Sequence record: MN850609.1 | Direction: 5' to 3' (one strand) | DNA: 64,000 bases | Origin: Escherichia phage dhaeg | Shown: one piece after another, positions 1-64,000 of the stretch | How the letters are laid out: every line of letters begins with the position of its first letter | Position numbering within the stretch: the first letter of the stretch is position 1 | Notes under the pieces: model-generated | Told to the model about the DNA's origin: nothing | The model's input: the letters and a program-made list of their open reading frames with translations, nothing else | The model's database searches: none | Program-made: the position numbers and the translations under genes

Positions 1-16
1 CATTTATCTAACCTTA

Positions 17-511
17 ATGCACGCCTTCGCTGAACGCGCCATTGAACGTTTAGACTCAGACCAATATACCTGGTATGAACCTACTTCAAGAATGCAAGAG
101 TTTGGTACTCTTCGACTTGACGGTGGGCGTCAAACAGGTAAAACAAGTGCCATTGCCCAGTTCGCAGCTGATTGGGTTTCCAAGGGTAATGATGTGATTG
201 TTATGTCAAGTTCTTCGCACCGGTCACGCGAAATTTGTAATGTAATAAAAAGGGTTTCTAAGGCCCAACCACACCTTCAAGTAGAAGGTCCTGGGTTTGT
301 TGTATATGATACCGTACGTTCATTTTTAGACGAAGATAACTTCCATAAGTATCGTGGTCTATCAGTTACTCGATTATTGATTATTATCGAAGAGCCAATG
401 CGCCTTCCAGCGATGGATAAGTTCTATGAAGCTTACCAGGTAATGATGAATAAATTTATGTGCCAGGGTTCTAAACCTCTGCCGCTGTTCTTTGTGATAG
501 GAATGCAATGA
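17..511 (+). CDS. hypothetical protein with Walker A-like motif (GGRQTGKTS); frame open to window edge so N-terminus may lie upstream
   Basis: 164-codon ORF; GxxxxGKT motif; stop overlaps next start. Confidence 0.45.
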   Translation: MHAFAERAIERLDSDQYTWYEPTSRMQEFGTLRLDGGRQTGKTSAIAQFAADWVSKGNDVIVMSSSSHRSREICNVIKRVSKAQPHLQVEGPGFVVYDTVRSFLDEDNFHKYRGLSVTRLLIIIEEPMRLPAMDKFYEAYQVMMNKFMCQGSKPLPLFFVIGMQ

Positions 512-804
512 TGACTGATGAAGAGCTTTTTGAGTTCTGTTATTTCTCACGTAAGGTTCGAAGAGAGGACCTTACTACAAATTTCGAATATGCTTATTTC
601 TATCCATTAGAATATGTATTCATGTCAGGGCCCTTTAAGGGCTCTCGTTTTAGATGTCATGCCCCAAGCATCCGATTAATGAAACAGGTTCCTTACTTCA
701 CTCTCGAGTTCATCTCTGGGCCGTGTAAGGGTATTATTACTCGCAGTCTCTTGACGTATGACCAAGAGATTCATATGATTTCTGACTGGAAAAAATATGT
801 CTAA
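508..804 (+). CDS. hypothetical protein
   Basis: 98-aa ORF, ATGA overlap with upstream ORF. Confidence 0.4.
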   Translation: MMTDEELFEFCYFSRKVRREDLTTNFEYAYFYPLEYVFMSGPFKGSRFRCHAPSIRLMKQVPYFTLEFISGPCKGIITRSLLTYDQEIHMISDWKKYV

Positions 805-1015
805 ATTGACAATTGAAGGCTCTGATGAAGCTCTGAAGAGATTTGTTGAATGGTTTAATGGGCCGGGTGAACAAGACTTTCTGGAAGTCTGGGACGGCGG
901 CCAATGGAATGGTAAAGAAATTGTTTACCCAACTACTTATATCTCCGTGCAAGGTTGGACTGAAGGCCTTCGTTTGGTGGAATATGATATCGCAACTGGC
1001 GAGGAAGTGAAATGA
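797..1015 (+). CDS. hypothetical protein
   Basis: 72-aa ORF, overlapping start/stop with neighbours. Confidence 0.4.
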   Translation: MSKLTIEGSDEALKRFVEWFNGPGEQDFLEVWDGGQWNGKEIVYPTTYISVQGWTEGLRLVEYDIATGEEVK

Positions 1016-1290
1016 TTGAAGACATCAAAGGTTACAAGCCACATACCGACGATAAAATAGGTAAAGTGAATGCCATTAAAGATGCTGAAGTTCGATTGGG
1101 CTTAATCTTTAAAGCATTAGAAGAAGAATATGTTGAAGCCTTTACATGCTCCGGTGTTGATAAAATGAGTGATGAAGAATTCGACCTTACTCATGAACGC
1201 CTCGCCCAGATTCGTACGGCAATCGAACGCTTGAAAGAAGCATCCATGTGGGCCTGTCGTTCCGTTTTCCAACCGGAAGAGAAATACTAA
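1012..1290 (+). CDS. hypothetical protein
   Basis: 92-aa ORF, coupled to neighbours. Confidence 0.4.
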   Translation: MIEDIKGYKPHTDDKIGKVNAIKDAEVRLGLIFKALEEEYVEAFTCSGVDKMSDEEFDLTHERLAQIRTAIERLKEASMWACRSVFQPEEKY

Positions 1291-1499
1291 TGAAAATCGA
1301 AAGTTTGCAAGAATTCCAACGTATCATCAGTGAAGCCTGTACTGGCTACCACAAATACTTGCTTGACGACCAAATGGCTTGTATTGAAGAAGGTGAATTG
1401 CAGTACGCAGCCCAGCGCCTTGAACAGGTGAAAGAGTTTTATCCGGTGCTGGTAGAAATTTGTTCTGCTGTCGGAAAACTTACCCCATTCCAAGAATAA
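1290..1499 (+). CDS. hypothetical protein (start moved to internal ATG at TAATG overlap)
   Basis: ORF 1248-1499; ATG at 1290 overlaps upstream stop. Confidence 0.4.
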   Translation: MKIESLQEFQRIISEACTGYHKYLLDDQMACIEEGELQYAAQRLEQVKEFYPVLVEICSAVGKLTPFQE

Positions 1500-1503
1500 A
1501 GCA

Positions 1504-1532
1504 GTTTACATCTCCTGTAGACGTGGTACTAT
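1504..1532 (+). promoter_or_regulatory. early sigma70-type promoter (GTTTAC -35, TACTAT -10) with spacer/SD inverted repeat CTCCTGTAG/CTACAGGAG
   Basis: GTTTAC, 17-bp spacer, TACTAT; conserved AGACCTATCAACT block downstream. Confidence 0.65.
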
Positions 1533-1560
1533 AGACCTATCAACTACAGGAGATTACAAA

Positions 1561-2019
1561 ATGTCAGAAATTAATTCAGAAGTATTCATCCGCCGCAACA
1601 AATTACGTCGTCAGTTCGAAACCGAATTTCGTGAACTTAACGCGTCCATCAAAAAAGCCGCCATTAAGAGCGGTGTCCCAGCTTTCTTTATTAAGTACTC
1701 TAATCACTTGTTGGACCGTGCTATCCAACGTGAAATTGACGAAAAATATGTTTTCTCTTTGTTCAAGAAGCTCCATAATCATGTTAAAGAAATCCATGAA
1801 TTTTTAATCCAGGAGCCTCTTCCTGACATAGAATCTGAAATTGTCCCAGGTAAAGTGTATCGTCCACTGCGTCTCGAGATTACCGATAAAACCTTATGGT
1901 TGGGTATGACCGTAGATCGTAAACATCCTGATAAAGGATATTCATTAAAATGTCGTATGGCATTTGTTAATTCTAAACGTTTAGAAGGTAAAACCAGCAC
2001 GAAAGTAATCTATCTTTAA
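1561..2019 (+). CDS. regB: RegB endoribonuclease (cleaves GGAG in early mRNA Shine-Dalgarno regions)
   Basis: 152 aa; close match from memory to T4 RegB (EVFIRRNKLRR, HLLDRAIQREIDE, RLEITD); synteny upstream of tk. Confidence 0.85.
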   Translation: MSEINSEVFIRRNKLRRQFETEFRELNASIKKAAIKSGVPAFFIKYSNHLLDRAIQREIDEKYVFSLFKKLHNHVKEIHEFLIQEPLPDIESEIVPGKVYRPLRLEITDKTLWLGMTVDRKHPDKGYSLKCRMAFVNSKRLEGKTSTKVIYL

Positions 2020-2031
2020 TAATGAGGTCTC

Positions 2032-2571
2032 ATGAAAAAAGTATTAGCCACTTTACTATTGACAGTTAGTATGTCTGCCTATAGCGTAGAGCCTACTTTC
2101 AGTAATGAACAACTCGATAATTTACATTATGCGTATGCTTTCGGTGAACAATACCAAAAGTCGGGAAAGTTCAAAGAAAACCCTAATCAAAAAGGATTAG
2201 GATATATAATGGCCGGATTATTATGGCAGGAATCATCTGCTGGAATTAATCAAGGTTTAAATAAAGATAAGCACCATGCTTATGGCATGTTCCAAAATTA
2301 CTTGCCTACGTTAAGAAGTCGTGTTCAACAGGTAGGTTGGAAGATGTCAGACAAAGAAATAATTCGCATGGTCCAAAAACGACAGAACAGTGCCTCTTGG
2401 GCCTACATTGAGCTGTCTTATTGGATTGATGTTCACAAAGGTGACCTGAGAAAAGCGATTGCTTCTTATAATGCGGGCTGGAATGTCAAAGCAGGCAGTA
2501 AATATGCTTCCGAAGTTCTAGAAAAGGCCAATTACCTAAAATCTAAAAAGATGTTTGAGGCGGTATATTAA
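2032..2571 (+). CDS. secreted lytic transglycosylase (SLT domain) protein
   Basis: N-terminal signal peptide; SLT-like motifs WQESS, GMFQ, SYNAGW. Confidence 0.55.
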   Translation: MKKVLATLLLTVSMSAYSVEPTFSNEQLDNLHYAYAFGEQYQKSGKFKENPNQKGLGYIMAGLLWQESSAGINQGLNKDKHHAYGMFQNYLPTLRSRVQQVGWKMSDKEIIRMVQKRQNSASWAYIELSYWIDVHKGDLRKAIASYNAGWNVKAGSKYASEVLEKANYLKSKKMFEAVY

Positions 2572-2928
2572 ATGATTAAACAGATGACTATAGCGCTTAT
2601 GTTGATTGCTCCGGGAGTATTAGCATCACAGGTTGATGATACAAATAATTCAATTGTCGAGTATGCCACCCGTACAGCAAAAGATTATTGTCATCCGAGT
2701 AATACTGAATGTGTTATTGAATTCAGTTCAAAAATAACAGCTGCTTTTAAAGATGGACAGAACGACGTCGAGCATCGCCGAATGAAAGAGAAAACTCTTT
2801 CTAAAAGATACGAGCAACGTCTAAACGTTACTGAATGTGTTCCGTCTGATAAAAAGTACAAAGAAATGTGCGCGTCTATGGTAGACAGACTCGTTGACTC
2901 TTACAACCGAGGGCTAAACTCTAAATGA
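2572..2928 (+). CDS. secreted hypothetical protein
   Basis: 118 aa, signal-peptide-like N-terminus, cysteines. Confidence 0.45.
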   Translation: MIKQMTIALMLIAPGVLASQVDDTNNSIVEYATRTAKDYCHPSNTECVIEFSSKITAAFKDGQNDVEHRRMKEKTLSKRYEQRLNVTECVPSDKKYKEMCASMVDRLVDSYNRGLNSK

Positions 2929-3404
2929 TTATTGATTATATTAAGGGCGATATCGTCGCCCTGTTTCTTCAAGGTAATATTATTGCACACGGGTGCAACT
3001 GTTTTCATACTATGGGTTCAGGTGTGGCTGGTCAATTAGCAAAGGCCTATCCTAAAATATTAGAAATTGATAAGACCACTACTGAATATGGTTCTCGTGA
3101 TAAATTGGGTGATATGTCTATTGTTTTTAAACATAAGCCTAATGGATTTGCAATGTGCTATAATTTATACACCCAATACGAACCAGGCCCTAATCTTGAT
3201 TACGGTGCTTTAGTAAACTGTATGATAGAATTAAATCTACAAGCAAATGACCTTTTGTTTAAACCAAGAATTTATATTCCTCGCATTGGTTGTGGTATTG
3301 CTGGTGGTGATTGGGACAAGGTTTCTAAATTAATCGACATGTTTACTCCTGATATTGATTTAATAGTGGTGGATTATGAAAGCACATTACCCACATCCGT
3401 TTGA
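2925..3404 (+). CDS. macro domain protein (ADP-ribose binding / ADP-ribosylhydrolase fold)
   Basis: 159 aa; Gly-rich macro motif NCFHTMGSGVAGQLAKAYP; ATGA overlap upstream. Confidence 0.6.
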   Translation: MIIDYIKGDIVALFLQGNIIAHGCNCFHTMGSGVAGQLAKAYPKILEIDKTTTEYGSRDKLGDMSIVFKHKPNGFAMCYNLYTQYEPGPNLDYGALVNCMIELNLQANDLLFKPRIYIPRIGCGIAGGDWDKVSKLIDMFTPDIDLIVVDYESTLPTSV

Positions 3405-3588
3405 CCCTAAAAATAAAGCTGAAATTATTCGGCGCTGGACTGAAACTCGAGTAACCAAATGCCCTATAAAAAGTCAGCATAACACCGATAAATGGTATAT
3501 TGGTGAATATGTTGAATATACTTTTATAGATAAAAATAAACGTAAACAGCATGTAGAAGAATATTGCTTAAAGGTACAATGGTTATGA
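3376..3588 (+). CDS. hypothetical protein
   Basis: 70-aa ORF overlapping macro gene end; GGTGG RBS. Confidence 0.3.
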   Translation: MKAHYPHPFDPKNKAEIIRRWTETRVTKCPIKSQHNTDKWYIGEYVEYTFIDKNKRKQHVEEYCLKVQWL

Positions 3589-3791
3589 GCCAAGCCCGAA
3601 TTCTTAAAACAGCCAAATGTGAAAAATGCGAATGGCCGGTAATCGCAGCTTTATGCAACGATGAAATGAATTGCGAATATGATTACTGGTGGTACTGTTC
3701 TAATAAAGGATGTTCTAATCATAAAGGTGAAGGTTTTCATTCTGGTTATTGCGAACATCCTAAATTTGTGCGATATGGTGAACCTAAATGA
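3585..3791 (+). CDS. Cys-rich small protein (putative zinc-binding)
   Basis: ATGA overlap at 3585; CxxC and several Cys/His. Confidence 0.4.
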   Translation: MSQARILKTAKCEKCEWPVIAALCNDEMNCEYDYWWYCSNKGCSNHKGEGFHSGYCEHPKFVRYGEPK

Positions 3792-3973
3792 GTTTGAGTA
3801 AAGAACAGAAAGACAAATTGTTTGAGCTTATCCATGAGCTTTTGGATGAACATGCCGAAGCAAACGCTTTTTACGATGAATATGGCCCGATAGATGCCGA
3901 CCATCAGGAAGAATTTGCTAATCGATTTGATGAGAAAGAAAACGAATTAATTGCTTATGTGAATAGTCTTTAA
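3788..3973 (+). CDS. hypothetical acidic protein
   Basis: 61-aa ORF, ATGA overlap. Confidence 0.4.
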   Translation: MSLSKEQKDKLFELIHELLDEHAEANAFYDEYGPIDADHQEEFANRFDEKENELIAYVNSL

Positions 3974-3982
3974 GAAGGTAAT

Positions 3983-4555
3983 ATGGCTCAACTTTATTTT
4001 CACTATGCGGCAATGAACTCAGGTAAGACAGCTTCATTGCTAACGGCGGCTCATAACTACAAAGAACGTGGTATGGGCGTGCTCCTTTTAAAGCCTGCGA
4101 TAGACAATAGAGAATCAAGCCATACCATTTCGTCTCGTATAGGGATTAGTCAAGAGGCTAATGCAGTGACTCCGGATATGGACCTATACGAGTTCTATCG
4201 TTGGGCTGAATCTCAAAAAGATATCCACTGTGTGTTTGTGGATGAAGCACAGTTCTTAGAACCTGCACAGATAAAACAACTGGCAAAGATAGTAGACAAT
4301 TATAATGTTCCAGTTATGTGTTATGGACTAAGAACTGATTTTCAGGGTAAACTGTTTCCTGGTTCTGCCGAATTACTCGCTACGGCAGATAAACTCGTTG
4401 AGTACAAAGGTGTGTGCCATTGTGGCCGTAAAGCTACTATGACTGCTAGGGTCCAAGATGGTATCGCAATTAAGGACGGAGCCCAAGTTTCTATAGGTGG
4501 CAACGATTCTTACGTGTCATTGTGCAGGAAGCACTGGATAGAAATAACGAGTTGA
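3983..4555 (+). CDS. tk: thymidine kinase
   Basis: 190 aa; P-loop MNSGKT; C-terminal Cys zinc motif; TK1-family signature. Confidence 0.9.
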   Translation: MAQLYFHYAAMNSGKTASLLTAAHNYKERGMGVLLLKPAIDNRESSHTISSRIGISQEANAVTPDMDLYEFYRWAESQKDIHCVFVDEAQFLEPAQIKQLAKIVDNYNVPVMCYGLRTDFQGKLFPGSAELLATADKLVEYKGVCHCGRKATMTARVQDGIAIKDGAQVSIGGNDSYVSLCRKHWIEITS

Positions 4556-4562
4556 GGGTACT

Positions 4563-4841
4563 ATGGACCTAAATTCAAAGATTTTAATTCTAGCGTTCGC
4601 TGTGGCCATCTCTTATATTGTTCTTTCGCCCATCATGGATGATGTGGCTTACAAAAGAGAGATAGAAGTTGTAGCAGCGACGTATAATGCTAATAATAAA
4701 GAATGTCCTAATAAAAATGGAATGGATTTAATTAAAGCGCATTATATGCTTTCCATTACCTCGCCTATACAGAGGAATTGGGTTGAATATAATTTTAACG
4801 ACGTGTTCTATTCTTATTGTCGTAAGCTTAAAAAGCTATAA
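4563..4841 (+). CDS. small membrane-anchored protein
   Basis: 92 aa, N-terminal transmembrane helix. Confidence 0.45.
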   Translation: MDLNSKILILAFAVAISYIVLSPIMDDVAYKREIEVVAATYNANNKECPNKNGMDLIKAHYMLSITSPIQRNWVEYNFNDVFYSYCRKLKKL

Positions 4842-4844
4842 ATA
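4837..4844 (+). promoter_or_regulatory. candidate T4-type late promoter TATAAATA
   Basis: exact TATAAATA octamer about 90 nt upstream of rI-like gene. Confidence 0.3.
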
Positions 4845-4934
4845 GTAATACTAACCGTAGAGCTTTAGCTTTTGGTAATCGCTATCGGTTAAGGCCGAAA
4901 GGCAAATTCGTATAAAATAACAAAGGACTTTTGT

Positions 4935-5228
4935 ATGGGTATTTTCCGTACAGTGGCTTGTATCCTTATGATTGGATGTTTAAGCCCGACATCTTCACTA
5001 GCAAACAAATCCGACCCTAAATTGATGGATGCCTTTGCTAGTAGTGCGATGCCAGTTTATGCGCAAATGAGTAAACCTAGTGTAAAGGCTTCCGAAGACT
5101 ACTGGGCTTATGTAACTGCTTCTTGGAAAATTTCAAATTGCAATACAATAGAGTCTTGCTCGATTGAAGGTCGGGCTATCGGAGAACGATACGCTAAACT
5201 AATGAAGGTAGATGATGAAATTCAATGA
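4935..5228 (+). CDS. rI: rI-like lysis inhibition regulator (periplasmic, signal-anchor)
   Basis: 97 aa; N-terminal TM/signal; C-terminal similarity recalled to T4 rI; synteny next to tk. Confidence 0.5.
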   Translation: MGIFRTVACILMIGCLSPTSSLANKSDPKLMDAFASSAMPVYAQMSKPSVKASEDYWAYVTASWKISNCNTIESCSIEGRAIGERYAKLMKVDDEIQ

Positions 5229-5598
5229 TTTCGTACTTAGTCGAGGGACTGAAGTAGATTCTTATATTGGCTGGCTGTTGGTTTCTTTAGCCTATTTTAA
5301 GTCAGCCCATTTGGAAACCAAAAGCTATGCAAGACACAAAGCATATGACTTCTATTATACAGAAGTTCAAGGACCACTAGACCAGTTCAGTGAACAGTAT
5401 TTAGGATTTAGTGGCAAAGAATATAAAGCATCACTACCGTCTGCTTCAGAACTGCCTAAAGACCCCATAGATTTTCTTGATGAACTTATTAAAGCGTCTG
5501 ATAAAATCTACAAAAATCTTCCTAAGGCCATCCAATCGACTTTGGACGACATCACTGGTGTCTTTTACCAGACTAAGTATTTGTTAACGTTAGAATAA
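5212..5598 (+). CDS. hypothetical protein
   Basis: 128-aa ORF followed by terminator. Confidence 0.45.
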   Translation: MMKFNDFVLSRGTEVDSYIGWLLVSLAYFKSAHLETKSYARHKAYDFYYTEVQGPLDQFSEQYLGFSGKEYKASLPSASELPKDPIDFLDELIKASDKIYKNLPKAIQSTLDDITGVFYQTKYLLTLE

Positions 5599-5603
5599 TC
5601 AAA

Positions 5604-5629
5604 GGTCTCACTTCGGTGGGACCTTTTTT
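5604..5629 (+). terminator. rho-independent terminator
   Basis: GGTCTCAC-TTCG-GTGGGACC hairpin plus T6. Confidence 0.75.
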
Positions 5630-5638
5630 CGTTTTAGT

Positions 5639-5667
5639 GTTTACATCCTCTAGGAACGTGATACTAT
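5639..5667 (+). promoter_or_regulatory. early promoter (GTTTAC / TACTAT)
   Basis: GTTTAC, 17-bp spacer, TACTAT, AGACCTATCAACT block. Confidence 0.65.
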
Positions 5668-5695
5668 AGACCTATCAACTAATGAGGAGAATAAA

Positions 5696-5926
5696 ATGAA
5701 AACCATCACCAACCTGAAAGTTATCGATATCGCTAAAGCTTCTAAAGCACTTAAAGTTAAAGCTGAAGATTTTGAAAACGCTACCTTTGCTATTATCGAA
5801 CAAAACGGTAAAGTAACTGGTTTAGAAGTTTATGAAGCTACTAAGTTCCAATCACAGCCTAAAATGGTTATTGGTACTAAATCTGTAGCTATCGAAAAAG
5901 CTTTGGCATTATTCGAAAAAATTTAA
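5696..5926 (+). CDS. hypothetical protein
   Basis: 76 aa; GAGGAG RBS. Confidence 0.5.
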   Translation: MKTITNLKVIDIAKASKALKVKAEDFENATFAIIEQNGKVTGLEVYEATKFQSQPKMVIGTKSVAIEKALALFEKI

Positions 5927-5939
5927 TGAGGAAAATATT

Positions 5940-6122
5940 ATGTTAACTACCGAACAGATTGAGAAAATTATCAAACTCGCCCAGCACATTGAAAACGCAT
6001 CCAATGACCTGGCTGTTGAATATTGTGAAGGTTATTCGTATTCCGGAATAGAGCAGTGTAAACGAGATTTGGCTAACTCTAAAGCAGCCTTGGTTGAGTA
6101 TCTTAATGGGTTGAAAGCATAG
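5940..6122 (+). CDS. hypothetical protein
   Basis: 60 aa; GAGGAAAA RBS. Confidence 0.45.
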   Translation: MLTTEQIEKIIKLAQHIENASNDLAVEYCEGYSYSGIEQCKRDLANSKAALVEYLNGLKA

Positions 6123-6379
6123 TGGCCGTTGGATTTGCTAAGGACGGGGCCGAACAGCTCGAAATGGAAGCGGTCGTACAGGCCGCTATAGTACACGCCC
6201 GTAAGCAAGTAGCAGTTGAACGTGAATCGGCTAAATATTGTTTTGATTGTGATGAAGAGATTCCTGAAGCACGACGTCAAGCTATTAAGGGTGTGATATA
6301 CTGTGTAGGTTGTCAGTCAATGCATGATGAAATTTTTAAACGTGAGCCACGTAACTGTTGGCATAGGAGCATGAGATGA
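6122..6379 (+). CDS. TraR/DksA-family C4 zinc-finger protein (likely RNA polymerase secondary-channel binder)
   Basis: CFDCDEEIPEARRQAIKGVIYCVGCQ matches TraR/DksA zinc-finger signature; GTG start overlapping upstream stop. Confidence 0.6.
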   Translation: MAVGFAKDGAEQLEMEAVVQAAIVHARKQVAVERESAKYCFDCDEEIPEARRQAIKGVIYCVGCQSMHDEIFKREPRNCWHRSMR

Positions 6380-6470
6380 TTTACTATCTTGAACCTTGGG
6401 CTTGGCTTACAATGCTTATTGGTCCAGTTTTAATAGGTTTATTCTTTTCACGGTTAGCGAGGAAACTGTA

Positions 6471-6680
6471 ATGTTATACGACCCGAGTGGTAATTCTGAA
6501 GATGGTGTTATTGTTTTGAAACCTGAAACATTAGCAGGTTCAGGTGATGATATGACTGTTGAAGTGGTAGAGTGGAATCTTATTAAAGGCGGAATTGTCC
6601 TGGAACAAGATGACGAGGTCATTTATCTGGATGCAAGCCAAGTCGAAGAGCTTTATAGTATTTTAAAACATAACCGGTGA
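6471..6680 (+). CDS. hypothetical protein
   Basis: internal ATG with GAGGAA RBS in ORF 6396-6680. Confidence 0.4.
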   Translation: MLYDPSGNSEDGVIVLKPETLAGSGDDMTVEVVEWNLIKGGIVLEQDDEVIYLDASQVEELYSILKHNR

Positions 6681-6683
6681 TTT

Positions 6684-6866
6684 ATGAAAACCAAAGAAAA
6701 GCACTTAAAGCTTGAAGAGCTTATCGAGGCCTATGCTGGTACAGTTGCCAGATTCGAAACAGCATTTTGTCACCATTACTCGGTTGATGATTGTACTAGG
6801 CTTTCTAAAGAAGAAGATAAAGCCCTTAAAGAATTGCTAAATTTTATTAAACAAAATGTGAAATGA
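6684..6866 (+). CDS. hypothetical protein
   Basis: 60-aa ORF. Confidence 0.4.
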   Translation: MKTKEKHLKLEELIEAYAGTVARFETAFCHHYSVDDCTRLSKEEDKALKELLNFIKQNVK

Positions 6867-6876
6867 GGAACGGAAA

Positions 6877-7437
6877 ATGATTATTGAAACATCTGGGCTG
6901 TTTGGTGACCTGACTGCTGAAGTAGTTGATAATGCAATTGTGCTTTCACAAGAAGACGATAAAATCGTACTGACTATCCAAGATATCAAGCCGCTTTATG
7001 ATTTAAAGGTTTTGGACAAACACGAATATCTTAATGGCAGATTTAGAGGTGTATTTGATATTAATGATGGTTTATGGGCCCAGATTTATAACCATGACAA
7101 AGGGTTTAATTTGGAAACAGACGGAGAATGTCTGAGCATTAGCGATTCTAGTAATTTCTTTAAATGTATTTTTAAACTGTTCCAGGAAGAATGCAAGCCG
7201 GAAGTTGAATGGAAAGTCCCTGGTCAAGATGCCGTAATTCGTTCTAGTGAAACATTTGAAGGTGATGAAGAAGAAATGGATTATGATACCGAACTAACCG
7301 TGTATCAACACCAGGGCCGTGATTTGCTATCCTTGGTCCAAAGACACGACGGTGAAAATGAAGTTGTATTTACGAAGGACGAGCTAAAAGTTTTAGTATC
7401 TTATCTGAACTCTGTTATCCCAACTATGAACTCTTAA
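6877..7437 (+). CDS. hypothetical acidic protein
   Basis: 186-aa ORF with GAGGAACGGAAA RBS. Confidence 0.5.
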   Translation: MIIETSGLFGDLTAEVVDNAIVLSQEDDKIVLTIQDIKPLYDLKVLDKHEYLNGRFRGVFDINDGLWAQIYNHDKGFNLETDGECLSISDSSNFFKCIFKLFQEECKPEVEWKVPGQDAVIRSSETFEGDEEEMDYDTELTVYQHQGRDLLSLVQRHDGENEVVFTKDELKVLVSYLNSVIPTMNS

Positions 7438-7446
7438 GGAAATATT

Positions 7447-7899
7447 ATGATTATCAATGAAAACTCTTGGCATGTTAAATTACATGACCGCTTTTATGCC
7501 AGTTATTCGCGTCCGCGATCATTATGCGCATACTTCTGGAAAATGGTTTGGGTGTGCTTTATGTGTTCTGTGCTTGCAGGTAGTACTATTTTCGGCTTAA
7601 CTGTTGCAGGTGCCGGTATATTGGAGCAGTTCTTTGTATTGAGTACTCCTGTTGGTTTAAGTTTAGGTTTTATTTTAGGACTGATTATAATAGCCCTTAT
7701 TCTAGCGGTAGCTTTTGGTTTGGTGTATGGTCTAATGAATTTATGGGCCCGGTACGATTTACGTAAAGAAGAAAAAGAATGGGAACGCATTAAAGCTAAA
7801 CGTGAAGGAAAGGAAATTAAAGAAAATGTTTTCATTCAATATATTAAAGCTCGTAAATCTAAGATGTGTCCGGTAATCCATTTTGAGGCTAAGAAATGA
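7447..7899 (+). CDS. integral membrane protein
   Basis: 150 aa, two or three hydrophobic helices, basic C-terminus. Confidence 0.5.
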   Translation: MIINENSWHVKLHDRFYASYSRPRSLCAYFWKMVWVCFMCSVLAGSTIFGLTVAGAGILEQFFVLSTPVGLSLGFILGLIIIALILAVAFGLVYGLMNLWARYDLRKEEKEWERIKAKREGKEIKENVFIQYIKARKSKMCPVIHFEAKK

Positions 7900-8906
7900 G
7901 AACAGTTATGAAAGGCTACTTCGGTAGCCACCTTTATGGAACAAGTACTCCGGAATCTGATGTCGATTTTAAAGAAATCTTTGTTCCACATCCGCGTGAT
8001 ATTCTGTTAGGTACGGCAATGAACCATACCAACCTGAACACGAATAACACTGCTTCCAAAAACACTAAAGATGATGTTGACCATGAGCTTTACAGTCTGA
8101 AATATTTCTTTAAACTAGCTGCTGAAGGCGAAACCGTTGCTCTGGATATGCTCCACACTCCGCCTGAAATGGTGGTTAAATCTGATTTACCTGATGTATG
8201 GAAATTTATCCAAGATAACCGTTCGCGTTTCTATACAACCAACATGAAAGCCTATTTAGGGTACGTCCGTAAGCAAGCTTCTAAATATGGTGTTAAGGGT
8301 TCTCGACTGGCTGCTTTACGTGGTGTACTGGCAATTGTTAACCAGATTCCTGAACAGTGGGTTGATTATCAAGAAGATGGTTCTACTAAGCAACGACGTA
8401 CTAAGGTAGAAGATATTAAGCACCGGCTCCCTGAAAATGAGTTCTGTGAATGGGTATTTCATAACCACGAGAAAACAGGTCCTCAAACGTTCTATACCGT
8501 CCTCGGTCGTAAATACCAAACTACTTTGTCATTAATCGAGCTCAAGCAATCTCTGAATAAACTTGATGCCGAATATGGTGAACGTGCTCGTAAGGCCGAA
8601 GCCAATGAAGGTATTGACTGGAAAGCTCTGAGCCACGCTTATCGTGCTGGATATCAGTTGAAGGAAATCTATCAAACAGGCGATTTGGTTTATCCACTTA
8701 AAAATGCTTCTATTATTAAAGCAATAAAAGCAGGTGATATGCCTTTTAAAGTGGTCCAAGGGCTGCTAGAAAACATTGTTGATGAAGTTGAAGTCCTGGC
8801 TGTACAAGCTCATAAGAACGGTATACCTGAGAAGGTGGACATGAAGTTCTGGGACAAGTTCGTCGAAGAGGTGTATCTTGACAACCACAACTCTTATTAC
8901 CGCTAA
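7896..8906 (+). CDS. nucleotidyltransferase-fold protein (Pol-beta superfamily motif GS...DVD)
   Basis: 336 aa; GSHLYGTSTPESDVDF motif; ATGA overlap upstream. Confidence 0.5.
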   Translation: MRTVMKGYFGSHLYGTSTPESDVDFKEIFVPHPRDILLGTAMNHTNLNTNNTASKNTKDDVDHELYSLKYFFKLAAEGETVALDMLHTPPEMVVKSDLPDVWKFIQDNRSRFYTTNMKAYLGYVRKQASKYGVKGSRLAALRGVLAIVNQIPEQWVDYQEDGSTKQRRTKVEDIKHRLPENEFCEWVFHNHEKTGPQTFYTVLGRKYQTTLSLIELKQSLNKLDAEYGERARKAEANEGIDWKALSHAYRAGYQLKEIYQTGDLVYPLKNASIIKAIKAGDMPFKVVQGLLENIVDEVEVLAVQAHKNGIPEKVDMKFWDKFVEEVYLDNHNSYYR

Positions 8907-9102
8907 AGAAGAAATCAAGGTTTTCCTGTCATATGGAAGACCTCATAAAACCTGTCGTTGGTATCTTGAAGTAGTTTGTAGAGAAACCGGTAGACGAATC
9001 AATTTCAAGTACGTATGCAAGCCTACGTCTAAGCAGATAAGACGGTGTATTAACTGGGCTATCAATAATATCCGCTTCCATAATTATTGGAGCGCAATTT
9101 AG
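8878..9102 (+). CDS. hypothetical basic Cys-containing protein
   Basis: 74-aa ORF overlapping end of upstream gene; stop abuts terminator. Confidence 0.3.
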   Translation: MTTTTLITAKEEIKVFLSYGRPHKTCRWYLEVVCRETGRRINFKYVCKPTSKQIRRCINWAINNIRFHNYWSAI

Positions 9103-9124
9103 GAACCTTCGGGTTCCTTTTTTT
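9102..9124 (+). terminator. rho-independent terminator (GGAACC-TTCG-GGTTCC + T7), copy 1 of repeated cassette
   Basis: perfect hairpin plus T-tract; identical hairpin at about 43401 and 63909. Confidence 0.8.
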
Positions 9125-9143
9125 GGGTTCAGCACAAAAAAGT

Positions 9144-9172
9144 GTTTACAACCTAGTAGAGCATGTTATTAT
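9144..9172 (+). promoter_or_regulatory. early promoter (GTTTAC / TATTAT)
   Basis: AAAAAAGTGTTTAC, 17-bp spacer, TATTAT. Confidence 0.6.
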
Positions 9173-9209
9173 GGACCTATCAAATCTACTGAGTGAAACG
9201 GAGAATATA

Positions 9210-10190
9210 ATGTTAACTATCAAAATCAACAAAGGTATCTATCGAGGTAATGAAATCTCTGGTACGTTCATGAGTTCAGGTAAAACCTGGTTCCCTAATA
9301 AAATTCATGAATCCGAAGCTCACCTCGGTGACGGCAAGGTATTTGTACAGATTGATGGTGTTGAACGTGGTGTGTGGGTGTTCAAATGTGACATCGAAAT
9401 GGAAGGTGCTGAAGCTCCTGCAATGGTCACCGAATCCGCTGAAGAAATGAAACACCGCATCAACAAACGTTTTAAAGTAATGAACATGATGACTAACGGA
9501 ATCATCGATGGTAAAATTCGTTCCCTTATCATCTCTGGTGCCGCAGGTATTGGTAAAACATACTCTTTGGATAAAGCATTACAAAATGCCCATGAAAATG
9601 AAACTATCGAATATAAATCAATCAACGGAAAGATTAGTGGAATCGGTCTTTACGAGCAGCTTTGGAATAACCGCGGCCCTAATAGTGTTCTTCTTATTGA
9701 TGATGTTGATGTATTCTCTGACATGGATATCCTGAACCTTCTGAAAGCCGCATTGGATACTGGTGAAAAACGTAAGGTGTGTTGGAGCACTTCAAGTTCT
9801 TACCTCGACGATAAAAATATCGATAAAGAATTCGAATACGAAGGCACCATCGTGTTCATCACCAACGTTGATATTGACCGTGAATTAGAGCGTGGAACTA
9901 AACTTGCTCCACACCTCCAGGCTTTAGTATCTCGTTCCGTTTATCTCGACTTGGGTGTTCACTCAAACGAAGAGATTATGGTTCGGGTTGAAGACGTTAT
10001 CCTGTCCACTGATATGATGCAAAACCGAGGTCTGACCGATGCCGAGACTTATCAAGCTTTAGCATGGATGAAGGCTAATGTATCTCGTCTTCGTAACGTA
10101 TCATTACGTACAGCTCTTTATCTGGCGGACTTCATTGCCACCGATAAAAATGACTGGAGCGAAATCGCTGAAGTTACACTTCTGAAATAA
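9210..10190 (+). CDS. AAA+/P-loop ATPase
   Basis: Walker A GAAGIGKT, Walker B LLIDDVD; start placed at ATG after promoter (listed ORF start 9087 spans terminator and promoter). Confidence 0.6.
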   Translation: MLTIKINKGIYRGNEISGTFMSSGKTWFPNKIHESEAHLGDGKVFVQIDGVERGVWVFKCDIEMEGAEAPAMVTESAEEMKHRINKRFKVMNMMTNGIIDGKIRSLIISGAAGIGKTYSLDKALQNAHENETIEYKSINGKISGIGLYEQLWNNRGPNSVLLIDDVDVFSDMDILNLLKAALDTGEKRKVCWSTSSSYLDDKNIDKEFEYEGTIVFITNVDIDRELERGTKLAPHLQALVSRSVYLDLGVHSNEEIMVRVEDVILSTDMMQNRGLTDAETYQALAWMKANVSRLRNVSLRTALYLADFIATDKNDWSEIAEVTLLK

Positions 10191-10200
10191 AGGTGAAATT

Positions 10201-10542
10201 ATGTTCGAACAATTTAGTTATGACCTTATAAAAACAGAGTTGAAATACTCTAATGCCATGAAACAGTCTATTGAAGACTATGATAATGAATTTAAACACC
10301 AATTCGCCGAGAAGGTTTACAAAACCGATTGTGAAGAAGGAGACTACAAGAGACTGGCCTTGGCCGCGAAGACCCAAGCCTTAATAAATCTAGACCGTAA
10401 GCAGGTTAAGTTGGCAGGCGACTTCAGAGATGAACTCTGCGCCATCAGGAACGAATACCTTATTCGTATTAAACACCAACGGAAAGAGAACACCCAATCC
10501 GCATGGTTTAGTGGGCAAGCCGGTGAAAAAAGTTTTTATTAG
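10201..10542 (+). CDS. hypothetical protein
   Basis: 113-aa ORF. Confidence 0.45.
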   Translation: MFEQFSYDLIKTELKYSNAMKQSIEDYDNEFKHQFAEKVYKTDCEEGDYKRLALAAKTQALINLDRKQVKLAGDFRDELCAIRNEYLIRIKHQRKENTQSAWFSGQAGEKSFY

Positions 10543-10544
10543 TT

Positions 10545-10573
10545 GTTTACATCTCCAGTAGAAATGATACTAT
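10545..10573 (+). promoter_or_regulatory. early promoter (GTTTAC / TACTAT) with spacer/SD inverted repeat
   Basis: GTTTAC, 17 bp, TACTAT; CTCCAGTAG vs CTAATGGAG. Confidence 0.65.
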
Positions 10574-10599
10574 AGACCTATCAACTAATGGAGGTTATC

Positions 10600-11124
10600 A
10601 TGAACGCTAAAGATATTTTTTCACTGATTAATTTTAACAATGGTAATTTCAAATCTGAAAAACAAAGCAAGTTCTTTAACGACGTTGCTTGTGGTAATGA
10701 GATTACCGTATCTGGAGGAGAGATTTACAAAAGCCGTTGGAACTGGATTGTTATCATCGATTCAGTTGGTATTGTAGAGCTCTATAAAAACACTAACAAA
10801 AAACGTACTCTTCACTGGAGTCGTGAAACCAATCAAGCTTATCAAGCCGAGCGTAATAAACGTTTAATGCCTACTGAATCTGACCTGGCAAACGTTAAAT
10901 CAGATATCGCTTATTTTGATAACTTGATTGCCGAACAACAAGCGGTTATTGATAAGTTTGACGAAATCAAAGCTTGTAAAGAGATTCCTGAATTTATGCG
11001 GGAATCAGTAAACGAACAGTATGCCCTCACTTCAGGTCGTATCGAGCAGTACAAATCACAACGAGCTGAACGCCAAGCTCTGCTTCAGAAATTTGAAGAG
11101 CGTTTAAAGACGGTTCTCGCATAA
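10600..11124 (+). CDS. hypothetical protein with C-terminal coiled-coil tail
   Basis: ATG after GGAGG RBS; heptad-like C-terminus. Confidence 0.5.
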   Translation: MNAKDIFSLINFNNGNFKSEKQSKFFNDVACGNEITVSGGEIYKSRWNWIVIIDSVGIVELYKNTNKKRTLHWSRETNQAYQAERNKRLMPTESDLANVKSDIAYFDNLIAEQQAVIDKFDEIKACKEIPEFMRESVNEQYALTSGRIEQYKSQRAERQALLQKFEERLKTVLA

Positions 11125-11125
11125 A

Positions 11126-11150
11126 CGCTTTATACCAAGGATGGTATAAT
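11126..11150 (+). promoter_or_regulatory. candidate middle-type promoter (MotA-box-like CGCTTTA, 12 bp, TATAAT)
   Basis: GCTTTA motif 12 nt upstream of TATAAT. Confidence 0.35.
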
Positions 11151-11187
11151 GGTTCTAGGTTCTTAATTACTTACTGAGGAAATTATT

Positions 11188-12033
11188 ATGTCACAAGCAA
11201 TTAATCAAATTCGTTCTGAAGTTAAAAAAGTTGTTAAATTTGGTCGTATTCCTAGTTCTAAAGAAGTGGTTGAAAAGGTCCTATATATGATGTGGGACAA
11301 GTTCAATGTTTGTACTGTTAAAGATGACTTTATTAAAATCTTTGACAAGACTAAAGGTTCGTTTACGTTAGAAGACCGGGTCATGAAAACTCTTCGTAAA
11401 ACAGGTATGTTGTCTCGTGCTAATGCCAAAATTATTCTTAAAAATTATAACAAAGGCTACGACCTTTATGGTCGTTTAATCCCGGCGATGTCATTTGGTG
11501 AAGTTGTTCAAGACCTTCATGCCAACCAACGACGTTTACTGGCTCTTGGCGCTCGACTTGCAAAAGGTCTTGATAAACAAATGACATTTAAGACTAACGG
11601 TTCAGGTGATTGGATTATCTTTAATATTGTTAACCACCCTGGAAATGAAAATGAGTATACCATTTCGACTTTTAGTGGTTGTCAATACGACAACTGGAAG
11701 TTCCATCTGCGCTTGGCCCTGTCTGAATTAGAACAACACGGTGTTCTTAGTTTTGGTGATGCTGAAACTGGAGTAGGTCAGCGTATTAAACTTTATAAAA
11801 TTAAAGACCTGGCTGAAGAGCATTCAGAACAAGCTCCTAAAATGGAACCTGTACCAGTGCGCAGCAATGAGAAACATCAGGCCCAGATTGAGTATTTTAG
11901 CAATTTGCTTACTTGCTTGAATGTTACAATCCAACAACAAGATGATGAGATTTTCCGACTCTCTGGTCTTAATGCCAAAGCTAAGGCTGAACGCCAGAAA
12001 TATATCGATATCCTAAATCTTCTTAAGGATTAA
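11188..12033 (+). CDS. hypothetical protein with C-terminal coiled-coil tail
   Basis: 281 aa; conserved TIR ACTGAGGAAATTATTATG. Confidence 0.5.
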   Translation: MSQAINQIRSEVKKVVKFGRIPSSKEVVEKVLYMMWDKFNVCTVKDDFIKIFDKTKGSFTLEDRVMKTLRKTGMLSRANAKIILKNYNKGYDLYGRLIPAMSFGEVVQDLHANQRRLLALGARLAKGLDKQMTFKTNGSGDWIIFNIVNHPGNENEYTISTFSGCQYDNWKFHLRLALSELEQHGVLSFGDAETGVGQRIKLYKIKDLAEEHSEQAPKMEPVPVRSNEKHQAQIEYFSNLLTCLNVTIQQQDDEIFRLSGLNAKAKAERQKYIDILNLLKD

Positions 12034-12117
12034 TTATGGAATGGCTCGCTGTTCTTGGTTATGTAATCGTAGCCACGGGTGTTCTGTGGCTAATTTTCTC
12101 AAACATTATAGGTTAAT

Positions 12118-12333
12118 ATGGAAATCTTAGGTTTTATTCTCCTTTACTTTGTGCTAGGATTTATGACGACCTTTATCATTCATAAATCAGGTGATTGGAA
12201 TCCGATCGAAATTGAATCAAGCTATGATGCAGTATTCATTACACTAGTATGGCCCCTACTTTGGGTTGTTTTGGTCATTATGATGGTGTTTTGGCCTATC
12301 GCTAAATTCTATGAAAAATTATTTGGACTTTAA
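12118..12333 (+). CDS. small membrane protein
   Basis: 71 aa, two hydrophobic helices. Confidence 0.45.
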   Translation: MEILGFILLYFVLGFMTTFIIHKSGDWNPIEIESSYDAVFITLVWPLLWVVLVIMMVFWPIAKFYEKLFGL

Positions 12334-12334
12334 T

Positions 12335-13204
12335 ATGAACATTAAAACACGTAAAGAATACTCTATATACGACCATGACACAACTCGTCGTATCGCTATT
12401 GACAGGTTAGCCGACTTTGGTCATATTTGTAATGGTAATTATACTTATGGCGTAGGTCGTAAAGGAACTTATATTTCTTCTTTGAACGATTATTGCCGTC
12501 GCCCAGCCCACCTGTTTGGTGCAACATTACGAGCTAATATCAAAGACCTCTTGGCTACTGCAGGACGTATTTCTACGGTTCCTGTTAATATCAAGAATAT
12601 TAATTTTACGGCCCGTAACCTAGTCATTAATATTCTGTCTGACGGTATTCAAGTTCGTTTTCGCCCCACCTCAAAAGGTAATAAGGCCCTTCGTGAAGCA
12701 TTCGAAACCTTATTCAGAGAAGCAATGACTCGTATTAAGGCCGTAGAATCATATAAAGTTACAACCGATGAATATGCTGATTGTTCCGGGCAAGCCGATG
12801 CAGTGTATATCAGAGTTAAACTAACTAGCGAATATCTTTTATCTTATGCCCCTTATCAACCCCAACAAAAGGACCCACAAATGGAACGTCGTATCTCTGC
12901 AGTATCATGTGACAGCGTAGGCCAGTATGCAGCCTATGACAAATTCAAAACCACCGCTGTGCCTAGTCCATTCAATTCCGAACCGTATCATTGGAAAATT
13001 AAACCTGATAATTCTTTGGTTGTTACTAACCCTACGATGAAACCTATTGAGACCTATTATGCAGATAGCATTCAGGAATCAATCCATCGTTTAAATGGTC
13101 AGATTGAAGATGAGAAAAAGAGCATTCAAGACGTTCTTAATCGCATCAAGAATATGGAAAACCAGCGTGACAAGCTTCGCGCGGCACTATTAGCTCTAAA
13201 ATAA
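12335..13204 (+). CDS. hypothetical protein with C-terminal coiled-coil tail
   Basis: ATG immediately after upstream stop. Confidence 0.5.
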   Translation: MNIKTRKEYSIYDHDTTRRIAIDRLADFGHICNGNYTYGVGRKGTYISSLNDYCRRPAHLFGATLRANIKDLLATAGRISTVPVNIKNINFTARNLVINILSDGIQVRFRPTSKGNKALREAFETLFREAMTRIKAVESYKVTTDEYADCSGQADAVYIRVKLTSEYLLSYAPYQPQQKDPQMERRISAVSCDSVGQYAAYDKFKTTAVPSPFNSEPYHWKIKPDNSLVVTNPTMKPIETYYADSIQESIHRLNGQIEDEKKSIQDVLNRIKNMENQRDKLRAALLALK

Positions 13205-13205
13205 T

Positions 13206-13235
13206 GTTTACATCCAAGGACGGATGGAGTATAAT
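13206..13235 (+). promoter_or_regulatory. early promoter (GTTTAC / TATAAT)
   Basis: GTTTAC, 18-bp spacer, TATAAT. Confidence 0.55.
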
Positions 13236-13263
13236 CCTTTTATCAACTACTGAGGAGAATATC

Positions 13264-14274
13264 ATGACCCGTACTGAATACATCAATGCCTTTACTACGT
13301 ATATCACTGACAATACCCCTCCATTAACCCCATATGAGGTGATAGTTTCCAATATCAATAAATGGGTAGACCAAATTGATGAAGATTTGTCGCTGTATTT
13401 TAAATCTGAAATAGAAAAGATTGCAGGGCGTTTGTTTATCCCTGATATCATAGATACATTTAAAGGTTCTCGACTTCTTTCGCGGCTGGTTAATAAGGAT
13501 ATCCTTTCAGAGTTTGGCAAAGAGAAACACCCAGGTTCCAGCCACGTTGTTAGCTACCAATGGTTTGGTGATGTTTTAAAAAGCTATATCAAAATGAAAG
13601 GTATGGATCCTAGTGGTCTATTTCCACAGCGTTGGACTAGTGAATTTAAGGCTAACTCTGCATTAATTCTCAAAGCGGCCTCTAAAACCATAGTTTCTGG
13701 TGATTCCCGTACTATTCACCCTATGGCTAATTGCATGATTAAAACAAATAGTTATAAAGGAAAAGCAATTATTTCTGTTATTTGGTCACCTAATAGGAAA
13801 CCTAAAGATGACGCGGAAGTTGTAAAGTATCAAGATATTGCTTACGACACCTTGAATATTATCGAACAAGCCTTAGCTTTTATGGATACAGTAGAGAAAT
13901 ATGAGACTCAAGAAGTAAAACATTTCTATGGCTGGAAAGGATACGAGGTCTTAGTAAAAGTTCGCGAAATCAAATGCCATGTTCCAAAAACTGACGCTGA
14001 AATTTACCAAGAAAAATGTGAGGAAATTGTGAACACTGATAAAGAGCCTGCTACATTAGAAGACTTGATTAACGACTTGAATAGCCCTATCATGGCTCCT
14101 ACACCAATTACTAAATCCAAGTTACCGGAAATCGTTGCCTTAGAAAAAGCGTATAAAGATGCCCTTGCTATTAACAAAAAACTGACTGGCCAATATACCG
14201 CTGCCAAGAAACTTTGGGAAGAGTCTACCAATCGTTTAGACCGTCTTGAACAAGCTCTGGAGCTGTTGAAATGA
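13264..14274 (+). CDS. hypothetical protein with C-terminal coiled-coil tail
   Basis: start at ATG after promoter and GAGGAG RBS (listed ORF start spans promoter). Confidence 0.5.
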   Translation: MTRTEYINAFTTYITDNTPPLTPYEVIVSNINKWVDQIDEDLSLYFKSEIEKIAGRLFIPDIIDTFKGSRLLSRLVNKDILSEFGKEKHPGSSHVVSYQWFGDVLKSYIKMKGMDPSGLFPQRWTSEFKANSALILKAASKTIVSGDSRTIHPMANCMIKTNSYKGKAIISVIWSPNRKPKDDAEVVKYQDIAYDTLNIIEQALAFMDTVEKYETQEVKHFYGWKGYEVLVKVREIKCHVPKTDAEIYQEKCEEIVNTDKEPATLEDLINDLNSPIMAPTPITKSKLPEIVALEKAYKDALAINKKLTGQYTAAKKLWEESTNRLDRLEQALELLK

Positions 14275-14492
14275 AATATCAATTAGCCGATGATATCGAC
14301 CAAACTATTCCTGATTGGAATCAAATTATTAAAATTGTCGAACGTCGTGAAAAAGCTTCTAAGAACGTTCCTAACTGTCCTGAGTGCGGAACTGAACAAG
14401 TCCAGTTGACTCAATGGCGTCATAATCCGCTTCAGTATAAATGCCGTCATTGTAAACACCGATTTGAGCGAGATGAAAATGGCAAAGCGTAA
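14271..14492 (+). CDS. zinc-ribbon protein
   Basis: 73 aa; CPECG ... CRHCKH motif. Confidence 0.45.
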
Positions 14493-14715
14493 AGAATATG
14501 TAGAGGCCGCTGATAAGGCGGTCCGTGAACTTACTTTGGCTTATTATAAAGAGCACGGTAAATTTCCGGACAGTTATTCAGTATTGAAATCTGCTTTAAC
14601 TCGTTCGTATAATAATATACTATCTGATGTATATGATTTAAAATACGAACACCTCGAAAAATACGGAACAGAACTTGACCGTTCTGAAGCATTCAAACAA
14701 GTATTAGGAATTTAA
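14464..14715 (+). CDS. hypothetical protein
   Basis: 83-aa ORF, start ambiguous (ATGs at 14464/14473/14479). Confidence 0.4.
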
Positions 14716-14716
14716 A

Positions 14717-14980
14717 ATGTTTAAAGTTTATGGTTACGATTCAAATATTCACCGTTGTGTTTTCTGTGATAATGCCAAACGTCTACTTGATGTTAAGAAA
14801 CAACCTTACGAATTCATTAACGTGATGCCGGAAAAAGGTGTATTTGATGATAAGAAGATTGCTGAACTCTTGGCTGCTCTTGGTCGTGAATCTCAAGTAG
14901 GTTTGACCATGCCTCAGGTATTTGCTCCTGACGGAACTTCTATTGGTGGCTTTGACCAACTGCGAGCATATTTCAAATGA
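14717..14980 (+). CDS. nrdC: glutaredoxin (NrdC-like)
   Basis: 87 aa; CVFC active site; C-terminal GGFDQL typical of glutaredoxins. Confidence 0.75.
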   Translation: MFKVYGYDSNIHRCVFCDNAKRLLDVKKQPYEFINVMPEKGVFDDKKIAELLAALGRESQVGLTMPQVFAPDGTSIGGFDQLRAYFK

Positions 14981-15144
14981 TTGAATTATTGTTGGGTATT
15001 TTGTATCTTATCATCGGTATTGGTTATGCTAAGACCCTAGCTAAATTAGATGATTTCGGTGCAGGTGACTTTTGTTGGTGGCTGACGTCTATGATTTGTT
15101 GGCCTTTATTTCTGGTTGGTGCTTCATTCTGGAACTTTAAATGA
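14977..15144 (+). CDS. small hydrophobic membrane protein (unlisted ORF)
   Basis: 55 codons read by hand; ATGA overlaps at both ends. Confidence 0.35.
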   Translation: MIELLLGILYLIIGIGYAKTLAKLDDFGAGDFCWWLTSMICWPLFLVGASFWNFK

Positions 15145-15449
15145 TTGGATTAAATGAACAGACCATTTTTCTAGGTGATGGTACTGAAGACGACCTAGAA
15201 TATAAACTATACGAATATATGGTTTGGTTGGCTAAAGCAGAAGGTATTGATTTTGTTGTGGCTAACCCGTATGGCGAGAATACTGTTGTAATCGGTGGCA
15301 CTGCTTATGAAGTCCAATGGCAATACGTTGGGCTAGAATCTGAAGAATTTGAAGAAGATGAGCATGGTGATTGGCATCCGGTTGGCCCTTGGTATTGGGA
15401 AAACGGCGAGCCTGATTTTGAAGTAAGTAGTTGGTGGTGTGACCGTTAA
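15141..15449 (+). CDS. hypothetical acidic protein
   Basis: 102-aa ORF. Confidence 0.45.
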   Translation: MIGLNEQTIFLGDGTEDDLEYKLYEYMVWLAKAEGIDFVVANPYGENTVVIGGTAYEVQWQYVGLESEEFEEDEHGDWHPVGPWYWENGEPDFEVSSWWCDR

Positions 15450-15495
15450 GCCATGGTATGTCGCTCGGTGGGAAACTACCGAGCCAGAGGAACCG

Positions 15496-15525
15496 GTTTA
15501 CAACGATTCCGAAATAGAGTATAAT
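15496..15525 (+). promoter_or_regulatory. early promoter (GTTTAC / TATAAT)
   Basis: GTTTAC, 18 bp, TATAAT. Confidence 0.5.
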
Positions 15526-15565
15526 GAACCTTCAAACAATGATTTAATCGATATGGAGTTTGGAT

Positions 15566-15739
15566 ATGAGTACCAAAATTGAAGTTGGCCGTCACAAAGG
15601 CCGTCTGATTGAGCATTCGCTTTACGAGTTGTCGGATTCGGGTTCTTTACCTGACCTAGAATCCGATTTGATTAAAGCTGCTGCTGACTATATCCATTGG
15701 CTTGAAGCTCAACTTCGCTTTGCTGATAAGGCGTTCTGA
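15566..15739 (+). CDS. hypothetical small protein (unlisted ORF)
   Basis: 57 codons read by hand; GGAG RBS. Confidence 0.35.
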   Translation: MSTKIEVGRHKGRLIEHSLYELSDSGSLPDLESDLIKAAADYIHWLEAQLRFADKAF

Positions 15740-15815
15740 TGAAAACTTCTACTGTAATCTTGTGCTTATGGGGAATTTTTAATTTGGGTATGCTTGTTTA
15801 CTTGGTGGGTCAATT

Positions 15816-15992
15816 ATGAAAACTAAATTAGTCTATACTGAAAAGTTAAATGGTGACAAGGTCTGGAAACTTCTTATCAAAGGAAGTCCTACCGACCAGT
15901 TTATGGCCACCTGTATAGGGTTGTATACCCGTCCTACCAAAAAGATGATTCGTCAATTTAAACGGTTGCATCGCTCATTTTATAATGTTTAA
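15816..15992 (+). CDS. hypothetical small basic protein (unlisted ORF)
   Basis: 58 codons read by hand; coupled via 26-codon hydrophobic mini-ORF 15739-15819. Confidence 0.3.
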   Translation: MKTKLVYTEKLNGDKVWKLLIKGSPTDQFMATCIGLYTRPTKKMIRQFKRLHRSFYNV

Positions 15993-15998
15993 TAAATA

Positions 15999-16021
15999 CC
16001 CTTATCTAATAATGGTAAGGG
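15999..16021 (+). promoter_or_regulatory. RNA hairpin sequestering the gene 49 Shine-Dalgarno
   Basis: CCCTTA / TAAGGG stem with AAGGG SD in the 3' arm, 6 nt before ATG; TAATAAATA just upstream. Confidence 0.5.
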
Positions 16022-16027
16022 TTTATT

Positions 16028-16501
16028 ATGTTGCTGACTGGCAAATTATACAAAGAAGAAAAACAAAATCTTTATGATGCACAACATGGTAAGTGTTTGA
16101 TTTGTAAACGTGAATTAAACCCTGATGTTCAAAGTAACCACCTTGACCACGACCATGAATTGAATGGGCCAAAAGCCGGTAAGGTTCGTGGTTTACTATG
16201 TAATCTGTGCAATGCTGCAGAAGGACAAATGAAGCATAAGTTCAACCGTTCTGGTTTGAAAGGTCAAAACGTTGACTACCTCGAATGGTTAGAGAATTTG
16301 CTGGTCTATCTGAAAGCTGATTATACCGAAAATAATATCCATCCTAATTTCGTTCCTGATAAAACCAAAGAGTTCAGTAGATTAGGTAAGGAAGAAATGA
16401 TTGCTGAAATGCTTTCACATGGAATGACTTATAATGAATCTGACACAAAGAAACAAATGGTCGATTCATTTAAAAAACAACTGAGGAAATCGCTTAAATG
16501 A
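16028..16501 (+). CDS. 49: endonuclease VII (Holliday-junction resolvase, gp49)
   Basis: 157 aa; CLIC ... HLDHDHELNG ... CNLCN motif typical of T4 Endo VII. Confidence 0.8.
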   Translation: MLLTGKLYKEEKQNLYDAQHGKCLICKRELNPDVQSNHLDHDHELNGPKAGKVRGLLCNLCNAAEGQMKHKFNRSGLKGQNVDYLEWLENLLVYLKADYTENNIHPNFVPDKTKEFSRLGKEEMIAEMLSHGMTYNESDTKKQMVDSFKKQLRKSLK

Positions 16502-16610
16502 TTAATTTTTATGGCTACACATTCTATGCTTTAGCCGAATCAGTGAATGATGCTGTACGTCTTATGGGTGTTGAGTATCCTGCTCAATGGTTATTTGTTG
16601 TAACTAACAT

Positions 16611-16838
16611 GTGGGTTCTTTAATGAATAAATTTCGTAATGCAGTTTCTGATATCTTGGCCAATATTACATTTGTCTTGTTTATTGTGTGCCTTTTAATC
16701 CTAGTCATCCCATTTGGATTGCTGTTCGTTATTATTGGTGCGCTGAGTACTGAAAAGGGTCTCGAAGAGTCTGAGTTCGAAAAACGAATCCAGTCTGTCC
16801 ATAGTGTTATTTCTAAAATGATGAAGGTGAAAGAATGA
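16611..16838 (+). CDS. small membrane protein
   Basis: 75 aa, one long hydrophobic segment. Confidence 0.45.
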   Translation: MGSLMNKFRNAVSDILANITFVLFIVCLLILVIPFGLLFVIIGALSTEKGLEESEFEKRIQSVHSVISKMMKVKE

Positions 16839-17131
16839 AACGTTTTGAAGAATATGTAGCTACTGATTGGGGTGCCTGGGACAAGTTCGGTCAAGAATGG
16901 TATTTCCATGATTGCGACCTTAACCCGGAATTCTTTAAAGATAAGGAAGATGACCTCAAGGACATCTATGCTCTATCAGAGATTCACGGTATTAAACCTA
17001 CTGTCTACTTCTCTTTTGATGATATGGGATTCCTTATCCAGATTTACGTCCCGTATGGAACTAATGAAGACGAAGTTATCAAAACTTGGGACTACCAAGG
17101 AGTTATTTCCTGTGGACCAAAAGTTAACTAA
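16835..17131 (+). CDS. hypothetical acidic protein
   Basis: 98-aa ORF, ATGA overlap. Confidence 0.45.
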   Translation: MKRFEEYVATDWGAWDKFGQEWYFHDCDLNPEFFKDKEDDLKDIYALSEIHGIKPTVYFSFDDMGFLIQIYVPYGTNEDEVIKTWDYQGVISCGPKVN

Positions 17132-17429
17132 AATTGAGATTTACGGTATCCCTGAGACAGTCATGCGCTGTCCAGGGTGCATTGCAGTTCTATCGCTCCT
17201 AAATTCCCTTTCTATCCCACATACTTTCTATCCTGTGATTAACCAGACGCCGTCAGGCGCAGTATATGACAAGCCTCTTATAGTATCATTGGCCAAACGC
17301 GCCGGCTTCAAGAGCTTAGCTATACGCTATCCTGTCATCTTTGTTGATAATAAGAAAATAGAAAATATTCCTGCTTTTAAAGCACTTTTGATTGAACTTG
17401 GTTATGACCGAGATTTAATTGAAGATTAG
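17112..17429 (+). CDS. glutaredoxin/NrdH-like redoxin (CPGC), proposed GTG start
   Basis: C-terminal 105 codons of ORF 16872-17429 have a thioredoxin-fold pattern; AAGGAG 9 nt upstream of GTG. Confidence 0.35.
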   Translation: MDQKLTKIEIYGIPETVMRCPGCIAVLSLLNSLSIPHTFYPVINQTPSGAVYDKPLIVSLAKRAGFKSLAIRYPVIFVDNKKIENIPAFKALLIELGYDRDLIED

Positions 17430-17430
17430 T

Positions 17431-17459
17431 GTTTACTTCCTCTCCTCACGTGTTATAGT
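17431..17459 (+). promoter_or_regulatory. early promoter (GTTTAC / TATAGT) with 13-bp spacer/SD inverted repeat
   Basis: TCTCCTCACGTGT vs ACACATGAGGAGA. Confidence 0.6.
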
Positions 17460-17488
17460 CTATCCTATCAACACATGAGGAGAACATT

Positions 17489-17665
17489 ATGACTATCCAA
17501 GATAAAGAAATTAAAGTCCACCAGTATTATTCAATCAACGGCAAAGCTGTTCTAGTAACTGAAATATCTAGCCTGGACGTGTGGTATACCATAATTGACC
17601 TTAATATTAAAATGATTTGTGACCGTGGTGTATTTTGTTCGATAGCTAAGGAAATTAAATTATGA
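17489..17665 (+). CDS. hypothetical small protein (unlisted ORF)
   Basis: 58 codons read by hand; GAGGAG RBS; ATGA overlap downstream. Confidence 0.4.
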   Translation: MTIQDKEIKVHQYYSINGKAVLVTEISSLDVWYTIIDLNIKMICDRGVFCSIAKEIKL

Positions 17666-17916
17666 GCCTGAAATTACATTCAATGAAAAATGTCATCACC
17701 CTTAATCTGGATGATGAGCGCCTAATTTTTCTCACCGTCACTGATAAGAATATTGAAATTGCAAATGGTCCTAAGACTTATTGCTGCCCAGTGAAGAATT
17801 GGAAGCATGTAACCTTTTTGACCCTGGCCGACCGTCTGAAAGACCTTAAGTTGGATTTGGATATCAAAGATATCCAGTACATTAAAAATCTTATTGGATA
17901 CAAACTGTTGAGGTAA
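17662..17916 (+). CDS. hypothetical protein
   Basis: 84-aa ORF. Confidence 0.45.
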   Translation: MSLKLHSMKNVITLNLDDERLIFLTVTDKNIEIANGPKTYCCPVKNWKHVTFLTLADRLKDLKLDLDIKDIQYIKNLIGYKLLR

Positions 17917-17918
17917 CT

Positions 17919-18212
17919 ATGGGTAAAACTATCCGTCGTAAAGAATTGCCTGTAAAAGATTTTTATTATTCCGGACGCCGTAAAGCACCATACGGCGTAA
18001 GTCAGGAAAGAGTTGAAGAAAATATCTTCCGTTCTGACAAGTGGAAACGTATGCGTGGCGTTGATTCTGAAGTTAAGAATGAAATGAACCGCCAACTTCG
18101 TAAAGAAGTAAGAAAACTGAAAAAAGATGTTTACAGCGACGATGAACCTGATTACAATACTTCTCATCGAGTTGCAAAACGTAAATCAAACGAATGCTAT
18201 CGTTACAGCTGA
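17919..18212 (+). CDS. hypothetical basic protein
   Basis: 97 aa, Lys/Arg-rich. Confidence 0.45.
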   Translation: MGKTIRRKELPVKDFYYSGRRKAPYGVSQERVEENIFRSDKWKRMRGVDSEVKNEMNRQLRKEVRKLKKDVYSDDEPDYNTSHRVAKRKSNECYRYS

Positions 18213-18219
18213 GGAAAAT

Positions 18220-18351
18220 ATGAATATCAAACGTATGCTTTTTAAACAAGGATTATACACTTTAAATGTTGCTCCAAAAGGCGATACGACTAAGTGGTCA
18301 GTAAATGACTGGATTGAATTTATTGATGAAAACGGTAACTGGAAAATTTAA
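18220..18351 (+). CDS. hypothetical small protein
   Basis: internal ATG with GAGGAAAA RBS in ORF 18127-18351. Confidence 0.35.
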   Translation: MNIKRMLFKQGLYTLNVAPKGDTTKWSVNDWIEFIDENGNWKI

Positions 18352-18552
18352 ATGAATCCTGAATCTAAATTATCACAACGAATTGCTGAAGCCCGTCGTC
18401 AGTTCTTTGAAAATATGATAGCCCAAGGTATTGATGACGAAGTTTTTCTAAACTGGTTTTGGAATAACAAATATTCAAAATGCTCAGGAGCAATATTGAT
18501 ATCAGCCGCGATGATGTATGAAGGCTGGAAAGGCGCCAAAGCACAAAAATAG
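18352..18552 (+). CDS. hypothetical protein
   Basis: 66-aa ORF. Confidence 0.4.
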   Translation: MNPESKLSQRIAEARRQFFENMIAQGIDDEVFLNWFWNNKYSKCSGAILISAAMMYEGWKGAKAQK

Positions 18553-18581
18553 TTTACAAACTCTTGGGACCAGAGTATAAT
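18552..18581 (+). promoter_or_regulatory. early promoter (GTTTAC / TATAAT) with palindrome GGGACCA/TGGTCCC bracketing the -10
   Basis: GTTTAC, 18 bp, TATAAT; perfect 7-bp inverted repeat. Confidence 0.6.
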
Positions 18582-18620
18582 GGTCCCACGGATTATAAAT
18601 TTTAAACTGAGGAAATTATT

Positions 18621-18950
18621 ATGTCACAAGCTATTAAAAACGTACTGAACTCTTTCGCTTTCGATAAAGTTAACGAACTGATGAAAACCGGCTTTGTAAC
18701 TCCTCAGGTTCTTGACCAATGGGTTGCTGAACTGTTACCAATCATGCACTCTAAAGACCAAAAAATTGGTAAGAACGGTATTCGTGAAATCCTGGTTCAA
18801 TATATTCTCGACGAGTTTGATGTGGCCGCCTTTGGTGTCGAATCTAAAGCTTGGCAGCCGGGTGAAATCACAGACAAAACCATCCGTCGTATGAAGAATC
18901 AACGTAAGAAAAAATTCGTTGACCTGAAAATTGTTAAGGCTGCTAAATGA
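18621..18950 (+). CDS. hypothetical protein
   Basis: 109 aa; shares TIR and first codons (MSQAI) with gene at 11188. Confidence 0.5.
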   Translation: MSQAIKNVLNSFAFDKVNELMKTGFVTPQVLDQWVAELLPIMHSKDQKIGKNGIREILVQYILDEFDVAAFGVESKAWQPGEITDKTIRRMKNQRKKKFVDLKIVKAAK

Positions 18951-19195
18951 GTAATTTGCCTGAAGATGTATCGGTTATAATAGTCCTTAAAGCTTTAGCC
19001 GGTTTCCAACGTACCCCTATGATGAATAATAGCGAAACTATTATAAAAGCGGCTAATATGTTAAGTGGAAGTCATCGCGATTTCAGGATATTTCCTATAA
19101 GCTCTAAGACCACTTATATGAAAATGCCCGATCCTAAAATAGCTTGGGACGAAGGCATGACATTAAATGAATTTGAGGATTATTTAAATGATTAA
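18947..19195 (+). CDS. hypothetical protein
   Basis: 82-aa ORF, ATGA overlap. Confidence 0.4.
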   Translation: MSNLPEDVSVIIVLKALAGFQRTPMMNNSETIIKAANMLSGSHRDFRIFPISSKTTYMKMPDPKIAWDEGMTLNEFEDYLND

Positions 19196-19454
19196 AATAA
19201 AACTCTCTAATTACGATAAAAACTTGGAAATGATTGCTATGAAAGAAGAACTCCTGAATGATGTCCGCTTTACTGGTTATGCAGTTCAATTTAATAGTGA
19301 TGGGGTTCTCCAGATTGAGGGTGACCACTTTATTATTGAATATGAATTTAAACAGTACTGGCTATACGCTAAAGATGAGGTCGGCGGTATTGATTACGTT
19401 GATGAGTTTGATAATCTTGATGATGCACTAGAAGGAGCCCGATTCCTACAATGA
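19188..19454 (+). CDS. hypothetical acidic protein
   Basis: 88-aa ORF. Confidence 0.4.
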   Translation: MIKIKLSNYDKNLEMIAMKEELLNDVRFTGYAVQFNSDGVLQIEGDHFIIEYEFKQYWLYAKDEVGGIDYVDEFDNLDDALEGARFLQ

Positions 19455-19714
19455 CGCCTGTATCCATAACATTAGCTTATGAAGGCTTAGGATTTTTCTT
19501 AATAGATAACTATATGAATGTTGAGTTTATTTGCGGAGAGACTTCTGAAGTGTGGAAGTCTCATATTTCCAAATACAACCAATCCGAATATTTAGTCCTT
19601 TACCAACAATTCTGCCTTTATATTCAAAGCCAAGGATTTGAAGGAGCCCCTTCCTTCGAAGAGTTCAAAAAAATTCTTGAAACAGTATTTCAGGCTTATT
19701 GCTTACTCCGTTGA
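19451..19714 (+). CDS. hypothetical protein
   Basis: 87-aa ORF. Confidence 0.4.
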   Translation: MTPVSITLAYEGLGFFLIDNYMNVEFICGETSEVWKSHISKYNQSEYLVLYQQFCLYIQSQGFEGAPSFEEFKKILETVFQAYCLLR

Positions 19715-19741
19715 TGCTTTAAACGGGTCTTCAAATACTAT
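19715..19741 (+). promoter_or_regulatory. candidate middle-type promoter (TGCTTTA box + TACTAT)
   Basis: MotA-box-like TGCTTTA about 14 nt upstream of TACTAT. Confidence 0.35.
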
Positions 19742-19780
19742 GATATAATAGACCTATGATTTGAGTTATCTGAGGTAACA

Positions 19781-20338
19781 ATGACCGAAATTAAACTGAC
19801 TAAAAATAACTATGTAAATAATAAGGAGCTTCTGAAAGCCATTACCCAGTGGAAAACAGAGCTCCGAGAAAATACCGATCCTAATAAAATAGTTCGTCAG
19901 AACGATGTTATCGGCTTGGCTATTATGCTCATTGCTGAAGGCCTTTCTAAGCGTTTCAACTTCTCCGGGTATACCCAATCTTGGAAGCAAGAAATGATTG
20001 CTGATGGAATCGAAGCTTCTATTAAAGGCCTTCACAACTTCGACGAAACAAAATACGACAACCCACATGCATATATCACTATGGCTTGTTTTAATGCCTT
20101 TGTTCAGCGTATCAAGAAAGAACGTAAAGAAATGGCAAAGAAATACAGCTACTTCGTCCATAACGTTTATGACGCTAATGACGACGACATGGTAGGTATC
20201 GCAGATGAAACTTTTATCCAGGATATTTACGACAAAATGACTCAGTATGAAACCTCTTTAGTTAAAGCGCCAGGGTCTGATAAGAGCGCCGAATCTAAAG
20301 TTGGTGAGCTGGATTTTTTATATGGAACTCAAGATTAA
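19781..20338 (+). CDS. 55: late-transcription sigma factor gp55
   Basis: 185 aa; near-identity recalled to T4 gp55 ([34 protein letters not shown]). Confidence 0.85.
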
Positions 20339-20549
20339 CCTGGTAGGCCTTTTAGAAGAAGTAGATGGAGAGTATTCGGCAATTCCTTATGTTCTTAAAA
20401 TGTATCTTAAGGATATTGCCAAGCTTCCTATTGTAATAGACCCAAAACACCCTGATTCGGTAGAAATTAAAGCTGAAAAAGGAACATTAACTTATAACTA
20501 TCACGTTACCGACGAAGATTTTTATATAAAACTGAATTACAAGGATTAA
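20322..20549 (+). CDS. hypothetical protein
   Basis: internal ATG of ORF 20301-20549, overlaps gp55 end. Confidence 0.4.
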
Positions 20550-20550
20550 T

Positions 20551-20862
20551 ATGCAAAGCACCGACATTTCTCAATTGACCGAAGAGCAAATTGAAGAAGC
20601 CCAGAAGCGTTTAGAAGAGAATAATGCTAAAGAAGCCGCTTCTCAAGCTGCCAAAATTCTTAAAAAGAATGCCCGTGAAATTAAGCGTCTTAATACACAT
20701 GCTCAGGGCGCTGTTCTCGAAAACAATTTCGAAGCTTACAAATATGCTATAATTAAATTACGTGGTATTTACCGTCAACCAACTACTGACGAAATCGTTA
20801 GAGTTATGTGGGAAACTACGCGTAAACAGATTTGGGAAATTATCAATGGCGCTAGTAAATAA
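20551..20862 (+). CDS. hypothetical protein
   Basis: 103-aa ORF. Confidence 0.45.
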   Translation: MQSTDISQLTEEQIEEAQKRLEENNAKEAASQAAKILKKNAREIKRLNTHAQGAVLENNFEAYKYAIIKLRGIYRQPTTDEIVRVMWETTRKQIWEIINGASK

Positions 20863-21049
20863 ACCCTTTAAACGGCTTCTTATTGGAGCCGCCTTCAGAC
20901 TTCGCTCATACGGTAATATTTGTATTAAGCAGACTGAAACCGAATATAAAATGGTTGGGCAATATTCCGATGAAATTTTTCGGATTGAGCCTGTAGCCAA
21001 GGTTTGGGTGGATTCTCATCAACTTAAGAAATGGTGGAAACGATGGTAG
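20846..21049 (+). CDS. hypothetical basic protein
   Basis: internal ATG of ORF 20762-21049. Confidence 0.35.
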   Translation: MALVNKPFKRLLIGAAFRLRSYGNICIKQTETEYKMVGQYSDEIFRIEPVAKVWVDSHQLKKWWKRW

Positions 21050-21151
21050 GATTTTATGAAAGCGGATGTAACGAAGACGAACATCCGGATTTTTAAGCTT
21101 ATGAATGACGAATACGAAAAAGTTTAAGAGGTCGTATGAATGACGAATTCG

Positions 21152-21313
21152 ATGGATTTTGATAAGATTAAATCTGACAAAAATGAGATGATACTTAAAT
21201 TTGAAGCTGCTCGTATTAAAGCGGAAAATGAAGGTACTATTACTTATAAGAAAATCAAGTTCAGGTCTTCTCATGAACCTCTGTATGGCGTATTAATTGG
21301 TAAAGGAGCTTAG
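21152..21313 (+). CDS. hypothetical small protein (unlisted ORF), preceded by two tandem 8-codon mini-ORFs
   Basis: 53 codons read by hand; stop lies in terminator stem. Confidence 0.3.
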   Translation: MDFDKIKSDKNEMILKFEAARIKAENEGTITYKKIKFRSSHEPLYGVLIGKGA

Positions 21314-21324
21314 GCTCCTTTTTT
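21303..21324 (+). terminator. rho-independent terminator
   Basis: GGAGC-TTAG-GCTCC plus T6. Confidence 0.7.
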
Positions 21325-21337
21325 GCTTTCTGAATGG
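21314..21337 (+). promoter_or_regulatory. candidate middle-type promoter for gene 47 (TGCTTTC box + TAAAAT)
   Basis: MotA-box-like motif 11 nt upstream of TAAAAT. Confidence 0.3.
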
Positions 21338-21370
21338 ATGATAAAATAGATTTAATTAAGCGAGGATATT

Positions 21371-22393
21371 ATGAAAATATTAAACACAGGTGACTGGCAC
21401 CTTGGAGTTAAGAACGACGACCCTTGGGTCCAAAACATTCAATTGACCGGCATTAAAGATGCTATCAATTATTCTAAAGCAAATGGTATTACTGTATGGA
21501 TTCAATACGGTGATATTTTTGATGTCCGTAAAGCCATTACTCATAAGTGTATGGAATTTGCTAGACATATTTCAGATTTGCTTAAAGAAAACGGCATTAC
21601 CATGTATACCGTTGTTGGTAACCATGATGCCCACTACAAAAATACCTTGACTCCTAATGCTGCTTCTGAAGTTCTCGGTAAATATGACCATATCAAGGTT
21701 ATTGAAAAACCTACTACGGTTAACTTTGATGGCACCGAAATTGATTTGATTCCATGGATGTGTGAAGAAAACACGACTGATATCATGGACCATATCAAAA
21801 ATACCACAGCAGATTTCTGTGTTGGTCATTGGGAATTAAATGGTTTCTATTTCTATAAAGGAATGAAATCCCATGGTTTAGAACCTGATTTCCTTAAAAA
21901 GTATAAGCAAGTTTGGTCTGGTCACTTCCACACTATTTCTGATGCAGCAAATGTTAAGTACATTGGTACTCCATGGACCCTGACTGCAGGTGATGAGAAC
22001 GACCCTCGTGGTTTCTGGATTTTCGATACCGAAACCCATAAAATGGATTTCATCATTAATGAAACCTGTTGGCATCGTAAGATTCATTATCCTAATGCGA
22101 CTATCGATTACAAAGATTTTACCAACATAGCAGTTCGTGTTATAGTCGATAAAATTGATGATGGCCTTACTAAGTTCGAATCAGAGCTTGAAAAGGTTGT
22201 TCACTCTTTACGTATTGTGTCTAAGGTAGATAATAGTGTTGATATCGATGATTCTGAAGAGGAAGATGAAGTTAAATCTCTCTTGGATATGATGTATGAT
22301 TATATCGACGCCCTTCCTGATGGCCACACTGAAGCCGATGTTAAAGCCCTTAAGACTATGGCTGCACAACTTTATAATGAGGTTACACGATGA
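21371..22393 (+). CDS. 47: recombination endonuclease subunit gp47 (Mre11-like)
   Basis: 340 aa; phosphoesterase motifs GDWHLG, GNHD, GHWE; strong similarity recalled to T4 gp47. Confidence 0.85.
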   Translation: MKILNTGDWHLGVKNDDPWVQNIQLTGIKDAINYSKANGITVWIQYGDIFDVRKAITHKCMEFARHISDLLKENGITMYTVVGNHDAHYKNTLTPNAASEVLGKYDHIKVIEKPTTVNFDGTEIDLIPWMCEENTTDIMDHIKNTTADFCVGHWELNGFYFYKGMKSHGLEPDFLKKYKQVWSGHFHTISDAANVKYIGTPWTLTAGDENDPRGFWIFDTETHKMDFIINETCWHRKIHYPNATIDYKDFTNIAVRVIVDKIDDGLTKFESELEKVVHSLRIVSKVDNSVDIDDSEEEDEVKSLLDMMYDYIDALPDGHTEADVKALKTMAAQLYNEVTR

Positions 22394-22653
22394 CTTTAGA
22401 TGAATTCAAAAAATCGGGACTTGAACTGGAACACGACTGTATAGTTATTGATGATGATGGTCAACCTAGTACAATTAAGTTCTGGTTTGAAGCCGTGAGC
22501 ACTCGTGATACCGGCGAGCTTATTAAAGTTTATGTTGCTACCGATTGGGCTGTAGAATTTAGTTTTAATGTAATGGAAGATGATACTCCAGAGGCATTAA
22601 TTCATATGGCTGAATCATGCATCAAGGATGCTTATAACGATGAAGACTTTTAA
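22390..22653 (+). CDS. hypothetical acidic protein
   Basis: 87-aa ORF between 47 and 46. Confidence 0.4.
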   Translation: MTLDEFKKSGLELEHDCIVIDDDGQPSTIKFWFEAVSTRDTGELIKVYVATDWAVEFSFNVMEDDTPEALIHMAESCIKDAYNDEDF

Positions 22654-24322
22654 GTTAAAGAAAGTAACGTATAAAAATATTATGTCGGTAGGGCAGCAGC
22701 CTATTACAATCCAACTTGACAAGGTCCAAAAGACCTTAGTCACTGGTAAAAATGGTGCAGGGAAATCAACATTCCTTGAAGCTGTAACATTTGCTCTGTT
22801 CGGTAAGCCTTTTCGCGATGTTAAGAAAGGGCAGTTGATTAACTCAAGTAACAAGAAAGACCTTTTGGTCGAACTGTGGATGGAATATGATGGCAAAGAA
22901 TACTATATCAAACGCGGGCAAAAACCCAACGTTTTTGAAATCTCTTGTGACGGTGAACGTCTTGATGAATCTGCCAGCAGTAAAGACTTCCAAGCGGAAT
23001 TTGAACAGCTTATCGGAATGTCCTACGCAAGCTTTAAACAAATTGTCGTACTCGGCACAGCTGGATATACCCCTTTTATGGGCCTATCCACTCCTGCAAG
23101 AAGAAAACTCGTCGAAGACCTCTTAGAGGTTTCTGTATTAGCGGATATGGATAAGTTGAACAAATCTTTGATTCGTGAGACTAATAGCCAAATCCAAGTA
23201 ATAGACGTTAAGCAAGATTCTATTACCCAACAAATTAAAATTTATAACGACAACGAAGAACGTCAACGTAAATTATCCGGCGAGAACGCTGCCCGTCTAC
23301 AATTAATGTATGATGAGCTCGTTAAAGAAGCCAGGACTGCGAAGGCGAGCATAGAATCCCTGACTGATGAATTACTCAATGTTATCGTAGATGATGACCC
23401 TAGCAACTCCATGAGTGACCTGAGTAATAAAGGATTTGCAATCAAAAATGATATGGCAACCTTTACAAAGGTAATTAAGTTATACGAAACCGGTGGCCAT
23501 TGTCCTACGTGTATGCAAGGGTTAGAAGAGCATGGTAATATCCTTACTAAAATTAAGGATAAAAACTTTGAGCTTCAAAAATCTTTGGATAAGATTAATG
23601 AGCAATACCAAGAACTCAAGCTCATTAAAGACCAAGTAACCGAACAACGCAATAAAGCTTTGGCTATTAAATCTCAGATAGCTACTCATAAGCAGCAAGC
23701 CATTACTGCTGTAGAGAAAGCTAAAAAGGTTAAGGTATTAATTGACCAGGCAGCAGCTGAGTTCGTAAGTAATGCCGAAGAGATTGCTGCGCTTCAAGCA
23801 GAGCTTGATAAAATCGTCTCTACCAAATCGTCCTTGGTAATGGAAAAATATCATCGTGGAATTCTGACAGAAATGTTGAAGGATACTGGTATTAAAGGTT
23901 CCATTATTAAGAAATACATTCCTATCTTTAATAAGCAGATTAATTCTTATTTGAAGATTATGGAAGCGGACTACGTCTTTACCCTAGACGAAGAATTCAA
24001 TGAGACGATTAAATCACGTGGACGTGAAGACTTTAGTTATGCTTCATTTTCACAGGGTGAGAAAGCACGTATTGATATCGCACTACTTTTTACATGGCGT
24101 GATATTGCTTCTAGGGTATCAGGTGTTAATATATCCACACTGATTCTTGATGAGGTATTTGACAGTGCAACTGACGCTGAAGGCGTTAAGAGCATTGCAA
24201 CCATCTTGAATAGCCTTGAGGATACGAACGTGTTCATTATCTCTCACCGAGACCATGACCCACAAGCTTATGGCCAACATCTTCAAATGAAGAAAGTTGG
24301 ACGATTCACGGTGATGGAATGA
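22640..24322 (+). CDS. 46: recombination endonuclease subunit gp46 (Rad50/SbcC-like ATPase)
   Basis: Walker A GKNGAGKST, coiled-coil middle with CPTC zinc hook, Walker B LILDE; start at MKTFKL by alignment with T4. Confidence 0.85.
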   Translation: MKTFKLKKVTYKNIMSVGQQPITIQLDKVQKTLVTGKNGAGKSTFLEAVTFALFGKPFRDVKKGQLINSSNKKDLLVELWMEYDGKEYYIKRGQKPNVFEISCDGERLDESASSKDFQAEFEQLIGMSYASFKQIVVLGTAGYTPFMGLSTPARRKLVEDLLEVSVLADMDKLNKSLIRETNSQIQVIDVKQDSITQQIKIYNDNEERQRKLSGENAARLQLMYDELVKEARTAKASIESLTDELLNVIVDDDPSNSMSDLSNKGFAIKNDMATFTKVIKLYETGGHCPTCMQGLEEHGNILTKIKDKNFELQKSLDKINEQYQELKLIKDQVTEQRNKALAIKSQIATHKQQAITAVEKAKKVKVLIDQAAAEFVSNAEEIAALQAELDKIVSTKSSLVMEKYHRGILTEMLKDTGIKGSIIKKYIPIFNKQINSYLKIMEADYVFTLDEEFNETIKSRGREDFSYASFSQGEKARIDIALLFTWRDIASRVSGVNISTLILDEVFDSATDAEGVKSIATILNSLEDTNVFIISHRDHDPQAYGQHLQMKKVGRFTVME

Positions 24323-24510
24323 GTGATTTTATAACAGGCCAGCATTTGTTGGCCGTTCCAGAAATAAAGAGATACGTTTTAGTTAACAACTTCTCTGGAG
24401 ATGAACATCTTGTTACTGAAGAATATCTCCAAAATGCTTTTAAGTCAGAATATGATAAAATCATGTCAAATAGAAATCCAGCATGGTTTGTCTACGAGTA
24501 CTTTGATTAA
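24319..24510 (+). CDS. hypothetical protein
   Basis: 63-aa ORF, ATGA overlap. Confidence 0.4.
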   Translation: MSDFITGQHLLAVPEIKRYVLVNNFSGDEHLVTEEYLQNAFKSEYDKIMSNRNPAWFVYEYFD

Positions 24511-24512
24511 AT

Positions 24513-24536
24513 TGCTTTAAAATATTGATTTATAAT
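24513..24536 (+). promoter_or_regulatory. candidate middle-type promoter (TTGCTTTA box, 11 bp, TATAAT)
   Basis: MotA-box consensus-like motif with canonical spacing. Confidence 0.4.
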
Positions 24537-24566
24537 ACATTTACCAACCAAATGAGAGAAAATATT

Positions 24567-24986
24567 ATGTTTGCTACTTCTAATGGCGTTACCGTTAAAG
24601 ATATCCAAGTTAAAACCATCCGTACTGATTCCAACCCACATAATCAGAACCGTATTCGTAAATCATGGGTACTGAATATTGATACCAACTCTGCACGTCG
24701 ATTGCAGTCTCTTCCACAAGAAACTAAGTTCATGCTCTACGGTATTATTGATAACGACGTATCTGATAAGTGGGTAGAAATCATGCGTCGCCATTATAAT
24801 GATTCACTGGCTGCAGGTGCTAAACTTGTTATCGACCGCGACGGTTCTGAACGTTTAGAAGATGATTATTGCGTCGACCCTGATGAGCAGTTGCTTGAAG
24901 CCGGTGCTATTGTTGCTTCCCAGATTCCAGAGTATATTGAATCTCTGCCTGAATCCATTCGTAAACAAATGATCGTAATTGCTTAA
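24567..24986 (+). CDS. hypothetical protein at the rpbA position between 46 and 45
   Basis: internal ATG of ORF 24525-24986; identity by position only. Confidence 0.3.
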   Translation: MFATSNGVTVKDIQVKTIRTDSNPHNQNRIRKSWVLNIDTNSARRLQSLPQETKFMLYGIIDNDVSDKWVEIMRRHYNDSLAAGAKLVIDRDGSERLEDDYCVDPDEQLLEAGAIVASQIPEYIESLPESIRKQMIVIA

Positions 24987-25011
24987 TAATTTGACTTGAT
25001 AAGGAAACATT

Positions 25012-25710
25012 ATGAAATTCTCTAAAGAAACCCTGAATATTCTTAAAAACTTCTCCGGTATTAACCCAGGCATTATGCTTAAACCAGGTAACACCATTCT
25101 GACCCGATCTGTTACCGGTGCAAGTTATGGTGAAGCTACTGTAAGTGATACATTCGATATCGAAGCAGCCATCTATGATTTGAACGGCTTCTTAAGTATT
25201 CTGTCTTTGGTATCGGAAAGTGCTGAAGTTTCAGTAAGTGAAGACCAAACCACATTAATTATTAAAGACCAACGTTCAACAATTAAGTGGCCTATTGCTG
25301 ACCCAAGCACAATCGCATTCCCAAGTAAAGCTATCCCGTTCCCTGTGGCTGAAGTTATTTTCGATTTGAAAGCCGAAGATTATCAACAGTTGATGCGTGT
25401 GTCCTCTGGTCTGAGTATTGATACATTTGCAATCACTGTAGACGATGGTAAAATTGTTATCAACGGTTATAAACAAGTCGACGATAAAGAATTAACTCGT
25501 CCATTGTATTCTCTGGTCGTGGCTGACCATGATGGTCCTGACTTTAAGTTCATCATTAACAAAACCAATATGAAAATGATGCCAGCCGATTATCATGTAT
25601 TGCTATGGGCGCGCGGTGAAGGTCAGGATGCTCGATTTGCAGCTAAGTTTGAAGGTACACAAGCTTCTTATGTATTAGCTATGGAAGCAGGCTCAAGCCA
25701 CTCGTTCTAA
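25012..25710 (+). CDS. 45: sliding clamp gp45
   Basis: 232 aa; high similarity recalled to T4 gp45 throughout. Confidence 0.9.
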   Translation: MKFSKETLNILKNFSGINPGIMLKPGNTILTRSVTGASYGEATVSDTFDIEAAIYDLNGFLSILSLVSESAEVSVSEDQTTLIIKDQRSTIKWPIADPSTIAFPSKAIPFPVAEVIFDLKAEDYQQLMRVSSGLSIDTFAITVDDGKIVINGYKQVDDKELTRPLYSLVVADHDGPDFKFIINKTNMKMMPADYHVLLWARGEGQDARFAAKFEGTQASYVLAMEAGSSHSF

Positions 25711-25716
25711 AGCATA

Positions 25717-25733
25717 GGGAGGAATTTCCTCCC
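25717..25733 (+). other. stem-loop GGGAGGA-ATT-TCCTCCC between clamp and clamp-loader genes
   Basis: perfect 7-bp inverted repeat, no T-tract, directly before TATAAT. Confidence 0.45.
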
Positions 25734-25771
25734 TTGGAGTATAATGTAAAAACAAACCTGAGGAAATTAAT

Positions 25772-26731
25772 ATGCTTACAGTAAATAATAATGAATTCAT
25801 GTTCGAACAGAAATATCGTCCAGGTACTTTATCTGAATGTATTCTGCCTGCTCATGATAAAGAAACTCTCCAAGCCATTGTTAATAAGGGCCTAATCCCT
25901 AACATTATCCTAGTCTCTGCTTCACCAGGCACAGGTAAAACTACCGTGGCTAAAGCATTGTGTGCTGATACAAATTCAGACATGTTGTTTGTTAACGGTT
26001 CCGACTGTCGTATTGATTTCGTTCGTAACGAACTTACTCGTTTTGCATCTTCTAAATCTATCGAAGGTAAACGTAAGGTAATTGTTATTGACGAATTCGA
26101 CCGTGCTGGTGTAGCTGAAGCTCAACGCCACCTTCGTTCATTCTTAGAGGCCTATTCCTCAAACTGTTCTGTAATTATTACAGCAAACAATATTGATGGT
26201 ATCATCGGTCCACTTCAATCTCGTTGTCGCGTAATTAAATTTGGTGAAGCCACTCCAGCTGACCAAACAGCCATGATGAAAGAAATGATTCATCGTGCTG
26301 TAGCAATTTGTAAAAACGAAAATATCGAAGTCGAAGACCTTAAAGTTATTGCTGCTTTAGTTAAACAAAACTTCCCTGACTTCCGTAAAACAGTTAACCA
26401 ACTAGACCGTTATTCCTCAAGTGGTAAAATCGATGCAGGCATTTTGAGTATTGTAATGAATACCAATTCGCCTATTGATGAAGTAGTGGCTGCACTGAAA
26501 GATAAAAACTTTAAAGAACTCCGTGCATTAGCTCCTCGTCATGTCAATGATTACGCCAACTTTATTATGGCACTGGCTAACGAACTCTATGGTAAATTGC
26601 CTGGACCGAGCATTGTTAGAATGTATGAAATCGTCGGTGAAAATAACCAATACCATGGTATTGCTGCTAACCCAGAAATTCACCTGACTTATCTTTTTAT
26701 CCAACTTGCTCTGGAGCTCCAATGGCTATAA
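25772..26731 (+). CDS. 44: clamp loader large subunit gp44 (AAA+)
   Basis: 319 aa; Walker A SPGTGKTT; near-identity recalled to T4 gp44. Confidence 0.9.
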   Translation: MLTVNNNEFMFEQKYRPGTLSECILPAHDKETLQAIVNKGLIPNIILVSASPGTGKTTVAKALCADTNSDMLFVNGSDCRIDFVRNELTRFASSKSIEGKRKVIVIDEFDRAGVAEAQRHLRSFLEAYSSNCSVIITANNIDGIIGPLQSRCRVIKFGEATPADQTAMMKEMIHRAVAICKNENIEVEDLKVIAALVKQNFPDFRKTVNQLDRYSSSGKIDAGILSIVMNTNSPIDEVVAALKDKNFKELRALAPRHVNDYANFIMALANELYGKLPGPSIVRMYEIVGENNQYHGIAANPEIHLTYLFIQLALELQWL

Positions 26732-27294
26732 GTCTTTTTGATGATGACGTTGAACTGAATGAACATGAAGTTGCTTGGAAACAACGTAACGACGCTGCTA
26801 TTCAAGCCTTAGCCGATTCATTTAAAGAAAAGGCTGAAAACGAATTGTTTGCCATTATGAACGATATCACATACGGTAAAAAACAACGTAACTTAGCTCA
26901 ATCAGAAAACTATAATCAATTTTGGCTAGATAATAGTTTGAGCCAACACGTAGATTGCATTATGCAAGCCGCGATGGTTAACTGTCTTAAACTTGACGAC
27001 CAAAGCCACTTCAACTATCTTTTACATGCTGTTCCTAAGGGTAAGAGATTTGGTAAATGGGCTAAGGCCCATGATGATGAAGTTAGTGTAGTTTTTATTA
27101 CTCGTTTATTAATGAAATACCATTCAATTAATAATGATGACGCTTATCGTTATCTCGAGACTTATAAAATTAAAGGCCATCTTCCGGCGATGCTTAAGAA
27201 GATGAAAGGGTTGGTTACGGACGAGTTCCTGAAATCCGTAACTAAAAATGTGAAAGAACAAAAAGACTTGAAAAAGAAAGCATTGGAATGGTAA
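26722..27294 (+). CDS. 62: clamp loader small subunit gp62
   Basis: 190 aa; similarity recalled to T4 gp62; overlaps gp44 stop. Confidence 0.85.
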   Translation: MAISLFDDDVELNEHEVAWKQRNDAAIQALADSFKEKAENELFAIMNDITYGKKQRNLAQSENYNQFWLDNSLSQHVDCIMQAAMVNCLKLDDQSHFNYLLHAVPKGKRFGKWAKAHDDEVSVVFITRLLMKYHSINNDDAYRYLETYKIKGHLPAMLKKMKGLVTDEFLKSVTKNVKEQKDLKKKALEW

Positions 27295-27300
27295 ATTAAA

Positions 27301-27663
27301 ATGATTGAAATTACTCTGAAGCAACCTGAAGACTTCCTAAAAGTGAAAGAGACCCTGACTCGTATGGGTATCGCTAATAATAAAGAAAAGAAACTATATC
27401 AATCCTGCCACATTTTGCAAAAGCAAGGACGGTATTATATTGTCCACTTTAAAGAGATGTTGCGTATGGACGGTCGCCAGGTAGATATCGATGGTGAAGA
27501 CTACCAACGCCGCGATTCTATCGCCCAGCTTCTTAAGGATTGGGGACTTATTGATATTGTAGACGATTCTGAATTGTTCGAAATTACTAATAATTTCCGT
27601 GTCATTTCCTTTAAACAGAAAAATGACTGGGAACTATTGTCTAAGTATACCATTGGTAATTAA
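27301..27663 (+). CDS. regA: translational repressor RegA
   Basis: 120 aa; similarity recalled to T4 RegA. Confidence 0.85.
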   Translation: MIEITLKQPEDFLKVKETLTRMGIANNKEKKLYQSCHILQKQGRYYIVHFKEMLRMDGRQVDIDGEDYQRRDSIAQLLKDWGLIDIVDDSELFEITNNFRVISFKQKNDWELLSKYTIGN

Positions 27664-27664
27664 T

Positions 27665-27880
27665 ATGATTCTTGAAATTGAAATGTGTGAACGTCTTAAA
27701 GAGGTGTACGGGCTTTCACCAACTCAAACTGTTTTTGACCTTTCCGAAGAGCTCCAAATAGAATTTCAAAAGGACCTCCATAAGTTACTACATCCAGGTC
27801 AGCAAGTCTTCCAGGCTATGATTAGAACTAAAGGCGAAGATGGCAATCCGACTATTAAACGTTTGACAATAGAAATTTAA
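27665..27880 (+). CDS. hypothetical protein
   Basis: internal ATG of ORF 27599-27880 directly after regA stop. Confidence 0.35.
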   Translation: MILEIEMCERLKEVYGLSPTQTVFDLSEELQIEFQKDLHKLLHPGQQVFQAMIRTKGEDGNPTIKRLTIEI

Positions 27881-27884
27881 GCAA

Positions 27885-27905
27885 AGGGACTTCGGTCCCT
27901 TTTTT
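27885..27905 (+). terminator. rho-independent terminator
   Basis: AGGGAC-TTCG-GTCCCT plus T5; overlaps -35 region of polymerase promoter. Confidence 0.7.
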
Positions 27906-27963
27906 GGAGTATAATGATTCATCAACAAACAAAAGACAATCACTCGTCTATAAAGGAAATGAA

Positions 27964-30675
27964 ATGCAAGAATTCTATTTGACAGTCGAACAAATCGGTG
28001 ATAATATTCTCGAACGTTACATCGATAAAAATGGTAACGAACGTAGTCGTGAAGTTCCTTACAAGCCTACAATGTTTATGCATGCTAACCCAGAGCAAGC
28101 CGTAAAATATATTGACATCTACGGTAAGGGCTGTGTTAAGAAAGAATTCGATTCAATGCGCGATGCTTCTCAGTGGATGAAGCGCATGGACGATATGGGT
28201 CTCGAAGCCCTTGGTATGGATGACTATAAATTAGCCTATTTGTCTGATACCTATCGTAAAGAAATCAAGTATGATTCTTCTAAGATTCGTATTGCTAACT
28301 TCGACATCGAGGTAACATCTCCTGATGGATTCCCTGAACCTGCCCAGGCTAAACATCCTATCGATGCCATTACTCACTACGACTCGATTGATGATAAATT
28401 CTATGTATTCGACCTTTTAGTTTCACCTTATGGTACGGTCGAAGAGTGGTCGATTAAAATCGCTGAGAAACTCCAAGACGAAGGTGGTGACGAAGTTCCA
28501 CAGGAAATCATTGACAAAATCGTTTATCTTCCGTTTAATTCTGAAGAAGAAATGATGCTTGAGTATCTTAATTTCTGGCAACAAAAAACTCCTGTGATTT
28601 TGACTGGATGGAACGTTGAATCATTTGACGTGCCATACGTTTATAACCGTCTGAAAAATCTGTTTGGTGAGAACACTGCTAAGCGATTAAGCCCGCATCG
28701 TAAGACTCGTGTTAAAGTTATCGAGAACATGTACGGCGCTCGCGAAATTATTACACTGTTCGGTATCTCTGTTCTGGATTATATCGACCTTTATAAAAAA
28801 TTCAGCTTTACTAACCAGCCTTCTTATTCTCTGGATTACGTTTCTGAATATGAATTGAAAGTAGGTAAGTTGAAATATGATGGTCCTATCTCCAAGTTAC
28901 GTGAGACGAACCACCAACGATATATTTCCTATAACATTATCGACGTATATCGTGTTGTGCAGATTGATATGAAACGCCAGTTCATTCTTCTTAGTCTGGA
29001 CATGGGTTACTATGCCAAGATGCAGATTCAGTCGGTGTTCAGTCCAATTAAGACTTGGGACGCTATTATCTTTAATAGCCTTAAAGAACAGGGTAAAGTT
29101 ATTCCTCAGGCCAAATCGCATGCGGTTCAACCTTATCCAGGCGCTTTCGTTAAGGAACCTATTCCTAACGCGTACAAATATGTAATGAGTTTCGACCTTA
29201 CATCTCTGTACCCGAGTATCATTCGACAAGTGAATATAAGCCCAGAGACCATCGCAGGGACATTCGCAAACGCGCCGATACATGAATATATTGCCGGAAC
29301 TGCTCCGCGTCCTAGCGACACCTACAGTTGCTCTCCTAACGGCATGATGTACTATAAAGACCGTGATGGTGTGATTCCTACAGAAATCACGAAGGTGTTC
29401 TTACAACGTAAAGAACATAAAGGTTATATGCTTGCAGCTCAACGTAATGGTGAGTTAATTAAAGAAGCATTAGAAAATCCTAATCTGTCTGTTGATAGTC
29501 CATTGGATGTTGATTATCGTTTCGACTTCTCTGACGAAGTCAAAGCCCAGATTAAAAAATTGTCAGCCTCTTCTTTAAAAGAAATGTTGTTCAAAGCCGA
29601 ACGTACTGAAGTCGCAGGTATGACTGCTCAGATTAACCGTAAATTGCTTATCAACTCCCTTTATGGTGCACTTGGTAACGTATGGTTCCGTTACTATGAC
29701 CTCAGGAACGCAACTGCAATAACATTGTTTGGTCAAATGGCCCTCCAATGGATTGAACGTAAGGTTAACGAATATCTGAATGGTGTGTGCAAGACTGAAA
29801 ACCAGAAGTTCGTGCTCTATGGTGATACCGACTCCATTTATGTTAAGGCCGATGCAATCATCAATAAAGTAGGCGAAGACAAATTCCGTGATACCAACCA
29901 CTGGGTCGACTTCTTAGATAAATTTGCACGTGAACGTATGGAACCAGCTATTGATGCAGGCTTCCGTGAGATGTGTGAATACATGAACAATAAACAGCAC
30001 TTGATGTTCATGGACCGAGAAGCTATCGCTGGTCCTCCACTTGGTTCTAAAGGTCTTGGTGGATTCTGGACAGGCAAGAAACGTTATGCACTGAACGTTT
30101 GGGACATGGAAGGTACTCGCTATGCCGAACCACACTTGAAAATCATGGGTCTCGAAACCCAGAAATCAAGTACACCTAAAGCGGTTCAGAAAGCTCTGAA
30201 AGAATGTATCCGACGTATGCTTCAAGAAGGCGAGGCCTCTTTGCAAGAATATTTCAAACAGTTTAATAAGGAATTTAACGAACTAGACTATGTAAGCATT
30301 GCTGCAGTATCCAGTGCTAACAACATCGAGAAATATAATGAAGGCGGTTTCCCTGGTTCTAAATGTCCGTACCACATCAAAGGTTGCTTAGCTTACATGC
30401 GTGCTTCTGCCGGTGATTTGACTATGCCTCGTATCGTTGATGGTGAAAAGGTATATGTACTGCCACTTAAAGAAGGCAACCCGTTCGGTGAAGCTTGTAT
30501 GGCATGGCCGTCAGGTATTGAACTTCCGATTCAGATTCGTGACCAAGTCCTCCGTTGGATGGACTACAATGTACTGTTCCAAAAGACCTTTATCAAACCT
30601 CTGACCGGTTTTACTGAGTCTGCTAAAATCGACTACGAGAAAAAAGCAACATTATTTGACATGTTTGACTTTTAA
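27964..30675 (+). CDS. 43: DNA polymerase gp43 (family B, 3'-5' exonuclease proofreading)
   Basis: 903 aa from MQEFYLTVEQIG; Exo motifs, KxxxNSxYG, YGDTDS; listed ORF start 27904 spans the TATAAT. Confidence 0.95.
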   Translation: MQEFYLTVEQIGDNILERYIDKNGNERSREVPYKPTMFMHANPEQAVKYIDIYGKGCVKKEFDSMRDASQWMKRMDDMGLEALGMDDYKLAYLSDTYRKEIKYDSSKIRIANFDIEVTSPDGFPEPAQAKHPIDAITHYDSIDDKFYVFDLLVSPYGTVEEWSIKIAEKLQDEGGDEVPQEIIDKIVYLPFNSEEEMMLEYLNFWQQKTPVILTGWNVESFDVPYVYNRLKNLFGENTAKRLSPHRKTRVKVIENMYGAREIITLFGISVLDYIDLYKKFSFTNQPSYSLDYVSEYELKVGKLKYDGPISKLRETNHQRYISYNIIDVYRVVQIDMKRQFILLSLDMGYYAKMQIQSVFSPIKTWDAIIFNSLKEQGKVIPQAKSHAVQPYPGAFVKEPIPNAYKYVMSFDLTSLYPSIIRQVNISPETIAGTFANAPIHEYIAGTAPRPSDTYSCSPNGMMYYKDRDGVIPTEITKVFLQRKEHKGYMLAAQRNGELIKEALENPNLSVDSPLDVDYRFDFSDEVKAQIKKLSASSLKEMLFKAERTEVAGMTAQINRKLLINSLYGALGNVWFRYYDLRNATAITLFGQMALQWIERKVNEYLNGVCKTENQKFVLYGDTDSIYVKADAIINKVGEDKFRDTNHWVDFLDKFARERMEPAIDAGFREMCEYMNNKQHLMFMDREAIAGPPLGSKGLGGFWTGKKRYALNVWDMEGTRYAEPHLKIMGLETQKSSTPKAVQKALKECIRRMLQEGEASLQEYFKQFNKEFNELDYVSIAAVSSANNIEKYNEGGFPGSKCPYHIKGCLAYMRASAGDLTMPRIVDGEKVYVLPLKEGNPFGEACMAWPSGIELPIQIRDQVLRWMDYNVLFQKTFIKPLTGFTESAKIDYEKKATLFDMFDF

Positions 30676-30677
30676 GT

Positions 30678-30707
30678 GTTTACATACCACATGGAACGTG
30701 GTAGTAT
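30678..30707 (+). promoter_or_regulatory. early promoter (GTTTAC / TAGTAT)
   Basis: GTTTAC, 18 bp, TAGTAT, CCTATCAACT block. Confidence 0.55.
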
Positions 30708-30737
30708 CCTTCCTATCAACTACATGAGGAAATTATA

Positions 30738-30974
30738 ATGGAAGCTTTAATCGTTAGTGCTGGTGTTTTAGGATTCGGTTCTCTGGTTATTATGTTCATT
30801 GGTTACTTTTTACCATGGATTCTGGCTCTTCTGCGAGGCACTCGTAGCAATGTCGGAATCTTCTTCCTTAATCTCCTGTTAGGATGGACGATGATTGGTT
30901 GGGTAGTGGCTTTAATCTGGGCTATCGTCGCTGAACGTAAATCAAACGCACAAATCATTATCGTTAAACAATGA
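30738..30974 (+). CDS. imm: superinfection immunity protein Imm (membrane)
   Basis: 78 aa; two TM helices; LLGWT.IGW..ALIWA motif; position after gene 43. Confidence 0.65.
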   Translation: MEALIVSAGVLGFGSLVIMFIGYFLPWILALLRGTRSNVGIFFLNLLLGWTMIGWVVALIWAIVAERKSNAQIIIVKQ

Positions 30975-31108
30975 AGATAATTATTTTATTTCTTATAATG
31001 GTTGCCTTTACCATTTATTGGGCAGTGGCAATTCCTCCAATGATTCCAACATTAATCATGGGATGGATTATTCTTATAGCACAAATTAAGTATAACTGTT
31101 TTAATTGA
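30971..31108 (+). CDS. small hydrophobic membrane peptide (unlisted ORF)
   Basis: 45 codons read by hand; ATGA overlap with imm. Confidence 0.35.
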   Translation: MKIIILFLIMVAFTIYWAVAIPPMIPTLIMGWIILIAQIKYNCFN

Positions 31109-31115
31109 GGATATT

Positions 31116-31616
31116 ATGAAAAAGTTAATTATCGCAATGAGTATGCTCCTATCAGGTTGCGCGGTCCAATACGGCGATGCAGTTTCGGCTGATGAAGTTG
31201 GTAAAGCTCGTATTGCAGCTGAACAGAAACAATTCGACGGCGAAATGAAATTCCGTGCTGGTTCTGGACTTGTGTATACCCGAGCTAATAATCAATGTGG
31301 TAATAACTGTGCAAAATATGCTCAAAGGGAAATCGAATTCCAACGTGAACAAGAGTCTAAGCGTGAAGCGGTACTAGCCAAACACCAGGCAGAAATGAAG
31401 CGCCAAGATGATTTGTACAAAAAGCAGAAACTGTACGCGATGTGTGTAAACCATATCAATCTACAGATTTCCGTCCACGAGGCCCGTTATTACGAAATGC
31501 TCGAAACCGAGAGCTTCGATAAGGCGCGCGATTATAAGAAACAAATCAACAAGCTTAAGACCAAAGTGCCTGCTGCAGTAGAACAGTGCATGGAATACGG
31601 TAAAGATAAGATTTAA
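31116..31616 (+). CDS. lipoprotein
   Basis: 166 aa; signal peptide with lipobox LLSGC. Confidence 0.5.
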   Translation: MKKLIIAMSMLLSGCAVQYGDAVSADEVGKARIAAEQKQFDGEMKFRAGSGLVYTRANNQCGNNCAKYAQREIEFQREQESKREAVLAKHQAEMKRQDDLYKKQKLYAMCVNHINLQISVHEARYYEMLETESFDKARDYKKQINKLKTKVPAAVEQCMEYGKDKI

Positions 31617-31676
31617 GCAATAGAAATTTATTAAAAATAGTGTATAATGTATCTACATTCACTTGAGGAACAGATA

Positions 31677-33350
31677 ATGAAAAAGGTTGTTATTTTAGGC
31701 GCAGGTCTTGGCTCACGGTTGTATCCAATTACTAACGAAATCCCGAAGGTATTGGTTAACTACAAACAACATACTGTATTAAAACATTTGTATGATTTGT
31801 ATAGTAACCAATCAGATGAAATTATTCTGGTTATCCACAGCAAATTTAACGACCTCGTTAAAGGCTATATTAAATCCATTAACATGATTACTGGCGATAA
31901 GCCTAAATTCACTATTCGTAACGTTGATGTTGCTAATGGTTCGGCCCATGCTATCGATTGCATTGCCGAAGATATCATTGGCCATAATGTCTTGTTTAAC
32001 TGGTGTGACATCATTCCTATCGGTCATAAAGTTGAATGGGGTAACGACTACTGTTATACCTATGGAACCGACTGTCGTTTTACATTCGAAGAACCATATT
32101 TACGTGAAATTGGTACTGGTGGTGGCGTAGTTGGTTTGTATCAGGTGGCTAACTGGACAGGTTTCGACCGTTCTAATTATGGTGAAGACCTTGCTGATAA
32201 CCTGGATTCAATGGTCTATTTGACCGAACGTAAACTAGACTTTGTAGTTGATGTCGGTGACAAATTGAAACTGGCTAAGGCCCATGAAGAATCTGAAATC
32301 AATCGTGAATTTAATAAATTAGAATTCACTGAGAATCTGGCCATTAAAGTACCAACTAACGAATTAGGTAAAGAAATTCAATCTAAAGAAATCAATTGGT
32401 ATAATTCTATTGATTCTGAATTTGTTCCTAGTATTGTGGACTTTTCTCCAGGCGAATTCATTAAAATGGAACGTATCTTTGGTCGTACCATGGCAGATGC
32501 CTACCGCTTTATGTCCAAAGAAACTAAAGTCCTCATGGTTTATAAGGTCATTAGTGCATTACGTTCATTTGGTGGAACTATCGATAATCCGTCCGATGAA
32601 CAATGGTATTCTGATGTTAAGAAAGAAGTATTGGACAAGGTCCTTATTCGTAATGCTTCTATTGCTGGATTGATTGAAGGCTTTGCTCCACAAGGCATTA
32701 CCCACGTTAACGATTTCAAAGTAGGCGACCCTGAAAAACTTCTCCGCCATGCACTAGAAATTCTGTCTGAACATAAAGAACCATACCAACTTATTCATGG
32801 CGACCCGCACTACAGTAATATTATGCTGTCGGACGAAGGTGATATTAAAATCATCGACCCACGCGGTTATTTCGGTAATAGTTCTAAAGGCCCTGCGATT
32901 TATGATGAAGCTAAGGTGCTTTATTCTATCGATGGCTATGATAAATTTAACTCAGACCCTCTATGGGGTGGATTAACTCGTAACGGAACTCGTGTATTCG
33001 TTGATATCGAAAAGGTTATGCCTTTAGACGATATCCCTATGTGCACATTTAAGCACAAGCTCTGGATTGCCGTTATTTGGATGGCTCTGGCAGGTTACTT
33101 TAAGAATAACCCTCTGAAAGCTCTGGGTGCTTATTATAATGGTTTGTATCAACTGAGTGTGCTGCTGAAGCGGCATCCTCGTAAGCGTAAGCTTATTACG
33201 GGTGAATTTGTCGATGAAGTTCGTGACCCTATTACGGCTCAAATTATTACTCGTTGTCCTGATAAGTGGGTTTTGCTTGACCAGGAAACTGGTGTAAAAT
33301 ATAAACCTACAGGTTCTACTGAACTCCACAAACAATGGAAGAAAATTTAA
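31677..33350 (+). CDS. bifunctional LicC-like nucleotidyltransferase / APH(LicA)-like kinase fusion
   Basis: N-terminal ILGAGLGSRLYPITNEIPKVLV (sugar- or alcohol-phosphate NTP-transferase G-loop); C-terminal HGDPHYSNIML...IKIIDPRG (kinase catalytic loop); GAGGAA RBS; extended -10 TGTATAAT upstream. Confidence 0.65.
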   Translation: MKKVVILGAGLGSRLYPITNEIPKVLVNYKQHTVLKHLYDLYSNQSDEIILVIHSKFNDLVKGYIKSINMITGDKPKFTIRNVDVANGSAHAIDCIAEDIIGHNVLFNWCDIIPIGHKVEWGNDYCYTYGTDCRFTFEEPYLREIGTGGGVVGLYQVANWTGFDRSNYGEDLADNLDSMVYLTERKLDFVVDVGDKLKLAKAHEESEINREFNKLEFTENLAIKVPTNELGKEIQSKEINWYNSIDSEFVPSIVDFSPGEFIKMERIFGRTMADAYRFMSKETKVLMVYKVISALRSFGGTIDNPSDEQWYSDVKKEVLDKVLIRNASIAGLIEGFAPQGITHVNDFKVGDPEKLLRHALEILSEHKEPYQLIHGDPHYSNIMLSDEGDIKIIDPRGYFGNSSKGPAIYDEAKVLYSIDGYDKFNSDPLWGGLTRNGTRVFVDIEKVMPLDDIPMCTFKHKLWIAVIWMALAGYFKNNPLKALGAYYNGLYQLSVLLKRHPRKRKLITGEFVDEVRDPITAQIITRCPDKWVLLDQETGVKYKPTGSTELHKQWKKI

Positions 33351-33733
33351 TGTCGCATCGAGTAGAAAATAAGCCACATTTATGTTTTGATATCGATAAC
33401 ACAATCACGATTTGGAACCATGACCGTGATTATGAGAACTTTAAACCGGACACCGAAATGGTGTCCATGATTAATAAGCTTTATGATGAAGGGTACGAGA
33501 TTACATTGTTCACTGCCCGTGGCATGACTTCATGTGGCCCAGGTCGAATCTTGGTTGAAGTAGTTCCTGCATTGGTTAAGAATCTTGAAAAAATTGGATT
33601 GAAATATCACAATTTGCTTACACACAAGCCGAGTTATACTTTTATCATCGATGACCGAGCAATCCGTCCTGACCACTTTAAAGAATTGGTTCGTGAAGGA
33701 ACTCTTGATAGTTATAAGGCCTATCATCCATGA
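33335..33733 (+). CDS. small cap-less HAD-superfamily phosphatase
   Basis: motif I CFDIDNTIT, motif II ITLFTAR, motif III/IV K...IIDDR; start may be 33335 or 33350. Confidence 0.6.
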   Translation: MEENLMSHRVENKPHLCFDIDNTITIWNHDRDYENFKPDTEMVSMINKLYDEGYEITLFTARGMTSCGPGRILVEVVPALVKNLEKIGLKYHNLLTHKPSYTFIIDDRAIRPDHFKELVREGTLDSYKAYHP

Positions 33734-34266
33734 ATCCAAAAATCATTGTTATAGACGGCCCGGATAATTCCGGGAAGTCCACTTTAATTAAAAATCTGTT
33801 ATCCAATAAGAAATACCGCCTTATTGATTTTCCTAAAAAGATTAATGGCAAGTGTATTTCATTAGGAACTGATAACGATAAGGCTTTAGTTGAAACTCTG
33901 TATAAGTTTTTAGACCCTAATTTCGTTTATATCCTTGACCGTGGTTATCCAAGTAATATTGTTTACTCAGGATTCCTTCGTGGTGAAATGGACCCTTATG
34001 TAGAACTGGAAGATTGGAAAGGGTTTAAATCTGAATTTAACGTTATCGAGGTTATTTTAACTCGCAACCCATTAGACGAAGACTTCGAAGATGACCTTAT
34101 TAAATTAACCAAAGATGAGTTCAACCTAACTATCCAGCAATACGAAACATGTTTTGAAAACGTGTTTAAAATCTTAAATCATGACGGTCATAATAATTTG
34201 CTTAATGTTGATATGGTAGAATTAAAACGTCTGAACGAATATATTGAAAATAAGGTGAATAAATGA
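33730..34266 (+). CDS. thymidylate-kinase-like P-loop (d)NMP kinase
   Basis: IVIDGPDNSGKST P-loop and LDRGYPSNIVYSG (TMPK DRY-like motif); ATGA overlap. Confidence 0.55.
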   Translation: MNPKIIVIDGPDNSGKSTLIKNLLSNKKYRLIDFPKKINGKCISLGTDNDKALVETLYKFLDPNFVYILDRGYPSNIVYSGFLRGEMDPYVELEDWKGFKSEFNVIEVILTRNPLDEDFEDDLIKLTKDEFNLTIQQYETCFENVFKILNHDGHNNLLNVDMVELKRLNEYIENKVNK

Positions 34267-34961
34267 AACACATTACCGCTGTTAGTTTTGAAAACGCATT
34301 TAAACAAATGAACGAAGAAATCCTGGAAGCTCCACAGTTTGCAGTTGATTCTCGTATCGGACGCTGTTATGAAATTGGTTCTGCTTCAGTAGAAGTACTG
34401 GATGCCAGCACCTATAAATTCACCGACCCACGTATCAATCGTATCAGTTATGAATATGCCGAATCCTTTTGGAAATTTATGATTTCTGGTGGTACTGACG
34501 CTGCCGAAGCATTTAAGGAATACCCTAATGTTGCTAAGTTCATTGATAAGCCGAAAAGTGACGTATTGCCTGCAAACTTCAACACTTTCTATGGACCTCG
34601 AATTGTGGCCCAGCTCCCAGCCCTACTTAAAGAGCTTAAAGAAAAGGCTAACTCGCGAAGAGTTGTGTTCCAGATTCTCCAAGAACAAGACCAAGCCCTC
34701 CTTGATTCTGACGAATCCTTAGAATACCCGTGCACCGATTCAGTAACGTATTATATTCGTGATGGTCGTTTGTATGCACATACCCATATGCGTTCACAAA
34801 ACTGCGCTGTTGTTATGCAGCTGGATTTCTATCTGCAGGGTAAACTGATGGCATTTATTGCCGAACAGTGTGGTGTCGGTTTAGGTACGTATTCCCACAC
34901 CATGGTAAGTGCACACGTGTTTGAACGTGATTTTGACTACGTCCGAGGTTTCCTGAAATGA
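34263..34961 (+). CDS. 42: dCMP hydroxymethylase (thymidylate-synthase fold; gene 42 homolog)
   Basis: 232 aa; TS/dCMP-HMase family motifs (HMRSQN-like); synteny with imm and uvsX. Confidence 0.75.
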   Translation: MKHITAVSFENAFKQMNEEILEAPQFAVDSRIGRCYEIGSASVEVLDASTYKFTDPRINRISYEYAESFWKFMISGGTDAAEAFKEYPNVAKFIDKPKSDVLPANFNTFYGPRIVAQLPALLKELKEKANSRRVVFQILQEQDQALLDSDESLEYPCTDSVTYYIRDGRLYAHTHMRSQNCAVVMQLDFYLQGKLMAFIAEQCGVGLGTYSHTMVSAHVFERDFDYVRGFLK

Positions 34962-35851
34962 GTTTGTTTATCGTTCCTATTTTCAGTATGCGTAGTTACG
35001 AAACAGGTGAATATGCCGTCCTTAAGGACGGTAATTTTCAACTCCATTTAAATCGTGCTCGTCCAGGTGATTATCTGGCTTATCCTAGAAATTCGAGCGA
35101 TATCAAAGAATGCATTGAATTATTCCCAGAACTGAATTTCGTACCACTTTGGTATAAAGAAAATGCTTATGAAACCCGTAAACATTTCTGGTCCGAAAAT
35201 GAGTTTGTAGTCGATTCACTAATCGAATACTATGATTGCTCAGGACTGGTAACCGATATCACCGGTTATGATGGTGCTCATACTGTACAATTCAACTTTA
35301 ATATCACAATGGACCCTGAAGTTCCTCGTTATTATATCGACGAGTTCATTGATATTGATGTGGCTTCAGTTGAACGTTCACTTTATACTACAGTCCTGAA
35401 TCAATGCCAGAAAGACGTCCTGGTGTCACGAGGTGCATCCTCTGATAAGATTTTTGTAGACCAAAAGGTAATTAATCCTGCAGTAATTGAGCGTTACTCT
35501 GATGGTCTAGCGCCTATTAAAATTGATGGTATTTTCCATCCATTCCGTATTTCGGATAAGTGCTATCAATTCGAAAGAGTTGTAGACCAAGCTGCCGCTG
35601 AAGGTGCTCGTCTTTATATCACCGACCCGAATGATTCATTTAAGCGTGAAGACTATCGTCCTGATGTAGAGATTGTTAAATTCAAACCGAGTAAGGTTGA
35701 ATATTATCAGATTCTGAAATCAAGACCACATATCATTTATCATGAGAACCCAGGTTTAGTATTCCATCCTGGTCTGGCTGAATTCATTTATTTCGGTGCC
35801 CATATTCATTCTGAGTACGAAATGCCACGTTATGAGGACGTAGTATGCTAG
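34958..35851 (+). CDS. hypothetical protein at the beta-glucosyltransferase position; putative DNA base glycosyltransferase
   Basis: 297 aa; occupies beta-gt locus between 42 and uvsX; coupled to 42 by ATGA; no clear similarity to T4 beta-gt recalled. Confidence 0.35.
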   Translation: MSLFIVPIFSMRSYETGEYAVLKDGNFQLHLNRARPGDYLAYPRNSSDIKECIELFPELNFVPLWYKENAYETRKHFWSENEFVVDSLIEYYDCSGLVTDITGYDGAHTVQFNFNITMDPEVPRYYIDEFIDIDVASVERSLYTTVLNQCQKDVLVSRGASSDKIFVDQKVINPAVIERYSDGLAPIKIDGIFHPFRISDKCYQFERVVDQAAAEGARLYITDPNDSFKREDYRPDVEIVKFKPSKVEYYQILKSRPHIIYHENPGLVFHPGLAEFIYFGAHIHSEYEMPRYEDVVC

Positions 35852-35976
35852 GTCCTCTATTGCTTTTTATAGGTTTGTTATTATTCTCTTTCGGAGCCCT
35901 TCTAGTATTATGCTGGCTCGAGAAACGAGAAGTTCGGAAGATAGTCGATAAGGCTATCAACCGAGGAATTAAGTAA
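35845..35976 (+). CDS. small membrane peptide (unlisted ORF)
   Basis: 43 codons read by hand; hydrophobic N-terminus. Confidence 0.3.
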   Translation: MLGPLLLFIGLLLFSFGALLVLCWLEKREVRKIVDKAINRGIK

Positions 35977-36001
35977 TGCTATAGCTGTGAAGTGATATAA
36001 T
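35977..36001 (+). promoter_or_regulatory. candidate middle-type promoter for uvsX (TGCTATA box, 12 bp, extended -10 TGATATAAT)
   Basis: MotA-box-like motif plus TGnTATAAT. Confidence 0.4.
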
Positions 36002-36054
36002 TACCCTATCTTAAAAACGTGAGAAAAATATAATGGTGCCTATGGAAAAATATA

Positions 36055-37227
36055 ATGTCCGATTTAAAATCCCGTTTGATTAAAGCTTCTACTTCTAAAA
36101 TGACTGCCGATCTGACCAAATCTAAATTGTTTAATGGTCGTGACGAAGTTCCTACTCGTATTCCTATGCTTAATATTGCATTGGGTGGTGCGTTGAATGC
36201 AGGCTTACAATCAGGTTTGACAATCTTTGCTGCACCGTCTAAACACTTTAAAACGTTGTTTGGATTAACTATGGTTGCGGCATATATGAAGAAATATCCA
36301 GACGCAATTTGCTTGTTCTATGACTCTGAGTTCGGTGCTTCAGAATCTTATTTCCGTTCAATGGGTGTTGACCTGGAACGTGTGGTTCATACGCCAATCC
36401 AGTCAGTCGAACAACTGAAGGTTGACATGACCAACCAATTAGAAGAAATTACTCGTGGCGAAAAGGTTATTATCTTTATCGACTCCATCGGTAATACTGC
36501 TTCTAAGAAAGAAACCGAAGATGCTTTGAACGAGAAAGTTGTAGGTGATATGACTCGTGCTAAGTCTCTGAAATCTCTGTTCCGTATCGTAACACCTTAT
36601 TTGACTATCAAGGATATTCCTTGCGTAGCAATTAACCATACGGCTATGGAAATTGGTGGAATGTATCCTAAAGAGATTATGGGTGGTGGTACTGGTATTC
36701 TGTACTCTGCTTCTACCGTATTCTTTATCTCTAAACGTCAGGTTAAAGATGGTACCGAGCTCACTGGTTATGACTTCACCCTTAAGGCCGAAAAATCTCG
36801 TACTGTTAAAGAGAAATCAACGTTCCCAATTACTGTGAACTTTGAAGGTGGTATCGACCCGTTTAGTGGTCTGCTCGAAATGGCTACTGATATTGGCTTT
36901 GTCGTGAAACCTAAAGCTGGTTGGTATAATCGTGCATTCCTTGACGAAACTACAGGTGAAATGGTTCAAGAAGAAAAATCATGGCGTGCTAAAGCTACCG
37001 ATTGTGTCGAGTTCTGGGGACCGCTGTTTAAACATGCCCCGTTCCGTGAAGCAATCGAGAATAAGTATAAGCTTGGTGCAATTAATTCTATTAAAGAAGT
37101 CGATGATGCCGTGAACGACCTTATTAACTCTCGTGTCTCTAAGAACGTTGCAGTTAAATTGAGTGGTGACGCTCAAAGTGCTGCTGATATCGAAAACGAT
37201 TTAGAAGAGATGGATTTAGATGACTGA
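36055..37227 (+). CDS. uvsX: UvsX recombinase (RecA-like)
   Basis: 390 aa; N-terminus MSDLKSRLIKASTSK as recalled for T4 UvsX; RecA-fold motifs. Confidence 0.9.
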   Translation: MSDLKSRLIKASTSKMTADLTKSKLFNGRDEVPTRIPMLNIALGGALNAGLQSGLTIFAAPSKHFKTLFGLTMVAAYMKKYPDAICLFYDSEFGASESYFRSMGVDLERVVHTPIQSVEQLKVDMTNQLEEITRGEKVIIFIDSIGNTASKKETEDALNEKVVGDMTRAKSLKSLFRIVTPYLTIKDIPCVAINHTAMEIGGMYPKEIMGGGTGILYSASTVFFISKRQVKDGTELTGYDFTLKAEKSRTVKEKSTFPITVNFEGGIDPFSGLLEMATDIGFVVKPKAGWYNRAFLDETTGEMVQEEKSWRAKATDCVEFWGPLFKHAPFREAIENKYKLGAINSIKEVDDAVNDLINSRVSKNVAVKLSGDAQSAADIENDLEEMDLDD

Positions 37228-37549
37228 TTTATCTGATTTAGATAATTTTGTTAAAGATACTGAAGAGGGTCCTAGTGACCCTCGTTATTATGAGAAATCG
37301 TTAGATATAATCCGTAAGTCAATGGGTTCTGTTAAGCAGGAAATTATGCTTACATTACCCGATGGCACTGCTCACATCATTTATGTGATGAATATTGTTA
37401 TTGAGAAAGATGGAAAAGTGTCGGTTGATTTCGGAACTCCTTCCGAAGACCGAAAAGAAGAGCTAGCGCTTCATGTAGAAAAATGTGTTACAATGCAAAT
37501 ACAAGAAGAACTGGATAAAATTAAATCTAAGAGGTGGTGGAAGTGGTAG
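37220..37549 (+). CDS. gene 40-like protein (by position between uvsX and 41)
   Basis: 109 aa; synteny only. Confidence 0.35.
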   Translation: MTDLSDLDNFVKDTEEGPSDPRYYEKSLDIIRKSMGSVKQEIMLTLPDGTAHIIYVMNIVIEKDGKVSVDFGTPSEDRKEELALHVEKCVTMQIQEELDKIKSKRWWKW

Positions 37550-38973
37550 AAACTATTTTGGCTCAACTGCTAGGCAATAGTGATTATTTCACTAAGGTCT
37601 GGCCTTATATGAATGATTCTTATTTTGACCAGGGTCCGGCAAAGACCCTTTTCAAAGAAATAAAAAAACATGTCAATGAATATAATGCGGTGCCTTCTAA
37701 AAATGCTTTGAGTATTGCATTAGATAACAGCACCCTTTCAGAAGTTGAACACCAAGGAGCTAAAGAGCTTTTAAATTCTCTGAATGCAGGCCCTGAAGAC
37801 CAAGAATGGTTGGTTAAAGAGACAGAGAAATATGTTCAGAAGGCAGCGATGTATAATGCCACTTCAAAAATTATTGAAATTCAAACTAATGCCGACCTTC
37901 CGGTTGAGCAACAAAATAGAAAACTCCCAGGTATTGGTGCCATTCCGGATATCATGCGCGATGCATTATCGATTTGTTTCGATTCTGAATTAGGCCATGA
38001 CTGGATGGATGACTATGAAGAACGTTTTAAAAGTTATTCTGATAAAGCCCGTAAGGTTCCATTCCGTCTTAATATTCTGAATAAGATTACCAAGGGTGGC
38101 GCTGAGTTTGGTACTGAAAACGTATTGTTGGCAGGAACAAACGTAGGTAAGTCTCTTGGACTATGTTCATTGGCTGCTGATTACCTTCAATCCGGTTATG
38201 ATGTTCTTTATATCTCCATGGAGATGGCAGAGGAAGTATGTGCTAAGCGTATCGATGCCAACCTTCTGGATGTATCACTGGATGATATTGATGATGGTCA
38301 CGTCTCATGGCCTGAATATAAAGCTAAGATGGATAAGTGGCGTTCAACTGCTACTTTAGGTCGTTTAAAGATTAAACAGTACCCTACTGGTGGTGCTAAT
38401 GCCGATACATTCCGTGCATTATTAAACGAATACAAGCTCAAACAAAACTTTGTCCCACAGGTCGTTATCGTCGACTACTTGGCTATCTGTGCTTCATCTC
38501 GTACGAAAGTTTTCTCTGAAAACAGTTACGGATTGATTAAGATGGTTGCCGAAGAACTACGTGGCCTTGCAGTAGAGAAGAAATTATTGCTGTGGACTGC
38601 AGCCCAGACTACTCGTGGTGCGAATGTTGCGGCCGAAATCGATATGGCCGATATTGCTGAATCCTTTGGTATTGCACATACGGCAGACTTCATGTTAGGT
38701 GTGGTCGAGACAGAAGAGTTTGCTCAGATGGGTATGCAGATGGTTAAGCAGCTTAAATCTCGTTATGGCGATAAGAGCTACTACAACAAATTTAAGATTG
38801 GTGTTAAGAAAGGAAACCAGCGTTGGTATGAAGTTGAAGACGATTCTAACCCAGGTCCAGTGAACACCGTTCGTGAGGCTACAGGTGAAATGAACCGCCA
38901 AGCAGAGGTCAATCGCCAGTCGCGTGTTAATAGAAGCGATTTAGACGATTTAGCAGCATCTATCAAATTTTAA
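37543..38973 (+). CDS. 41: replicative DNA helicase gp41 (DnaB-like)
   Basis: Walker A GTNVGKS; similarity recalled to T4 gp41; GTG start after GAGGTGG RBS (listed ORF begins 37534). Confidence 0.85.
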   Translation: MVETILAQLLGNSDYFTKVWPYMNDSYFDQGPAKTLFKEIKKHVNEYNAVPSKNALSIALDNSTLSEVEHQGAKELLNSLNAGPEDQEWLVKETEKYVQKAAMYNATSKIIEIQTNADLPVEQQNRKLPGIGAIPDIMRDALSICFDSELGHDWMDDYEERFKSYSDKARKVPFRLNILNKITKGGAEFGTENVLLAGTNVGKSLGLCSLAADYLQSGYDVLYISMEMAEEVCAKRIDANLLDVSLDDIDDGHVSWPEYKAKMDKWRSTATLGRLKIKQYPTGGANADTFRALLNEYKLKQNFVPQVVIVDYLAICASSRTKVFSENSYGLIKMVAEELRGLAVEKKLLLWTAAQTTRGANVAAEIDMADIAESFGIAHTADFMLGVVETEEFAQMGMQMVKQLKSRYGDKSYYNKFKIGVKKGNQRWYEVEDDSNPGPVNTVREATGEMNRQAEVNRQSRVNRSDLDDLAASIKF

Positions 38974-38993
38974 GGAGCTTCGGCTCCTTTTTT
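38974..38993 (+). terminator. rho-independent terminator
   Basis: GGAGC-TTCG-GCTCC plus T6. Confidence 0.75.
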
Positions 38994-39002
38994 GTTTTAA
39001 GG

Positions 39003-39031
39003 GTTTACTTCTCCTGTAGGCATGATACTAT
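39003..39031 (+). promoter_or_regulatory. early promoter (GTTTAC / TACTAT)
   Basis: GTTTAC, 17 bp, TACTAT, AGACCTATCAACT. Confidence 0.65.
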
Positions 39032-39055
39032 AGACCTATCAACTTGGAGAACAAA

Positions 39056-39373
39056 ATGAAAACCATCGACTGTAAAGCAGAATATAAAGTGTATTATCAT
39101 GGAAGTTGTAGTGTTGCTAATATTGGTAATATGCTTTGTCCTCCTGAGGAAACAGGAGTTCTGTCTGAAACTGGTCGTAAGAAAAACCTAAATCGTGTGT
39201 TCTTTACTGAGGACATTGGTTTGGCTAAGATTTATGCTGGACGAGCTGCTCGTTCGGTGGGAGGAGAACCTCGTCTTTATCGTGTAATTGCTCCGGTAGA
39301 TGTGGTTTGTTTAAATGATACCAAAGGCGCTACGGTTTATCACGCTGAATGGGCCTTCTGTGAGGAAATCTAA
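39056..39373 (+). CDS. hypothetical protein
   Basis: internal ATG with GGAG RBS in ORF 39044-39373. Confidence 0.45.
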   Translation: MKTIDCKAEYKVYYHGSCSVANIGNMLCPPEETGVLSETGRKKNLNRVFFTEDIGLAKIYAGRAARSVGGEPRLYRVIAPVDVVCLNDTKGATVYHAEWAFCEEI

Positions 39374-39577
39374 ATGTATAAATTAGAGAACGTAGTGTTT
39401 ATTGGTTGGTTTGAAAACGGTAATATGTTTACCAAAGAAACTGCGCTGGATGTTAGTGACCAAAAAATGATTGAATGGGTTACAGTGCAGTATGCAGAAG
39501 TGAATAATGCACTGGTGAAAGCCTTTGTTAATGACAATAAAGTTTTTGAATATGATGCCCGCATTGAGGAAATCTAA
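39374..39577 (+). CDS. hypothetical protein
   Basis: 67-aa ORF, TAAATG junction. Confidence 0.4.
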   Translation: MYKLENVVFIGWFENGNMFTKETALDVSDQKMIEWVTVQYAEVNNALVKAFVNDNKVFEYDARIEEI

Positions 39578-39718
39578 ATGGAAGAGGTTGAATGTGTAGT
39601 ATGTGGTTGTTCGGTATGTGAAGACCAGGCGGTATTTGATGCTTGGGACAACGCAACTTGTTTAGACTGCGATAGCGAATACGAAGAAATTGCTCATAAA
39701 CATGAAGACGAGGAATAA
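39578..39718 (+). CDS. small acidic zinc-ribbon-like protein (unlisted ORF)
   Basis: 46 codons read by hand; CVVCGC...CLDC; GAGGAA RBS. Confidence 0.4.
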   Translation: MEEVECVVCGCSVCEDQAVFDAWDNATCLDCDSEYEEIAHKHEDEE

Positions 39719-39958
39719 ATGAATATCGTACTAATGAAGCCAACCCCTAGCTCTTTTTGGAATAAATCTTTTGGTAAGCATAATATGTTTATCCAACGCA
39801 CCGTAAGCAGCTGGGAACTAGTTCTTTCAGTCGGTCACAACGATTATGAACAAGAATATGTAGAGTTCTTCGAATTTCCTGTGAAGCCTACTAAGCGTCA
39901 GATTCGTCAGACCAAACGTAAATTCCGTAAAATTTATTTGGAAGATTCGTTAAAATAA
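39719..39958 (+). CDS. hypothetical basic protein
   Basis: 79-aa ORF. Confidence 0.4.
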   Translation: MNIVLMKPTPSSFWNKSFGKHNMFIQRTVSSWELVLSVGHNDYEQEYVEFFEFPVKPTKRQIRQTKRKFRKIYLEDSLK

Positions 39959-39959
39959 A

Positions 39960-39989
39960 GTTTACATCGGTCTATGGTAGTGATACTAT
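39960..39989 (+). promoter_or_regulatory. early promoter (GTTTAC / TACTAT)
   Basis: GTTTAC, 18 bp, TACTAT, AGACCTATCAACT. Confidence 0.65.
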
Positions 39990-40017
39990 AGACCTATCAA
40001 CTAATGAGGAGTTAAAA

Positions 40018-40311
40018 ATGAAAAAGTTATTAATCGCAGCAATCCTTACAGTAGCATCATGTGGCACGGCTCCGGTAACTGCCGGATTGGATAAAGACCT
40101 TTGTGAATGGTCTATGACTGCAGACCAAGAGTCAGTTGAACATCAGATTTACGCTGATATCATGAACATCACTAAACGCGACCGTCCTGATATGGTTAAA
40201 GAAGTATCTGACCAATTGGCTTCTAGTGGTGTTATGCAGTATAACTATGTTCTGTACTGTGATGCTAATTTCGATAACAAAAATATTGTTAAAGAGGTGA
40301 CAGGTGAATAA
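40018..40311 (+). CDS. sp: periplasmic lipoprotein, spackle (Sp)-like superinfection exclusion candidate
   Basis: 97 aa; signal peptide with lipobox VASC; position between 41 and 61; resemblance to T4 Sp recalled with uncertainty. Confidence 0.4.
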   Translation: MKKLLIAAILTVASCGTAPVTAGLDKDLCEWSMTADQESVEHQIYADIMNITKRDRPDMVKEVSDQLASSGVMQYNYVLYCDANFDNKNIVKEVTGE

Positions 40312-40744
40312 GATTAACAGAAATTTAGTTATCAAAAAGCTTCGTTGTAAAAATCCAAATGCACAAGCATACAGGATGTTTTGGAGCGACGACCACCAGT
40401 ACCTAGGTTATTTTCTTGTTGATAGTGATGATAGGATTATATTTGCCCATAAACTTCTTAATAGAGAATTAAACCACTGGGAAGAACTTATTGCAGTGAA
40501 GTCTAAATTATTTTCATGTAATACAATGCACCAATTGGTTTATTTTTTCTCTGATGGTATTCCTGACAAGGTTGAGTTTGAAGGGTTTGAATTTAAAGAT
40601 ATCCTCCGGGACAACGAATTGAATGATGCCGTTAATATGGATATCCCTAGCAAGTATATCAAAAACAGTCTGTTGAAAATTCTGGAAGCTCCGGTTTATT
40701 CAATCGACGACCAGATTTTTAATGCCTTTATGAACCGAGGTTAA
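40304..40744 (+). CDS. hypothetical protein
   Basis: 146-aa ORF. Confidence 0.45.
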   Translation: MNKINRNLVIKKLRCKNPNAQAYRMFWSDDHQYLGYFLVDSDDRIIFAHKLLNRELNHWEELIAVKSKLFSCNTMHQLVYFFSDGIPDKVEFEGFEFKDILRDNELNDAVNMDIPSKYIKNSLLKILEAPVYSIDDQIFNAFMNRG

Positions 40745-40745
40745 T

Positions 40746-40937
40746 ATGACTGCAATGTGTACAGGCTCTAAGATTTCTGTATTCGAACTGTTCGAAGAAT
40801 ATGAAATCGTATCAAAAGACCAAGAAGCTATCCATATTATTGCAGGTGATGGCTTAACTTGGATTATTCCACTTTACCACGAAGATACGTATGAAGTCAC
40901 TGATGCAAATGGTGATAAAGCTATTTTCGTAATATAA
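40746..40937 (+). CDS. hypothetical acidic protein
   Basis: 63-aa ORF. Confidence 0.4.
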   Translation: MTAMCTGSKISVFELFEEYEIVSKDQEAIHIIAGDGLTWIIPLYHEDTYEVTDANGDKAIFVI

Positions 40938-40940
40938 ATA
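40933..40940 (+). promoter_or_regulatory. candidate T4-type late promoter TATAAATA
   Basis: exact TATAAATA octamer 13 nt upstream of small ORF 40954. Confidence 0.35.
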
Positions 40941-40953
40941 AGGCCAGGAGCCT

Positions 40954-41115
40954 ATGAAATCTTTTAAAGAAGTTATGAACGAAGATATGGTCGCAGGCGA
41001 TGCTGATGGAAATCCATCTAATATTGCCTCCGGAACTACCTCAGGCGCAGTCGTCAACAAAGGGCCTGAACAAATCCCATCTAAAAAGCGTAAAGAAAAA
41101 TCCGAAAACGAATGA
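40954..41115 (+). CDS. hypothetical small protein (unlisted ORF)
   Basis: 53 codons read by hand; AGGAG RBS. Confidence 0.35.
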   Translation: MKSFKEVMNEDMVAGDADGNPSNIASGTTSGAVVNKGPEQIPSKKRKEKSENE

Positions 41116-41141
41116 TATAATGGCTCTATTAATTTAGAGCC
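41116..41141 (+). promoter_or_regulatory. extended -10 promoter (TGATATAAT) followed by hairpin GGCTCTA/TAGAGCC upstream of primase
   Basis: TGnTATAAT then 7-bp inverted repeat. Confidence 0.45.
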
Positions 41142-41153
41142 CAAGGAAAAATA

Positions 41154-42182
41154 ATGTCATATGTCGATAGAGAATTTGCTGTACGTGCCTTGAATTACCA
41201 ACCTAAATTCAGACAAGTAACTGGTAGTGATTTTAAATTAAACTGTCGTTGCCGTGTATGTGGTGACTCCCAAAAAGATGAAAACAAAGCTCGATTCTGG
41301 GCCTATCCGGCCAATGACGGCTCTGTAATGCTACACTGTTTTAACTGTGATTATTCGGCAGGAATTAAGAAGTACCTATACGAATACGAACCTGATTTAT
41401 ATCGGGAATATATTCTTGAGAAACATAAAGAGCAATCGTTCGGGAGACAAGCTGCACCTAAGGTGGAGATATCTGAAAAAATTAAAGCTAAGATGCCTGT
41501 AATCGAAAAGCTTAATTTCTGTGAACGATTAGATAGAATGCCGAAGGACCATCCTATTATCAAATATGTGACGTTACGTTGCATTCCTGAAAATAAATGG
41601 AATCGTCTATGGTTTACTAAAGAATGGCCTGCATTGGTTAACTCAGTTAATCCAGGAACCTATTCTAAAGAAATGCCTGAGCCCCGTTTGGTTATTCCTA
41701 TTTTCAATAAGGATAAACAAATAGAAAGTTTCCAGGGTCGAGCCTTGCGTAAAGATGCCCCACAAAAATATATTACAATAAAAGCTCATGACCAAGCTAC
41801 AAAAATATATGGAATGGATACGGTTGACGAACGTCAATTGGTATGGGTTATGGAAGGGCCTATTGATTCTTTATTTGTCCCTAATGCCATAGCAATTACT
41901 GGTGGGTCATTAGACTTATCAGTAGTTCCATGTAAAGAAACAAGAGCGTGGGTAATGGACAATGAACCCCGTCATCCTGACACAATTAAGCGTATGCAAC
42001 GCCTAGTTGATGCTGGCGAAAGGGTTCTATTCTGGGACAAGGCTCCGTGGCCTTCTAAAGATATAAATGATATGGTTATGAAAGATAAAGCTGATATAAA
42101 TGATGTATTGGCATATATGAAAGCTAATATAGCCCAAGGGTTAATGGCAAAAATGAGGCTTTCAAAATATTCTAAAATTTAG
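41154..42182 (+). CDS. 61: DNA primase gp61 (zinc finger + Toprim)
   Basis: 342 aa; CRCRVCGDS...HCFNC zinc-binding region; Toprim-like EGPIDSL, DNEPR. Confidence 0.8.
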   Translation: MSYVDREFAVRALNYQPKFRQVTGSDFKLNCRCRVCGDSQKDENKARFWAYPANDGSVMLHCFNCDYSAGIKKYLYEYEPDLYREYILEKHKEQSFGRQAAPKVEISEKIKAKMPVIEKLNFCERLDRMPKDHPIIKYVTLRCIPENKWNRLWFTKEWPALVNSVNPGTYSKEMPEPRLVIPIFNKDKQIESFQGRALRKDAPQKYITIKAHDQATKIYGMDTVDERQLVWVMEGPIDSLFVPNAIAITGGSLDLSVVPCKETRAWVMDNEPRHPDTIKRMQRLVDAGERVLFWDKAPWPSKDINDMVMKDKADINDVLAYMKANIAQGLMAKMRLSKYSKI

Positions 42183-42379
42183 ACAGGAACTCCGCTAAAG
42201 AATCCAATTATGCTTAACACGTGTTCCATTGTAACCGCTGGTAAAATTACCCCTTGGCTAGCGGCTACAGGGACTACTAGAAGATTCCAAAGGAATACGT
42301 CTAGCGCAAGAAAACCTAACATCATTTTCTTGTCTTTCTTTTCTGCCAATTTCCAGATTTGGTAAAAAATACTGCCCAT
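42179..42379 (-). CDS. small membrane protein on the opposite strand (convergent with primase)
   Basis: 66 aa; AGGAGG RBS 6 nt upstream of ATG on minus strand; no competing + strand ORF across 42183-42470. Confidence 0.55.
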   Translation of the reverse strand: MGSIFYQIWKLAEKKDKKMMLGFLALDVFLWNLLVVPVAASQGVILPAVTMEHVLSIIGFFSGVPV

Positions 42380-42408
42380 GTTATCCTCCTGTTAAATTAA
42401 TATTTATT

Positions 42409-42432
42409 CGCTTTAGTCTAACAGTTTATAAT
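42409..42432 (+). promoter_or_regulatory. candidate middle-type promoter for gene 56 (CGCTTTA box, 11 bp, TATAAT)
   Basis: MotA-box-like motif and TATAAT. Confidence 0.35.
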
Positions 42433-42470
42433 TATCTAACTTATTAATGAATTGAAAAAGGAAAAATATA

Positions 42471-42992
42471 ATGGCTCATTTTAATGAATGTTCTCAACTT
42501 ATTGCTGGTGCTGATAAAGCTGAAGAAGCTTATTTTAATGCTCTGATTCACGAAGATAAAGACCCTCTGCAAGTTATGCTTGATATGCAGAAATCATTAC
42601 AGGTTCGTCTGGCCACTGAAAAATCGGAATTCAACACCAATCCTGATGAACTAGCTACAGCAGGTCAAGTTGTTGATTGGCTTCGCAACCAGAAAGATTA
42701 TATTGATGATGAATTCCGTGAACTGCTGACTTCTCTTGGCGGTATGAGTAATGGCGAAAAAGCTGCCTCTAGTGTGTGGAAGCCTTGGAAAGCCCAACAT
42801 GCTGAATTCCGTAATCGTCGTATTGACGAGTTGTCTCCTGAAGACCAGCTCGAAATCAAATTCGAGATGATTGATATTCTGCACTTTGTTCTTAATATGT
42901 TCCAGGGTCTTGGACTGACCGCTGAAGAAATCTTTAAACTGTATTATCTGAAAAATGCCGAGAACTTTGCTCGTCAAGACCGAGGTTATTAA
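42471..42992 (+). CDS. 56: dCTP pyrophosphatase (dCTPase/dUTPase, gp56, MazG-like)
   Basis: 173 aa; near-identity recalled to T4 gp56 at both termini. Confidence 0.85.
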   Translation: MAHFNECSQLIAGADKAEEAYFNALIHEDKDPLQVMLDMQKSLQVRLATEKSEFNTNPDELATAGQVVDWLRNQKDYIDDEFRELLTSLGGMSNGEKAASSVWKPWKAQHAEFRNRRIDELSPEDQLEIKFEMIDILHFVLNMFQGLGLTAEEIFKLYYLKNAENFARQDRGY

Positions 42993-43160
42993 TGCCTCGT
43001 TTAAATAAACGTCAACTCAAAAAGTTGAATAAGAAAAGGGCTTCGGCCGCTATTTTATTACGTAACGAAATAACTAAAGAAATAGACAGAGAAATCATTG
43101 AAGCTTTGGCGAATTCAAAGTAATAAATACGCCTGTAATTAAACAACAAAGGAGTTAATT

Positions 43161-43394
43161 ATGGGTGGTTTCGTTAATATAAAAACCTTTACGCATCCAG
43201 CTGGTGAAGGTAAAGAAGTTAAAGGTACTGAGGTTTCGGTTCCGTTTGAAATCTATTCTAATGAGCATCGTATCGCTAATTCTCATTATCAGACTTTCCC
43301 TTCTGCAGTTGCGGCCTACTCAACCGTAGTTACTGATGCTGCTGATTGGCGAACTAAGAACGCGGCGATGTTTACGCCAACTGATATTGTTTAA
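43161..43394 (+). CDS. soc: small outer capsid protein Soc
   Basis: 77 aa; GFVNIKTF...HYQTFPS...AAYSTV as recalled for T4 Soc. Confidence 0.7.
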   Translation: MGGFVNIKTFTHPAGEGKEVKGTEVSVPFEIYSNEHRIANSHYQTFPSAVAAYSTVVTDAADWRTKNAAMFTPTDIV

Positions 43395-43400
43395 TTATAA

Positions 43401-43422
43401 GGAACCTTCGGGTTCCTTTTTT
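43401..43422 (+). terminator. rho-independent terminator (GGAACC-TTCG-GGTTCC + T6), copy 2
   Basis: identical hairpin to those at 9102 and 63909. Confidence 0.8.
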
Positions 43423-43433
43423 CGTTTTTAATG

Positions 43434-43463
43434 GTTTACTTTCTTATTGGACCGAGTTAAGAT
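43434..43463 (+). promoter_or_regulatory. early promoter (GTTTAC, weak -10)
   Basis: GTTTAC, about 17 bp, TAAGAT; GAGGAG RBS downstream. Confidence 0.45.
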
Positions 43464-43489
43464 AGACCTATCTTATAGAGGAGAACACT

Positions 43490-43699
43490 ATGTTAAATCG
43501 TTGGATTAAACCAAATAAAACTTTGGATGAAATTATCGCTAATCACGTATTGAAAAAGTACTTCTATACTCCTTGGTATACCGAAGTTATTGTCCATTCA
43601 TTTATGATGCATGAAGACGGTTCTGTCGAATTTAATGCCGAAATCCGTCACGAGACTGATGATATTGATAAAGTTGAATTTAAACGAGGTTTCCTATGA
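43490..43699 (+). CDS. hypothetical protein
   Basis: 69-aa ORF. Confidence 0.45.
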   Translation: MLNRWIKPNKTLDEIIANHVLKKYFYTPWYTEVIVHSFMMHEDGSVEFNAEIRHETDDIDKVEFKRGFL

Positions 43700-44013
43700 T
43701 TCGTTGGCTTAAGAATTTTTTCAAGACCAAACCTGGTGAAGGGATGGTTCCTATCTCGGGCCCAAAGGAATACGTTTACATGGGTGATGGTATGATGGAA
43801 GAAGTTATCCGTCAGCCTGAAAAAGCAGGTAATGTTGGTGTTGGTGCGTTACCACTGAATTCTAAAAAGTTAAAAGAACACCTAGAAACTCGTCGTACAA
43901 ACCATATTGATACCACTCCTATTATGGTTGCGGCTGCCGTTAGTTCTTGGACCGGCGATTCGTCTTATTCTGACTCAGGAAGCTGTGACTCTTCGTCAAG
44001 CTCGTGTGATTAA
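43696..44013 (+). CDS. hypothetical protein with Ser/Cys-rich C-terminal tail
   Basis: 105 aa; low-complexity SSYSDSGSCDSSSSSCD end. Confidence 0.4.
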   Translation: MIRWLKNFFKTKPGEGMVPISGPKEYVYMGDGMMEEVIRQPEKAGNVGVGALPLNSKKLKEHLETRRTNHIDTTPIMVAAAVSSWTGDSSYSDSGSCDSSSSSCD

Positions 44014-44213
44014 TGAAACCTTTATCATGGCTTAAAGATTGGCTAGACCGTCCTGGTGATTATCTTGATGACGGTTGGTTAGACCAAGCTAACGCAGAAA
44101 TGAAACATGAATCTGAGGAATGGATTCTTAAAGGTATCCGTGAAGAACGCGAAAAGAAATTAGAACGCGAGGCCCTTAGGATTATGCGTGATATCTATGG
44201 GGATAAATCATGA
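44013..44213 (+). CDS. hypothetical protein
   Basis: 66-aa ORF. Confidence 0.4.
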
Positions 44214-44377
44214 CTATTGAAGAAGCTGAAGCACGTACTAAAGAGGCAATGGATTTGCTTCTTAAAATTGGTAGTAAAATGATGGAAGAAAACGAGAAAT
44301 ACATCCAGGAAAATAAAATTCCGGATGGCCCTTTAGTAGGTAAACTAAAAAGAGGAAAACATAATGAAAGTTTATGA
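44210..44377 (+). CDS. hypothetical small protein (unlisted ORF)
   Basis: 55 codons read by hand; ATGA overlap upstream. Confidence 0.3.
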
Positions 44378-44855
44378 ACTAGAATTCCATGTGCGTGATT
44401 CATCCGGTCAAACGCGGCCTTATGATGCCACGGCTGCCCTTATCCTTGTTGACAACGGCATGAATTCTATCACCCAATTAGAAACACGATTAAAAGATAT
44501 TAAGCTGCCAGAAAATATTCTAATGAAGGCATATCATAATAAAAATGTTGATGTTGCTGAGGGGTGTCCTTTTAGCCTGGCTGAAGCATTACATATCAAG
44601 GGTTATCGTTATCCGGCGGACCCATATGCCGAAGGAACAATGGATATTTTCTATAAAGATACTGATAGAATGTCCAACGAACGTCTTAAAGGTCGTACAT
44701 ATTTGATTTCCACCACCGAAGACCTTACTGAAGTCGAACGACAGATTTGGAAACACTTTGATATTGGCTTACGTTTTACTATGACTGAAGAAGCTATTCG
44801 TGATGCTAAGTTACGAGCTCGTATGTATGGTTATGGTCCTATCGGTGGTTACTAA
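44364..44855 (+). CDS. hypothetical protein
   Basis: 163 aa; AGAGGAAAA RBS. Confidence 0.5.
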
Positions 44856-45043
44856 TGGACTTATTTGATATGTTCGTCATTCCGGACCCTGAGCCTGAAA
44901 CAACTCAGGAGCCGCCTATTGACCTTGTCAATGAACTTGATATGATTATACAGAAGCACGGCTTTAAGTTGCCTAAAGATGCCCTGGCCGACCTAGCTTC
45001 TTACTATCAAGACCCTCCACCATGGGCACCTTGGGTAAAATAA
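44855..45043 (+). CDS. hypothetical acidic protein
   Basis: 62-aa ORF. Confidence 0.4.
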   Translation: MDLFDMFVIPDPEPETTQEPPIDLVNELDMIIQKHGFKLPKDALADLASYYQDPPPWAPWVK

Positions 45044-45276
45044 TGAATTGGCTAACAAATATACCTACATCGGCATTAGATATAGACCGTAAACAAGCTC
45101 GTAAGGAAATCGAGCAAAAAAATATTCAGGCAAAAGCTCCTAAGATTATGACCAAGGCGCCGGAAATAAAAAGCTCTTATCAACCAAAAAGCTCTTATAC
45201 TTCATATACCCAATCCTTAACAGGCCAAGCTGCTGACATTGCAGTGTTTGGCGTCCCACTTGGTGTGTTTAAGTAG
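45043..45276 (+). CDS. hypothetical protein
   Basis: internal ATG at TAATG junction of ORF 45022-45276. Confidence 0.4.
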   Translation: MNWLTNIPTSALDIDRKQARKEIEQKNIQAKAPKIMTKAPEIKSSYQPKSSYTSYTQSLTGQAADIAVFGVPLGVFK

Positions 45277-45304
45277 TTTACACCTCCTCCCTTCATGTTA
45301 TAAT
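45276..45304 (+). promoter_or_regulatory. early promoter (GTTTAC / TATAAT)
   Basis: GTTTAC, 17 bp, TATAAT; ACCTCC in spacer complementary to downstream GGAGGT SD. Confidence 0.6.
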
Positions 45305-45328
45305 GACCTCTAAATCACTGGAGGTCAT

Positions 45329-45898
45329 ATGAACATCGAACAAAAATGTCTTTATCAAGACCGAATCAATTCTAAATTTTCAAAATCTGAACAAGCGTTG
45401 TTAGAGAAATGTCTGGATGCCAAAAAAGACCCTAACTTCCATTATGACCTAGACAAACTAGTTCGTAAGCATGTTACTTCGGTCGTTCCGGTAGAGCTTT
45501 ATCGTGGGATTACTCCAAGAGAACTTGAGCAACTTGAAGTTCTTTCTGTCGGATGCCAGTGGTCTCCCGGCCGTGTTACTTCTTTTAGTACACAATACTC
45601 TCAGGCTCGTCAGTTCGCAGGGGCGTGGGAATATGGAACTAAAACCATCTTAAGTCTCAGGAATGCACCGTTCATTTTCGACTACTACAATCATGCTATC
45701 GACCTTGTTCTTGCAGGGAATGTGGACGAACTTGAAATAGATGAAACCCGGATAGACCTCTATGATATGGTCGAAACTGAATGTGAGTTCATGGTCTCTA
45801 GTCTATCACGGTTCGAGATTGTGGAAATCGAAACTATCAAAAGAGACCCATACGAAATCGAGTACAAAATAATTCATTTAAAAATGTTAGATTTTTAG
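45329..45898 (+). CDS. modB: mono-ADP-ribosyltransferase, Mod family (modB position)
   Basis: 189 aa; R-S-ExE class motifs LYRG, SFS, ECEF; paralog of next gene; synteny between soc and dda. Confidence 0.6.
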   Translation: MNIEQKCLYQDRINSKFSKSEQALLEKCLDAKKDPNFHYDLDKLVRKHVTSVVPVELYRGITPRELEQLEVLSVGCQWSPGRVTSFSTQYSQARQFAGAWEYGTKTILSLRNAPFIFDYYNHAIDLVLAGNVDELEIDETRIDLYDMVETECEFMVSSLSRFEIVEIETIKRDPYEIEYKIIHLKMLDF

Positions 45899-45927
45899 TT
45901 TACAGGCAAGGATGCTTGTGGTACTAT
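45898..45927 (+). promoter_or_regulatory. early promoter (GTTTAC / TACTAT)
   Basis: GTTTAC, 18 bp, TACTAT. Confidence 0.6.
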
Positions 45928-45952
45928 CTTTCTATCAACTGAGGAGAATAAT

Positions 45953-46567
45953 ATGTTATATCCAAATCATAAATTATCAGAGTTCTATGACAATGTTAAA
46001 TGTGATGATTTCCGTGAAAACATTCAGGGTGAAATAGACGGGCAGTACTCTGATTTAGAACAGAGTGTCCTCTGGCAGTGCATGGAAAATAAACCTGATT
46101 CTATCCAAGAAACTTTGAACAAAATCATTCGTAAGAATCTAACTTCTGTAGTGCCTGACAAACTGTACCGTGGAATTTCTAAGAAAACTTTGAAATACCT
46201 CGAATCGGTAGGATGTGTTGGTGCCACAATTGAATTTGACAGAGTAATGAGCTTCTCTAAAGATTTTAAGGTGGCCCGTAACTTTGCTTCATATAATTTT
46301 TACGGAACCAAAAATATTTTCTGTATTAATGATGCACCTTTTGCATTTGATTACCAGGAAGCAATCTTTAAAATGATTTGTGGCGCTCCTCCCGAAGAGT
46401 TCAACGGGCCATATCCAGAAATAACTCGTACTTCAAACTTGCAATTAGTAAACGATGAAGATGAGATGATGTTCCCTGCGGGAACTACGCTACGCGTAGA
46501 CTCTATTGAGAGAGTTTGTGGATGGCAAGATTATACATTATGGAATCTTTCCGTTCTTTCTTACTGA
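45953..46567 (+). CDS. modA: mono-ADP-ribosyltransferase, Mod family (modA position)
   Basis: 204 aa; LYRG, SFS, EDEMMF; paralog of upstream gene. Confidence 0.6.
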   Translation: MLYPNHKLSEFYDNVKCDDFRENIQGEIDGQYSDLEQSVLWQCMENKPDSIQETLNKIIRKNLTSVVPDKLYRGISKKTLKYLESVGCVGATIEFDRVMSFSKDFKVARNFASYNFYGTKNIFCINDAPFAFDYQEAIFKMICGAPPEEFNGPYPEITRTSNLQLVNDEDEMMFPAGTTLRVDSIERVCGWQDYTLWNLSVLSY

Positions 46568-46636
46568 ACCACCCGGTTTAATTGAAAGGCAAAGTCCTTG
46601 ATTCATTATACCGTCGAAAATTTAAAGCAAAAAAGT

Positions 46637-46665
46637 GTTTACTTTATTAAGCAACATGATACTAT
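46637..46665 (+). promoter_or_regulatory. early promoter (GTTTAC / TACTAT)
   Basis: AAAAAAGTGTTTAC, 17 bp, TACTAT, AGACCTATCAACT. Confidence 0.65.
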
Positions 46666-46705
46666 AGACCTATCAACTAATCGTCCGTAAGATGAGAAAA
46701 ATATC

Positions 46706-47455
46706 ATGCCTACTATTAAAACTAACGATGAATTTGAGTTAAAGGTTTACAACCGCCGCAAACACACCAAAGCTTCTGCTTGTAAACGCGGTAAGGACTT
46801 CAATCTGTCTAGTAAGTATGTTCGTAGACTTCTCGAACAAAAAGTGTGCGCTTATTCGGGCGAGTACTTTGATGAAAATTCAGTTAATGACAAGATTTCA
46901 TTTGAACGTTTTAACAACGATATCGGCTATATTGAGGGTAATGTAATCCCAGTTAAAGTTAAGTATAACAGCTTACGTGCCGATTTGTCCCTTGATGAAC
47001 TGAAACGTGCTCAGACTCGTTTAGCAGTTCGTATTTCAGGTAGTTCTAAAATGCCTAATAGTTTTAAAGTTACTCCTGATAACTATTATAAAATCCGTAA
47101 AATCGTTAAAAATATAAAAGATACCCAAAGAGGTCTTAAAAAACGTGAAAAACGTCTTAAAGACCTTATTAAATCAGGAGCTACTGATAAGACTCCTTCT
47201 GTTATCGCAGTTAAGGCCCGTATCCACGGTTCTAACGCTTCAATCGGTACTATGGAAAAAGGTCTTAAATCTTTAATTGGTGGGCCTGATTGGCGTGTCA
47301 AGTTTAAATTGTCTGAAGCAGAAACGCGTTACGATATGTATGATAAAATTATTCAAGGTCTGGAGCGTTTAGAACACCTTTCTTTTATTGACAAATTGAA
47401 GTTGAAAAAAGGTCTTCCATTGAATGCTTCAATTTTTTCACTGATTAGAGGTTAA
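46706..47455 (+). CDS. Srd-like protein (by position between mod genes and dda)
   Basis: 249 aa; basic C-terminal half; synteny and size match T4 srd as recalled. Confidence 0.35.
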   Translation: MPTIKTNDEFELKVYNRRKHTKASACKRGKDFNLSSKYVRRLLEQKVCAYSGEYFDENSVNDKISFERFNNDIGYIEGNVIPVKVKYNSLRADLSLDELKRAQTRLAVRISGSSKMPNSFKVTPDNYYKIRKIVKNIKDTQRGLKKREKRLKDLIKSGATDKTPSVIAVKARIHGSNASIGTMEKGLKSLIGGPDWRVKFKLSEAETRYDMYDKIIQGLERLEHLSFIDKLKLKKGLPLNASIFSLIRG

Positions 47456-47456
47456 C

Positions 47457-47756
47457 GTGATGTACTATGCATACGTATTAGTTCACAAAGACAAAGATGG
47501 GTACGAACATCCGCTAGAATATGACGGAAAGGTGACCTTATACACCACAAAAGCGGGCGCAGAATATGAACTTGCCAACTATTCATATACTACAAACCGA
47601 TATTTACGCATGGGACGTATTGAAACAGTATGCACACCTAGAAAATGGTGGTTTGATAAGTGGGAAACAAAAACTGTTTTTCCGACTGAAGAACATGCAC
47701 GAGAATTGAAATTAGTTTTAGACACTTTATATGTTAAGCGAGTAAAATTGGCATGA
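47457..47756 (+). CDS. hypothetical protein
   Basis: 99-aa ORF. Confidence 0.45.
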   Translation: MMYYAYVLVHKDKDGYEHPLEYDGKVTLYTTKAGAEYELANYSYTTNRYLRMGRIETVCTPRKWWFDKWETKTVFPTEEHARELKLVLDTLYVKRVKLA

Positions 47757-49084
47757 TTACATTTGAAGACTTGAACATCGGCCAGAGGACGGCCTTTAAA
47801 GAAATCATTGAAGCTATTAAACGACGTAAGGGCGAATGGATTACATTGAATGGTCCTGCCGGTACAGGTAAAACGACCCTTACTAAATTTATTCTTGACC
47901 ACTTAGTCAAGAATGGCGAACTCGGAGTTATTTTGACCGCACCCACACACGCGGCCAAGAAGGTATTGTCGAAACTCGCAGGCCAAGAAGCATCGACAAT
48001 CCACCGAATCTTAAAGATTAACCCGACTACATACGAAGACCAGGATATTTTTGAACAGCGTGAAGCTCCTGACTTGAGCAAATGTAATGTTCTTGTGGTC
48101 GACGAAGGCTCAATGATTGACGGTAAGTTGTTTAAGATTATCGAAGCATCGGTTCCACCATGGTGCACTGTACTAGGGATTGGCGACCGAGCTCAGTTAC
48201 AGCCAGTAGAACCTGGAAGTGATGGTAGTCCTCAGTTGTCTCCATTCTTTACCCACCCTAAAATTAAACAGCTACACCTTACTGAAGTAATGCGTAGTAA
48301 TGCTCCTATCATTGAGGTTGCTACTGAAATCCGTAATGGTGGATGGTTCCGAGATTGTATATTCGAAGGCCATGGTGTCCATGGTTTCAAATCTCAAACA
48401 GCCTTAAAAGATTTTATGATGAATTATTTTTCCATCGTAAAAGATGCCGATGCCTTGTTTGAGAACCGGATGTTTGCTTATACGAATAAATCGGTTGAAA
48501 AGCTGAATAGCATTATTCGTAAAAAGCTTTATGAAACCGATGCGCCTTATATCAAGGGTGAAATCCTCGTGATGCAAGAGCCTTTTATGAAGGAGCTTGA
48601 ATACGACGGTAAGAAATTCTCTGAAACCATTTTTAATAACGGGCAAATGGTTCGTATTTTAGATGTGAACCATACCTCATTGTTCTTGTCTGCCAAGGAT
48701 GTAGGCACTCGCCAGATGATTAATTACTGGGACCTCCAGGTTGAATCTATCGATGAAGATGACGAGTACTACGTAGAACACTTGAAAGTTATTGATGAGG
48801 CTTCAGTTGAGAAGTTCCATTATTTCTTGGCTAAGGTGGCTACTGAGTACAAGGCTATGCGTGGAACCGGTAAGAAACCTAAGTGGGCTGATTTCTGGAA
48901 AGCCAAGAGAATGTTCACTAAGGTTAGAGCTCTTCCGGTGAGCACTGTTCATAAATCACAAGGCCTTACTGTCCAAAACAGTTTCATCTATACTCCGTGC
49001 ATGCACATGGCTGATGCGAATTTAGCTTCACAGCTGGCTTATGTTAGTATTACCCGTGCTCGTACTGATGCCTATTATGTTTGA
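47753..49084 (+). CDS. dda: Dda DNA helicase (SF1B)
   Basis: 443 aa; Walker A GPAGTGKTT; strong similarity recalled to T4 Dda throughout. Confidence 0.9.
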   Translation: MITFEDLNIGQRTAFKEIIEAIKRRKGEWITLNGPAGTGKTTLTKFILDHLVKNGELGVILTAPTHAAKKVLSKLAGQEASTIHRILKINPTTYEDQDIFEQREAPDLSKCNVLVVDEGSMIDGKLFKIIEASVPPWCTVLGIGDRAQLQPVEPGSDGSPQLSPFFTHPKIKQLHLTEVMRSNAPIIEVATEIRNGGWFRDCIFEGHGVHGFKSQTALKDFMMNYFSIVKDADALFENRMFAYTNKSVEKLNSIIRKKLYETDAPYIKGEILVMQEPFMKELEYDGKKFSETIFNNGQMVRILDVNHTSLFLSAKDVGTRQMINYWDLQVESIDEDDEYYVEHLKVIDEASVEKFHYFLAKVATEYKAMRGTGKKPKWADFWKAKRMFTKVRALPVSTVHKSQGLTVQNSFIYTPCMHMADANLASQLAYVSITRARTDAYYV

Positions 49085-49091
49085 GGAAAAT

Positions 49092-49331
49092 ATGATTAAA
49101 GTAACTAAAGACCAGTTTTATAAGTTGAAATTTGAGACGGAATATATTATTAAGGTCAATCAAGACAATACCAATATCCGTGGCAAGGCTCATAAGGTCT
49201 TGCATTCACTTAAAGAGATTGAAAGTGATTTTATTGCAGTGCAAAAACTGATGGACGACAATATCTCTTCGGTTTATATTGAAGACTATACGGTCGGCCA
49301 AATCCGAGACCTTATGAGGTATGTTAAATGA
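49092..49331 (+). CDS. hypothetical protein
   Basis: internal ATG with GAGGAAAA RBS in ORF 49041-49331. Confidence 0.45.
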   Translation: MIKVTKDQFYKLKFETEYIIKVNQDNTNIRGKAHKVLHSLKEIESDFIAVQKLMDDNISSVYIEDYTVGQIRDLMRYVK

Positions 49332-50002
49332 AAGATATAATTATTGACTTCGAAACCTTTGCTACTACTCAAAATGCGGCGGTTATTGACCTCGCCGTAA
49401 TTGCTTATGACCCCAATCCAGAGGTAGTAGAATCTTTTGAAGAGCTTACACAACGCGGCCTTCGTATTAAATTCGATTTGGCTTCTCAACGTGATAAACG
49501 TCTGTTCTCTAAAAGCACATTGCAGTGGTGGAAAGAACAAGGACCTGAAGCACGTAAAAACCTGGCTCCGTCTGAAATTGATGTGAGTACTTCTATCGGC
49601 CTTGGTAATTTCTTGGAATACTGCCGTAAAAACGAAGTGGACCAATGGAAATCCCAGATGTGGTGCCGTGGAATGTCCTTTGACTTTCCGATCTTAGTGG
49701 ACCTTATTCGCGATGCTTATCGTTCTGAAGGTGTTCCTGAGAACGAAATCGATACAACTAAGTTGGAACCGGTTAAATTCTGGAACCAACGTGATATCCG
49801 TACAGCTATTGAAGCGTATTCACTGACACGCGGATTGAGCATGTGCCCTCTGCCTAACGGAACCTTGAATGGCTTTGTTGCTCACGACTCTATCCATGAC
49901 TGTGCTAAGGATATCTTGATGCTGAAATATGCCCAACGATATGCTTTAAACCTGGAAGATGTTCCTGAGTATCCAGACCCATTAAGTATAAAAAATCGGT
50001 AA
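49328..50002 (+). CDS. dexA: exonuclease A DexA (DnaQ-like 3'-5' exonuclease)
   Basis: 224 aa; DEDD-type motifs FETF, HDSIHDC; synteny after dda. Confidence 0.7.
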   Translation: MKDIIIDFETFATTQNAAVIDLAVIAYDPNPEVVESFEELTQRGLRIKFDLASQRDKRLFSKSTLQWWKEQGPEARKNLAPSEIDVSTSIGLGNFLEYCRKNEVDQWKSQMWCRGMSFDFPILVDLIRDAYRSEGVPENEIDTTKLEPVKFWNQRDIRTAIEAYSLTRGLSMCPLPNGTLNGFVAHDSIHDCAKDILMLKYAQRYALNLEDVPEYPDPLSIKNR

Positions 50003-50006
50003 AAGT

Positions 50007-50035
50007 GTTTACTTCTCCTCATGACATGATACTAT
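50007..50035 (+). promoter_or_regulatory. early promoter (GTTTAC / TACTAT) with perfect spacer/SD inverted repeat CTCCTCATG/CATGAGGAG
   Basis: GTTTAC, 17 bp, TACTAT; 9-bp inverted repeat. Confidence 0.65.
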
Positions 50036-50061
50036 AACCCTATCAACATGAGGAGAACAAA

Positions 50062-50565
50062 ATGAAAATTTATCGAGTCGAGTCATCGTTCAGTATCTTA
50101 GATAATAGTGATGCTATCGCAATTACTCGCCAGCAATGCCGCCAATTAACACCTTATAGAGGCTCATTTGATGAATGGAGCGAAGGCTGGTTATTGGAAG
50201 TAGGTTTTGACAGGCCTAATTTTAGACACCATCATACTAATAATAAAAGCATCCCACTACCAAGTCAAGATGAATTGTTGGTTAAAAATTCTAATGCAGT
50301 AATTAAAACCAAATTCGAACATGAAGATTATAAAGGTGTAGATAACTATATCCCTGGTTGGTTTGTTAACCTCTACCATTTTGCTTTTGCCAGCGAGTAT
50401 GATATGATGCGCTGGTTCACTCGTGAAGAGCGTGCGGAATTATCTTCTAAAGGATTCTACCTTGCTGTTTACGAAATCCCTGAAGATGAGGTTGTCATTG
50501 GTGACCGCCAAGTAATGTTCCGCAAATCCCATGCTGAACTCGTAGATTTTATTGAAATGAGATAA
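50062..50565 (+). CDS. hypothetical protein
   Basis: 167-aa ORF. Confidence 0.5.
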   Translation: MKIYRVESSFSILDNSDAIAITRQQCRQLTPYRGSFDEWSEGWLLEVGFDRPNFRHHHTNNKSIPLPSQDELLVKNSNAVIKTKFEHEDYKGVDNYIPGWFVNLYHFAFASEYDMMRWFTREERAELSSKGFYLAVYEIPEDEVVIGDRQVMFRKSHAELVDFIEMR

Positions 50566-50567
50566 TT

Positions 50568-51119
50568 ATGAAATTTAATTATAATCCTAAATACACACCG
50601 AACCCAGCAGCCAAATTGATTGATTTTGATGTTTTAAGCACTTATGTGGCCCCTATTGAACCATTAGAAATTAAGGAAACCACTATGACTACTCAGACTA
50701 TCGAAATCGGCAAAACCTACAAACTGGTTGAACCTGAAATTAAAACTAAGGCCTTGATTTCTGGTTATAAAACTCTGACTGATGTTTTTGGCGAAGGCGA
50801 ATTTATTGTTGAAGAATTCGCCAAAAGTGACTGGTTTACTAAATCTTACGTAATCCACGGCCGCCGGTTAGATAATAATAGAATAGAGAAAACCCTAGTC
50901 TATGAAGCTGAATTTGGGCTTTTCCGTGAAGTCAGAGTCGAACAAGACCCTACCGACCTGTTGTGTGCTGCTGTGGCTATCCGTCGTCCTTTTGATAATC
51001 CTATCTGTGGTTGGGTAACAGACCAATGGATTGAAGATGGTGTTGAACTGCTGAACGTTGTACATGCTGGTGATTTTAGCATAGTACCTCGTAGTGCAGT
51101 GGTTAATGTATTGAATTAA
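50568..51119 (+). CDS. hypothetical protein, paralog family member A
   Basis: 183 aa; C-terminal TDQWIEDGVELLNVVHAGDF shared with next gene. Confidence 0.5.
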   Translation: MKFNYNPKYTPNPAAKLIDFDVLSTYVAPIEPLEIKETTMTTQTIEIGKTYKLVEPEIKTKALISGYKTLTDVFGEGEFIVEEFAKSDWFTKSYVIHGRRLDNNRIEKTLVYEAEFGLFREVRVEQDPTDLLCAAVAIRRPFDNPICGWVTDQWIEDGVELLNVVHAGDFSIVPRSAVVNVLN

Positions 51120-51121
51120 TA

Positions 51122-51150
51122 GTTTACTTTATCGAGAGCCATGTTATAAT
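51122..51150 (+). promoter_or_regulatory. early promoter (GTTTAC / TATAAT) with palindrome GAGAGCCAT/ATGGCTCTC bracketing the -10
   Basis: GTTTAC, 17 bp, TATAAT; perfect 9-bp inverted repeat. Confidence 0.6.
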
Positions 51151-51192
51151 GGCTCTCATGGATTATAAACCTTTAACCAAGAGAGAAAAATT

Positions 51193-51759
51193 ATGATTAC
51201 TATTTCCGATATCGGCAGTATCGTTCGTGTATCCAAAAAGTCTCGTTCAAAAGCTGCGGGCAGTTTAGTTGAAGTTGTTAGCATCCAACTTAAAGAAGGT
51301 GTCAGTGAAGAAAATTATGAAGTAAAAGTTCGTATCATTCCTAAAAATCGCCAGACTGAAACTCAATTCGGTTATGTGCGTGCTAAATTCTTGGAATCGA
51401 CTGAATTTACCGGATACATCGCTCCTGTAGTTGAAGAAGTTGAATCCCATGATGGGTATGTATGTGAAAGCAATGATATCCGTGGCGTAGTAGCTCAAGA
51501 CATTGAAACTATTGACCAATCTCATGTCGGCGTTGATTTCAAATGGAAATTAGGTCGAGGAGTGTGTTTTAATACTCCTAAACCGTTCAAATATGTTGAC
51601 GAACCTTTTGGTACTTACGAAACCAGTAGCATGTCTGGTTACATCACAGACCAGTGGGTTGAAGGTGGCGTTAAGCTCTATAACATCGTGTTCCTTGGAA
51701 CCTTTAAAGTGGTTCCTGAAAGCTTTATTGTTGAATATGCTAATATTCATCGTGCATAA
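51193..51759 (+). CDS. hypothetical protein, paralog family member B
   Basis: 188 aa; C-terminal TDQWVEGGVKLYNIVFLGTF shared with upstream gene. Confidence 0.5.
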   Translation: MITISDIGSIVRVSKKSRSKAAGSLVEVVSIQLKEGVSEENYEVKVRIIPKNRQTETQFGYVRAKFLESTEFTGYIAPVVEEVESHDGYVCESNDIRGVVAQDIETIDQSHVGVDFKWKLGRGVCFNTPKPFKYVDEPFGTYETSSMSGYITDQWVEGGVKLYNIVFLGTFKVVPESFIVEYANIHRA

Positions 51760-51772
51760 AGTTTAAAAACAG

Positions 51773-51801
51773 TATACAATACGGTAGGGTAGTGATACTA
51801 T
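51773..51801 (+). promoter_or_regulatory. early-type promoter with degenerate -35 and conserved TGATACTAT -10 block
   Basis: GTGATACTATTACCCTATCAAC. Confidence 0.35.
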
Positions 51802-51831
51802 TACCCTATCAACAAATGAGAGGAAAATAAA

Positions 51832-52050
51832 ATGGCTAAAGTTACTGTGAACTCGACTCGTGAAGAATTTGAAGATGTTCTGTTCAACCCTGATTTAATC
51901 GTGGTTCAAAAGGAACATTCTGATACGTTTTCTCATTTATCGTCGGTTTATGTATACGAAAATCAAGGTGATAAAAACCCTATATATGCAGTGTTCCGTG
52001 AAATCACTGCTGAAGGCACCGACTTCTGGAAGGAAACTTACAATGCTTAA
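51832..52050 (+). CDS. hypothetical protein
   Basis: 72-aa ORF. Confidence 0.45.
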   Translation: MAKVTVNSTREEFEDVLFNPDLIVVQKEHSDTFSHLSSVYVYENQGDKNPIYAVFREITAEGTDFWKETYNA

Positions 52051-52480
52051 TCAAGAACTCGAATTTGAAAAAGGTAAATGGTACTATTTTAAAGATGATG
52101 CTGCAGAAGCTGAATTCCGTAAGCTGAATTCCCATAATATTAGGACTCCTAATAATTCTTCTATAGCAGATATTATTGTCAATTCTGAAGGTTTTTGCCC
52201 TGTTAGATTAGCGGCAGGATATGTGATGAACGTAGACTTGGCTTATGGCGATAACATTGATATGGTTTTATATCCAAGCGAGCGTAAATTCTTTACGGAA
52301 ATGGTTGTAGTTGACAGTGAAGACGAATGGGCCGAAGATGGTTTCTCTGAAGACGAAGACCAGTCTGAAGATGCGGCTCCATTTGAACCGAGTGATTTCC
52401 CTTTGACTAAAATCACTATCTCTAATAATTCTGAAGCCTGGACTGTTTACCAGATGCTAAAAGCTCACTTTAAGGAATAA
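52043..52480 (+). CDS. hypothetical acidic protein
   Basis: internal ATG (ATGCTTAA overlap) of ORF 51950-52480. Confidence 0.45.
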   Translation: MLNQELEFEKGKWYYFKDDAAEAEFRKLNSHNIRTPNNSSIADIIVNSEGFCPVRLAAGYVMNVDLAYGDNIDMVLYPSERKFFTEMVVVDSEDEWAEDGFSEDEDQSEDAAPFEPSDFPLTKITISNNSEAWTVYQMLKAHFKE

Positions 52481-52481
52481 T

Positions 52482-52658
52482 ATGCCACTTTATGATTACA
52501 AATGCCAATCCGAAGACTGTGCAAAAGAATACGAAAAAATCAAGAAAATCTCTGAAAGAGATAATGATATTTGTCCTGATTGCCATAGGCTGGCTGTTCG
52601 GTTAGTCTCGGCCCCTAAACATGTTAATGGCGGTTTTTACGACCTGCTGACTAAGTGA
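52482..52658 (+). CDS. FmdB-family zinc-ribbon protein (unlisted ORF)
   Basis: 58 codons read by hand; MPLYDYKCQ...C...CPDC. Confidence 0.45.
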   Translation: MPLYDYKCQSEDCAKEYEKIKKISERDNDICPDCHRLAVRLVSAPKHVNGGFYDLLTK

Positions 52659-52664
52659 GAAATT

Positions 52665-52925
52665 ATGAAATACGTTAATCGTTCTATTGCAGCTCTGGTA
52701 CTAGCAGTTTCGTTGGTTGGTTGTACTGATGCCGATAATGCCGCCCGTGTATTGGATGCAAATGGCTACAAACAAATCCAAATCACAGGATACAACCTAT
52801 TTGGCTGTTCTGAAGATGATTTCCAACGTACAGGCTTTATTGCTGTAGGTCCGACAGGTAAAAGGGTTGAAGGAACAGTTTGTTCTGGGTTATTCTTTAA
52901 AAAGTCGACCATCCGATTTGATTAA
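52665..52925 (+). CDS. lipoprotein
   Basis: 86 aa; signal peptide with lipobox LVGC. Confidence 0.5.
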   Translation: MKYVNRSIAALVLAVSLVGCTDADNAARVLDANGYKQIQITGYNLFGCSEDDFQRTGFIAVGPTGKRVEGTVCSGLFFKKSTIRFD

Positions 52926-52941
52926 GGGCTTCGGCCCTTTT
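52926..52941 (+). terminator. terminator-like hairpin (GGGC-TTCG-GCCC + T4)
   Basis: short GC stem, UUCG loop, short T-tract. Confidence 0.5.
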
Positions 52942-52991
52942 ATGCTTTAAGTGAAATGGGATAATATTCTCCTACTACATGAGGAAATAAC

Positions 52992-54809
52992 ATGATTAAG
53001 AATGAAATTAAAGTACTGTCCGACATTGAACATATCAAAAAACGTAGTGGGATGTATATTGGCTCTAGTGCTAATGAAGCCCATGGTCGATTCCTGTTCG
53101 GTAATTTTACACAGGTGAACTATGTTCCAGGGCTAGTTAAATTAATTGATGAAATCATTGATAACTCTGTCGATGAAGCTATTCGTACTAATTTTAAATT
53201 CGCAAACAAAATTGATGTCCGAATTAAGAATAATCAGGTTTCAGTTTCTGATAATGGCCGTGGTATTCCACAAGCAATGGTTACTGACCAAAACGGTGAA
53301 CAAATTCCAGGTCCTGTAGCTGCATGGACTATTCCAAAGGCTGGTGGTAACTTTGGAGATGACGCAGAGCGTAAGACAGGTGGCATGAATGGTGTCGGTA
53401 GTAGTTTAACTAATATCTTCTCCGTTTTGTTCACAGGCATCACCTCTGATGGTGAGAATGAGATTACTGTTAACTGTTCTAACGGAATGGAAAACAAAGG
53501 TTGGACTACTAAGAAATCCAAAGATAAAGGCACTTCGGTTATATTCACTCCAGACTTTAACCATTTCGAAGAAAATAGTTTGACCCAAATTTATCTGGAT
53601 ATTACTTTAGATCGTCTTAAAACCCTAGCTGTAATTTATCCTAGTATCCAATTTACTTTTAATGGTAAAAAAGTAGATGGTAACTTTAAAAAGTATGCTA
53701 ATCAATTTGGTAAAGATGTAGTAATTCAAGAAACCGATAATGTCTCAATGGCATTTACTACATCTCCAGATGGTTTCCGTCAACTGACTTATGTAAACAA
53801 TATCCACACTAAGAATGGTGGTCACCACGTTGAATGCGTATTCGATGATATTTGTGAACACCTTCTGCCAGGCATTAAAAAGAAATATAGAGGAATTGAA
53901 GTAACAAAGGCTCGTGTTAAAGAATGCCTTACGATGGTAATGTTCATTCGTGATATGAGTAATATGCGTTTTGATTCCCAGACTAAAGAGCGTTTGACGT
54001 CACCATTCGGTGAAATTCGTAATCATATTCAAATTGATGCAAAGAAAATCTCACAGTATATTCTTAAAGACGAAGGGCTTATTATGCCTATCGTCGAAGC
54101 TGCTTTAGCACGTAAATTGGCAGCCGAAAAAGCAGCAGAAACAAAAGCCGCTAAGAAAGCTTTGAAAGCTAAGGTCCATAAGCATATTAAAGCCAATATG
54201 TACGGTAAAGATGCCGATACAACTCTGTTCTTGACTGAAGGTGATTCGGCGATGGGTCCTTTCATTGAAGTACGTAATAAAGACCTTCAAGGTGGTTATC
54301 CATTACGTGGTAAGGTTATGAATACCTGGGGTATGCCTGCAGTTGATATCATGAAGAACAAAGAATTGTTTGATATCTGTGCAATCACTGGACTGGTTAT
54401 TGGCGAACCTGCAGATAAAACTAACTATCGTAATATCGCTATTATGACCGATGCCGATGTGGATGGTACAGGCTCGATTTATCCATCATTGTTAGCCTTC
54501 TTTAGTCAATGGCCTGAATTATTCGAACAAGGCCGAGTACGATTCTGTAAAACTCCTGTAATTATTGCTCAGATTGGTAAAGAACAAGAATGGTTTTATG
54601 ATGTCCCTAGTTATACCAAAGCTAAGGACTCTCTACCAAAACATTCTATTCGTTATATCAAAGGACTAGGTTCTCTTGAGAAGGCTGAATACCGTCGAAT
54701 GATTCAAGACCCTAAATTTGATGTAGTTCAATTGCCTGAAGATTGGAAAGAACAGTTCGAAATGCTCCTCGGGAACGACCCTCAACTCCGTAAGGCCTGG
54801 ATGTCGTAA
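52992..54809 (+). CDS. 39: DNA topoisomerase II large subunit (gp39 with gp60-equivalent C-terminus as a single ORF)
   Basis: 605 aa; GHKL ATPase and Toprim motifs; N-terminus MIKNEIK.LSDIEHIKKRSGMYIGS as recalled for T4 gp39; continuous frame. Confidence 0.9.
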   Translation: MIKNEIKVLSDIEHIKKRSGMYIGSSANEAHGRFLFGNFTQVNYVPGLVKLIDEIIDNSVDEAIRTNFKFANKIDVRIKNNQVSVSDNGRGIPQAMVTDQNGEQIPGPVAAWTIPKAGGNFGDDAERKTGGMNGVGSSLTNIFSVLFTGITSDGENEITVNCSNGMENKGWTTKKSKDKGTSVIFTPDFNHFEENSLTQIYLDITLDRLKTLAVIYPSIQFTFNGKKVDGNFKKYANQFGKDVVIQETDNVSMAFTTSPDGFRQLTYVNNIHTKNGGHHVECVFDDICEHLLPGIKKKYRGIEVTKARVKECLTMVMFIRDMSNMRFDSQTKERLTSPFGEIRNHIQIDAKKISQYILKDEGLIMPIVEAALARKLAAEKAAETKAAKKALKAKVHKHIKANMYGKDADTTLFLTEGDSAMGPFIEVRNKDLQGGYPLRGKVMNTWGMPAVDIMKNKELFDICAITGLVIGEPADKTNYRNIAIMTDADVDGTGSIYPSLLAFFSQWPELFEQGRVRFCKTPVIIAQIGKEQEWFYDVPSYTKAKDSLPKHSIRYIKGLGSLEKAEYRRMIQDPKFDVVQLPEDWKEQFEMLLGNDPQLRKAWMS

Positions 54810-54852
54810 TAAATATGTATGGTACATGAGTGCCATACAATTAGGAGACTTT

Positions 54853-55005
54853 ATGAGAAAGTACTGGATAACGCTAGCCACCGGTGAATTTGGATACCTC
54901 TGGGCCGAGAAGAGACCTTTGTTCGCAGAGTATGTGACCATTATGGTAGAAACCTGGGAAGGCGAATTTTATCAAGTTCGAGGTCAAGTCTACAAAATTG
55001 AATAA
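54853..55005 (+). CDS. hypothetical small protein (unlisted ORF)
   Basis: 50 codons read by hand; AGGAGA RBS. Confidence 0.35.
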   Translation: MRKYWITLATGEFGYLWAEKRPLFAEYVTIMVETWEGEFYQVRGQVYKIE

Positions 55006-55009
55006 TTAA

Positions 55010-55027
55010 GGGCCTACGGGCCCTTTT
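55010..55027 (+). terminator. terminator-like hairpin (GGGCC-TACG-GGCCC + T4)
   Basis: GC-rich stem plus short T-tract. Confidence 0.55.
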
Positions 55028-55031
55028 CGGG

Positions 55032-55061
55032 GTTTACAACGGATTAAAAGTGTGATATGAT
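55032..55061 (+). promoter_or_regulatory. early promoter (GTTTAC, weak -10)
   Basis: GTTTAC, about 17 bp, GATATGA. Confidence 0.4.
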
Positions 55062-55079
55062 TCTCTAAGAGGTGAGAAT

Positions 55080-55403
55080 ATGATTATGCAAGATAACAGT
55101 ATAGTGAACACTGATAACTTGGCTTTATCCTTTATGGAAACCGCTATTCGTAACTGTAAAGATGAAGGAGTAGTGATTACAAGCGGTAAGGGGCTAGAAT
55201 ATCTTAAGGCTGTAAAATCTATTGCCTTAAAGATTAAAGATAACCAGGCGCTCTCTCCTGTTGTCCAGGAAAAGGTTCTGGAGATATTGTATCGCCACAG
55301 AGAGCACAAAAGTACAATGGGTTCTATGAGAAGAATTCTGGCCGAACTAGGTTCTACCAGAGAATATGTTCAACATGAGGTAGTTAAAAATGACAAACTT
55401 TAA
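55080..55403 (+). CDS. hypothetical protein
   Basis: 107 aa; GAGGTGAGAA RBS. Confidence 0.45.
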   Translation: MIMQDNSIVNTDNLALSFMETAIRNCKDEGVVITSGKGLEYLKAVKSIALKIKDNQALSPVVQEKVLEILYRHREHKSTMGSMRRILAELGSTREYVQHEVVKNDKL

Positions 55404-55593
55404 AGTCAACATTGATTTGTTCGATAAAGCTGTCCACAAAGAATTCCGGCTAATCCAGAGATTTTTTGATATCAATGCAGCCGAAGATTTTAAAGAACGC
55501 TTTAAGGAAATACGGTATAAAATACTCAACGACATCGCTACTAAGGAAGAGCTCCTTGAAGTAGCAGATATTTTTAAACGTAACCTGAATTGA
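55390..55593 (+). CDS. hypothetical protein
   Basis: 67-aa ORF. Confidence 0.4.
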   Translation: MTNFKVNIDLFDKAVHKEFRLIQRFFDINAAEDFKERFKEIRYKILNDIATKEELLEVADIFKRNLN

Positions 55594-55600
55594 GAAAAAT

Positions 55601-57811
55601 ATGATTATTGAAACCGAAAAAGAACAAATCATTGGTAATGGTGCTAAGTCCACAGGATTTACTATCCAGGCCTCGCCTAAGGTCTTTAAAATTCTTTCAT
55701 CAGACCTTTATAGTAATAAGGTGCGTGCTGTAGTTCGTGAACTAATTACCAACATGATTGATGCTCATATTCTGAACGGTAATAAAGAACGTTGGAAAGT
55801 GCAGGTTCCTGGTAAGCTAGACCCGCGTTTCGTATGTCGTGATTTCGGGCCGGGTATGAGTGATTTCCAGATTCGTGGTGATGAAAACGAAACGGGTTTG
55901 TATAACTCTTATTTCGCATCATCTAAAACTGCTTCTAACGATTTCATTGGTGGATTTGGACTTGGTTCTAAATCCCCGTTCAGTTATACAGAAACGTTTA
56001 ATATTACATCCTGGCATAATGGTGAAGTTCGCGGTTATGTAGCTTATATGGATGGTGACGGGCCGCAGATTAAACCCACATTCGTTGAACCGATGCAACC
56101 AGGCGACAAAACAGGTATCGAAATCACGGTTCCTGTCGACGAAGAAGATTTCCGTAAGTTTGAAACCGAAGTTCGTTATATCATGCGACCGTTCATTGGG
56201 CTTGGCGATGTTGATGGGGCCGAAGTTGATTATTTCCCTGAATTTGATGACTACTATGCTGTAACCGATACTGGTTACGGTGATTTTGAACGTTCAGGAC
56301 TTTATGCCGTTTATGGTGGTATTGTTTATCCATTGGATTCGGCTTATATTAAAGGCACATGGATGCGTACTCGCCATGATGTAGTTTATATTAAGTTCCC
56401 TATGGGTTCGTTAGATATTGCTCCATCTCGTGAAGTGTTGTCTCTTGATAAACGCACAATGGAAAATATTGCAACTCGTATCGAAGCCTTGGATGCCTTG
56501 GTCTTTAAAAACGATACACAGGAATGGGTTGAATCTGATAATCCACGTCATGTTTATCGTGACCTTTCTAACCTAGGTTATAGTGCTCGCGACTATCTTT
56601 CTAAAAGAGGCGTTACTAAAGAGTTCACAACTGAAAAATTAACATACGAGAAATTGTACCAACGTTATACACTTCAAAACGACCTTATTAATTTGGGTGT
56701 TGTTTACGAAGTTTGTATGGACCCACGTTTGAAACGAATTAAGCCGAGTGGTAATACTTCTTCGGTAGCAGGACTTAGTGGTTTATTAGGCATTAATAAT
56801 AAAGAAATCCATATTGTTTATGATGATGAAAAGGGTCGTGTGCCATTAGTTCGAGGACTTTGGGCTTTAGCAATGGACAATAGTGCTTCGGCTAAGAAAA
56901 TTGTTAAAGAGAACAATATTCCTAAATACAGAACAGACCTTATTTTCGTTGACCCGAATTCAATGTTGCAAATGCAACAACTTGAAAAGGTTAAAGAACT
57001 TTTTAAAGGCGATACAATTCATTTTTATAAAGTCTCTGAACTGAATAAAATTGTTAAACCATGGATTCCGGTTACTGTTCGTTCATCCGAACCTCGTCCT
57101 AAAACACCAAGTGCTTATCGTTGGTTCATTAAAGATGGGCGTTGGCAACAAGAGACCTTATACTTAACTGCTGCAGAAGCAGAAGAAATTACAGGGTACG
57201 TATTGTTTGGTAGTCGTTCTGATATCATGGGAATGGACGAAGCTTATGGTATCTTTGACATCAACACCACTACCATGTGCCGTATGGCTAATTTGATTGG
57301 TGCTACCGAATTCCATATCATTCGCCCTCAGATTGCCAAAAAGATTAAAAAGTTAGGCCAATGTGAATGCTTGATGGAAACCACATTAGAAGCTTATGCC
57401 GAAGCACTAGATGCTGTAGATATTGATGAATATATTGGTAGTAATACCCGTGCAAGGTATTATCTTGAAATCATTGCTAAGTTCCCTGAGCTTGGTTTTA
57501 TGACTAAATATTTCAGTGATAAGCCGGTGTCTGAAGCATATACTCGTCTGAGCAATTTCTATGATATATTCCGTTATATGAATTTCCATGGGTATATCAC
57601 TGATGACAAACTTTCTGTTATCAAGAAAATCTGTAACACGACGTTCAATACGTTAACCAATAATGCTTCAAGTAACAATGATAAAATGACTGTACAGTTT
57701 GAATCTGATTATCATTTAGTTTCGGACTACATGTATCGCCGTGGAACATCCATTACCGAGGCTTCTGTAGCTCAAATCGTTAAATTCATGAAAGCCGTGG
57801 AAGCGGCTTAA
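55601..57811 (+). CDS. rIIA: rIIA protein
   Basis: 736 aa; strong N-terminal similarity recalled to T4 rIIA (GHKL-like ATPase region). Confidence 0.9.
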   Translation: MIIETEKEQIIGNGAKSTGFTIQASPKVFKILSSDLYSNKVRAVVRELITNMIDAHILNGNKERWKVQVPGKLDPRFVCRDFGPGMSDFQIRGDENETGLYNSYFASSKTASNDFIGGFGLGSKSPFSYTETFNITSWHNGEVRGYVAYMDGDGPQIKPTFVEPMQPGDKTGIEITVPVDEEDFRKFETEVRYIMRPFIGLGDVDGAEVDYFPEFDDYYAVTDTGYGDFERSGLYAVYGGIVYPLDSAYIKGTWMRTRHDVVYIKFPMGSLDIAPSREVLSLDKRTMENIATRIEALDALVFKNDTQEWVESDNPRHVYRDLSNLGYSARDYLSKRGVTKEFTTEKLTYEKLYQRYTLQNDLINLGVVYEVCMDPRLKRIKPSGNTSSVAGLSGLLGINNKEIHIVYDDEKGRVPLVRGLWALAMDNSASAKKIVKENNIPKYRTDLIFVDPNSMLQMQQLEKVKELFKGDTIHFYKVSELNKIVKPWIPVTVRSSEPRPKTPSAYRWFIKDGRWQQETLYLTAAEAEEITGYVLFGSRSDIMGMDEAYGIFDINTTTMCRMANLIGATEFHIIRPQIAKKIKKLGQCECLMETTLEAYAEALDAVDIDEYIGSNTRARYYLEIIAKFPELGFMTKYFSDKPVSEAYTRLSNFYDIFRYMNFHGYITDDKLSVIKKICNTTFNTLTNNASSNNDKMTVQFESDYHLVSDYMYRRGTSITEASVAQIVKFMKAVEAA

Positions 57812-57825
57812 TCTAAGGAAATATT

Positions 57826-58794
57826 ATGTACAATATTAAGTGTCTGTCTAAATCCGAACAAGCCGATATCGTTGACCTTTATGCCACAGGTAATTATACT
57901 CAACAGGAACTAGCCGATTGGCATAGTGTTTCGGTTGACACCATCCGTAAAGTCCTGAAAAATGCTGAAGAAGCTAAACGTTCTCAAGTGGTTATTACCG
58001 GAAATATCAAAGTAACGGTTCCTAACGAACCTCGATTTGTTCCGGTGGATATTACTATCGGCGGTTCTCGTCCAGAAATTATCTGGAACGCCAGTTCTAA
58101 ATTCGTATCCATCACTGAAGGTCGTACAGTATGGAACACTACTAATAAGAACAAACATTTTGATGCCATCGTACAGGCTCTTAAAGAATCCCGTTTTGAT
58201 GATGCGATTAAACTGATTTCCATTAAAGAAGCTGTCAAGGCTTTCGTTAAAGGTAACGTTCGTATTGAAGGTGGACGTCTGGTTTATCAAGGTATTGAAT
58301 TACGTTCAGGGTTGATTGACCGTATTATCACCTCAATGGAAAATGGCGAAGATTTTGAATTCTACCTGCCGTTCCTTGAGAATCTGTTAGAAAACCCAAG
58401 CGAAAAAGCCGTACAGCGTCTGTTCGACTTCCTGGTCGCGAACGATATCAAAATCACTGAAGACGGCCATTTTATCACATGGAAAGTTGTTAACTCCGAT
58501 TACACCGACTGCCGTACCGGTACGTTTGATAACTCGCCAGGTAAGCCAGTTAAAATGCCTCGTTCGCGTGTAAATGATGACGACGAAGTAACTTGTTCAA
58601 CGGGTCTGCATGTTTGCTCTCGTAGCTATATCGGTCATTTTGGTAACTCTAACTGTAAAGTAGTTTCATGTAAAGTTAACCCACGTGATGTTGTTAGTAT
58701 CCCGGTCGATTACGGTGATGCTAAAATGCGTGTATGTTATTATGAAGTTCTGGAAGACGTCACTGAACAGTTCGCAAACGAATACAAATACTAA
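57826..58794 (+). CDS. rIIB: rIIB protein
   Basis: 322 aa; position and size match rIIB. Confidence 0.75.
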   Translation: MYNIKCLSKSEQADIVDLYATGNYTQQELADWHSVSVDTIRKVLKNAEEAKRSQVVITGNIKVTVPNEPRFVPVDITIGGSRPEIIWNASSKFVSITEGRTVWNTTNKNKHFDAIVQALKESRFDDAIKLISIKEAVKAFVKGNVRIEGGRLVYQGIELRSGLIDRIITSMENGEDFEFYLPFLENLLENPSEKAVQRLFDFLVANDIKITEDGHFITWKVVNSDYTDCRTGTFDNSPGKPVKMPRSRVNDDDEVTCSTGLHVCSRSYIGHFGNSNCKVVSCKVNPRDVVSIPVDYGDAKMRVCYYEVLEDVTEQFANEYKY

Positions 58795-58804
58795 ATTAAT
58801 AAAT

Positions 58805-58820
58805 GGAGGCTTCGGCCTCC
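58805..58820 (+). other. GC-rich UUCG stem-loop without T-tract directly abutting next RBS
   Basis: GGAGGC-TTCG-GCCTCC followed by TAATGAGGAATTATG. Confidence 0.5.
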
Positions 58821-58832
58821 TAATGAGGAATT

Positions 58833-59030
58833 ATGTTAGGTTTCCAAGCACGTGTAATTGAAGAATACGACCAACTGGTCTTGAAAATTAATGCTCTCGA
58901 AGAGTTTATTAAAGGTGGTGTTTTTGAAACTCTTGATATCCGTCAACAAGGGTTACTGATTGCACAACTGGATGCGATGGGTGCATATGCGCATTGTTTA
59001 GAGGTTCGTATTTCTTATTTCGGTGAGTAA
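58833..59030 (+). CDS. hypothetical protein
   Basis: 65-aa ORF. Confidence 0.45.
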   Translation: MLGFQARVIEEYDQLVLKINALEEFIKGGVFETLDIRQQGLLIAQLDAMGAYAHCLEVRISYFGE

Positions 59031-59331
59031 AATGATTAATTACCTAAATGTCGGTGAACGTGATATCAAGATTTCTAATTTGCGTGGGTTCCATCGAGCA
59101 GGTACTGTTTATTGTGCTAAGCTAGTTAAACATCCTGGCGATGTCCATTACGCTTTTCTAGAATGCGATGAGGTGGTCGAAGGTGAATTTCCTTTAATTG
59201 ATTCCGATATTTTAGAACCAAACGACCGGATTTATTATGGCGAACTTCATATTCGAGGCATTTATGGTGAAGACGAACCCGGGGTTACTCCGATTGGCAG
59301 CGATGCCGACATTTACCCTGAAGACATCTGA
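59023..59331 (+). CDS. hypothetical acidic protein
   Basis: 102-aa ORF. Confidence 0.45.
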   Translation: MSKMINYLNVGERDIKISNLRGFHRAGTVYCAKLVKHPGDVHYAFLECDEVVEGEFPLIDSDILEPNDRIYYGELHIRGIYGEDEPGVTPIGSDADIYPEDI

Positions 59332-59344
59332 TTTAACGGGTGAA

Positions 59345-59821
59345 ATGAAGGTCAAGATTAAGGATACAGTATTGTATTCCTTAAGCCAAGACCCATCCCA
59401 AGATAAGAAAGAAGTATTGACTAGGTGTGTTATTGCAACGTATGCAGAGTACATGGTTGCTGATTGGTTGAAAGGATACGTCAACAGTGGTCTGGAAGAC
59501 CATGACGACCCTTATACCTACGCCTGGGATGTTTTAGCCCATCCTATGTACTGTGGACTACGTGTAGAGGTCAAGACCCACCAATCTGATTCTAAGTGGA
59601 TTTCCTGCACTACAGGATACTCAGGTGACTTCCCTTATGGAACAGGGATAAACCTGGGACCGCTCTTGAATCATAAAGTTGCAGATTGTATAATTATATT
59701 CGACACTTCAGTAAATGAGGCAGGCGACGTCCTGTTCACTCCTAAGTTCTCTGGTGACAGAGAATCCATCAAAAAGCTAGTCCGTAAGAGTAATTACAAC
59801 GGCTGGTATCTCGCCTTATAA
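59345..59821 (+). CDS. hypothetical protein
   Basis: internal ATG of ORF 59237-59821 just after upstream stop. Confidence 0.4.
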   Translation: MKVKIKDTVLYSLSQDPSQDKKEVLTRCVIATYAEYMVADWLKGYVNSGLEDHDDPYTYAWDVLAHPMYCGLRVEVKTHQSDSKWISCTTGYSGDFPYGTGINLGPLLNHKVADCIIIFDTSVNEAGDVLFTPKFSGDRESIKKLVRKSNYNGWYLAL

Positions 59822-59835
59822 TTTTTAAAATAAGT

Positions 59836-59865
59836 GTTTACATACACCATGGATGGTGTTACTAT
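59836..59865 (+). promoter_or_regulatory. early promoter (GTTTAC / TACTAT) with internal palindrome ACACCATGGATGGTGT in spacer
   Basis: GTTTAC, 18 bp, TACTAT. Confidence 0.55.
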
Positions 59866-59893
59866 CTTCCTATCAACTAATGAGGAGAACAAA

Positions 59894-60160
59894 ATGGATA
59901 TCAAATTATATTACGCTAAACACAAAGTTACGGGTATGGTTGTTGCCGCTATGTATGATGCATCAGGTGAAGGTGATAATGTTACTACAGAGTTATCTCT
60001 TTCTGAATGTAAATTTCTTCGCCCGTTGATTGCATCAAAGGAAGATTTAAAAAAGCTTATTGATGGCAAGCTGGATAATGTTGATGGTATAGATATTCTT
60101 TATGACCTCCGCACTGCATTGCACCGTGGTTTGATTGAGATAAAAGAGGTTGTGTTTTGA
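59894..60160 (+). CDS. hypothetical protein
   Basis: ATG after promoter and GAGGAG RBS in ORF 59834-60160. Confidence 0.45.
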   Translation: MDIKLYYAKHKVTGMVVAAMYDASGEGDNVTTELSLSECKFLRPLIASKEDLKKLIDGKLDNVDGIDILYDLRTALHRGLIEIKEVVF

Positions 60161-60250
60161 GTAGCAAAACCTGGGGCTTTATTTGGATGACTTGTATTCC
60201 AATTATTTGTATATGCTTTAGTTTATTGTTGTGGAAATTAGCATAAATCA

Positions 60251-60280
60251 GTTTACATCTCAGATTTAGCATGTTATAGT
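60251..60280 (+). promoter_or_regulatory. early promoter (GTTTAC / TATAGT)
   Basis: GTTTAC, 18 bp, TATAGT. Confidence 0.55.
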
Positions 60281-60311
60281 ACTCATACACCAACAAACAA
60301 GGAACCCGAAA

Positions 60312-60503
60312 ATGATCCCAGTAACTATTATGATTTGGTTTGAACTTAACGGCGAACCACGTTATCGCGATTTAGAAACAAGGTTGTATGCTTTTGATGT
60401 TCAAGAAACTGCGGAGTTCTACGCATCCAGCCAGGTTAAAGGTCGGTGCAAAATCTTTGACAACCGCTCTAACCTTGAAATTGGGAGCGCAGGGTTTGAG
60501 TAG
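60312..60503 (+). CDS. hypothetical protein
   Basis: 63-aa ORF. Confidence 0.4.
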   Translation: MIPVTIMIWFELNGEPRYRDLETRLYAFDVQETAEFYASSQVKGRCKIFDNRSNLEIGSAGFE

Positions 60504-60558
60504 GTTCTGGCGCTTAATATGAGTGATATTATTTCCAGTAATAATGATAACAATCAAT

Positions 60559-60587
60559 GTTTACATCTCCATTAGACATGATATTAT
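60559..60587 (+). promoter_or_regulatory. early promoter (GTTTAC / TATTAT) with perfect spacer/SD inverted repeat CTCCATTAG/CTAATGGAG
   Basis: GTTTAC, 17 bp, TATTAT, AGACCTATCAACT. Confidence 0.65.
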
Positions 60588-60613
60588 AGACCTATCAACT
60601 AATGGAGATGATT

Positions 60614-60724
60614 ATGAAAAACTTACTTAAAGCAATTTGGAACATGTTTGTGTTATTGGTTGTATTGAGCATTTTCCCAATAGTTTTTATGATTGACCAT
60701 GTACGTGTATTCTTTAACTTCTGA
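60614..60724 (+). CDS. small membrane peptide (unlisted ORF)
   Basis: 36 codons read by hand; GGAG RBS. Confidence 0.35.
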   Translation: MKNLLKAIWNMFVLLVVLSIFPIVFMIDHVRVFFNF

Positions 60725-60734
60725 GGAAAATATT

Positions 60735-60980
60735 ATGAAACTTTTTAAAGATATCGCAGTTGGTGAAAAATTTGTCTTAGGTAATGGTCAACAATTGATT
60801 CGTATTTCTCCTTTAATGGATAATAGCGAGCGGCCTATTCGTACTGAAAACTGTTTGGATTATCCTTTTTATCAAAAGCGTTTTGCTATTGAAAATAATA
60901 CTGAGTGCTTCACAGTTGATGAACTGATGGAATCATCAGAAGAAGTTGACCTGTGGGATGGCGCAGTTGACCCTGAATAA
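60735..60980 (+). CDS. hypothetical protein
   Basis: internal ATG with CTGAGGAAAA RBS in ORF 60693-60980. Confidence 0.45.
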   Translation: MKLFKDIAVGEKFVLGNGQQLIRISPLMDNSERPIRTENCLDYPFYQKRFAIENNTECFTVDELMESSEEVDLWDGAVDPE

Positions 60981-60994
60981 TTGAGGAAATTATC

Positions 60995-61339
60995 ATGTCT
61001 AAAATCTTTTTTGGTAATGCTAAGGTAATGTTCTTTAAACAACTCAGCCTTCAGGATGCATCGGTGGCATTCAATCAAAGTATGATTCCCGGCGTACATT
61101 CAAAGATTATGACGAGTGCTGATTTCGTTTTCGTTCAAGACCCGGAAACAGGCTTTTATCGGTTCATTAAATTTCGTATGAGTATGGACCCTGGTTATCA
61201 TAGTGCTTACTACGTGAGTTATGAAAACGTTATCAAAGAACTACGTGATACTTACGGACAGGCTTTGAACCCACTGAACAAGGTTTATAATGCTCCCTTT
61301 TATACTAGCGGATTTATTTTAGAACAGCTACAAAAATAG
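60995..61339 (+). CDS. hypothetical protein
   Basis: 114 aa; GAGGAAATTATC RBS. Confidence 0.5.
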   Translation: MSKIFFGNAKVMFFKQLSLQDASVAFNQSMIPGVHSKIMTSADFVFVQDPETGFYRFIKFRMSMDPGYHSAYYVSYENVIKELRDTYGQALNPLNKVYNAPFYTSGFILEQLQK

Positions 61340-61367
61340 TTTACAACCTCGAGAATCATGTTATAAT
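61339..61367 (+). promoter_or_regulatory. early promoter (GTTTAC / TATAAT) with inverted repeat CGAGAATCAT/ATGGTTCTCG bracketing the -10
   Basis: GTTTAC, 17 bp, TATAAT; 10-bp repeat with one G-U-compatible mismatch. Confidence 0.6.
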
Positions 61368-61416
61368 GGTTCTCGTTGACTGGATAACAAAACATTAATC
61401 TACTGAGGAAATTGAT

Positions 61417-61866
61417 ATGAATACTTATATGACTCGTCGTAACGTTCTGTCTGCCGGTGCTACTACTGTTGCTTATGTTAAGAATGGCGAATACCAAAAT
61501 GGTAAGCCTTCTAAAGAAATCTCAGCCCAGCCAGGGTTCTACTTCTTTGTTAAAGGTGAAGCAGATTCTCGCGTCGTAGCTGCACGCTTTTATGTCGGCA
61601 ACCAACGTTCAGCTCAAGGTCTTGATGGTATCGTGGCTAACATTCGTAAGAAACGTTCACAATCAGCTCGCACTATGGCAGTGAATGGTGTTGTGTATGA
61701 AGTTCTTTATGTACCAGCTTCTAAAATGAAACCTCTGACTACAGGTTTTGGTAAGGGTCAAATTGCAATGGCTTTTACTCGCAACCATAGTTCCGACCTT
61801 CAGACACTGGAAGAAATGAACCGCATGTTGGCTGATAACTTTAAATTCGTTCTACAGAGTTATTAA
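61417..61866 (+). CDS. hypothetical protein
   Basis: 149 aa; conserved TIR ACTGAGGAAATTGATATG. Confidence 0.5.
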
Positions 61867-61867
61867 T

Positions 61868-62041
61868 ATGAGAACGTTCTTTGTAATGGGTTATCTATTT
61901 GTTTTAGCTTTATTAGTAGTTACCGGAGCCTTTATGGCTTTCGGTATGCCCTTTAATGATAAAGTTGCCGTCATGATGTGTTTATGTGGTGGTTATATCT
62001 GTTTTGAATGTTTATGCAAAATGTGTGGTATCTATGAGTAA
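61868..62041 (+). CDS. small Cys-rich membrane peptide (unlisted ORF)
   Basis: 57 codons read by hand. Confidence 0.3.
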
Positions 62042-62093
62042 TTTCCATAACGAACATGTGATGCAGTTCTATCGTAACAATCTTAAAACTAAA

Positions 62094-62108
62094 GGCGTCT
62101 TCGGACGC
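62094..62108 (+). other. UUCG stem-loop without T-tract abutting next RBS
   Basis: GGCGTC-TTCG-GACGC followed by TAATGAGGAAAATATG. Confidence 0.45.
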
Positions 62109-62121
62109 TAATGAGGAAAAT

Positions 62122-62286
62122 ATGGAACCGGTATTTAGATTCATTTATATGATTGCTGTAATGATATTGGTAATTCTTTTCGTCGCCGGTATTTTCGTTC
62201 CGCCTGTATGGTTTGCTTATTTCTTATGCGGATGGTTTACAATCGACGCTTTTGTTAAATTCATGGCTTCGTTGGTAGAAAAATGA
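62122..62286 (+). CDS. small membrane peptide (unlisted ORF)
   Basis: 54 codons read by hand; GAGGAAAA RBS. Confidence 0.35.
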   Translation: MEPVFRFIYMIAVMILVILFVAGIFVPPVWFAYFLCGWFTIDAFVKFMASLVEK

Positions 62287-62423
62287 TTAAGAAAATCTTG
62301 GGCTACTCTGTAGCCCTTGCTGCTTTATTAGTAGCGCTGTATTATGGAGTAATATTCGGTCTTATCCAAGTTGTGCTTTTTATTTCCGATGTTATTATGG
62401 TTATTCATTCACTAGTATGGTAA
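62283..62423 (+). CDS. small membrane peptide (unlisted ORF)
   Basis: 46 codons read by hand; ATGA overlap. Confidence 0.3.
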   Translation: MIKKILGYSVALAALLVALYYGVIFGLIQVVLFISDVIMVIHSLVW

Positions 62424-62427
62424 AATT

Positions 62428-63807
62428 ATGGCTGATGTAATTGATACCCTTTTTAAACAATCCTTAGATGTTTACGATGATGCTTTTACTCGTCGTGACT
62501 TAAAAAGCATTATCGACAATGAAGCGCTGGCTTATGCAATGTATACTGTCGAAAACCGCGCCATTCCAAATATGATTGATGGTTTTAAACCTGTACAACG
62601 TTTTGTAGTTGCTCGTTGTCTTGATATGGCTCGTGGTAATAAAGAAAAATTCCACAAACTAGCTTCTATTGCAGGTGGTGTAGCCGACCTTGGATATCAC
62701 CATGGTGAAGGTTCTGCTCAGGAAGCAGGGGCTTTGATGGCTAACACATGGAACAACAACTTCCCACTGTTGGATGGCCAAGGTAACTTTGGTTCTCGAT
62801 TAGTTCAAAAGGCTGCAGCCTCTCGTTATATTTTTGCACGAATTGGAACTAATTTCGCAAAGGTTTATAAGGATACAGAATATGCTCCGGTTCATGCGGA
62901 TGTCGAACATAAGCCACCAGCTTTTTATCTGCCTATTATTCCTACTGTTCTTCTTAATGGTATTTCCGGTATTGCAACTGGTTATGCAACTAATATTCTT
63001 CCTCATAGTTTTGATTCTGTTAAGAAAGCTGTATTGCAGGTTCTTCAAGAAAAACGCGTAACCAAGCCTAAGGTAGCTTATCCGGAATTCCTTGGTGAAG
63101 TTGTTGAGATTGAACCTGGAAGTTATGAGATTCGTGGAACGTATAAGTTCACCTCTCGAACCCAAATGCATATTACAGAAATCCCGTACAAATATGACCG
63201 TGAAACATACGTGGCTAAGGTGTTGGACCCTTTAGAAGACAAAGGGTATATCACGTATGATGACGACTGTGACGAGAATGGTTTCGGCTTCAAGGTTAAG
63301 ATTCGTAAAGAATATGAATTGCCTACTGAAGAAAATAAGAAGCACGAAAAAATCATGAAGGACTTCGGGTTAATCGAACGTCGTTCGCAAAACCTGACCG
63401 TCATTAATGAGAAAGGTAAACTTAAGGTTTACGAAGATGCAGTTGAACTGATTCGTGATTTCGTTGAGGTCCGTAAGACCTTTGTACAAAAACGTATTGA
63501 TGGTAAAATCATCGAAACCGAAGAAGCTTTCAAATTGGCACTGGCCAAAGCTACATTCATTAAAGATGTTATTGATGGCGTAGTGGTTATCCAAGGTAAG
63601 ACCCGTAAGGTTTTAACCGAAGAATTGGCCAGCAATAAAGTCTATGGTGAATATGCTGATAAACTCGTAACAATGAACATTTTCCATATCACTTCCGATG
63701 AAGCTAAGAAACTGGCTTTGGAAGCCAAGGCCAAGAAAGAAGAGCATCAATACTGGAAAACCACTGATGTTGTAACCGAGTATGTTAAAGATTTGGAGGC
63801 TTTATGA
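62428..63807 (+). CDS. 52: DNA topoisomerase II medium subunit gp52 (GyrA-like)
   Basis: 459 aa; strong similarity recalled to T4 gp52 (RDLKSIIDNEALAYAMYTVENRAIPNMIDGFKPVQRF). Confidence 0.9.
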   Translation: MADVIDTLFKQSLDVYDDAFTRRDLKSIIDNEALAYAMYTVENRAIPNMIDGFKPVQRFVVARCLDMARGNKEKFHKLASIAGGVADLGYHHGEGSAQEAGALMANTWNNNFPLLDGQGNFGSRLVQKAAASRYIFARIGTNFAKVYKDTEYAPVHADVEHKPPAFYLPIIPTVLLNGISGIATGYATNILPHSFDSVKKAVLQVLQEKRVTKPKVAYPEFLGEVVEIEPGSYEIRGTYKFTSRTQMHITEIPYKYDRETYVAKVLDPLEDKGYITYDDDCDENGFGFKVKIRKEYELPTEENKKHEKIMKDFGLIERRSQNLTVINEKGKLKVYEDAVELIRDFVEVRKTFVQKRIDGKIIETEEAFKLALAKATFIKDVIDGVVVIQGKTRKVLTEELASNKVYGEYADKLVTMNIFHITSDEAKKLALEAKAKKEEHQYWKTTDVVTEYVKDLEAL

Positions 63808-63908
63808 GCCTTGGAATCGAGTTCTTGTTACTCTGTATCTTTGCTGTTATCCTAGGCCTGGCGACAGGCTTAGCTATAGGTTTAATAGCAGCTCACTTTA
63901 AAAAGTAA
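63804..63908 (+). CDS. small membrane peptide (unlisted ORF)
   Basis: 34 codons read by hand; ATGA overlap with gp52. Confidence 0.3.
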   Translation: MSLGIEFLLLCIFAVILGLATGLAIGLIAAHFKK

Positions 63909-63931
63909 GGAACCTTCGGGTTCCTTTTTTT
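63909..63931 (+). terminator. rho-independent terminator (GGAACC-TTCG-GGTTCC + T7), copy 3
   Basis: identical to hairpins at 9102 and 43401. Confidence 0.8.
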
Positions 63932-63950
63932 GGGTTTAGTGCAAAAAAGT

Positions 63951-63979
63951 GTTTACTTCTGCTTTAAACATGATACTAT
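63951..63979 (+). promoter_or_regulatory. early promoter (GTTTAC / TACTAT)
   Basis: AAAAAAGTGTTTAC, 17 bp, TACTAT, AGACCTATCAA. Confidence 0.65.
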
Positions 63980-64000
63980 AGACCTATCAAAACAACAGAG

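Follow-up and report, generated by a model that had tools for sequence, protein, structure and literature searches.

The early promoters of T4-type phages typically contain an A-rich region in the −40s (PMC1524935, PMC2988021), a preference for C at positions −3 to −1 has been noted for them (Nolan 2006; PMC1524935), and they are described as having "additional regions of consensus" (Hinton 2010; PMC2988021). The PeSL cassettes of RB49/phi1, PST/T4 and nt-1/KVP40 combine an A/T-rich region, a strong sigma70 promoter, a Shine-Dalgarno (SD) sequence and an ATG with a stem-loop that is located upstream of, within or overlapping the promoter (PMC2839356, PMC4122927). In the parts of these two reports that describe the cassettes, the stem-loops are taken to terminate or attenuate transcription and to be sites of recombination, and those parts make no mention of long-range pairing between spacer and SD or of the TATCAAC block that is dealt with here. 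At strong phage promoters studied with T5 N25 and random libraries of the initial transcribed sequence (PMC5961368, PMC12464699), positions +1 to +10 are part of the functional promoter and set the efficiency of escape where polymerase is bound very tightly; the initial transcribed sequence (+2 to +10) alters escape by up to approximately three orders of magnitude, and a TG near +5/+6 slows it (PMC5961368). Lastly, in the T4 genes e, soc, 49 and I-TevI (PMC3014915) the SD lies in the 3' arm of a hairpin with a promoter inside it; the transcript of that promoter, without the 5' arm, is translatable, and RNA initiated upstream is not. The internal promoter in these genes is a late one (TATAAATA, gp55) and the arrangement follows a "late only" logic.

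The sequence analysed here, referred to as the window, is a stretch of 64,000 nucleotides from Escherichia phage dhaeg (MN850609.1). It is 97.9% identical to the Dhakavirus phages dhabil and CLB_P2, and it is that of a Dhakavirus, a JS98-like T4-type coliphage. The plus strand from 10568 to 10599 reads TACTAT AGACCTATCAACTA ATGGAGGTTATC and is followed directly by an ATG at 10600. The promoter to which it belongs has the characteristics of a T4-type early promoter, viz. an A/T-rich, UP-like upstream region recognized by reading the sequence (GGTGAAAAAAGTTTTTATTAGTT; 10522–10544), the −35 element GTTTAC (10545–10550), a hexamer shared with 38 T4 early promoter candidates, a 17 nt spacer, and an extended −10 (10565–10573) consisting of TGA, the TG of which was flagged in the promoter scan, and the hexamer TACTAT. 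GTTTAC with an A/T-rich upstream region is also present at 22 other promoters of the window. The conserved block, AGACCTATCAACTA, occupies positions 10574–10587 and comprises the discriminator and the first 8 transcribed bases, the transcription start being predicted at the A at 10580. The promoter is intergenic and faces an early gene (10600–11124, plus strand) that is an ortholog of T4 nrdC.8 (69% amino acid identity by tblastn, with JS98/JS10 annotation under the match); T4 nrdC.8 has a Pe-type promoter of its own in the same place.

Early promoters were defined independently of the block, by the pattern GTTTAC-N17/18-TAnnnT followed by an SD and an ATG. By this definition the window contains 23 of them, all on the plus strand. 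The sequence (C)TATCAA(C) is found directly past the −10 in 16 of the 23, with its TATCA(A) core at the predicted start in exact register at 14 promoters and one base off at two; the block is absent from the other seven. The original prediction held that at least 15 early promoters share the −10 together with the 13–15 nt that follow it, which is true of the core but not of the full 13-mer, as exact AGACCTATCAACT is present at seven early promoters. The repetition itself is real, since the 19-mer TAYTATWGACCTATCAACT occurs 12 times with 3 or fewer mismatches, always on the plus strand, against 0.06 occurrences expected. Nor is the motif as frequent in coding regions: 13 of the 14 plus-strand occurrences of the 8-mer CTATCAAC are at promoters and one is in coding sequence (35954), and the minus strand contains two.

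Besides the focal one, copies of the block are present on the plus strand at 1533–1546 (AGACCTATCAACTA), in the promoter of a regB homolog (1561–2019, 59% identity to T4 RegB); at 5668–5681, with a terminator hairpin upstream (5601–5626) and a RegB-consensus leader (5686–5696); at 39032–39045 (AGACCTATCAACTT), with a terminator upstream and a RegB-consensus leader (39046–39056); at 39990–40003, where the spacer GGTCTATGGTAG pairs with the −10 and AGACC; at 46666–46679, followed by a long leader of 34 nt to the ATG at 46706; and at 60588–60601. Variants, likewise on the plus strand, are found at 9173–9186 (GGACCTATCAAATC; terminator upstream, 9101–9118), 13236–13249 (CCTTTTATCAACTA, with TATAAT as the −10), 17460–17473 (CTATCCTATCAACA, register +1, within a strong hairpin at 17441–17483 that covers the SD, z −5.73), 30708–30721 (CCTTCCTATCAACT, register +1), 45928–45941 (CTTTCTATCAACTG), 50036–50049 (AACCCTATCAACAT), 51802–51815 (TACCCTATCAACAA; the spacer GGTAGGGTAGT pairs with ACTATTACCCTATC), 59866–59879 (CTTCCTATCAACTA; RegB-consensus leader, 59884–59894) and, at the edge of the window, 63980–63993 (AGACCTATCAAAAC). 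The eight examples named beforehand (1533, 5668, 10574, 39032, 39990, 46666, 60588 and 63980) and the four variants (9173, 30708, 50036 and 59866) all proved to be correctly located, and the suggestion of a discriminator or initial-transcribed-sequence element was right as regards placement, the block covering −6 to −1 and the first 7–8 transcribed bases.

The block extends from approximately −6 to +8, and its predicted start is the A of cT-A-TCAAC. The start was placed at the seventh base past the −10 because the annotated T4 promoter Pe133295 fits this position, if its number is the start coordinate, and because the mapped starts of about 55 T4 middle promoters show the same 7-nt spacing. 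By this rule, the discriminator (−6 to −1) is AGACCT and the transcribed part, +1 AUCAACU, amounts to 7–8 bases. In every copy the block begins immediately past the −10, whereas anything from 1 to about 25 nt separates it from the SD, which argues against a function linked to the SD. Among the promoters bearing the block, the spacers have a mean pairwise identity of 0.37, compared with 0.84 for the TGn/−10, 0.69 for the block and 0.42 for the leader that follows. In view of the difference between spacer and block, the block is conserved in its own right, and recent duplication of whole cassettes is ruled out as the source of its conservation. The information over −6 to +8 is about 8.7 bits for the whole Dhakavirus genome, which is comparable to that of the −10 hexamer. 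The strongest positions, C-3, C-2 and T-1, are all upstream of the predicted start and hence absent from the promoter's own RNA; conservation at these positions fits a putative role at the DNA level.

The block is also present in T4, in Mosigvirus, Karamvirus, Gelderlandvirus, Winklervirus and Jiaodavirus, and in an Acinetobacter Lazarusvirus, and a total of 1040 phage records match. In IMG/VR, the composite pattern was found in 109 stretches, mostly on contigs of 116–173 kb plus some shorter fragments, and often with several stretches on one contig. Judged by these matches, the block is a family-wide extension of the T4-type early promoter and is not peculiar to phage dhaeg. The window promoters resemble the T4 Pe promoters in GTTTAC, the 17–18 nt spacer, TGn, TAnnnT, the block past the −10 and a common gene context (regB, nrdC.8). 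They differ in positions −6 to −2, which are AGACC in the window but mostly ACAAC in T4, and in the share of early promoters that possess the block, which is smaller in T4 (11 of 38) than in the window (16 of 23) or in Dhakavirus genome-wide (18 of 36). In T4, TACTAT-ACAACTATCAACTAC is found at six promoters and TACCCTATCAA at three, and the denV promoter has a Dhaka-type cassette almost identical to that of the window, hairpin arms included. The TATCAA core is common to all genera compared; the −6 to −2 part is genus-specific, with ACAAC (T4) and AGACC (Dhakavirus) dominating at orthologous promoters. The presence of a genus-specific, homogenised part indicates probable concerted evolution among the promoter cassettes. 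The L116 nrdC.8 promoter is chimeric, with an apparent crossover inside the block. One half-converted leader was also observed within the window.

TATCAA was found at the start of none of the approximately 55 T4 middle promoters with mapped starts, and on this distribution the block is a marker of the early class. When GTTTAC was replaced by TTGACA in the IMG/VR scan, the matches were scattered and single, and their number was close to that estimated from the specificity of the pattern, so that they were uninformative; the exception was L186, a contig from an unrelated phage in which a CTATCA-like motif follows consensus sigma70 promoters. A generic sigma70 and terminator scan gave 62 promoter-like matches against 58.8 in shuffled sequence, i.e., not above the shuffle level, and hence the T4-specific pattern alone is informative. 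An Rfam scan of the whole window detected no family, and a full-text literature search for the block sequence returned nothing relevant. Resemblances to other known motifs were judged by eye and rejected. In comparison with the IHF core WATCAANNNNTTR, the block reads TATCAA-CTAA-TGA, the TTR part of the core is not matched, and a site located at +1 would be expected to cause repression. The DnaA box TTATNCACA has 3 mismatches in the block, TATCAA does not have the essential final T of the sigma70-dependent pause element, and the NAD-capping promoter consensus does not fit −3 to +4. For pairing with the 3' end of 16S rRNA, the partner is downstream of the SD rather than upstream.

Our preferred explanation, to which we assign somewhat less than an even chance, is that T4-like phages share an immediate-early sigma70 promoter cassette (Pe/PeSL-type) and that the block is the portion of it next to the start site. 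It is a known kind of element with a putative role in promoter action. What the sequences establish is where it lies, that it keeps a fixed distance from the −10, that it is confined to early promoters, and that it is conserved across Straboviridae genera, with a universal core and a homogenised −6 to −2 part specific to each genus. The block would act as DNA, together with host RNA polymerase, and T-1/A+1 would set the position of the start. The first ten transcribed bases (AUCAACUAAU) contain no G, so that no pyrimidine-G pause motif is available, which may ease the exit of polymerase from a promoter whose near-optimal UP, −35, TGn and −10 would hold it very tightly. The case for fast escape, as we infer it, is based on this absence of known pause motifs; the T5 N25 and library studies report rules of composition and pausing rather than a fixed motif. 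Each early mRNA would gain an identical, short, unstructured 5' end just before the SD. As further roles, the block would form the top of an RNA hairpin spanning the promoter and, with about 25 identical bases, would offer an exchange tract to paralogous promoter cassettes.

Several observations restrict what such a start-site module could do. As seven of the 23 early promoters in the window and more than half of those in T4 are without the block, it is dispensable for early promoter activity, and as middle promoters share the sigma70 −10 without it, the polymerase has no general need of it. Positions −6 to −2 differ among phages of the same host, and RNA polymerase therefore probably does not recognise that half. 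Moreover, parts of the block pair with the spacer in RNA, and hence some of the constraint could be at the RNA level. Taken alone, the block provides further instances of the T4-family early-promoter cassette, and it would be of use mainly for marking early promoters and their start sites when Dhakavirus genomes are annotated. The invariant TATCAA core offers a small, well-defined target for mutagenesis, and its function would bear on how phage promoters out-compete those of the host and possibly on early shut-off.

The alternative that survives best, although we regard it as rather unlikely, is that the block forms the apical part of a hairpin acting as a switch in read-through RNA. The promoter spacer would form the 5' arm of this hairpin; the 3' arm would be supplied by the SD-bearing leader in a long-range class and by the −10 and discriminator in a short-range class. 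RNA initiated at the promoter, without the 5' arm and with a free SD, would undergo translation and, after it, cleavage by RegB; in RNA initiated upstream the SD would be hidden, and this RNA would be untranslated and RegB-resistant. The block would then be conserved to fit the fold, e.g., through pairing of TATCA with the TGATA of the extended −10. At the focal promoter, the predicted 5' arm (ATCTCCAGTAG, 10551–10561, plus strand) lies in the −35/−10 spacer and contains the anti-SD CTCC, and the 3' arm (CTAATGGAGGT, 10585–10595, plus strand) includes the SD GGAGG (10590–10594); both were identified by folding and by covariation in an alignment (A1), and in the CLBP2 ortholog of this promoter they pair perfectly. 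As the predicted +1 (10580) is between the arms, the promoter's own transcript is without the 5' arm, and the predicted probability that the SD is unpaired is 0.21 in this transcript and 0.00 in read-through RNA. However, the focal hairpin is by itself not significant (z −1.13), and hence the support for such hairpins comes from the promoter family alone. Within the window, arms are predicted at the regB promoter (1510–1520 and 1544–1554, z −3.26) and, with the SD included in the 3' arm, at the 50036 (50013–50023 and 50047–50057, z −6.98) and 60588 (60565–60575 and 60599–60609, z −5.22) promoters; a short-range hairpin is predicted at the 39990 promoter (39969–39994, z −2.87), and the 51802 promoter has a hairpin at 51783–51810 (z −3.14).

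In each of the window, Dhakavirus, T4 and Mosigvirus, cognate spacer:downstream pairing exceeds that of chimeras (p<5e-5), as it also does in 86 IMG/VR promoters. In alignment A1, 94.5% of cells are paired, compared with 31–52% for a sliding partner, and changes on both sides are seen in 28 cells versus 9 ± 2.2, a value reached by none of 500 shuffles. The sense strand folds better than the antisense (p 5.5e-5), and G:U outnumbers A:C by 12 to 4. The regB promoters of T4, Dhakavirus and Mosigvirus have spacer:SD stems each formed from a different sequence, the difference between the CC31 and Melville cef promoters is a compensatory pair, and CTCC is present at spacer positions 3–6 in 22 of 24 promoters chosen solely for GGAG at d17–20. 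Predicted SD accessibility in read-through RNA is 0.14 or less at 9 of 22 window promoters, the focal one included, and the fold z is −2.8 or lower at 8 of 21. Nonetheless, a read-through switch accounts for the arms and not for the block, whose invariant TATCAA is mostly in the loop. The inner helix TGATA:TATCA was rejected as the cause of block conservation, since it shows no compensatory change in the alignment and the −13 purine test was not significant (p 0.06). About 40% of promoters have no strong stem, and the short-range class leaves the SD untouched, so that no single translational role covers all cases.

The e, soc, 49 and I-TevI hairpins provide a precedent for such a switch (PMC3014915), with the SD in the 3' arm, the promoter inside the hairpin and a like distinction between the two kinds of transcript. 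The window hairpins differ from them in enclosing an early sigma70 promoter, whose spacer forms the 5' arm, and their function is predicted; as modelled, they work like this family and are not members of it. Pairing of the spacer with the ribosome-binding region suggests a design of the type "translate only what you initiated here", regB itself included, and the hairpins would, in addition, protect GGAG sites within long transcripts against RegB. Should this be confirmed, a principle known from a few late genes would apply to a good part of the early genes as well.

It seems improbable that the transcribed half of the block (AUCAACUA) serves as a 5' leader tag, marking early mRNAs for an RNA-level process such as ribosome/S1 loading, RegB/S1 targeting or 5'-end-dependent decay. 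The promoters with the block would share an RNA 5' end 10–35 nt before the start codon, in a leader for which no structure is predicted when transcription starts at the promoter itself; in addition, the phage encodes a RegB homolog, and the RegB consensus GGAGRAYARAA (PMC3014915) occurs four times in the downstream leaders against 0.33 expected. However, the best-conserved positions, −3 to −1, are outside that RNA and a pure tag leaves them unexplained, the published RegB/S1 determinant is 3' of GGAG and not 5', the distance between block and SD varies, and there is no Rfam match.

In our estimate it is very doubtful that the block does little by itself and owes its uniformity to frequent recombination or gene conversion between promoter cassettes, i.e., to PeSL-mediated shuffling. 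The window cassettes do show the PeSL-type layout, with a strong sigma70-like promoter, a stem that overlaps or spans the −10, and then an SD and ATG, and there are possible signs of exchange between cassettes. Upstream terminator hairpins are present at six window promoters, and the appearance of an intrinsic terminator is limited to these, as the stems within promoters have no T run after them. The RB49 PeSLs, as described in the accounts cited above, differ in having TTGACA/TATAAT and stems of G-runs and C-runs. Uniformity by exchange is consistent with the genus-specific −6 to −2 variant common to paralogs, with the recurrence in T4 of identical cassettes of >60 nt (55384/146875 and 123093/136336), with the chimeric L116 promoter, and with PeSL crossovers mapped between the −10 and the ATG (PMC2839356). 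Against this, the adjoining spacers have diverged as if random (0.37), and conversion tracts would have to end precisely at the block; further, the same TATCAA core is found across subfamilies and hosts, which homogenisation within a genome cannot yield.

We attach a similarly slight probability to a combined proposal, in which the TATCAAC core would be an early-class handle for a phage factor, as a DNA operator at the start site for early shut-off or as an mRNA 5' tag, and the spacer:SD hairpins would tie immediate-early translation to its own promoter. Least probable is a protein operator, at which a phage or host DNA-binding factor would recognise TATCAAC at early start sites, perhaps to silence the early promoters some minutes into infection. 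In its favour, the block is found at early but not at middle promoters, it is invariant across genera while other promoter parts drift, and early shut-off has, according to two published accounts (PMC2988021, PMC3014915), no known mechanism. Against it, the block has no dyad symmetry and no candidate protein, 30–70% of early promoters are without it while shut-off is reported class-wide, and the CTATCA of the unrelated contig L186 is more readily reconciled with a property of the polymerase than with a factor specific to T4.

In the window, the stretch 10568-10599 reads TACTAT AGACCTATCAACTA ATGGAGGTTATC, and the 19-mer TAYTATWGACCTATCAACT occurs 12 times with up to three mismatches, on the + strand only, where 0.06 occurrences are expected. 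Early promoters were defined independently of the block, as GTTTAC, a spacer of 17-18 nt and TAnnnT located upstream of a Shine-Dalgarno sequence (SD) and ATG, and 23 of them are present in the window. The original prediction was that at least 15 early promoters share the -10 hexamer and the 13-15 nt following it; this holds for the core TATCA(A), which is found at the predicted start in 16 of the 23 promoters, but not for the exact AGACCTATCAACT, which is limited to seven, and every copy that the prediction had placed lies where it was reported. A check for the motif in coding regions found the 8-mer CTATCAAC to be concentrated at promoters (13 of 14 occurrences on the + strand), with two occurrences on the - strand. 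Among the block-bearing promoters, the block has a pairwise identity of 0.69, compared with 0.84 for the TGn/-10 region, 0.37 for the spacer and 0.42 for the 14 nt that follow the block, and the information over -6 to +8 is approximately 8.7 bits for the whole Dhakavirus genome. The repeated occurrence of this block is confirmed and statistically solid.

The block abuts the -10 in every copy, and its distance from the SD ranges from 1 to about 25 nt. In the annotated T4 early promoter Pe133295, if the number in its name is taken as the start coordinate, the named base is an A, the seventh after the -10 hexamer (promoter scan), and in most of the approximately 55 T4 middle promoters whose starts have been mapped experimentally (PMC2988021, Table 1) the -10 lies at -12 to -7. 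From the seventh-base spacing we infer that the +1 of the focal promoter (-35 at 10545) is A10580, in which case the block consists of the discriminator AGACCT (-6 to -1) and AUCAACUA (+1 to +8); the earlier placement of the start site and first transcribed bases within the block fits this rule and was right as to position, given the predicted start. The gene downstream is an ortholog of T4 nrdC.8 (ATG at 10600, end at 11124, + strand, 69% amino-acid identity), and all genes around the focal block are on the + strand. The 3 kb piece surrounding it shares 97.9% identity with the Escherichia phages dhabil and CLB_P2 and 96% with JS98 and JS10; judged by its sequence, the source phage is a member of the genus Dhakavirus, T4-like Straboviridae.

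A 36-nt query around the block matched 1040 phage records, and the block is present at 15-18 places per genome in Dhakavirus, about nine in Mosigvirus and 2-3 in Tequatrovirus. In a scan of T4, six promoters read TACTAT ACAACTATCAACTAC and three read TACTAT TACCCTATCAA, the T4 denV promoter (GTTTAC atctcctgtaggtatga TACTAT agacctatcaactacaggag) is near-identical to the window cassette, and whole-genome scans of CLB_P2 and one Mosigvirus revealed the same promoter/block pattern. The form TAyTAT-nnnCn-TATCAR was seen in single promoters of Karamvirus CC31, Gelderlandvirus Melville, Winklervirus, Jiaodavirus and likewise Acinetobacter Lazarusvirus Berthold, and the composite GTTTAC-N17/18-TAnTAT-N4-CTATCAAC in 109 IMG/VR stretches, which are located mostly on contigs of 116-173 kb and in part on shorter fragments, several contigs giving more than one. 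On this distribution the block is a family feature of T4-like phages, and the element represents further instances of the already known T4-type early promoter, or promoter-early stem-loop (PeSL) cassette. Alignments of T4 early promoters show "additional regions of consensus", and these promoters are termed "uber" UP/-35/TGn/-10 promoters (PMC2988021, Hinton review), and C is preferred at -3 to -1 in the early promoters of RB69, RB49 and 44RR (PMC1524935, Nolan et al.); no paper spelling out the TATCAAC motif was found in the literature searched.

All the phages compared have the core (C)TATCAA(C), and positions -6 to -2 are genus-specific and common to paralogs (ACAAC in T4; AGACC in Dhakavirus; AGACC or AGTCC in Mosigvirus), a pattern typical of promoter cassettes that evolve in concert. 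The block goes together with one form of the -10: TACTAT is present in 15/18 block promoters vs 2/18 others in Dhakavirus, and in 10/11 vs 5/27 in T4. The block belongs to the early promoter class; none of the approximately 55 mapped T4 middle promoters has TATCAA at its start, which indicates that sigma70 polymerase does not need the block at every start.

When the stretch between the -35 and the ATG is folded, long hairpins are predicted at many early promoters, with the -35/-10 spacer as the 5' arm. In a long-range class, the leader and SD form the 3' arm, and the -10 and block are in the loop; such stems are found on the + strand at 1510-1554 (promoter with its -35 at 1504; arms ATCTCCTGTAG/CTACAGGAGAT), 10551-10595 (focal promoter), 17441-17483 (17431), 50013-50057 (50007; TTCTCCTCATG/CATGAGGAGAA) and 60565-60609 (60559; ATCTCCATTAG/CTAATGGAGAT). 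A short-range class has its 3' arm in the discriminator and the 3' half of the -10, which leaves the -10 in or beside the loop, as at 39969-39994 (39960; GGTCTATGGTAG/TACTATAGACC), 51783-51810 (51772), 51134-51157 (51122), 18565-18588 (18552) and about 61350-61373 (61339), also on the + strand; no T run follows these stems in the window examples. Cognate spacer:downstream pairing exceeds chimeric pairing (p<5e-5) in the window and likewise in Dhakavirus, T4 and Mosigvirus (about -11.8 vs -7.3 to -8.1 kcal/mol), and it is also stronger in 86 IMG/VR promoters that differ in their spacers. In an alignment of 24 promoters, chosen only because the spacer is 17 nt long and GGAG stands at downstream positions 17-20, CTCC occupies spacer positions 3-6 in 22, and the outer helix is 94.5% paired (31-52% with the partner slid). 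Changes on both sides fill 28 cells of this alignment vs 9 ± 2.2 in shuffles (0/500 reach 28), its rows being related and the structure derived from the same sequences. Orthologs lend the pairing independent support: spacer:SD stems of differing sequence occur at regB in T4, Dhakavirus and Mosigvirus and at nrdC.8 in T4 and Dhakavirus. The spacer of T4 denV (T4 sequences L001-L003) is similarly complementary to its leader/SD. Compensatory changes between spacer and leader/SD are seen between paralogs and between orthologs, as in the cef promoters of CC31 and Melville (AGGGCTAT/ATAGCCCT vs AGGGTTAT/ATAACCCT). The focal hairpin by itself is not significant (z -1.13), and it contains one mismatch that its CLB_P2 ortholog lacks.

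The better fold is that of the sense strand at 73 promoters and that of the antisense strand at 38 (p 5.5e-5), and G:U pairs exceed A:C pairs (12 vs 4), which points to RNA from upstream read-through. In such RNA the predicted unpaired probability of the SD is at most 0.14 at 9/22 promoters, and that of the focal SD goes from 0.21 in its own transcript to 0.00; the SD would be hidden in read-through RNA and free in promoter-started RNA. The cleavage consensus published for RegB/S1 is GGAGRAYARAA, which has five exact matches in the window vs 0.33 expected. Four of them are in early leaders, from SD to ATG (5686-5696, 39046-39056, 50052-50062 and 59884-59894, + strand), and free SDs would therefore be RegB targets, whereas SDs that are paired in read-through RNA would escape cleavage, because RNA structure blocks RegB (PMC3014915). 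The window's RegB homolog is encoded at 1561-2019 (+ strand, 59% identity), and its own promoter (1504) carries a spacer:SD hairpin. In its predicted action the spacer:SD pairing resembles the e, soc, 49 and I-TevI hairpins, but it relies on early promoters and thus falls outside their group. The systematic spacer:SD pairing is the aspect most deserving of follow-up. It is unlikely that the block serves as an RNA switch in read-through transcripts. In the short-range class -6 to -2 covaries with the spacer, and the helix would explain the flanks of the block and this variable part, but not the invariant TATCAA, which lies mostly in the loop. An inner helix TGATA:TATCA, considered as the reason for the core, was rejected, as it never varies on both sides in the 24-promoter alignment, and the free position -13 has a weak purine bias (p 0.06). 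With TATCAA mostly in the loop and TGATA:TATCA invariant, RNA structure is a companion feature rather than the explanation of the core.

The reading that we tentatively favor, with somewhat less than even confidence, is that the block acts at the DNA level with the host RNA polymerase. T-1/A+1 would fix the transcription start, and with no G among the first ten transcribed bases there would be no pyrimidine-G pause motif, which matters because, in random libraries, the bases at +2 to +10 can alter escape by up to about three orders of magnitude, and escape is slowed by TG near +5/+6 (PMC5961368); at promoters with near-optimal UP, -35, TGn and -10 elements, escape should be limiting. Against a polymerase-level role, the block is absent from 7/23 early promoters in the window and most of those in T4, middle promoters work without it, and its -6 to -2 half drifts between phages of one host. 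Conservation reaches its maximum at -3 to -1, upstream of the predicted start, which would fit DNA recognition better than a tag in the 5' leader, a reading that is improbable.

According to PMC2839356 and PMC4122927, the PeSL is a conserved cassette consisting of a strong early promoter, a stem-loop, an SD and ATG; the stem-loop, a terminator or attenuator, is placed between the -35 and -10, overlapping either box, upstream or just downstream, and crossovers between cassettes fall between the -10 and ATG. The PeSL stem-loop overlapping the -10 box is matched by the short-range stems of the window, and the terminator-then-promoter layout of the PeSL is found at six early promoters of the window, with a GC-rich hairpin and T run just upstream (5601-5626, 9101-9118, about 38975-38998, about 43405-43430, about 55005-55028 and about 63925-63945). 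When the IMG/VR Dhakavirus contig L116 (about 1-1755) was compared with 10545-10600 and 60559-60610 of the window, its nrdC.8 promoter was found to have a 60559-type spacer inside nrdC.8-type flanks, and the nrdC.8 leader of the window carries the 60559-type CTAATGGAG where CLB_P2 has CTACTGGAG. The pattern resembles a short-patch exchange in which paralogous promoters crossed over at the conserved -10/block. Although exchange does occur in these cases, hitch-hiking of the block by this route is quite improbable, since the core is common to different subfamilies, which exchange cannot produce. The T4 early promoter pairs 55384/146875 and 123093/136336 show no difference across more than 60 nt, spacer and upstream region included, which indicates that entire cassettes were recently copied within this genome.

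Hinton's review (PMC2988021) gives the mechanism of early shut-off as unknown. That the block is an operator for a putative factor acting, for example, in this process is very improbable. In the unclassified 16.9 kb IMG/VR phage contig L186 (IMGVR_UViG_3300013110_000302), for which no DNA relative was found in the phage collection, five cassettes with the consensus promoter TTGACA-N17-TATAAT at 493-4540 are each followed by nnnCTATCA...AGGA...ATG. The presence of CTATCA at the start site here indicates that the motif is not confined to T4-like phages, and it weakly favors a property at the polymerase level over a T4-specific factor. The spacers of L186 form an inverted repeat around the -10, as in T4-like promoters, and a clear hairpin and T run precede two of the five cassettes.

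Follow-up and report, generated by a model that had tools for sequence, protein, structure and literature searches.

Gene content and signals of the locus

The window (the whole 64,000-nucleotide stretch analysed here, from Escherichia phage dhaeg, sequence record MN850609.1) belongs to a T4-like Dhakavirus, and the genes at the locus were named by megablast together with the annotation of JS98 and T4. The four genes described below are part of the nrdC.3-nrdC.8 block, a group of accessory genes that T-even-type phages express early and can dispense with. The features of the locus are as follows; the promoter and terminator calls are consensus matches only.

10546..10573, + strand: early-promoter-like site upstream of nrdC.8 (TTTACA-16-TACTAT with TG; consensus scan)
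10600..11124, + strand: nrdC.8-like gene, 174 aa (PHROG 2274; Pfam PF26901)
10990..11121, + strand: predicted C-terminal helical segment of NrdC.8, residues 131-174, after Pro130, ending ...AERQALLQKFEERLKTVLA (read from the sequence)
11188..12033, + strand: nrdC.6-like gene, 281 aa (PHROG 2257; PF26899)
11797..11868, + strand: low-confidence linker of NrdC.6, residues 204-227 (AF2; pLDDT <50 for 208-226)
11869..12027, + strand: predicted C-terminal helix of NrdC.6, residues 228-280 (AF2; pLDDT 79-90)
12070..12092, + strand: terminator-like hairpin 3′ of nrdC.6 (10-bp stem with 5 GC pairs, then a T-rich tail)
12118..12333, + strand: 71-aa hydrophobic ORF from the ORF list, predicted membrane protein, tail-less; the equivalent position is annotated in UPEC01
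12335..13204, + strand: NrdC.5-like gene, 289 aa (Pfam DUF7235, PF23882)
12848..13045, + strand: predicted disordered linker of the NrdC.5-like protein, residues 172-237 (AF2; pLDDT <50 for 172-242, without secondary structure)
13046..13198, + strand: predicted C-terminal coiled-coil helix of the NrdC.5-like protein, residues 238-288 (AF2)
13207..13235, + strand: early-promoter-like site upstream of nrdC.4 (TTTACA-17-TATAAT, 11/12; consensus scan)
13264..14274, + strand: nrdC.4-like gene, 336 aa (PHROG 1435)
14125..14271, + strand: predicted C-terminal helix of NrdC.4, residues 288-336, PEIVALEKAY...LEQALELLK (likewise from the sequence)

The four open reading frames and the C-terminal strings quoted for them in the initial annotation were found exactly as given there, and the starts at 10600, 12335 and 13264 match those of curated relatives (JS98). 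The genes had been called consecutive, which is nearly correct, but the 71-aa predicted membrane ORF separates the second from the third. The protein encoded from 10600 is 69% identical to T4 NrdC.8 (PHROG match E=3e-102), and its gene is present in 745 phage records; the proteins from 11188 and 13264 are 48% and 45% identical to T4 NrdC.6 and T4 NrdC.4, respectively; for the latter, a collection of 1.84 billion proteins contains just 3 representative clusters. Judged by sequence, the nrdC.8, nrdC.6 and nrdC.4 genes of the window are direct orthologs of the T4 genes. The protein from 12335 matches PF23882 with E=2.3e-123 and 412 bits (cut-off 30), residues 1-297 aligning with profile positions 1-307. 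Its BLASTP match to T4 NrdC.5 has E=3e-19 and 26% identity over 296 columns, a tblastn search of the window with T4 NrdC.5 gives a match at 12383-13177, the gene occupies the slot between nrdC.6 and nrdC.4 in the same order as in T4, and its ortholog in VR20 carries the annotation 'similar to T4 NrdC.5'.

The membership of the block varies among relatives. nrdC.3 is absent from the window, and in the T4 reference sequence a frameshift cuts off the tail of NrdC.6. Phage Manna, for its part, has lost nrdC.5, and the Manna_094 protein of this isolated phage is a natural chimera in which the body of NrdC.6 is followed by the linker and tail of NrdC.4.

Upstream of nrdC.8, the early-promoter-like site is followed by a GGAGG ribosome-binding site at ~10590, ahead of the ATG at 10600, and in fPS-65 an early promoter is annotated at the equivalent place. 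The second promoter-like site, upstream of nrdC.4, likewise coincides with an early promoter annotated in fPS-65, and its position at 13207-13235 supports 13264, rather than 13204, as the true start of nrdC.4.

Helical C-termini and their heptad character

AF2 monomer models cover two of the four proteins, those from 11188 and 12335, and in both a body is followed by a disordered linker and then by a single uninterrupted helix of 51-53 residues, which projects past the linker without packing on the body. The tails had been described as 20-25 residues long; in these two proteins the predicted helix is about 50 residues long and is preceded by the disordered linker. In the NrdC.6 model (pLDDT 80.5), the N-terminal part is helical and is followed by a beta-beta-alpha-beta-beta unit, the linker and the long helix, and the family alignment places an invariant PVPVRSNEK in the linker directly before the helix. 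The overall confidence of the NrdC.5-like model is low (pLDDT 57); the invariant columns of its family alignment are densest in the C-terminal helix.

The coiled-coil score used here is a home-made heptad heuristic calibrated with Lpp and tropomyosin controls, and is not COILS, Marcoil or DeepCoil. When the last 28 residues are scored in this way, the four proteins rank 1, 2, 3 and 7 among the 122 predicted proteins of the window, with the NrdC.5-like tail highest of all. Over 42 residues, the tail from 12335 reaches 28.8 and that from 13264 reaches 22, the tails from 11188 and 10600 score 16-17.5, and the Lpp and tropomyosin controls score 30; NrdC.8, third of 122 over the shorter stretch, is thus weak over the longer one (17.5). 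The tails of T4 NrdC.5 and T4 NrdC.3 match the controls. The coiled-coil quality of the four tails is uneven by this score, the tail from 12335 lying near the controls and those from 11188 and 10600 well below them.

Periodicity peaks at 103-106 degrees in NrdC.3, NrdC.4 and NrdC.5 (104 in the NrdC.5-like protein and 103 in NrdC.4), at 123 degrees in NrdC.6 and at 89 degrees in NrdC.8. Hydrophobic residues occupy 11-13 of 16 core positions in NrdC.4, the NrdC.5-like protein and T4 NrdC.3 and NrdC.5. In these same four proteins the heptad periodicity continues over 4 heptads or more with no helix-breaking residue, and it is weaker in NrdC.6 and NrdC.8. The NrdC.3, NrdC.4, NrdC.5 and NrdC.6 tails share one heptad register anchored on the terminal Lys. 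Database matches of the tails are to coiled coils: the sole PDB sequence match is to an Smc coiled coil (E=0.2), and the weak Pfam matches are to the coiled-coil families TolA_bind_tri and CdvA.

Relatedness of the bodies and conservation of the tails

The bodies of the four proteins had been regarded as unrelated, a view that fails for three or more of them by profile comparison or by fold. NrdC.3 and NrdC.4 are paralogs by hhalign (probability 97-98%, E=1e-11 to 1e-12; E=1.5e-12 for NrdC.4 against T4 NrdC.3). Profile comparison aligns NrdC.4 with the NrdC.5-like family collinearly, starting close to the N-terminus and running through the final residue, at a borderline level (probability 56-71%, P=4e-5 to 1e-4), and the NrdC.3 and NrdC.5 tails align in register (P=2e-5). 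The sequence profile of NrdC.6 has no significant match to those of NrdC.3, NrdC.4 and NrdC.5 (P=0.02-0.11), and its link to them is one of fold: the NrdC.5-like model matches the NrdC.6-family structure of Sf25 in Foldseek (E=6e-4, probability 0.98), the NrdC.5-like and NrdC.6 models both match the same IME523 protein (E=8e-9), and both have the same order of elements from the helical N-terminal part to the terminal helix. The linker and helix are floppy and keep the TM-scores of these cross-matches low (0.25-0.5), and the shared fold of the NrdC.5-like and NrdC.6 proteins accordingly rests on Foldseek probabilities rather than on a clean superposition. Only NrdC.8 stands apart, with no significant profile match of either body or tail to the other families. 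NrdC.3, NrdC.4, NrdC.6 and NrdC.8 are kept in databases as separate 'conserved hypothetical' families; the unification of NrdC.3, NrdC.4, NrdC.5 and NrdC.6 is derived here, and neither this link nor the common architecture of head, linker and helix was found in the literature searched.

Within families, the tails are conserved as well as or better than the bodies. In NrdC.4, identity is 0.65-0.77 in the tail versus 0.43-0.45 in the body, at a synonymous difference of 0.43-0.58 versus 0.42-0.44, and in a relative at 33% identity 19 of the 20 C-terminal residues are unchanged. The NrdC.5-like and NrdC.6 tails also exceed their bodies in identity against some relatives, with similar or higher synonymous divergence. 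The conservation of the tails at equally diverged synonymous sites indicates purifying selection on the protein, and it supports the earlier interpretation as far as the tails are taken for functional elements of the proteins rather than noise. Conservation within families is 0.79-0.91 at surface positions versus 0.86-0.97 at core positions, and each family conserves a distinct tail surface of its own. Surface conservation of this degree is more than a simple zipper would require and is compatible with a specific partner.

A probable design of variable heads on a conserved tail

The explanation that we consider reasonably probable is that NrdC.4, the NrdC.5-like protein and NrdC.6, together with T4 NrdC.3, are diverged tandem paralogs with a conserved, homo-oligomerising coiled-coil tail. 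Each would begin with a globular, fast-evolving head in which a helical N-terminal part is joined to a beta-hairpin/helix/beta-hairpin unit. A linker of 25-65 disordered residues would connect this head to the tail, an amphipathic C-terminal helix of about 50 residues whose heptad repeat runs without a break and closes with L-x-x-A-[IL]-x-Φ-L-K. The likeness of the tails would reflect descent from one ancestral tail, upheld by purifying selection. Oligomerisation would most likely occur through the tail, which as a parallel coiled coil would make each protein a homo-oligomer, and the variable heads could then be shown multivalently to their targets; by analogy with T4 NrdC.5, these probably belong to host defence or are other proteins of the host. 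The design fits a description as 'variable head, constant tail'. NrdC.8, which is smaller and has a different body and a generic helical C-terminus, probably joins the pattern by coincidence or through very remote kinship.

Parallel coiled-coil oligomerisation domains of this general kind include the GCN4 leucine zipper, Lpp and tropomyosin. The tails resemble them in their 3-4 hydrophobic spacing over 6-7 heptads, a periodicity of ~103 degrees, few or no Pro and Gly residues, and polar or charged residues at non-core positions, and the NrdC.5-like and NrdC.3 tails score as the controls do. They differ in the unusual conservation of the tail surface within families and in the weakness of NrdC.6 and NrdC.8 by the same score.

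The initial annotation had proposed that a shared tail sends different, unrelated effectors to a common partner. In such a scheme the tail would be a docking module for one host or phage partner or site, to which different heads are brought, and this is unlikely. Several observations are in keeping with it: tail conservation is no lower than that of the bodies, and in NrdC.4 it is higher; the tail surface is strongly conserved within families; the Manna_094 chimera implies that tails are exchangeable; and the terminal motif L-x-x-A-[IL]-x-Φ-L-K common to NrdC.3, NrdC.4, NrdC.5 and NrdC.6 contributes to a specific likeness of these tails beyond that expected from the heptad pattern (p=0.0014 against permutations that preserve heptad phase). 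However, that likeness is lost when the last 9 residues are removed (p=0.28), and tail HMMs built with one family left out never retrieve the omitted family. Positions identical in at least three of the four families number 5 of 12 in the core (a/d) versus 4 of 30 on the surface, with the terminal Leu-Lys also among the identities. A predominance of core over surface identity is the opposite of a shared docking surface and is the pattern of paralogous, self-associating coiled coils. Moreover, because the bodies are related (three of the four are paralogs or share a fold), the tail is inherited rather than independently attached, and descent alone explains it; the gene content also varies freely, as seen in the window, Manna and the T4 reference. 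What is shared by the tails of NrdC.3, NrdC.4, NrdC.5 and NrdC.6 is thus the core positions and the last ~9 residues, but not the surfaces, which are family-specific, and NrdC.8 shares only a generic heptad pattern.

It is quite unlikely that the tails are merely generic amphipathic C-terminal helices, packing on their own bodies or incidental, whose clustering has no functional meaning. Such a reading applies mainly to NrdC.8 and NrdC.6, the tails of which fall far below the coiled-coil controls and whose observed 21-mer scores are attained in 8-11% of shuffles; NrdC.8, with its 89-degree peak and lack of profile matches, also has no specific likeness to the other tails at any offset (p >=0.07). 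Ranks of 1, 2, 3 and 7 among 122 would nevertheless be very unlikely by chance in adjacent genes, the AF2 helices lie beyond a disordered linker and unpacked from the body, purifying selection on the tails is strong at the protein level, and the register and terminal motif are common to NrdC.3, NrdC.4, NrdC.5 and NrdC.6. It is very unlikely that the paralogous tails join in one hetero-oligomeric helical bundle, so that the co-expressed early proteins form a single multi-headed complex: the helices of NrdC.3, NrdC.4, NrdC.5 and NrdC.6 are equal in length (~50 residues) and in register from the C-terminus, the genes are adjacent on one strand behind early-promoter-like sites, and each family has a distinct yet strongly conserved helix surface, as specific hetero-interfaces would have, but membership of the set differs among phages, the NrdC.6 tail is missing from the T4 reference sequence, and plasmid-borne nrdC.5 alone rescued a deletion mutant on Dsr1 cells (PMC9391042).

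One member of the proposed family has a known activity. T4 NrdC.5 counters Dsr1, a SIR2 defence system, and nrdC.5 supplied on a plasmid restores infection of Dsr1-carrying cells by the deletion mutant (Srikant, Guegler and Laub, 2022; PMC9391042); no description of its mechanism was found in the literature searched. A few genes away in T6, gp49.2 inhibits OLD (PMC13096335), and the best reading of the locus is that of an anti-defence hotspot. The protein from 12335 shares DUF7235, the syntenic slot and an equivalent heptad helix of ~50 residues with T4 NrdC.5; it differs in length (289 versus 340 aa), is 26% identical to it, and the anti-Dsr1 activity was shown for the T4 protein. T4 NrdC.3, the gene of which is missing from the window, is the paralog of NrdC.4. 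A functional analogy for a possible action of the NrdC.5 type is offered by DSAD1, a phage inhibitor of DSR2, a defence-associated sirtuin (PMC10973363, PMC10981675); the likeness is one of function, and DSAD1 acts on DSR2, not Dsr1. By analogy with T4 NrdC.5, the other family members may also have a counter-defence role. A bolder version, in which nrdC.3-nrdC.6 would be an arsenal whose coiled coil, homo-oligomeric or multi-headed between paralogs, is needed against oligomeric immune proteins like Dsr1, with duplicated, diverging heads retargeted so that NrdC.3, NrdC.4 and NrdC.6 each inhibit a distinct defence, is rather unlikely.

A C-terminal coiled coil kept among paralogs is in itself ordinary protein architecture. 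T-even phages, however, carry dozens of early genes without an assigned function, among which counter-defence genes emerge singly. One diverged family with a known anti-Dsr1 member would make NrdC.3, NrdC.4 and NrdC.6 three candidate counter-defence proteins, and it offers the hypothesis that the tail is required for oligomerisation and activity.

The nrdC.8-nrdC.4 block and its C-terminal helices

The region 10400-14400 of the window matched 590 phage records by megablast, the closest of which are Escherichia phages dhabil and CLB_P2 (98%) and JS10/JS98 (94%), members of the genus Dhakavirus in the Tevenvirinae; one encoded protein shows 100% identity to a protein of phage dhaeg. As identified by comparison with the curated records of JS98 and T4, the four genes lie on the + strand in an early-gene block, which is flanked on one side by nrdC.11 (RlaP-type nucleotidyltransferase) and nrdC.10 (AAA ATPase), and on the other by nrdC.2, nrdC.1, nrdC (thioredoxin) and gene 49 (endonuclease VII).

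10546-10573: early-promoter-like site before nrdC.8 (consensus match)
10600-11124, + strand: nrdC.8, 174 aa
11188-12033, + strand: nrdC.6, 281 aa
12070-12092: terminator-like hairpin after nrdC.6 (consensus match)
12335-13204, + strand: 'orf86', the homolog of T4 NrdC.5 (NrdC.5-like), 289 aa
13207-13235: early-promoter-like site before nrdC.4 (consensus match)
13264-14274, + strand: nrdC.4, 336 aa

In Yersinia phage fPS-65, early promoters are annotated at places equivalent to these promoter-like sites. A strongly hydrophobic ORF of 71 aa (12118-12333, + strand) between nrdC.6 and the NrdC.5-like gene probably encodes a small membrane protein; tblastn gave no hit between it and T4 NrdC.7, a non-homologous membrane protein whose gene sits elsewhere in the T4 block. 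Among the flanking genes, NrdC.11 (7896-8906, + strand) is an RlaP-type, RNA-repair-associated nucleotidyltransferase of the polymerase-beta family (Pfam, E=2e-11), and NrdC.10 (9087-10190, + strand) is an AAA/STAND-like NTPase with weak matches to clamp-loader PHROGs; the true start of its 367-aa ORF is probably further downstream, the JS98 annotation being 326 aa. Homologs of T4 nrdC.2, nrdC.1, 49.3 and 49.1 and a pin fragment occupy 14271-16501, and the NrdC.2 homolog (14271-14492, + strand) carries four cysteines, CPEC and CRHC separated by 22 residues, in a typical zinc ribbon pattern.

The initial annotation described similar heptad-like tails of 20-25 residues on four unrelated bodies. 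The tails do exist, but parts of their description are inaccurate: all four of the quoted C-terminal strings were found in the translations, but the helix that AF2 predicts in the two proteins modelled is about 50 residues long, twice the given length. When the 28 C-terminal residues of each of 122 greedily called proteins from the window were ranked by a heptad score, which rewards hydrophobic residues at the a and d positions and polar residues elsewhere and penalises Pro and Gly, the four proteins ranked 1, 2, 3 and 7, a clustering among neighbours that is not due to chance. The score was calibrated on three textbook coiled coils, GCN4-p1, Lpp and the tropomyosin N-terminus. Over 42 residues, Lpp and tropomyosin scored 30, followed by the tails of NrdC.5-like (28.8), T4 NrdC.3 (26), NrdC.4 (22), NrdC.8 (17.5) and NrdC.6 (16). 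The hydrophobic moment of NrdC.3, NrdC.4 and NrdC.5-like peaks at 103-106 degrees, the value of coiled-coil periodicity, and that of NrdC.6 and NrdC.8 at 123 and 89 degrees, respectively. In AF2 models built with family alignments, NrdC.5-like (pLDDT 57) has a folded body, an unstructured segment (172-237) and a single helix (238-288), and NrdC.6 (pLDDT 80.5) has a folded body, a low-confidence linker (204-227) and a single helix (228-280); both helices are predicted to hang free of the bodies. This architecture is ordinary, and tail HMMs found no further ORF with such a tail in the 64-kb window.

Relationship of the tails and of the bodies

The pattern is not confined to the window. Among the products of the five sizeable T4 genes at this locus, NrdC.3 (...LRNAIEVLK), NrdC.4 (...LEQALQLIK), NrdC.5 (...LNNALNALN) and NrdC.8 (...FEERLNTVLA) end alike. 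Across families, the tails are less alike than they appear. Tail-only profiles exceeded reversed-sequence controls in nine of ten pairs; NrdC.3-NrdC.5 is the sole individually strong pair (P=2e-5), and NrdC.3-NrdC.4, NrdC.4-NrdC.5 and NrdC.6-NrdC.8 reached only P=0.01-0.03. Anchored on the terminal Lys, NrdC.3, NrdC.4, NrdC.5 and NrdC.6 have one heptad register in common, and the summed ungapped similarity of their six tail pairs is significant (z=3.1, p=0.0014) against permutations preserving heptad phase and composition; it is lost without the last nine residues (p=0.28). In the same test the NrdC.8 tail gave nothing specific at any offset. The blocks I-x-Y-F-x-N-L, D-E-I and AERQ are collinear in the NrdC.6 and NrdC.8 tails, but without overall significance (P=0.13; AERQ block alone, P=0.014). 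Mixed tail HMMs leaving out one family fail to recover it. Residues identical in at least three of the four families occupy 5 of 12 core positions (a/d) versus 4 of 30 surface positions, the terminal Lys being among the latter. The common element is therefore a hydrophobic core pattern with a terminal L-x-x-A-[IL]-x-Φ-L-K motif, and not an exposed face.

The bodies, which had been taken as unrelated, are probably related in at least three of the four proteins, as judged by hhalign for NrdC.3, NrdC.4 and NrdC.5 and by Foldseek cross-matches for NrdC.6. NrdC.3 and NrdC.4 match over the whole body (hhalign probability 97-98%, E=1e-11 to 1e-12), and the alignment of NrdC.4 with NrdC.5-like is collinear, starting close to the N-terminus and ending at the terminal Lys (probability 56-71%, P=4e-5 to 1e-4), with a motif in common (ALxxMDTVEKY versus AMxxIKAVESY). 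Profile similarity of NrdC.6 to the other families is not significant (P=0.02-0.11), the alignment always being full-length and collinear. In the AF2 models, NrdC.5-like and NrdC.6 have an identical order of elements, with a beta-hairpin/helix/beta-hairpin unit directly before the linker. The NrdC.5-like model matched a NrdC.6-family structure of Shigella phage Sf25 in BFVD (E=6e-4, probability 0.98), and both models matched a 335-aa protein of Enterobacter phage IME523 (E=8e-9) and a protein of Serratia phage PS2. The floppy linker and helix keep the TM-scores of these cross-matches low, and the relationship of NrdC.6 to NrdC.3, NrdC.4 and NrdC.5 is therefore probable rather than proven.

NrdC.8 has a smaller, different body without a profile match to the other families. 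Its residues 6-118, excluding the C-terminal helices, match a protein of the 354-kb jumbo phage fHe-Yen9-04 of Yersinia (12648-12989; 32% identity, E=7e-9); thus the NrdC.8 head exists beyond T-even phages, apparently without the tail. Function searches by sequence in Pfam, PHROGs and PDB gave only DUFs and PHROGs of unknown function, the one PDB relative being a coiled-coil-type match to Smc (E=0.2). Foldseek of the NrdC.6 model against PDB gave nothing below E 1e-3; its best matches, designed proteins and H-NOX domains (TM 0.2-0.3), are noise.

Selection on the tails and rearranged relatives

The tails are functional. Tail (last 50 and last 30 residues) and body were compared between the window and T4 or fPS-65, and between the window and phage VR20. 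For NrdC.4, amino acid identity is 0.65-0.77 in the tail and 0.43-0.45 in the body, at synonymous differences of 0.43-0.58 and 0.42-0.44, respectively; NrdC.5-like versus VR20 and NrdC.6 versus fPS-65 are similar, and in NrdC.8 tail and body are conserved to a similar degree. Higher identity at similar synonymous divergence indicates purifying selection on the protein. Recent recombination is rejected because synonymous divergence of the tail is about that of the body in all comparisons but one (NrdC.8 versus T4, lower in the tail), and constraint from overlapping promoters is likewise rejected, the promoter-like sites falling after the stop codons, outside the tails. An exhaustive HMMER search with NrdC.4 gave only three representative clusters and turned up no remote homologs of use, which marks the family as narrow; the remotest cluster, at 33% overall identity, retains 19 of the final 20 residues.

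Several relatives are rearranged or truncated. Compared with other Tequatroviruses (5760-5960 in one of them), the T4 reference nrdC.6 (NC_000866, 8567-8680, minus strand) has a 1-nt deletion (GAGCT-GATATT versus GAGCTGAATATT), which shifts the last ~37 codons (275 aa versus 295), so that the C-terminal helix loses its end; the tail is still encoded downstream in another frame, and the deletion is either a recent lab-strain mutation or a sequencing error. Manna_094 of Salmonella phage Manna (4215-5252) is a natural chimera, in which the NrdC.6 body and first half of the helix are followed by the NrdC.4 linker and tail; the crossover lies at the microhomology GATGAAATT (D-E-I) common to both genes, and nrdC.5 and most of nrdC.4 were lost. 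In Escherichia phage vB_EcoM_005 (155 kb), NrdC.8, NrdC.5-like and NrdC.4 have each lost an internal segment in frame (~4606, 6135 and 6941); much of the helix is deleted in NrdC.8 and NrdC.4, with the last ~8-10 residues kept (retained ends ...EFMERLKTVLA and one 14-residue string), and either true deletion at microhomologies or faulty assembly could explain these losses. Sf25 NrdC.6 (378 aa) contains an internal tandem duplication of ~83 residues. A 336-aa protein on an ENA contig (1873 nt), which joins an unrelated ~190-aa N-terminus to the linker and tail of a DUF7235 protein (its C-terminal half), may be an assembly chimera. Viral contigs scanned with the NrdC.5-like and NrdC.6 alignments yielded only full-length orthologs and no tail-swapped chimeras.

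Possible role of the tails in counter-defence

NrdC.3, NrdC.4, NrdC.5 and NrdC.6 are probably tandem paralogs, in each of which a flexible linker joins a fast-diverging head to a conserved C-terminal coiled coil that goes back to their common ancestor. The most likely role of the tail is to oligomerise each protein, and the heads would thereby act multivalently on their targets. NrdC.8, whose helix resembles the others only in a generic way, is probably a bystander. A conserved functional module on variable heads agrees with the initial annotation, but its unrelated effectors with a common partner are probably wrong. Docking of the tails on such a partner would fit the within-family conservation of the surface (0.79-0.91, versus 0.86-0.97 in the core), which exceeds the minimal need of a zipper, and the shared terminal motif; this idea loses ground because the families have no surface in common and the bodies are paralogous. 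A heteromeric bundle joining the paralogs is attractive, the helix lengths and registers being equal, but is weakened by variable gene content (the window lacks nrdC.3, Manna lacks nrdC.5, and the T4 reference lacks the NrdC.6 tail) and by the activity of plasmid-borne NrdC.5 on its own. Pure coincidence would account only for NrdC.8 and, with a poorer fit, for NrdC.6.

When supplied by itself on a plasmid, T4 nrdC.5, which the evo-3 deletion had removed, enables the T4 deletion mutant to infect Dsr1-carrying E. coli again (Srikant, Guegler and Laub 2022, PMC9391042). In T6, gp49.2, encoded a few genes further downstream, is an inhibitor of the OLD defence (PMC13096335), which places the block in a counter-defence hotspot. 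Beyond the 2022 paper, our literature search found nothing on the mechanism of NrdC.5, on DUF7235 or on other nrdC.x proteins. Homologs of gp49.2, nrdC.3 and nrdC.7 are not detectable in the window (tblastn, E below 0.01), and its counter-defence repertoire is thus unlike that of T4 and T6. The target of the T4 NrdC.5 head would lie somewhere in the Dsr1 pathway. The family-level link nominates NrdC.3, NrdC.4 and NrdC.6 as candidate counter-defence proteins, and makes the role of the tail testable.

Follow-up and report, generated by a model that had tools for sequence, protein, structure and literature searches.

How do two unrelated genes of one phage come to begin with almost the same 32 nucleotides? 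The question is raised by a 64,000-nt stretch of Escherichia phage dhaeg (record MN850609.1), hereafter the window, in which homologs of T4 nrdC.6 and 55.2 share a sequence that runs from the Shine-Dalgarno (SD) element through the ATG into the coding region. The phage is a Dhakavirus (JS98-like, T4-type), with 97% identity to CLB_P2 and dhabil across 9 kb. Genes gp45, gp44, gp62, regA and gp43 are arranged in the window as in T4, and rpbA, ndd (61417) and imm (30738) are likewise encoded. In T4, gp55.2 is produced from an early transcript; it inhibits E. coli topoisomerase I and, when abundant, is toxic (PMC4396842). An initial annotation had taken the shared sequence for a duplicated initiation module, proposed it as an operator of the translational repressor RegA, and suggested that it may mark a recombination junction. 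Here the two sites are compared with each other, with the other initiation regions of the window, and with their orthologs in other T4-type phages. The window holds 115 initiation regions, with starts assigned heuristically, which form 6555 start-codon-anchored pairs. Coordinates are given in Table 1.

Table 1. Positions of the genes, initiation regions, promoters and repeats considered in the window.
Feature	Position	Strand	Description
regB	1561-2019		PF10715, E=2e-69
D1/D2 cassette copies	1503-1563, 5638-5698, 10544-10604, 17428-17491, 39002-39062, 46636-46696, 50006-50066, 59836-59896, 60558-60618, others		
Spacer-SD complementarity	1504-1563 (regB), 10545-10602, 17431-17491, 39003-39058, 45276-45331, 50007-50064, 60559-60616		
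Putative middle-type promoter of nrdC.6	11127-11150	+	(c)GCTTTA 11127-11132, 12-nt spacer, TATAAT 11145-11150
Copy 1 of the 32-mer	11173-11204	+	SD GAGG, 8-nt A/U spacer, ATG, codons 2-6 of nrdC.6 homolog
nrdC.6 homolog	11188-12033	+	281 aa; N-terminus MSQAINQIRSEV; JS98 annotation; family Phage_T4_Y05B / PF26899 (precomputed annotation)
Early promoter of 55.2	18553-18581	+	sigma-70-type; TTTACA, 17 nt, TATAAT; 11/12 matches
Hairpin around -10 box of 55.2 promoter	18566-18587	+	GGGACC (18566-18571)/GGTCCC (18582-18587); PeSL-like layout
Copy 2 of the 32-mer	18606-18637	+	SD GAGG, 8-nt A/U spacer, ATG, codons 2-6 of 55.2 homolog
55.2 homolog	18621-18950	+	109 aa, DUF7570; N-terminus MSQAIKNVLNSF; JS98 annotation
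gp44 (clamp-loader) initiation region	25758-25774	+	CTGAGGAAATTAATATG; same SD class; ortholog of classical T4 RegA operator
regA	27301-27663	+	translational repressor, 120 aa; PF01818, E=7e-59
Initiation region of 81-aa ORF	60721-60737	+	CTGAGGAAAATATTATG; same SD class, one mismatch
ndd initiation region	61403-61419	+	CTGAGGAAATTGATATG; same SD class

A 32-nt Match at Two Gene Starts

The 32-mer ACTGAGGAAATTATTATGTCACAAGC(A/T)ATTAA occurs exactly twice in the window, both times on the + strand, and its copies are identical at 31 of 32 positions, the sole difference being the wobble base of codon 4 (GCA/GCT); 100 shuffles yielded no match. With both variants, the RNA form of the two sites reads 5'-ACUGAGGAAAUUAUUAUGUCACAAGC-3'. 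This pair has the longest run with at most one mismatch among all 6555 pairs (32 nt, the runners-up reaching 28, 22, and 21) and is the only one with 15/15 identity 5' of the ATG, where 21/6555 pairs reach at least 13/15. The 32-nt repeat is real and statistically exceptional. Ungapped likeness stretches to 45 nt at 84%, and GTATAATGGT is common to the -10 boxes of both genes, while the leaders between -10 box and SD show loose similarity only, the divergent part of the nrdC.6 leader at -31..-16 having no counterpart upstream of 55.2. The exact 23-mer core was found in Dhakavirus genomes only and at these two genes only; all six full-length genomes with a match have one copy at nrdC.6 and one at 55.2.

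The initial annotation had described the two genes as sharing a start that reads MSQAI in both and their proteins as otherwise unrelated, and this description was borne out. Both are real genes, BLASTP detected no relation between NrdC.6 and gp55.2 past the first 8 residues (E=74), and an hhalign comparison of the two family profiles aligned columns 1-8 only, with a probability of 2.3% (P=0.02). Hidden homology of the two proteins was rejected on these negative results.

The Strong Initiation-Region Class of the Phage

Shorter relatives of the repeat had been reported before the genes at 25772, 60735, and 61417. The statement holds exactly for gp44 (25758-25768, ATG 25772) and ndd (61403-61413, ATG 61417), each preceded by CTGAGGAAATT, but the copy before 60735 reads CTGAGGAAAAT, with one mismatch. 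With up to one mismatch allowed, CTGAGGAAATT has 12 matches where 2.1 would be expected. Every one is on the + strand, and inspection of the gene list places 10 of them immediately 5' of a start codon. At least 8 genes of this SD class in the window have TGAGGAAA.T...ATG as an invariant core. The consensus across the window's initiation regions is GAGGAAAATAAT, and the upstream 15-mer of nrdC.6 and 55.2 is close to it. The two initiation RNAs have predicted minimum free energies of -3.7 and -3.8 kcal/mol (z = +1.5 and +1.4), a weaker structure than that of shuffled sequences. GGAG, the RegB cleavage motif, is present at -18..-4 in 20/115 initiation regions, mostly of early cassettes, and GAGG without GGAG in 44/115; read from sequence, this split suggests two regulatory classes of ribosome-binding sites.

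Promoters and Leaders of the Two Genes

The 55.2 gene has an early sigma-70-type promoter, and no sigma-70 -35 hexamer was found 5' of nrdC.6. There, GCTTTA lies 12 nt upstream of TATAAT, an arrangement that we take to be Mot-box-like, corresponding to the MotA box of T4 middle promoters; having been read by eye, this promoter is less certain than that of 55.2. It is 100% identical in Gaprivervirus VR20. An inverted repeat, ATACCA/TGGTAT, overlaps the -10 box of nrdC.6, and the arms of the hairpin at the 55.2 promoter vary in a compensatory manner across genera (GGGACC/GGTCCC, GAGAG/CTCTC, GAGGAC/GTCCTC). Hairpins around the -10 TATAAT alone were also seen at other early promoters, at 51134-51156 (gene at 51193) and 61351-61373 (ndd).

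The nrdC.6 leader is peculiar in its own right. In the span compared between Dhakavirus and VR20 (L051), 11086-11245, the nrdC.8 end and the nrdC.6 promoter (11086-11157) are 97-100% identical, as are the first ~57 coding bases of nrdC.6, whereas the 31-nt leader between these near-identical flanks is ~50% diverged; the remainder of both genes stands at 70-85%. The contrast between leader and flanks has the appearance of a sharp mosaic or constraint pattern, for which no explanation was found. The Dhakavirus leader resembles that of Mosigvirus, with Gaprivervirus as the odd one out. In the metagenomic nrdC.6 proteins P0045, P0050, and P0057, an extension MVLGSYLL(T/I)EEII is spurious, representing translated leader and SD.

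Ancestry of the Two Starts in Other Phages

Within the nrdC.6 family, the proteins of Dhakavirus and Gaprivervirus start with MSQAIN, as does a 59% relative; a 43% relative has MSQVIN, and T4 has MSVVIN. CTGAGGAAAT is found 5' of the Mosigvirus nrdC.6-like gene. Within the 55.2 family, MSQAIKNVLNSF (MSQAIKNV) is kept in orthologs down to 56% protein identity (forty IMG/VR loci), the hosts of tblastn matches at that divergence being Klebsiella, Enterobacter, and Serratia, and ACTGAGGAAATT precedes the gene in distant orthologs (L019, L022, L023, L026, and L028-L030). Codons 2-5 of 55.2 vary synonymously among orthologs (TCA/TCT/TCC/TCG, CAA/CAG, GCT/GCA, ATT/ATC), and synonymous-codon entropy is 0.80 for codons 2-6 and 0.91 for the remainder of the gene. 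Judged from these alignments, what is conserved at the 55.2 start is the peptide and not the RNA. In Mizar (L053), the public annotation of the 55.2 homolog starts at a TTG 30 nt 5' of the conserved ATG, which is too far upstream.

Three other genera each offered a single genome in which the starts of both genes were readable, and in each of the three the starts are unlike. VR20 (Gaprivervirus) has TTGAGGAAAATAAT-ATG and MSQAI at nrdC.6 but CTGAGGAATATATC-ATG and MTASI at 55.2; the corresponding peptides are MSVVI and MTIQI in T4, and MSITS and MSTKI in Mizar (Mosigvirus-like). Across VR20, T4, and Mizar the starts of the two genes showed no co-variation, and the SD and spacers differ as well. 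Contigs of the deeper-branching nrdC.6 lineages P0045 and P0050 end just 5' of 55.2 and fall outside this comparison, and the ancestral states were read off a limited set of genera without formal phylogeny. Each Dhakavirus site lies 1-3 substitutions from its own orthologs. Polymorphism within Dhakavirus is locus-specific, with CAA/CAG in nrdC.6 only and GCT/GCA and ATT/ATC in 55.2 only, and in most Dhakavirus genomes the two sites match at 30/32 rather than 31/32. Nothing is therefore homogenising the two copies now. Ongoing gene conversion or concerted evolution was ruled out for the present by the locus-specific polymorphisms and the lack of co-variation between genera, and a recent duplication or mobile module by the ortholog comparison, in which each half is ancestral in its own family.

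The description of the shared sequence as a duplicated module did not survive these comparisons: both halves are ancestral in each family, the starts differ in other genera, polymorphisms are locus-specific, and the promoters are of unlike classes. A true duplication, recent or ancient, of the initiation module and first codons would make the two starts paralogous gene heads at a PeSL-type recombination junction (see below). We regard this as highly improbable. The 31/32 match, the best of all pairs, and the alignment of eight N-terminal residues between family profiles at P=0.02 would fit it, as would the PeSL layout at the 55.2 promoter and the variable gene content at the upstream boundary of nrdC.6, where T4 has an additional gene, nrdC.7, immediately 5'. 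It is opposed by the ancestry of each half and the unlikeness of the sites in other genera, by a Mot-box-like promoter at nrdC.6 against a sigma-70 early promoter at 55.2, by the hhalign probability, and by the order of 55.3 followed by 55.2, which is identical in JS98, VR20, and T4; neither reciprocal junction was found, moreover, in the 50,697 phage records described below. On present sequences the duplication reading is largely refuted.

Recombination Cassettes and Other Repeats

The PeSLs and PmSLs of T4-type phages are recurrent promoter/stem-loop/SD/ATG cassettes that mediate gene shuffling and the formation of mini-circles; their mapped crossovers fall in the interval from the -10 box to the ATG (Arbiol et al., 2010, PMC2839356; Comeau et al., 2014, PMC4122927). 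Both focal genes have the promoter and stem-loop parts of such cassettes: 55.2 with its sigma-70-like early promoter and GGGACC/GGTCCC, and nrdC.6, less certainly, with its Mot-box-like element plus -10 box and the ATACCA/TGGTAT repeat at the -10 box. Insertions, deletions, replacements or recombinant junctions of the kind tied to such cassettes were not seen: no chimeric junctions were found and the 55.3/55.2 order is conserved, nrdC.7 in T4 being the sole hint. Synthetic chimeric queries for the two reciprocal junctions (nrdC.8 promoter-55.2 and 55.3 promoter-nrdC.6) found neither junction in 50,697 phage records, and natural recombinants between the two repeats were rejected on that result. 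The suggestion that the recurrent sequences mark recombination junctions had been published as a general idea (PMC2839356, PMC4122927), and for this pair it found no backing in those records. As a 32-nt direct repeat 7.4 kb apart, the pair is a potential, so far unobserved, substrate for deletion of the nrdC.6-55.3 block or for a mini-circle. A search of 10500-19500 for Rfam families in the leaders gave no match at E<=1.

The window holds other repeated elements. The D1/D2 cassette family outnumbers the 32-mer: its members (~61 nt, GTTTAC...GATACTATAGACCTATCAACTAATGAGGAG...ATG) comprise early promoter, leader, and SD, and at least 7-14 copies lie 5' of + strand genes. In Dhakavirus they probably correspond to the PeSLs of RB49. 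The -35/-10 spacer of about 7 of 22 early-promoter cassettes is perfectly complementary to the SD of the downstream gene over 5-11 nt (at least 8 nt in four), and the complementary segments are unlike from copy to copy, for example ATCTCCTGTAG/CTACAGGAGAT, TTCTCCTCATG/CATGAGGAGAA, and ATCTCCATTAG/CTAATGGAGAT. By this complementarity, read-through transcripts would sequester the SD, while transcripts from the cassette's own promoter would not. Intrinsic-terminator hairpins are also repeated, AAGGAACCTTCGGGTTCCTTTTTT and AAGGAGCTTCGGCTCCTTTTTT occurring at 9099-9134, 43398-43433, and 63906-63941, and also at 21303-21329 and 38972-38998. At 9096-9193 and 63903-64000, a terminator is followed directly by an early promoter in a 98-nt repeat with 80% identity.

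The Two Sites as Candidate RegA Operators

On about 30 mRNAs, RegA and the ribosome compete for binding; the RegA sites, unstructured and rich in A+U, contain the AUG as well as a 5' A tract (Uzan and Miller review, PMC3014915). T4 operators include those of gene 44 (AAAUUAUGAUU) and rIIB (AAAAUUAUGUAC), the T4 SELEX consensus is aaAAUUGUUAUGUAA, and RB69 RegA selects UAA repeats instead of the T4 motif (PMC3014915). RegA of the window aligns end to end with T4 RegA (1REG) and has the RNA-binding residues K14, T18, and R21 and the equivalents of W81 and F106 (residues from PMC3014915). Both focal sites fit the general description, being A+U-rich and predicted to be unstructured, with the AUG included and a 5' A tract. 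Scored against the SELEX consensus, which is that of T4 RegA and may not be that of Dhakavirus RegA, the nrdC.6 and 55.2 sites (GAAAUUAUUAUGUCA) are the top two of 115, at 12/15, and the next group, at 11/15, includes ndd, imm, and the ORFs at 60735, 6471, and 5940. Orthologs of known T4 targets score 9 (gp44), 9 (gp45), 10 (rIIB), 10 (rpbA), 8 (regA), and 6 (rIIA). The score has little predictive power because these targets lie at 6-10 when the most common score in the window is 7. Nucleotide conservation of an operator-like kind, beyond what the protein needs, was not found, either in codons 2-6 of 55.2 or in the SD and spacers, which vary among genera.

That both sites are RegA operators, their near-identity maintained as RegA recognises GAAAUUAUUAUGUCA in competition with the 30S subunit, is possible but in our view doubtful. 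The arrangement would give a coordinated shut-off of nrdC.6 and of the toxic topoisomerase I inhibitor 55.2, and is compatible with independent ancestry of the sites. It would accord with a phage-encoded regA that retains its RNA-binding residues, with the fit of both sites to the A+U-rich, unstructured description as the best SELEX matches, and with their membership in the SD class of gp44, a classical target. The sites have GAGG without GGAG, so RegB would not inactivate them, and a shut-off would make sense given that T4 gp55.2 becomes toxic at high levels (PMC4396842). Weighing against this reading are the barely discriminating SELEX score, the preference of RB69 RegA for UAA repeats, given which the T4 motif may not apply in Dhakavirus, and codons 2-6 of 55.2, which carry no extra nucleotide-level constraint across orthologs. 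Nor are the sites kept as a pair in other regA-encoding genera. We found no published evidence that nrdC.6 or 55.2 is sensitive to RegA, and the 55.2 paper (PMC4396842) does not mention RegA. It is unlikely that the two Dhakavirus starts are held identical through the first codons as the highest-affinity operators of the phage's RegA or some other initiation-region-binding factor. If they were, shut-off of gp55.2 and NrdC.6 would be coupled and the operator would extend into the first codons (AUGUCA...), as it does in the T4 SELEX consensus. As the best SELEX-like sites in the window, the pair would make good test substrates for the RNA specificity of Dhakavirus RegA.

Chance, Selection, and the Preferred Explanation

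Position-specific residue frequencies at the 115 N-termini predict 0.22 pairs sharing residues 2-5 per window and 1.3 per 275-gene genome. Two were observed in the window, MSQAI and MIIET (6877 and 55601). The genes of the latter, 6877 and 55601 (rIIA), are unrelated and share 11 identical bases 3' of the ATG, a natural control for chance N-terminal coincidence. Because ~1.3 such sharings are expected per genome and two pairs are seen in the window, the MSQAI coincidence is unremarkable by itself. The chance of upstream identity was judged from the empirical distribution over the 6555 pairs; a position-independent PWM null was dropped because SD positions are correlated, which made its probability meaninglessly small. 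For 15/15 upstream identity combined with the pentapeptide coincidence, the expectation is roughly 1e-3 per window under independence, and therefore something beyond pure chance probably contributed. Both sites may have been drawn to one selective optimum, a trans-acting factor may act on both, or a short patch may have been converted.

Short-patch gene conversion would have occurred in the Dhakavirus stem lineage, one site copying the other's spacer via pre-existing microhomology (CTGAGGAAAT...ATGTCACAAGC) and thereby raising ~12/15 upstream identity to 15/15. Such an event seems quite unlikely. In its favour, independence makes an identical 15-mer improbable, only Dhakavirus has the exact 23-mer core, with two copies per whole genome matched, and T4-type phages recombine at short repeats inside promoter-SD cassettes (PMC2839356). 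Dhakavirus and Gaprivervirus, moreover, diverge most in the nrdC.6 leader, amid almost identical flanks. However, that leader is Mosigvirus-like in Dhakavirus, Gaprivervirus being the outlier, and its divergent part at -31..-16 is not the one found at 55.2. Conversion is also unnecessary when each site lies 1-3 substitutions from orthologs elsewhere, and the locus-specific polymorphisms speak against homogenisation still in progress.

Both halves were seen to be ancestral, the two sites do not co-vary, their polymorphisms are locus-specific, and little RNA structure is predicted for them. These observations are consistent with the explanation that we favour as the probable one: two ordinary initiation regions, each inherited independently, came to share 32 nt by convergence or coincidence, and no cassette was duplicated. 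Under convergence, the upstream half (-15..-1) would be the near-consensus (A/C)CTGAGGAAA(T/A)T followed by an A/U spacer, with GAGG 8 nt from the AUG, which both genes bear in common with gp44, ndd, imm, and others of the same initiation class; a strong initiation region of this kind would keep the mRNA unstructured and give efficient 30S binding. The downstream half (+1..+17) would reflect an old N-terminal peptide conserved at the protein level in each family, MS(Q/V)(A/V)IN in nrdC.6 and MSQAIKNV in 55.2, such that in Dhakavirus both starts happen to read MSQAI with common A/T-ending codons. That the last 3-4 spacer bases became identical is, we infer, due to selection toward one optimal initiation region and not to chance alone. 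A striking 32-nt repeat across two start codons can therefore arise without duplication, given a very uniform strong ribosome-binding site and the same N-terminal pentapeptide kept by two proteins. The finding matters little beyond annotation and is explained by ordinary, already known features.

Comparison With Known Systems

Both sites resemble T4 RegA operators in being A+U-rich and unstructured, in overlapping the AUG, in their 5' A tract, and in their 12/15 SELEX match, and regA is encoded in the same phage, 9-16 kb downstream of the two sites. As putative operators they differ in lacking RNA-level conservation across orthologs, and the T4 operator motif itself contains too little information to predict targets. 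With PeSL/PmSL cassettes they share a promoter (early at 55.2, Mot-box-like at nrdC.6), a stem-loop at the -10 box, an SD, and a downstream start codon. In contrast to those cassettes, the two sites are strongly alike only from -15 onward into the coding region, their promoters belong to different classes, and no recombinant between the two sites was found; the typical cassettes of the window (D1/D2) form another, much more repetitive family. From the T4-type consensus strong initiation region, with SD GAGG/GGAG and an A/U-rich spacer, there is no essential difference: here too GAGG stands 8 nt from the AUG, the spacer is A/U only, and the mRNA is unstructured. What is unusual among members of this strong-initiation class is that nrdC.6 and 55.2 also match at 14 of the next 15 coding bases.
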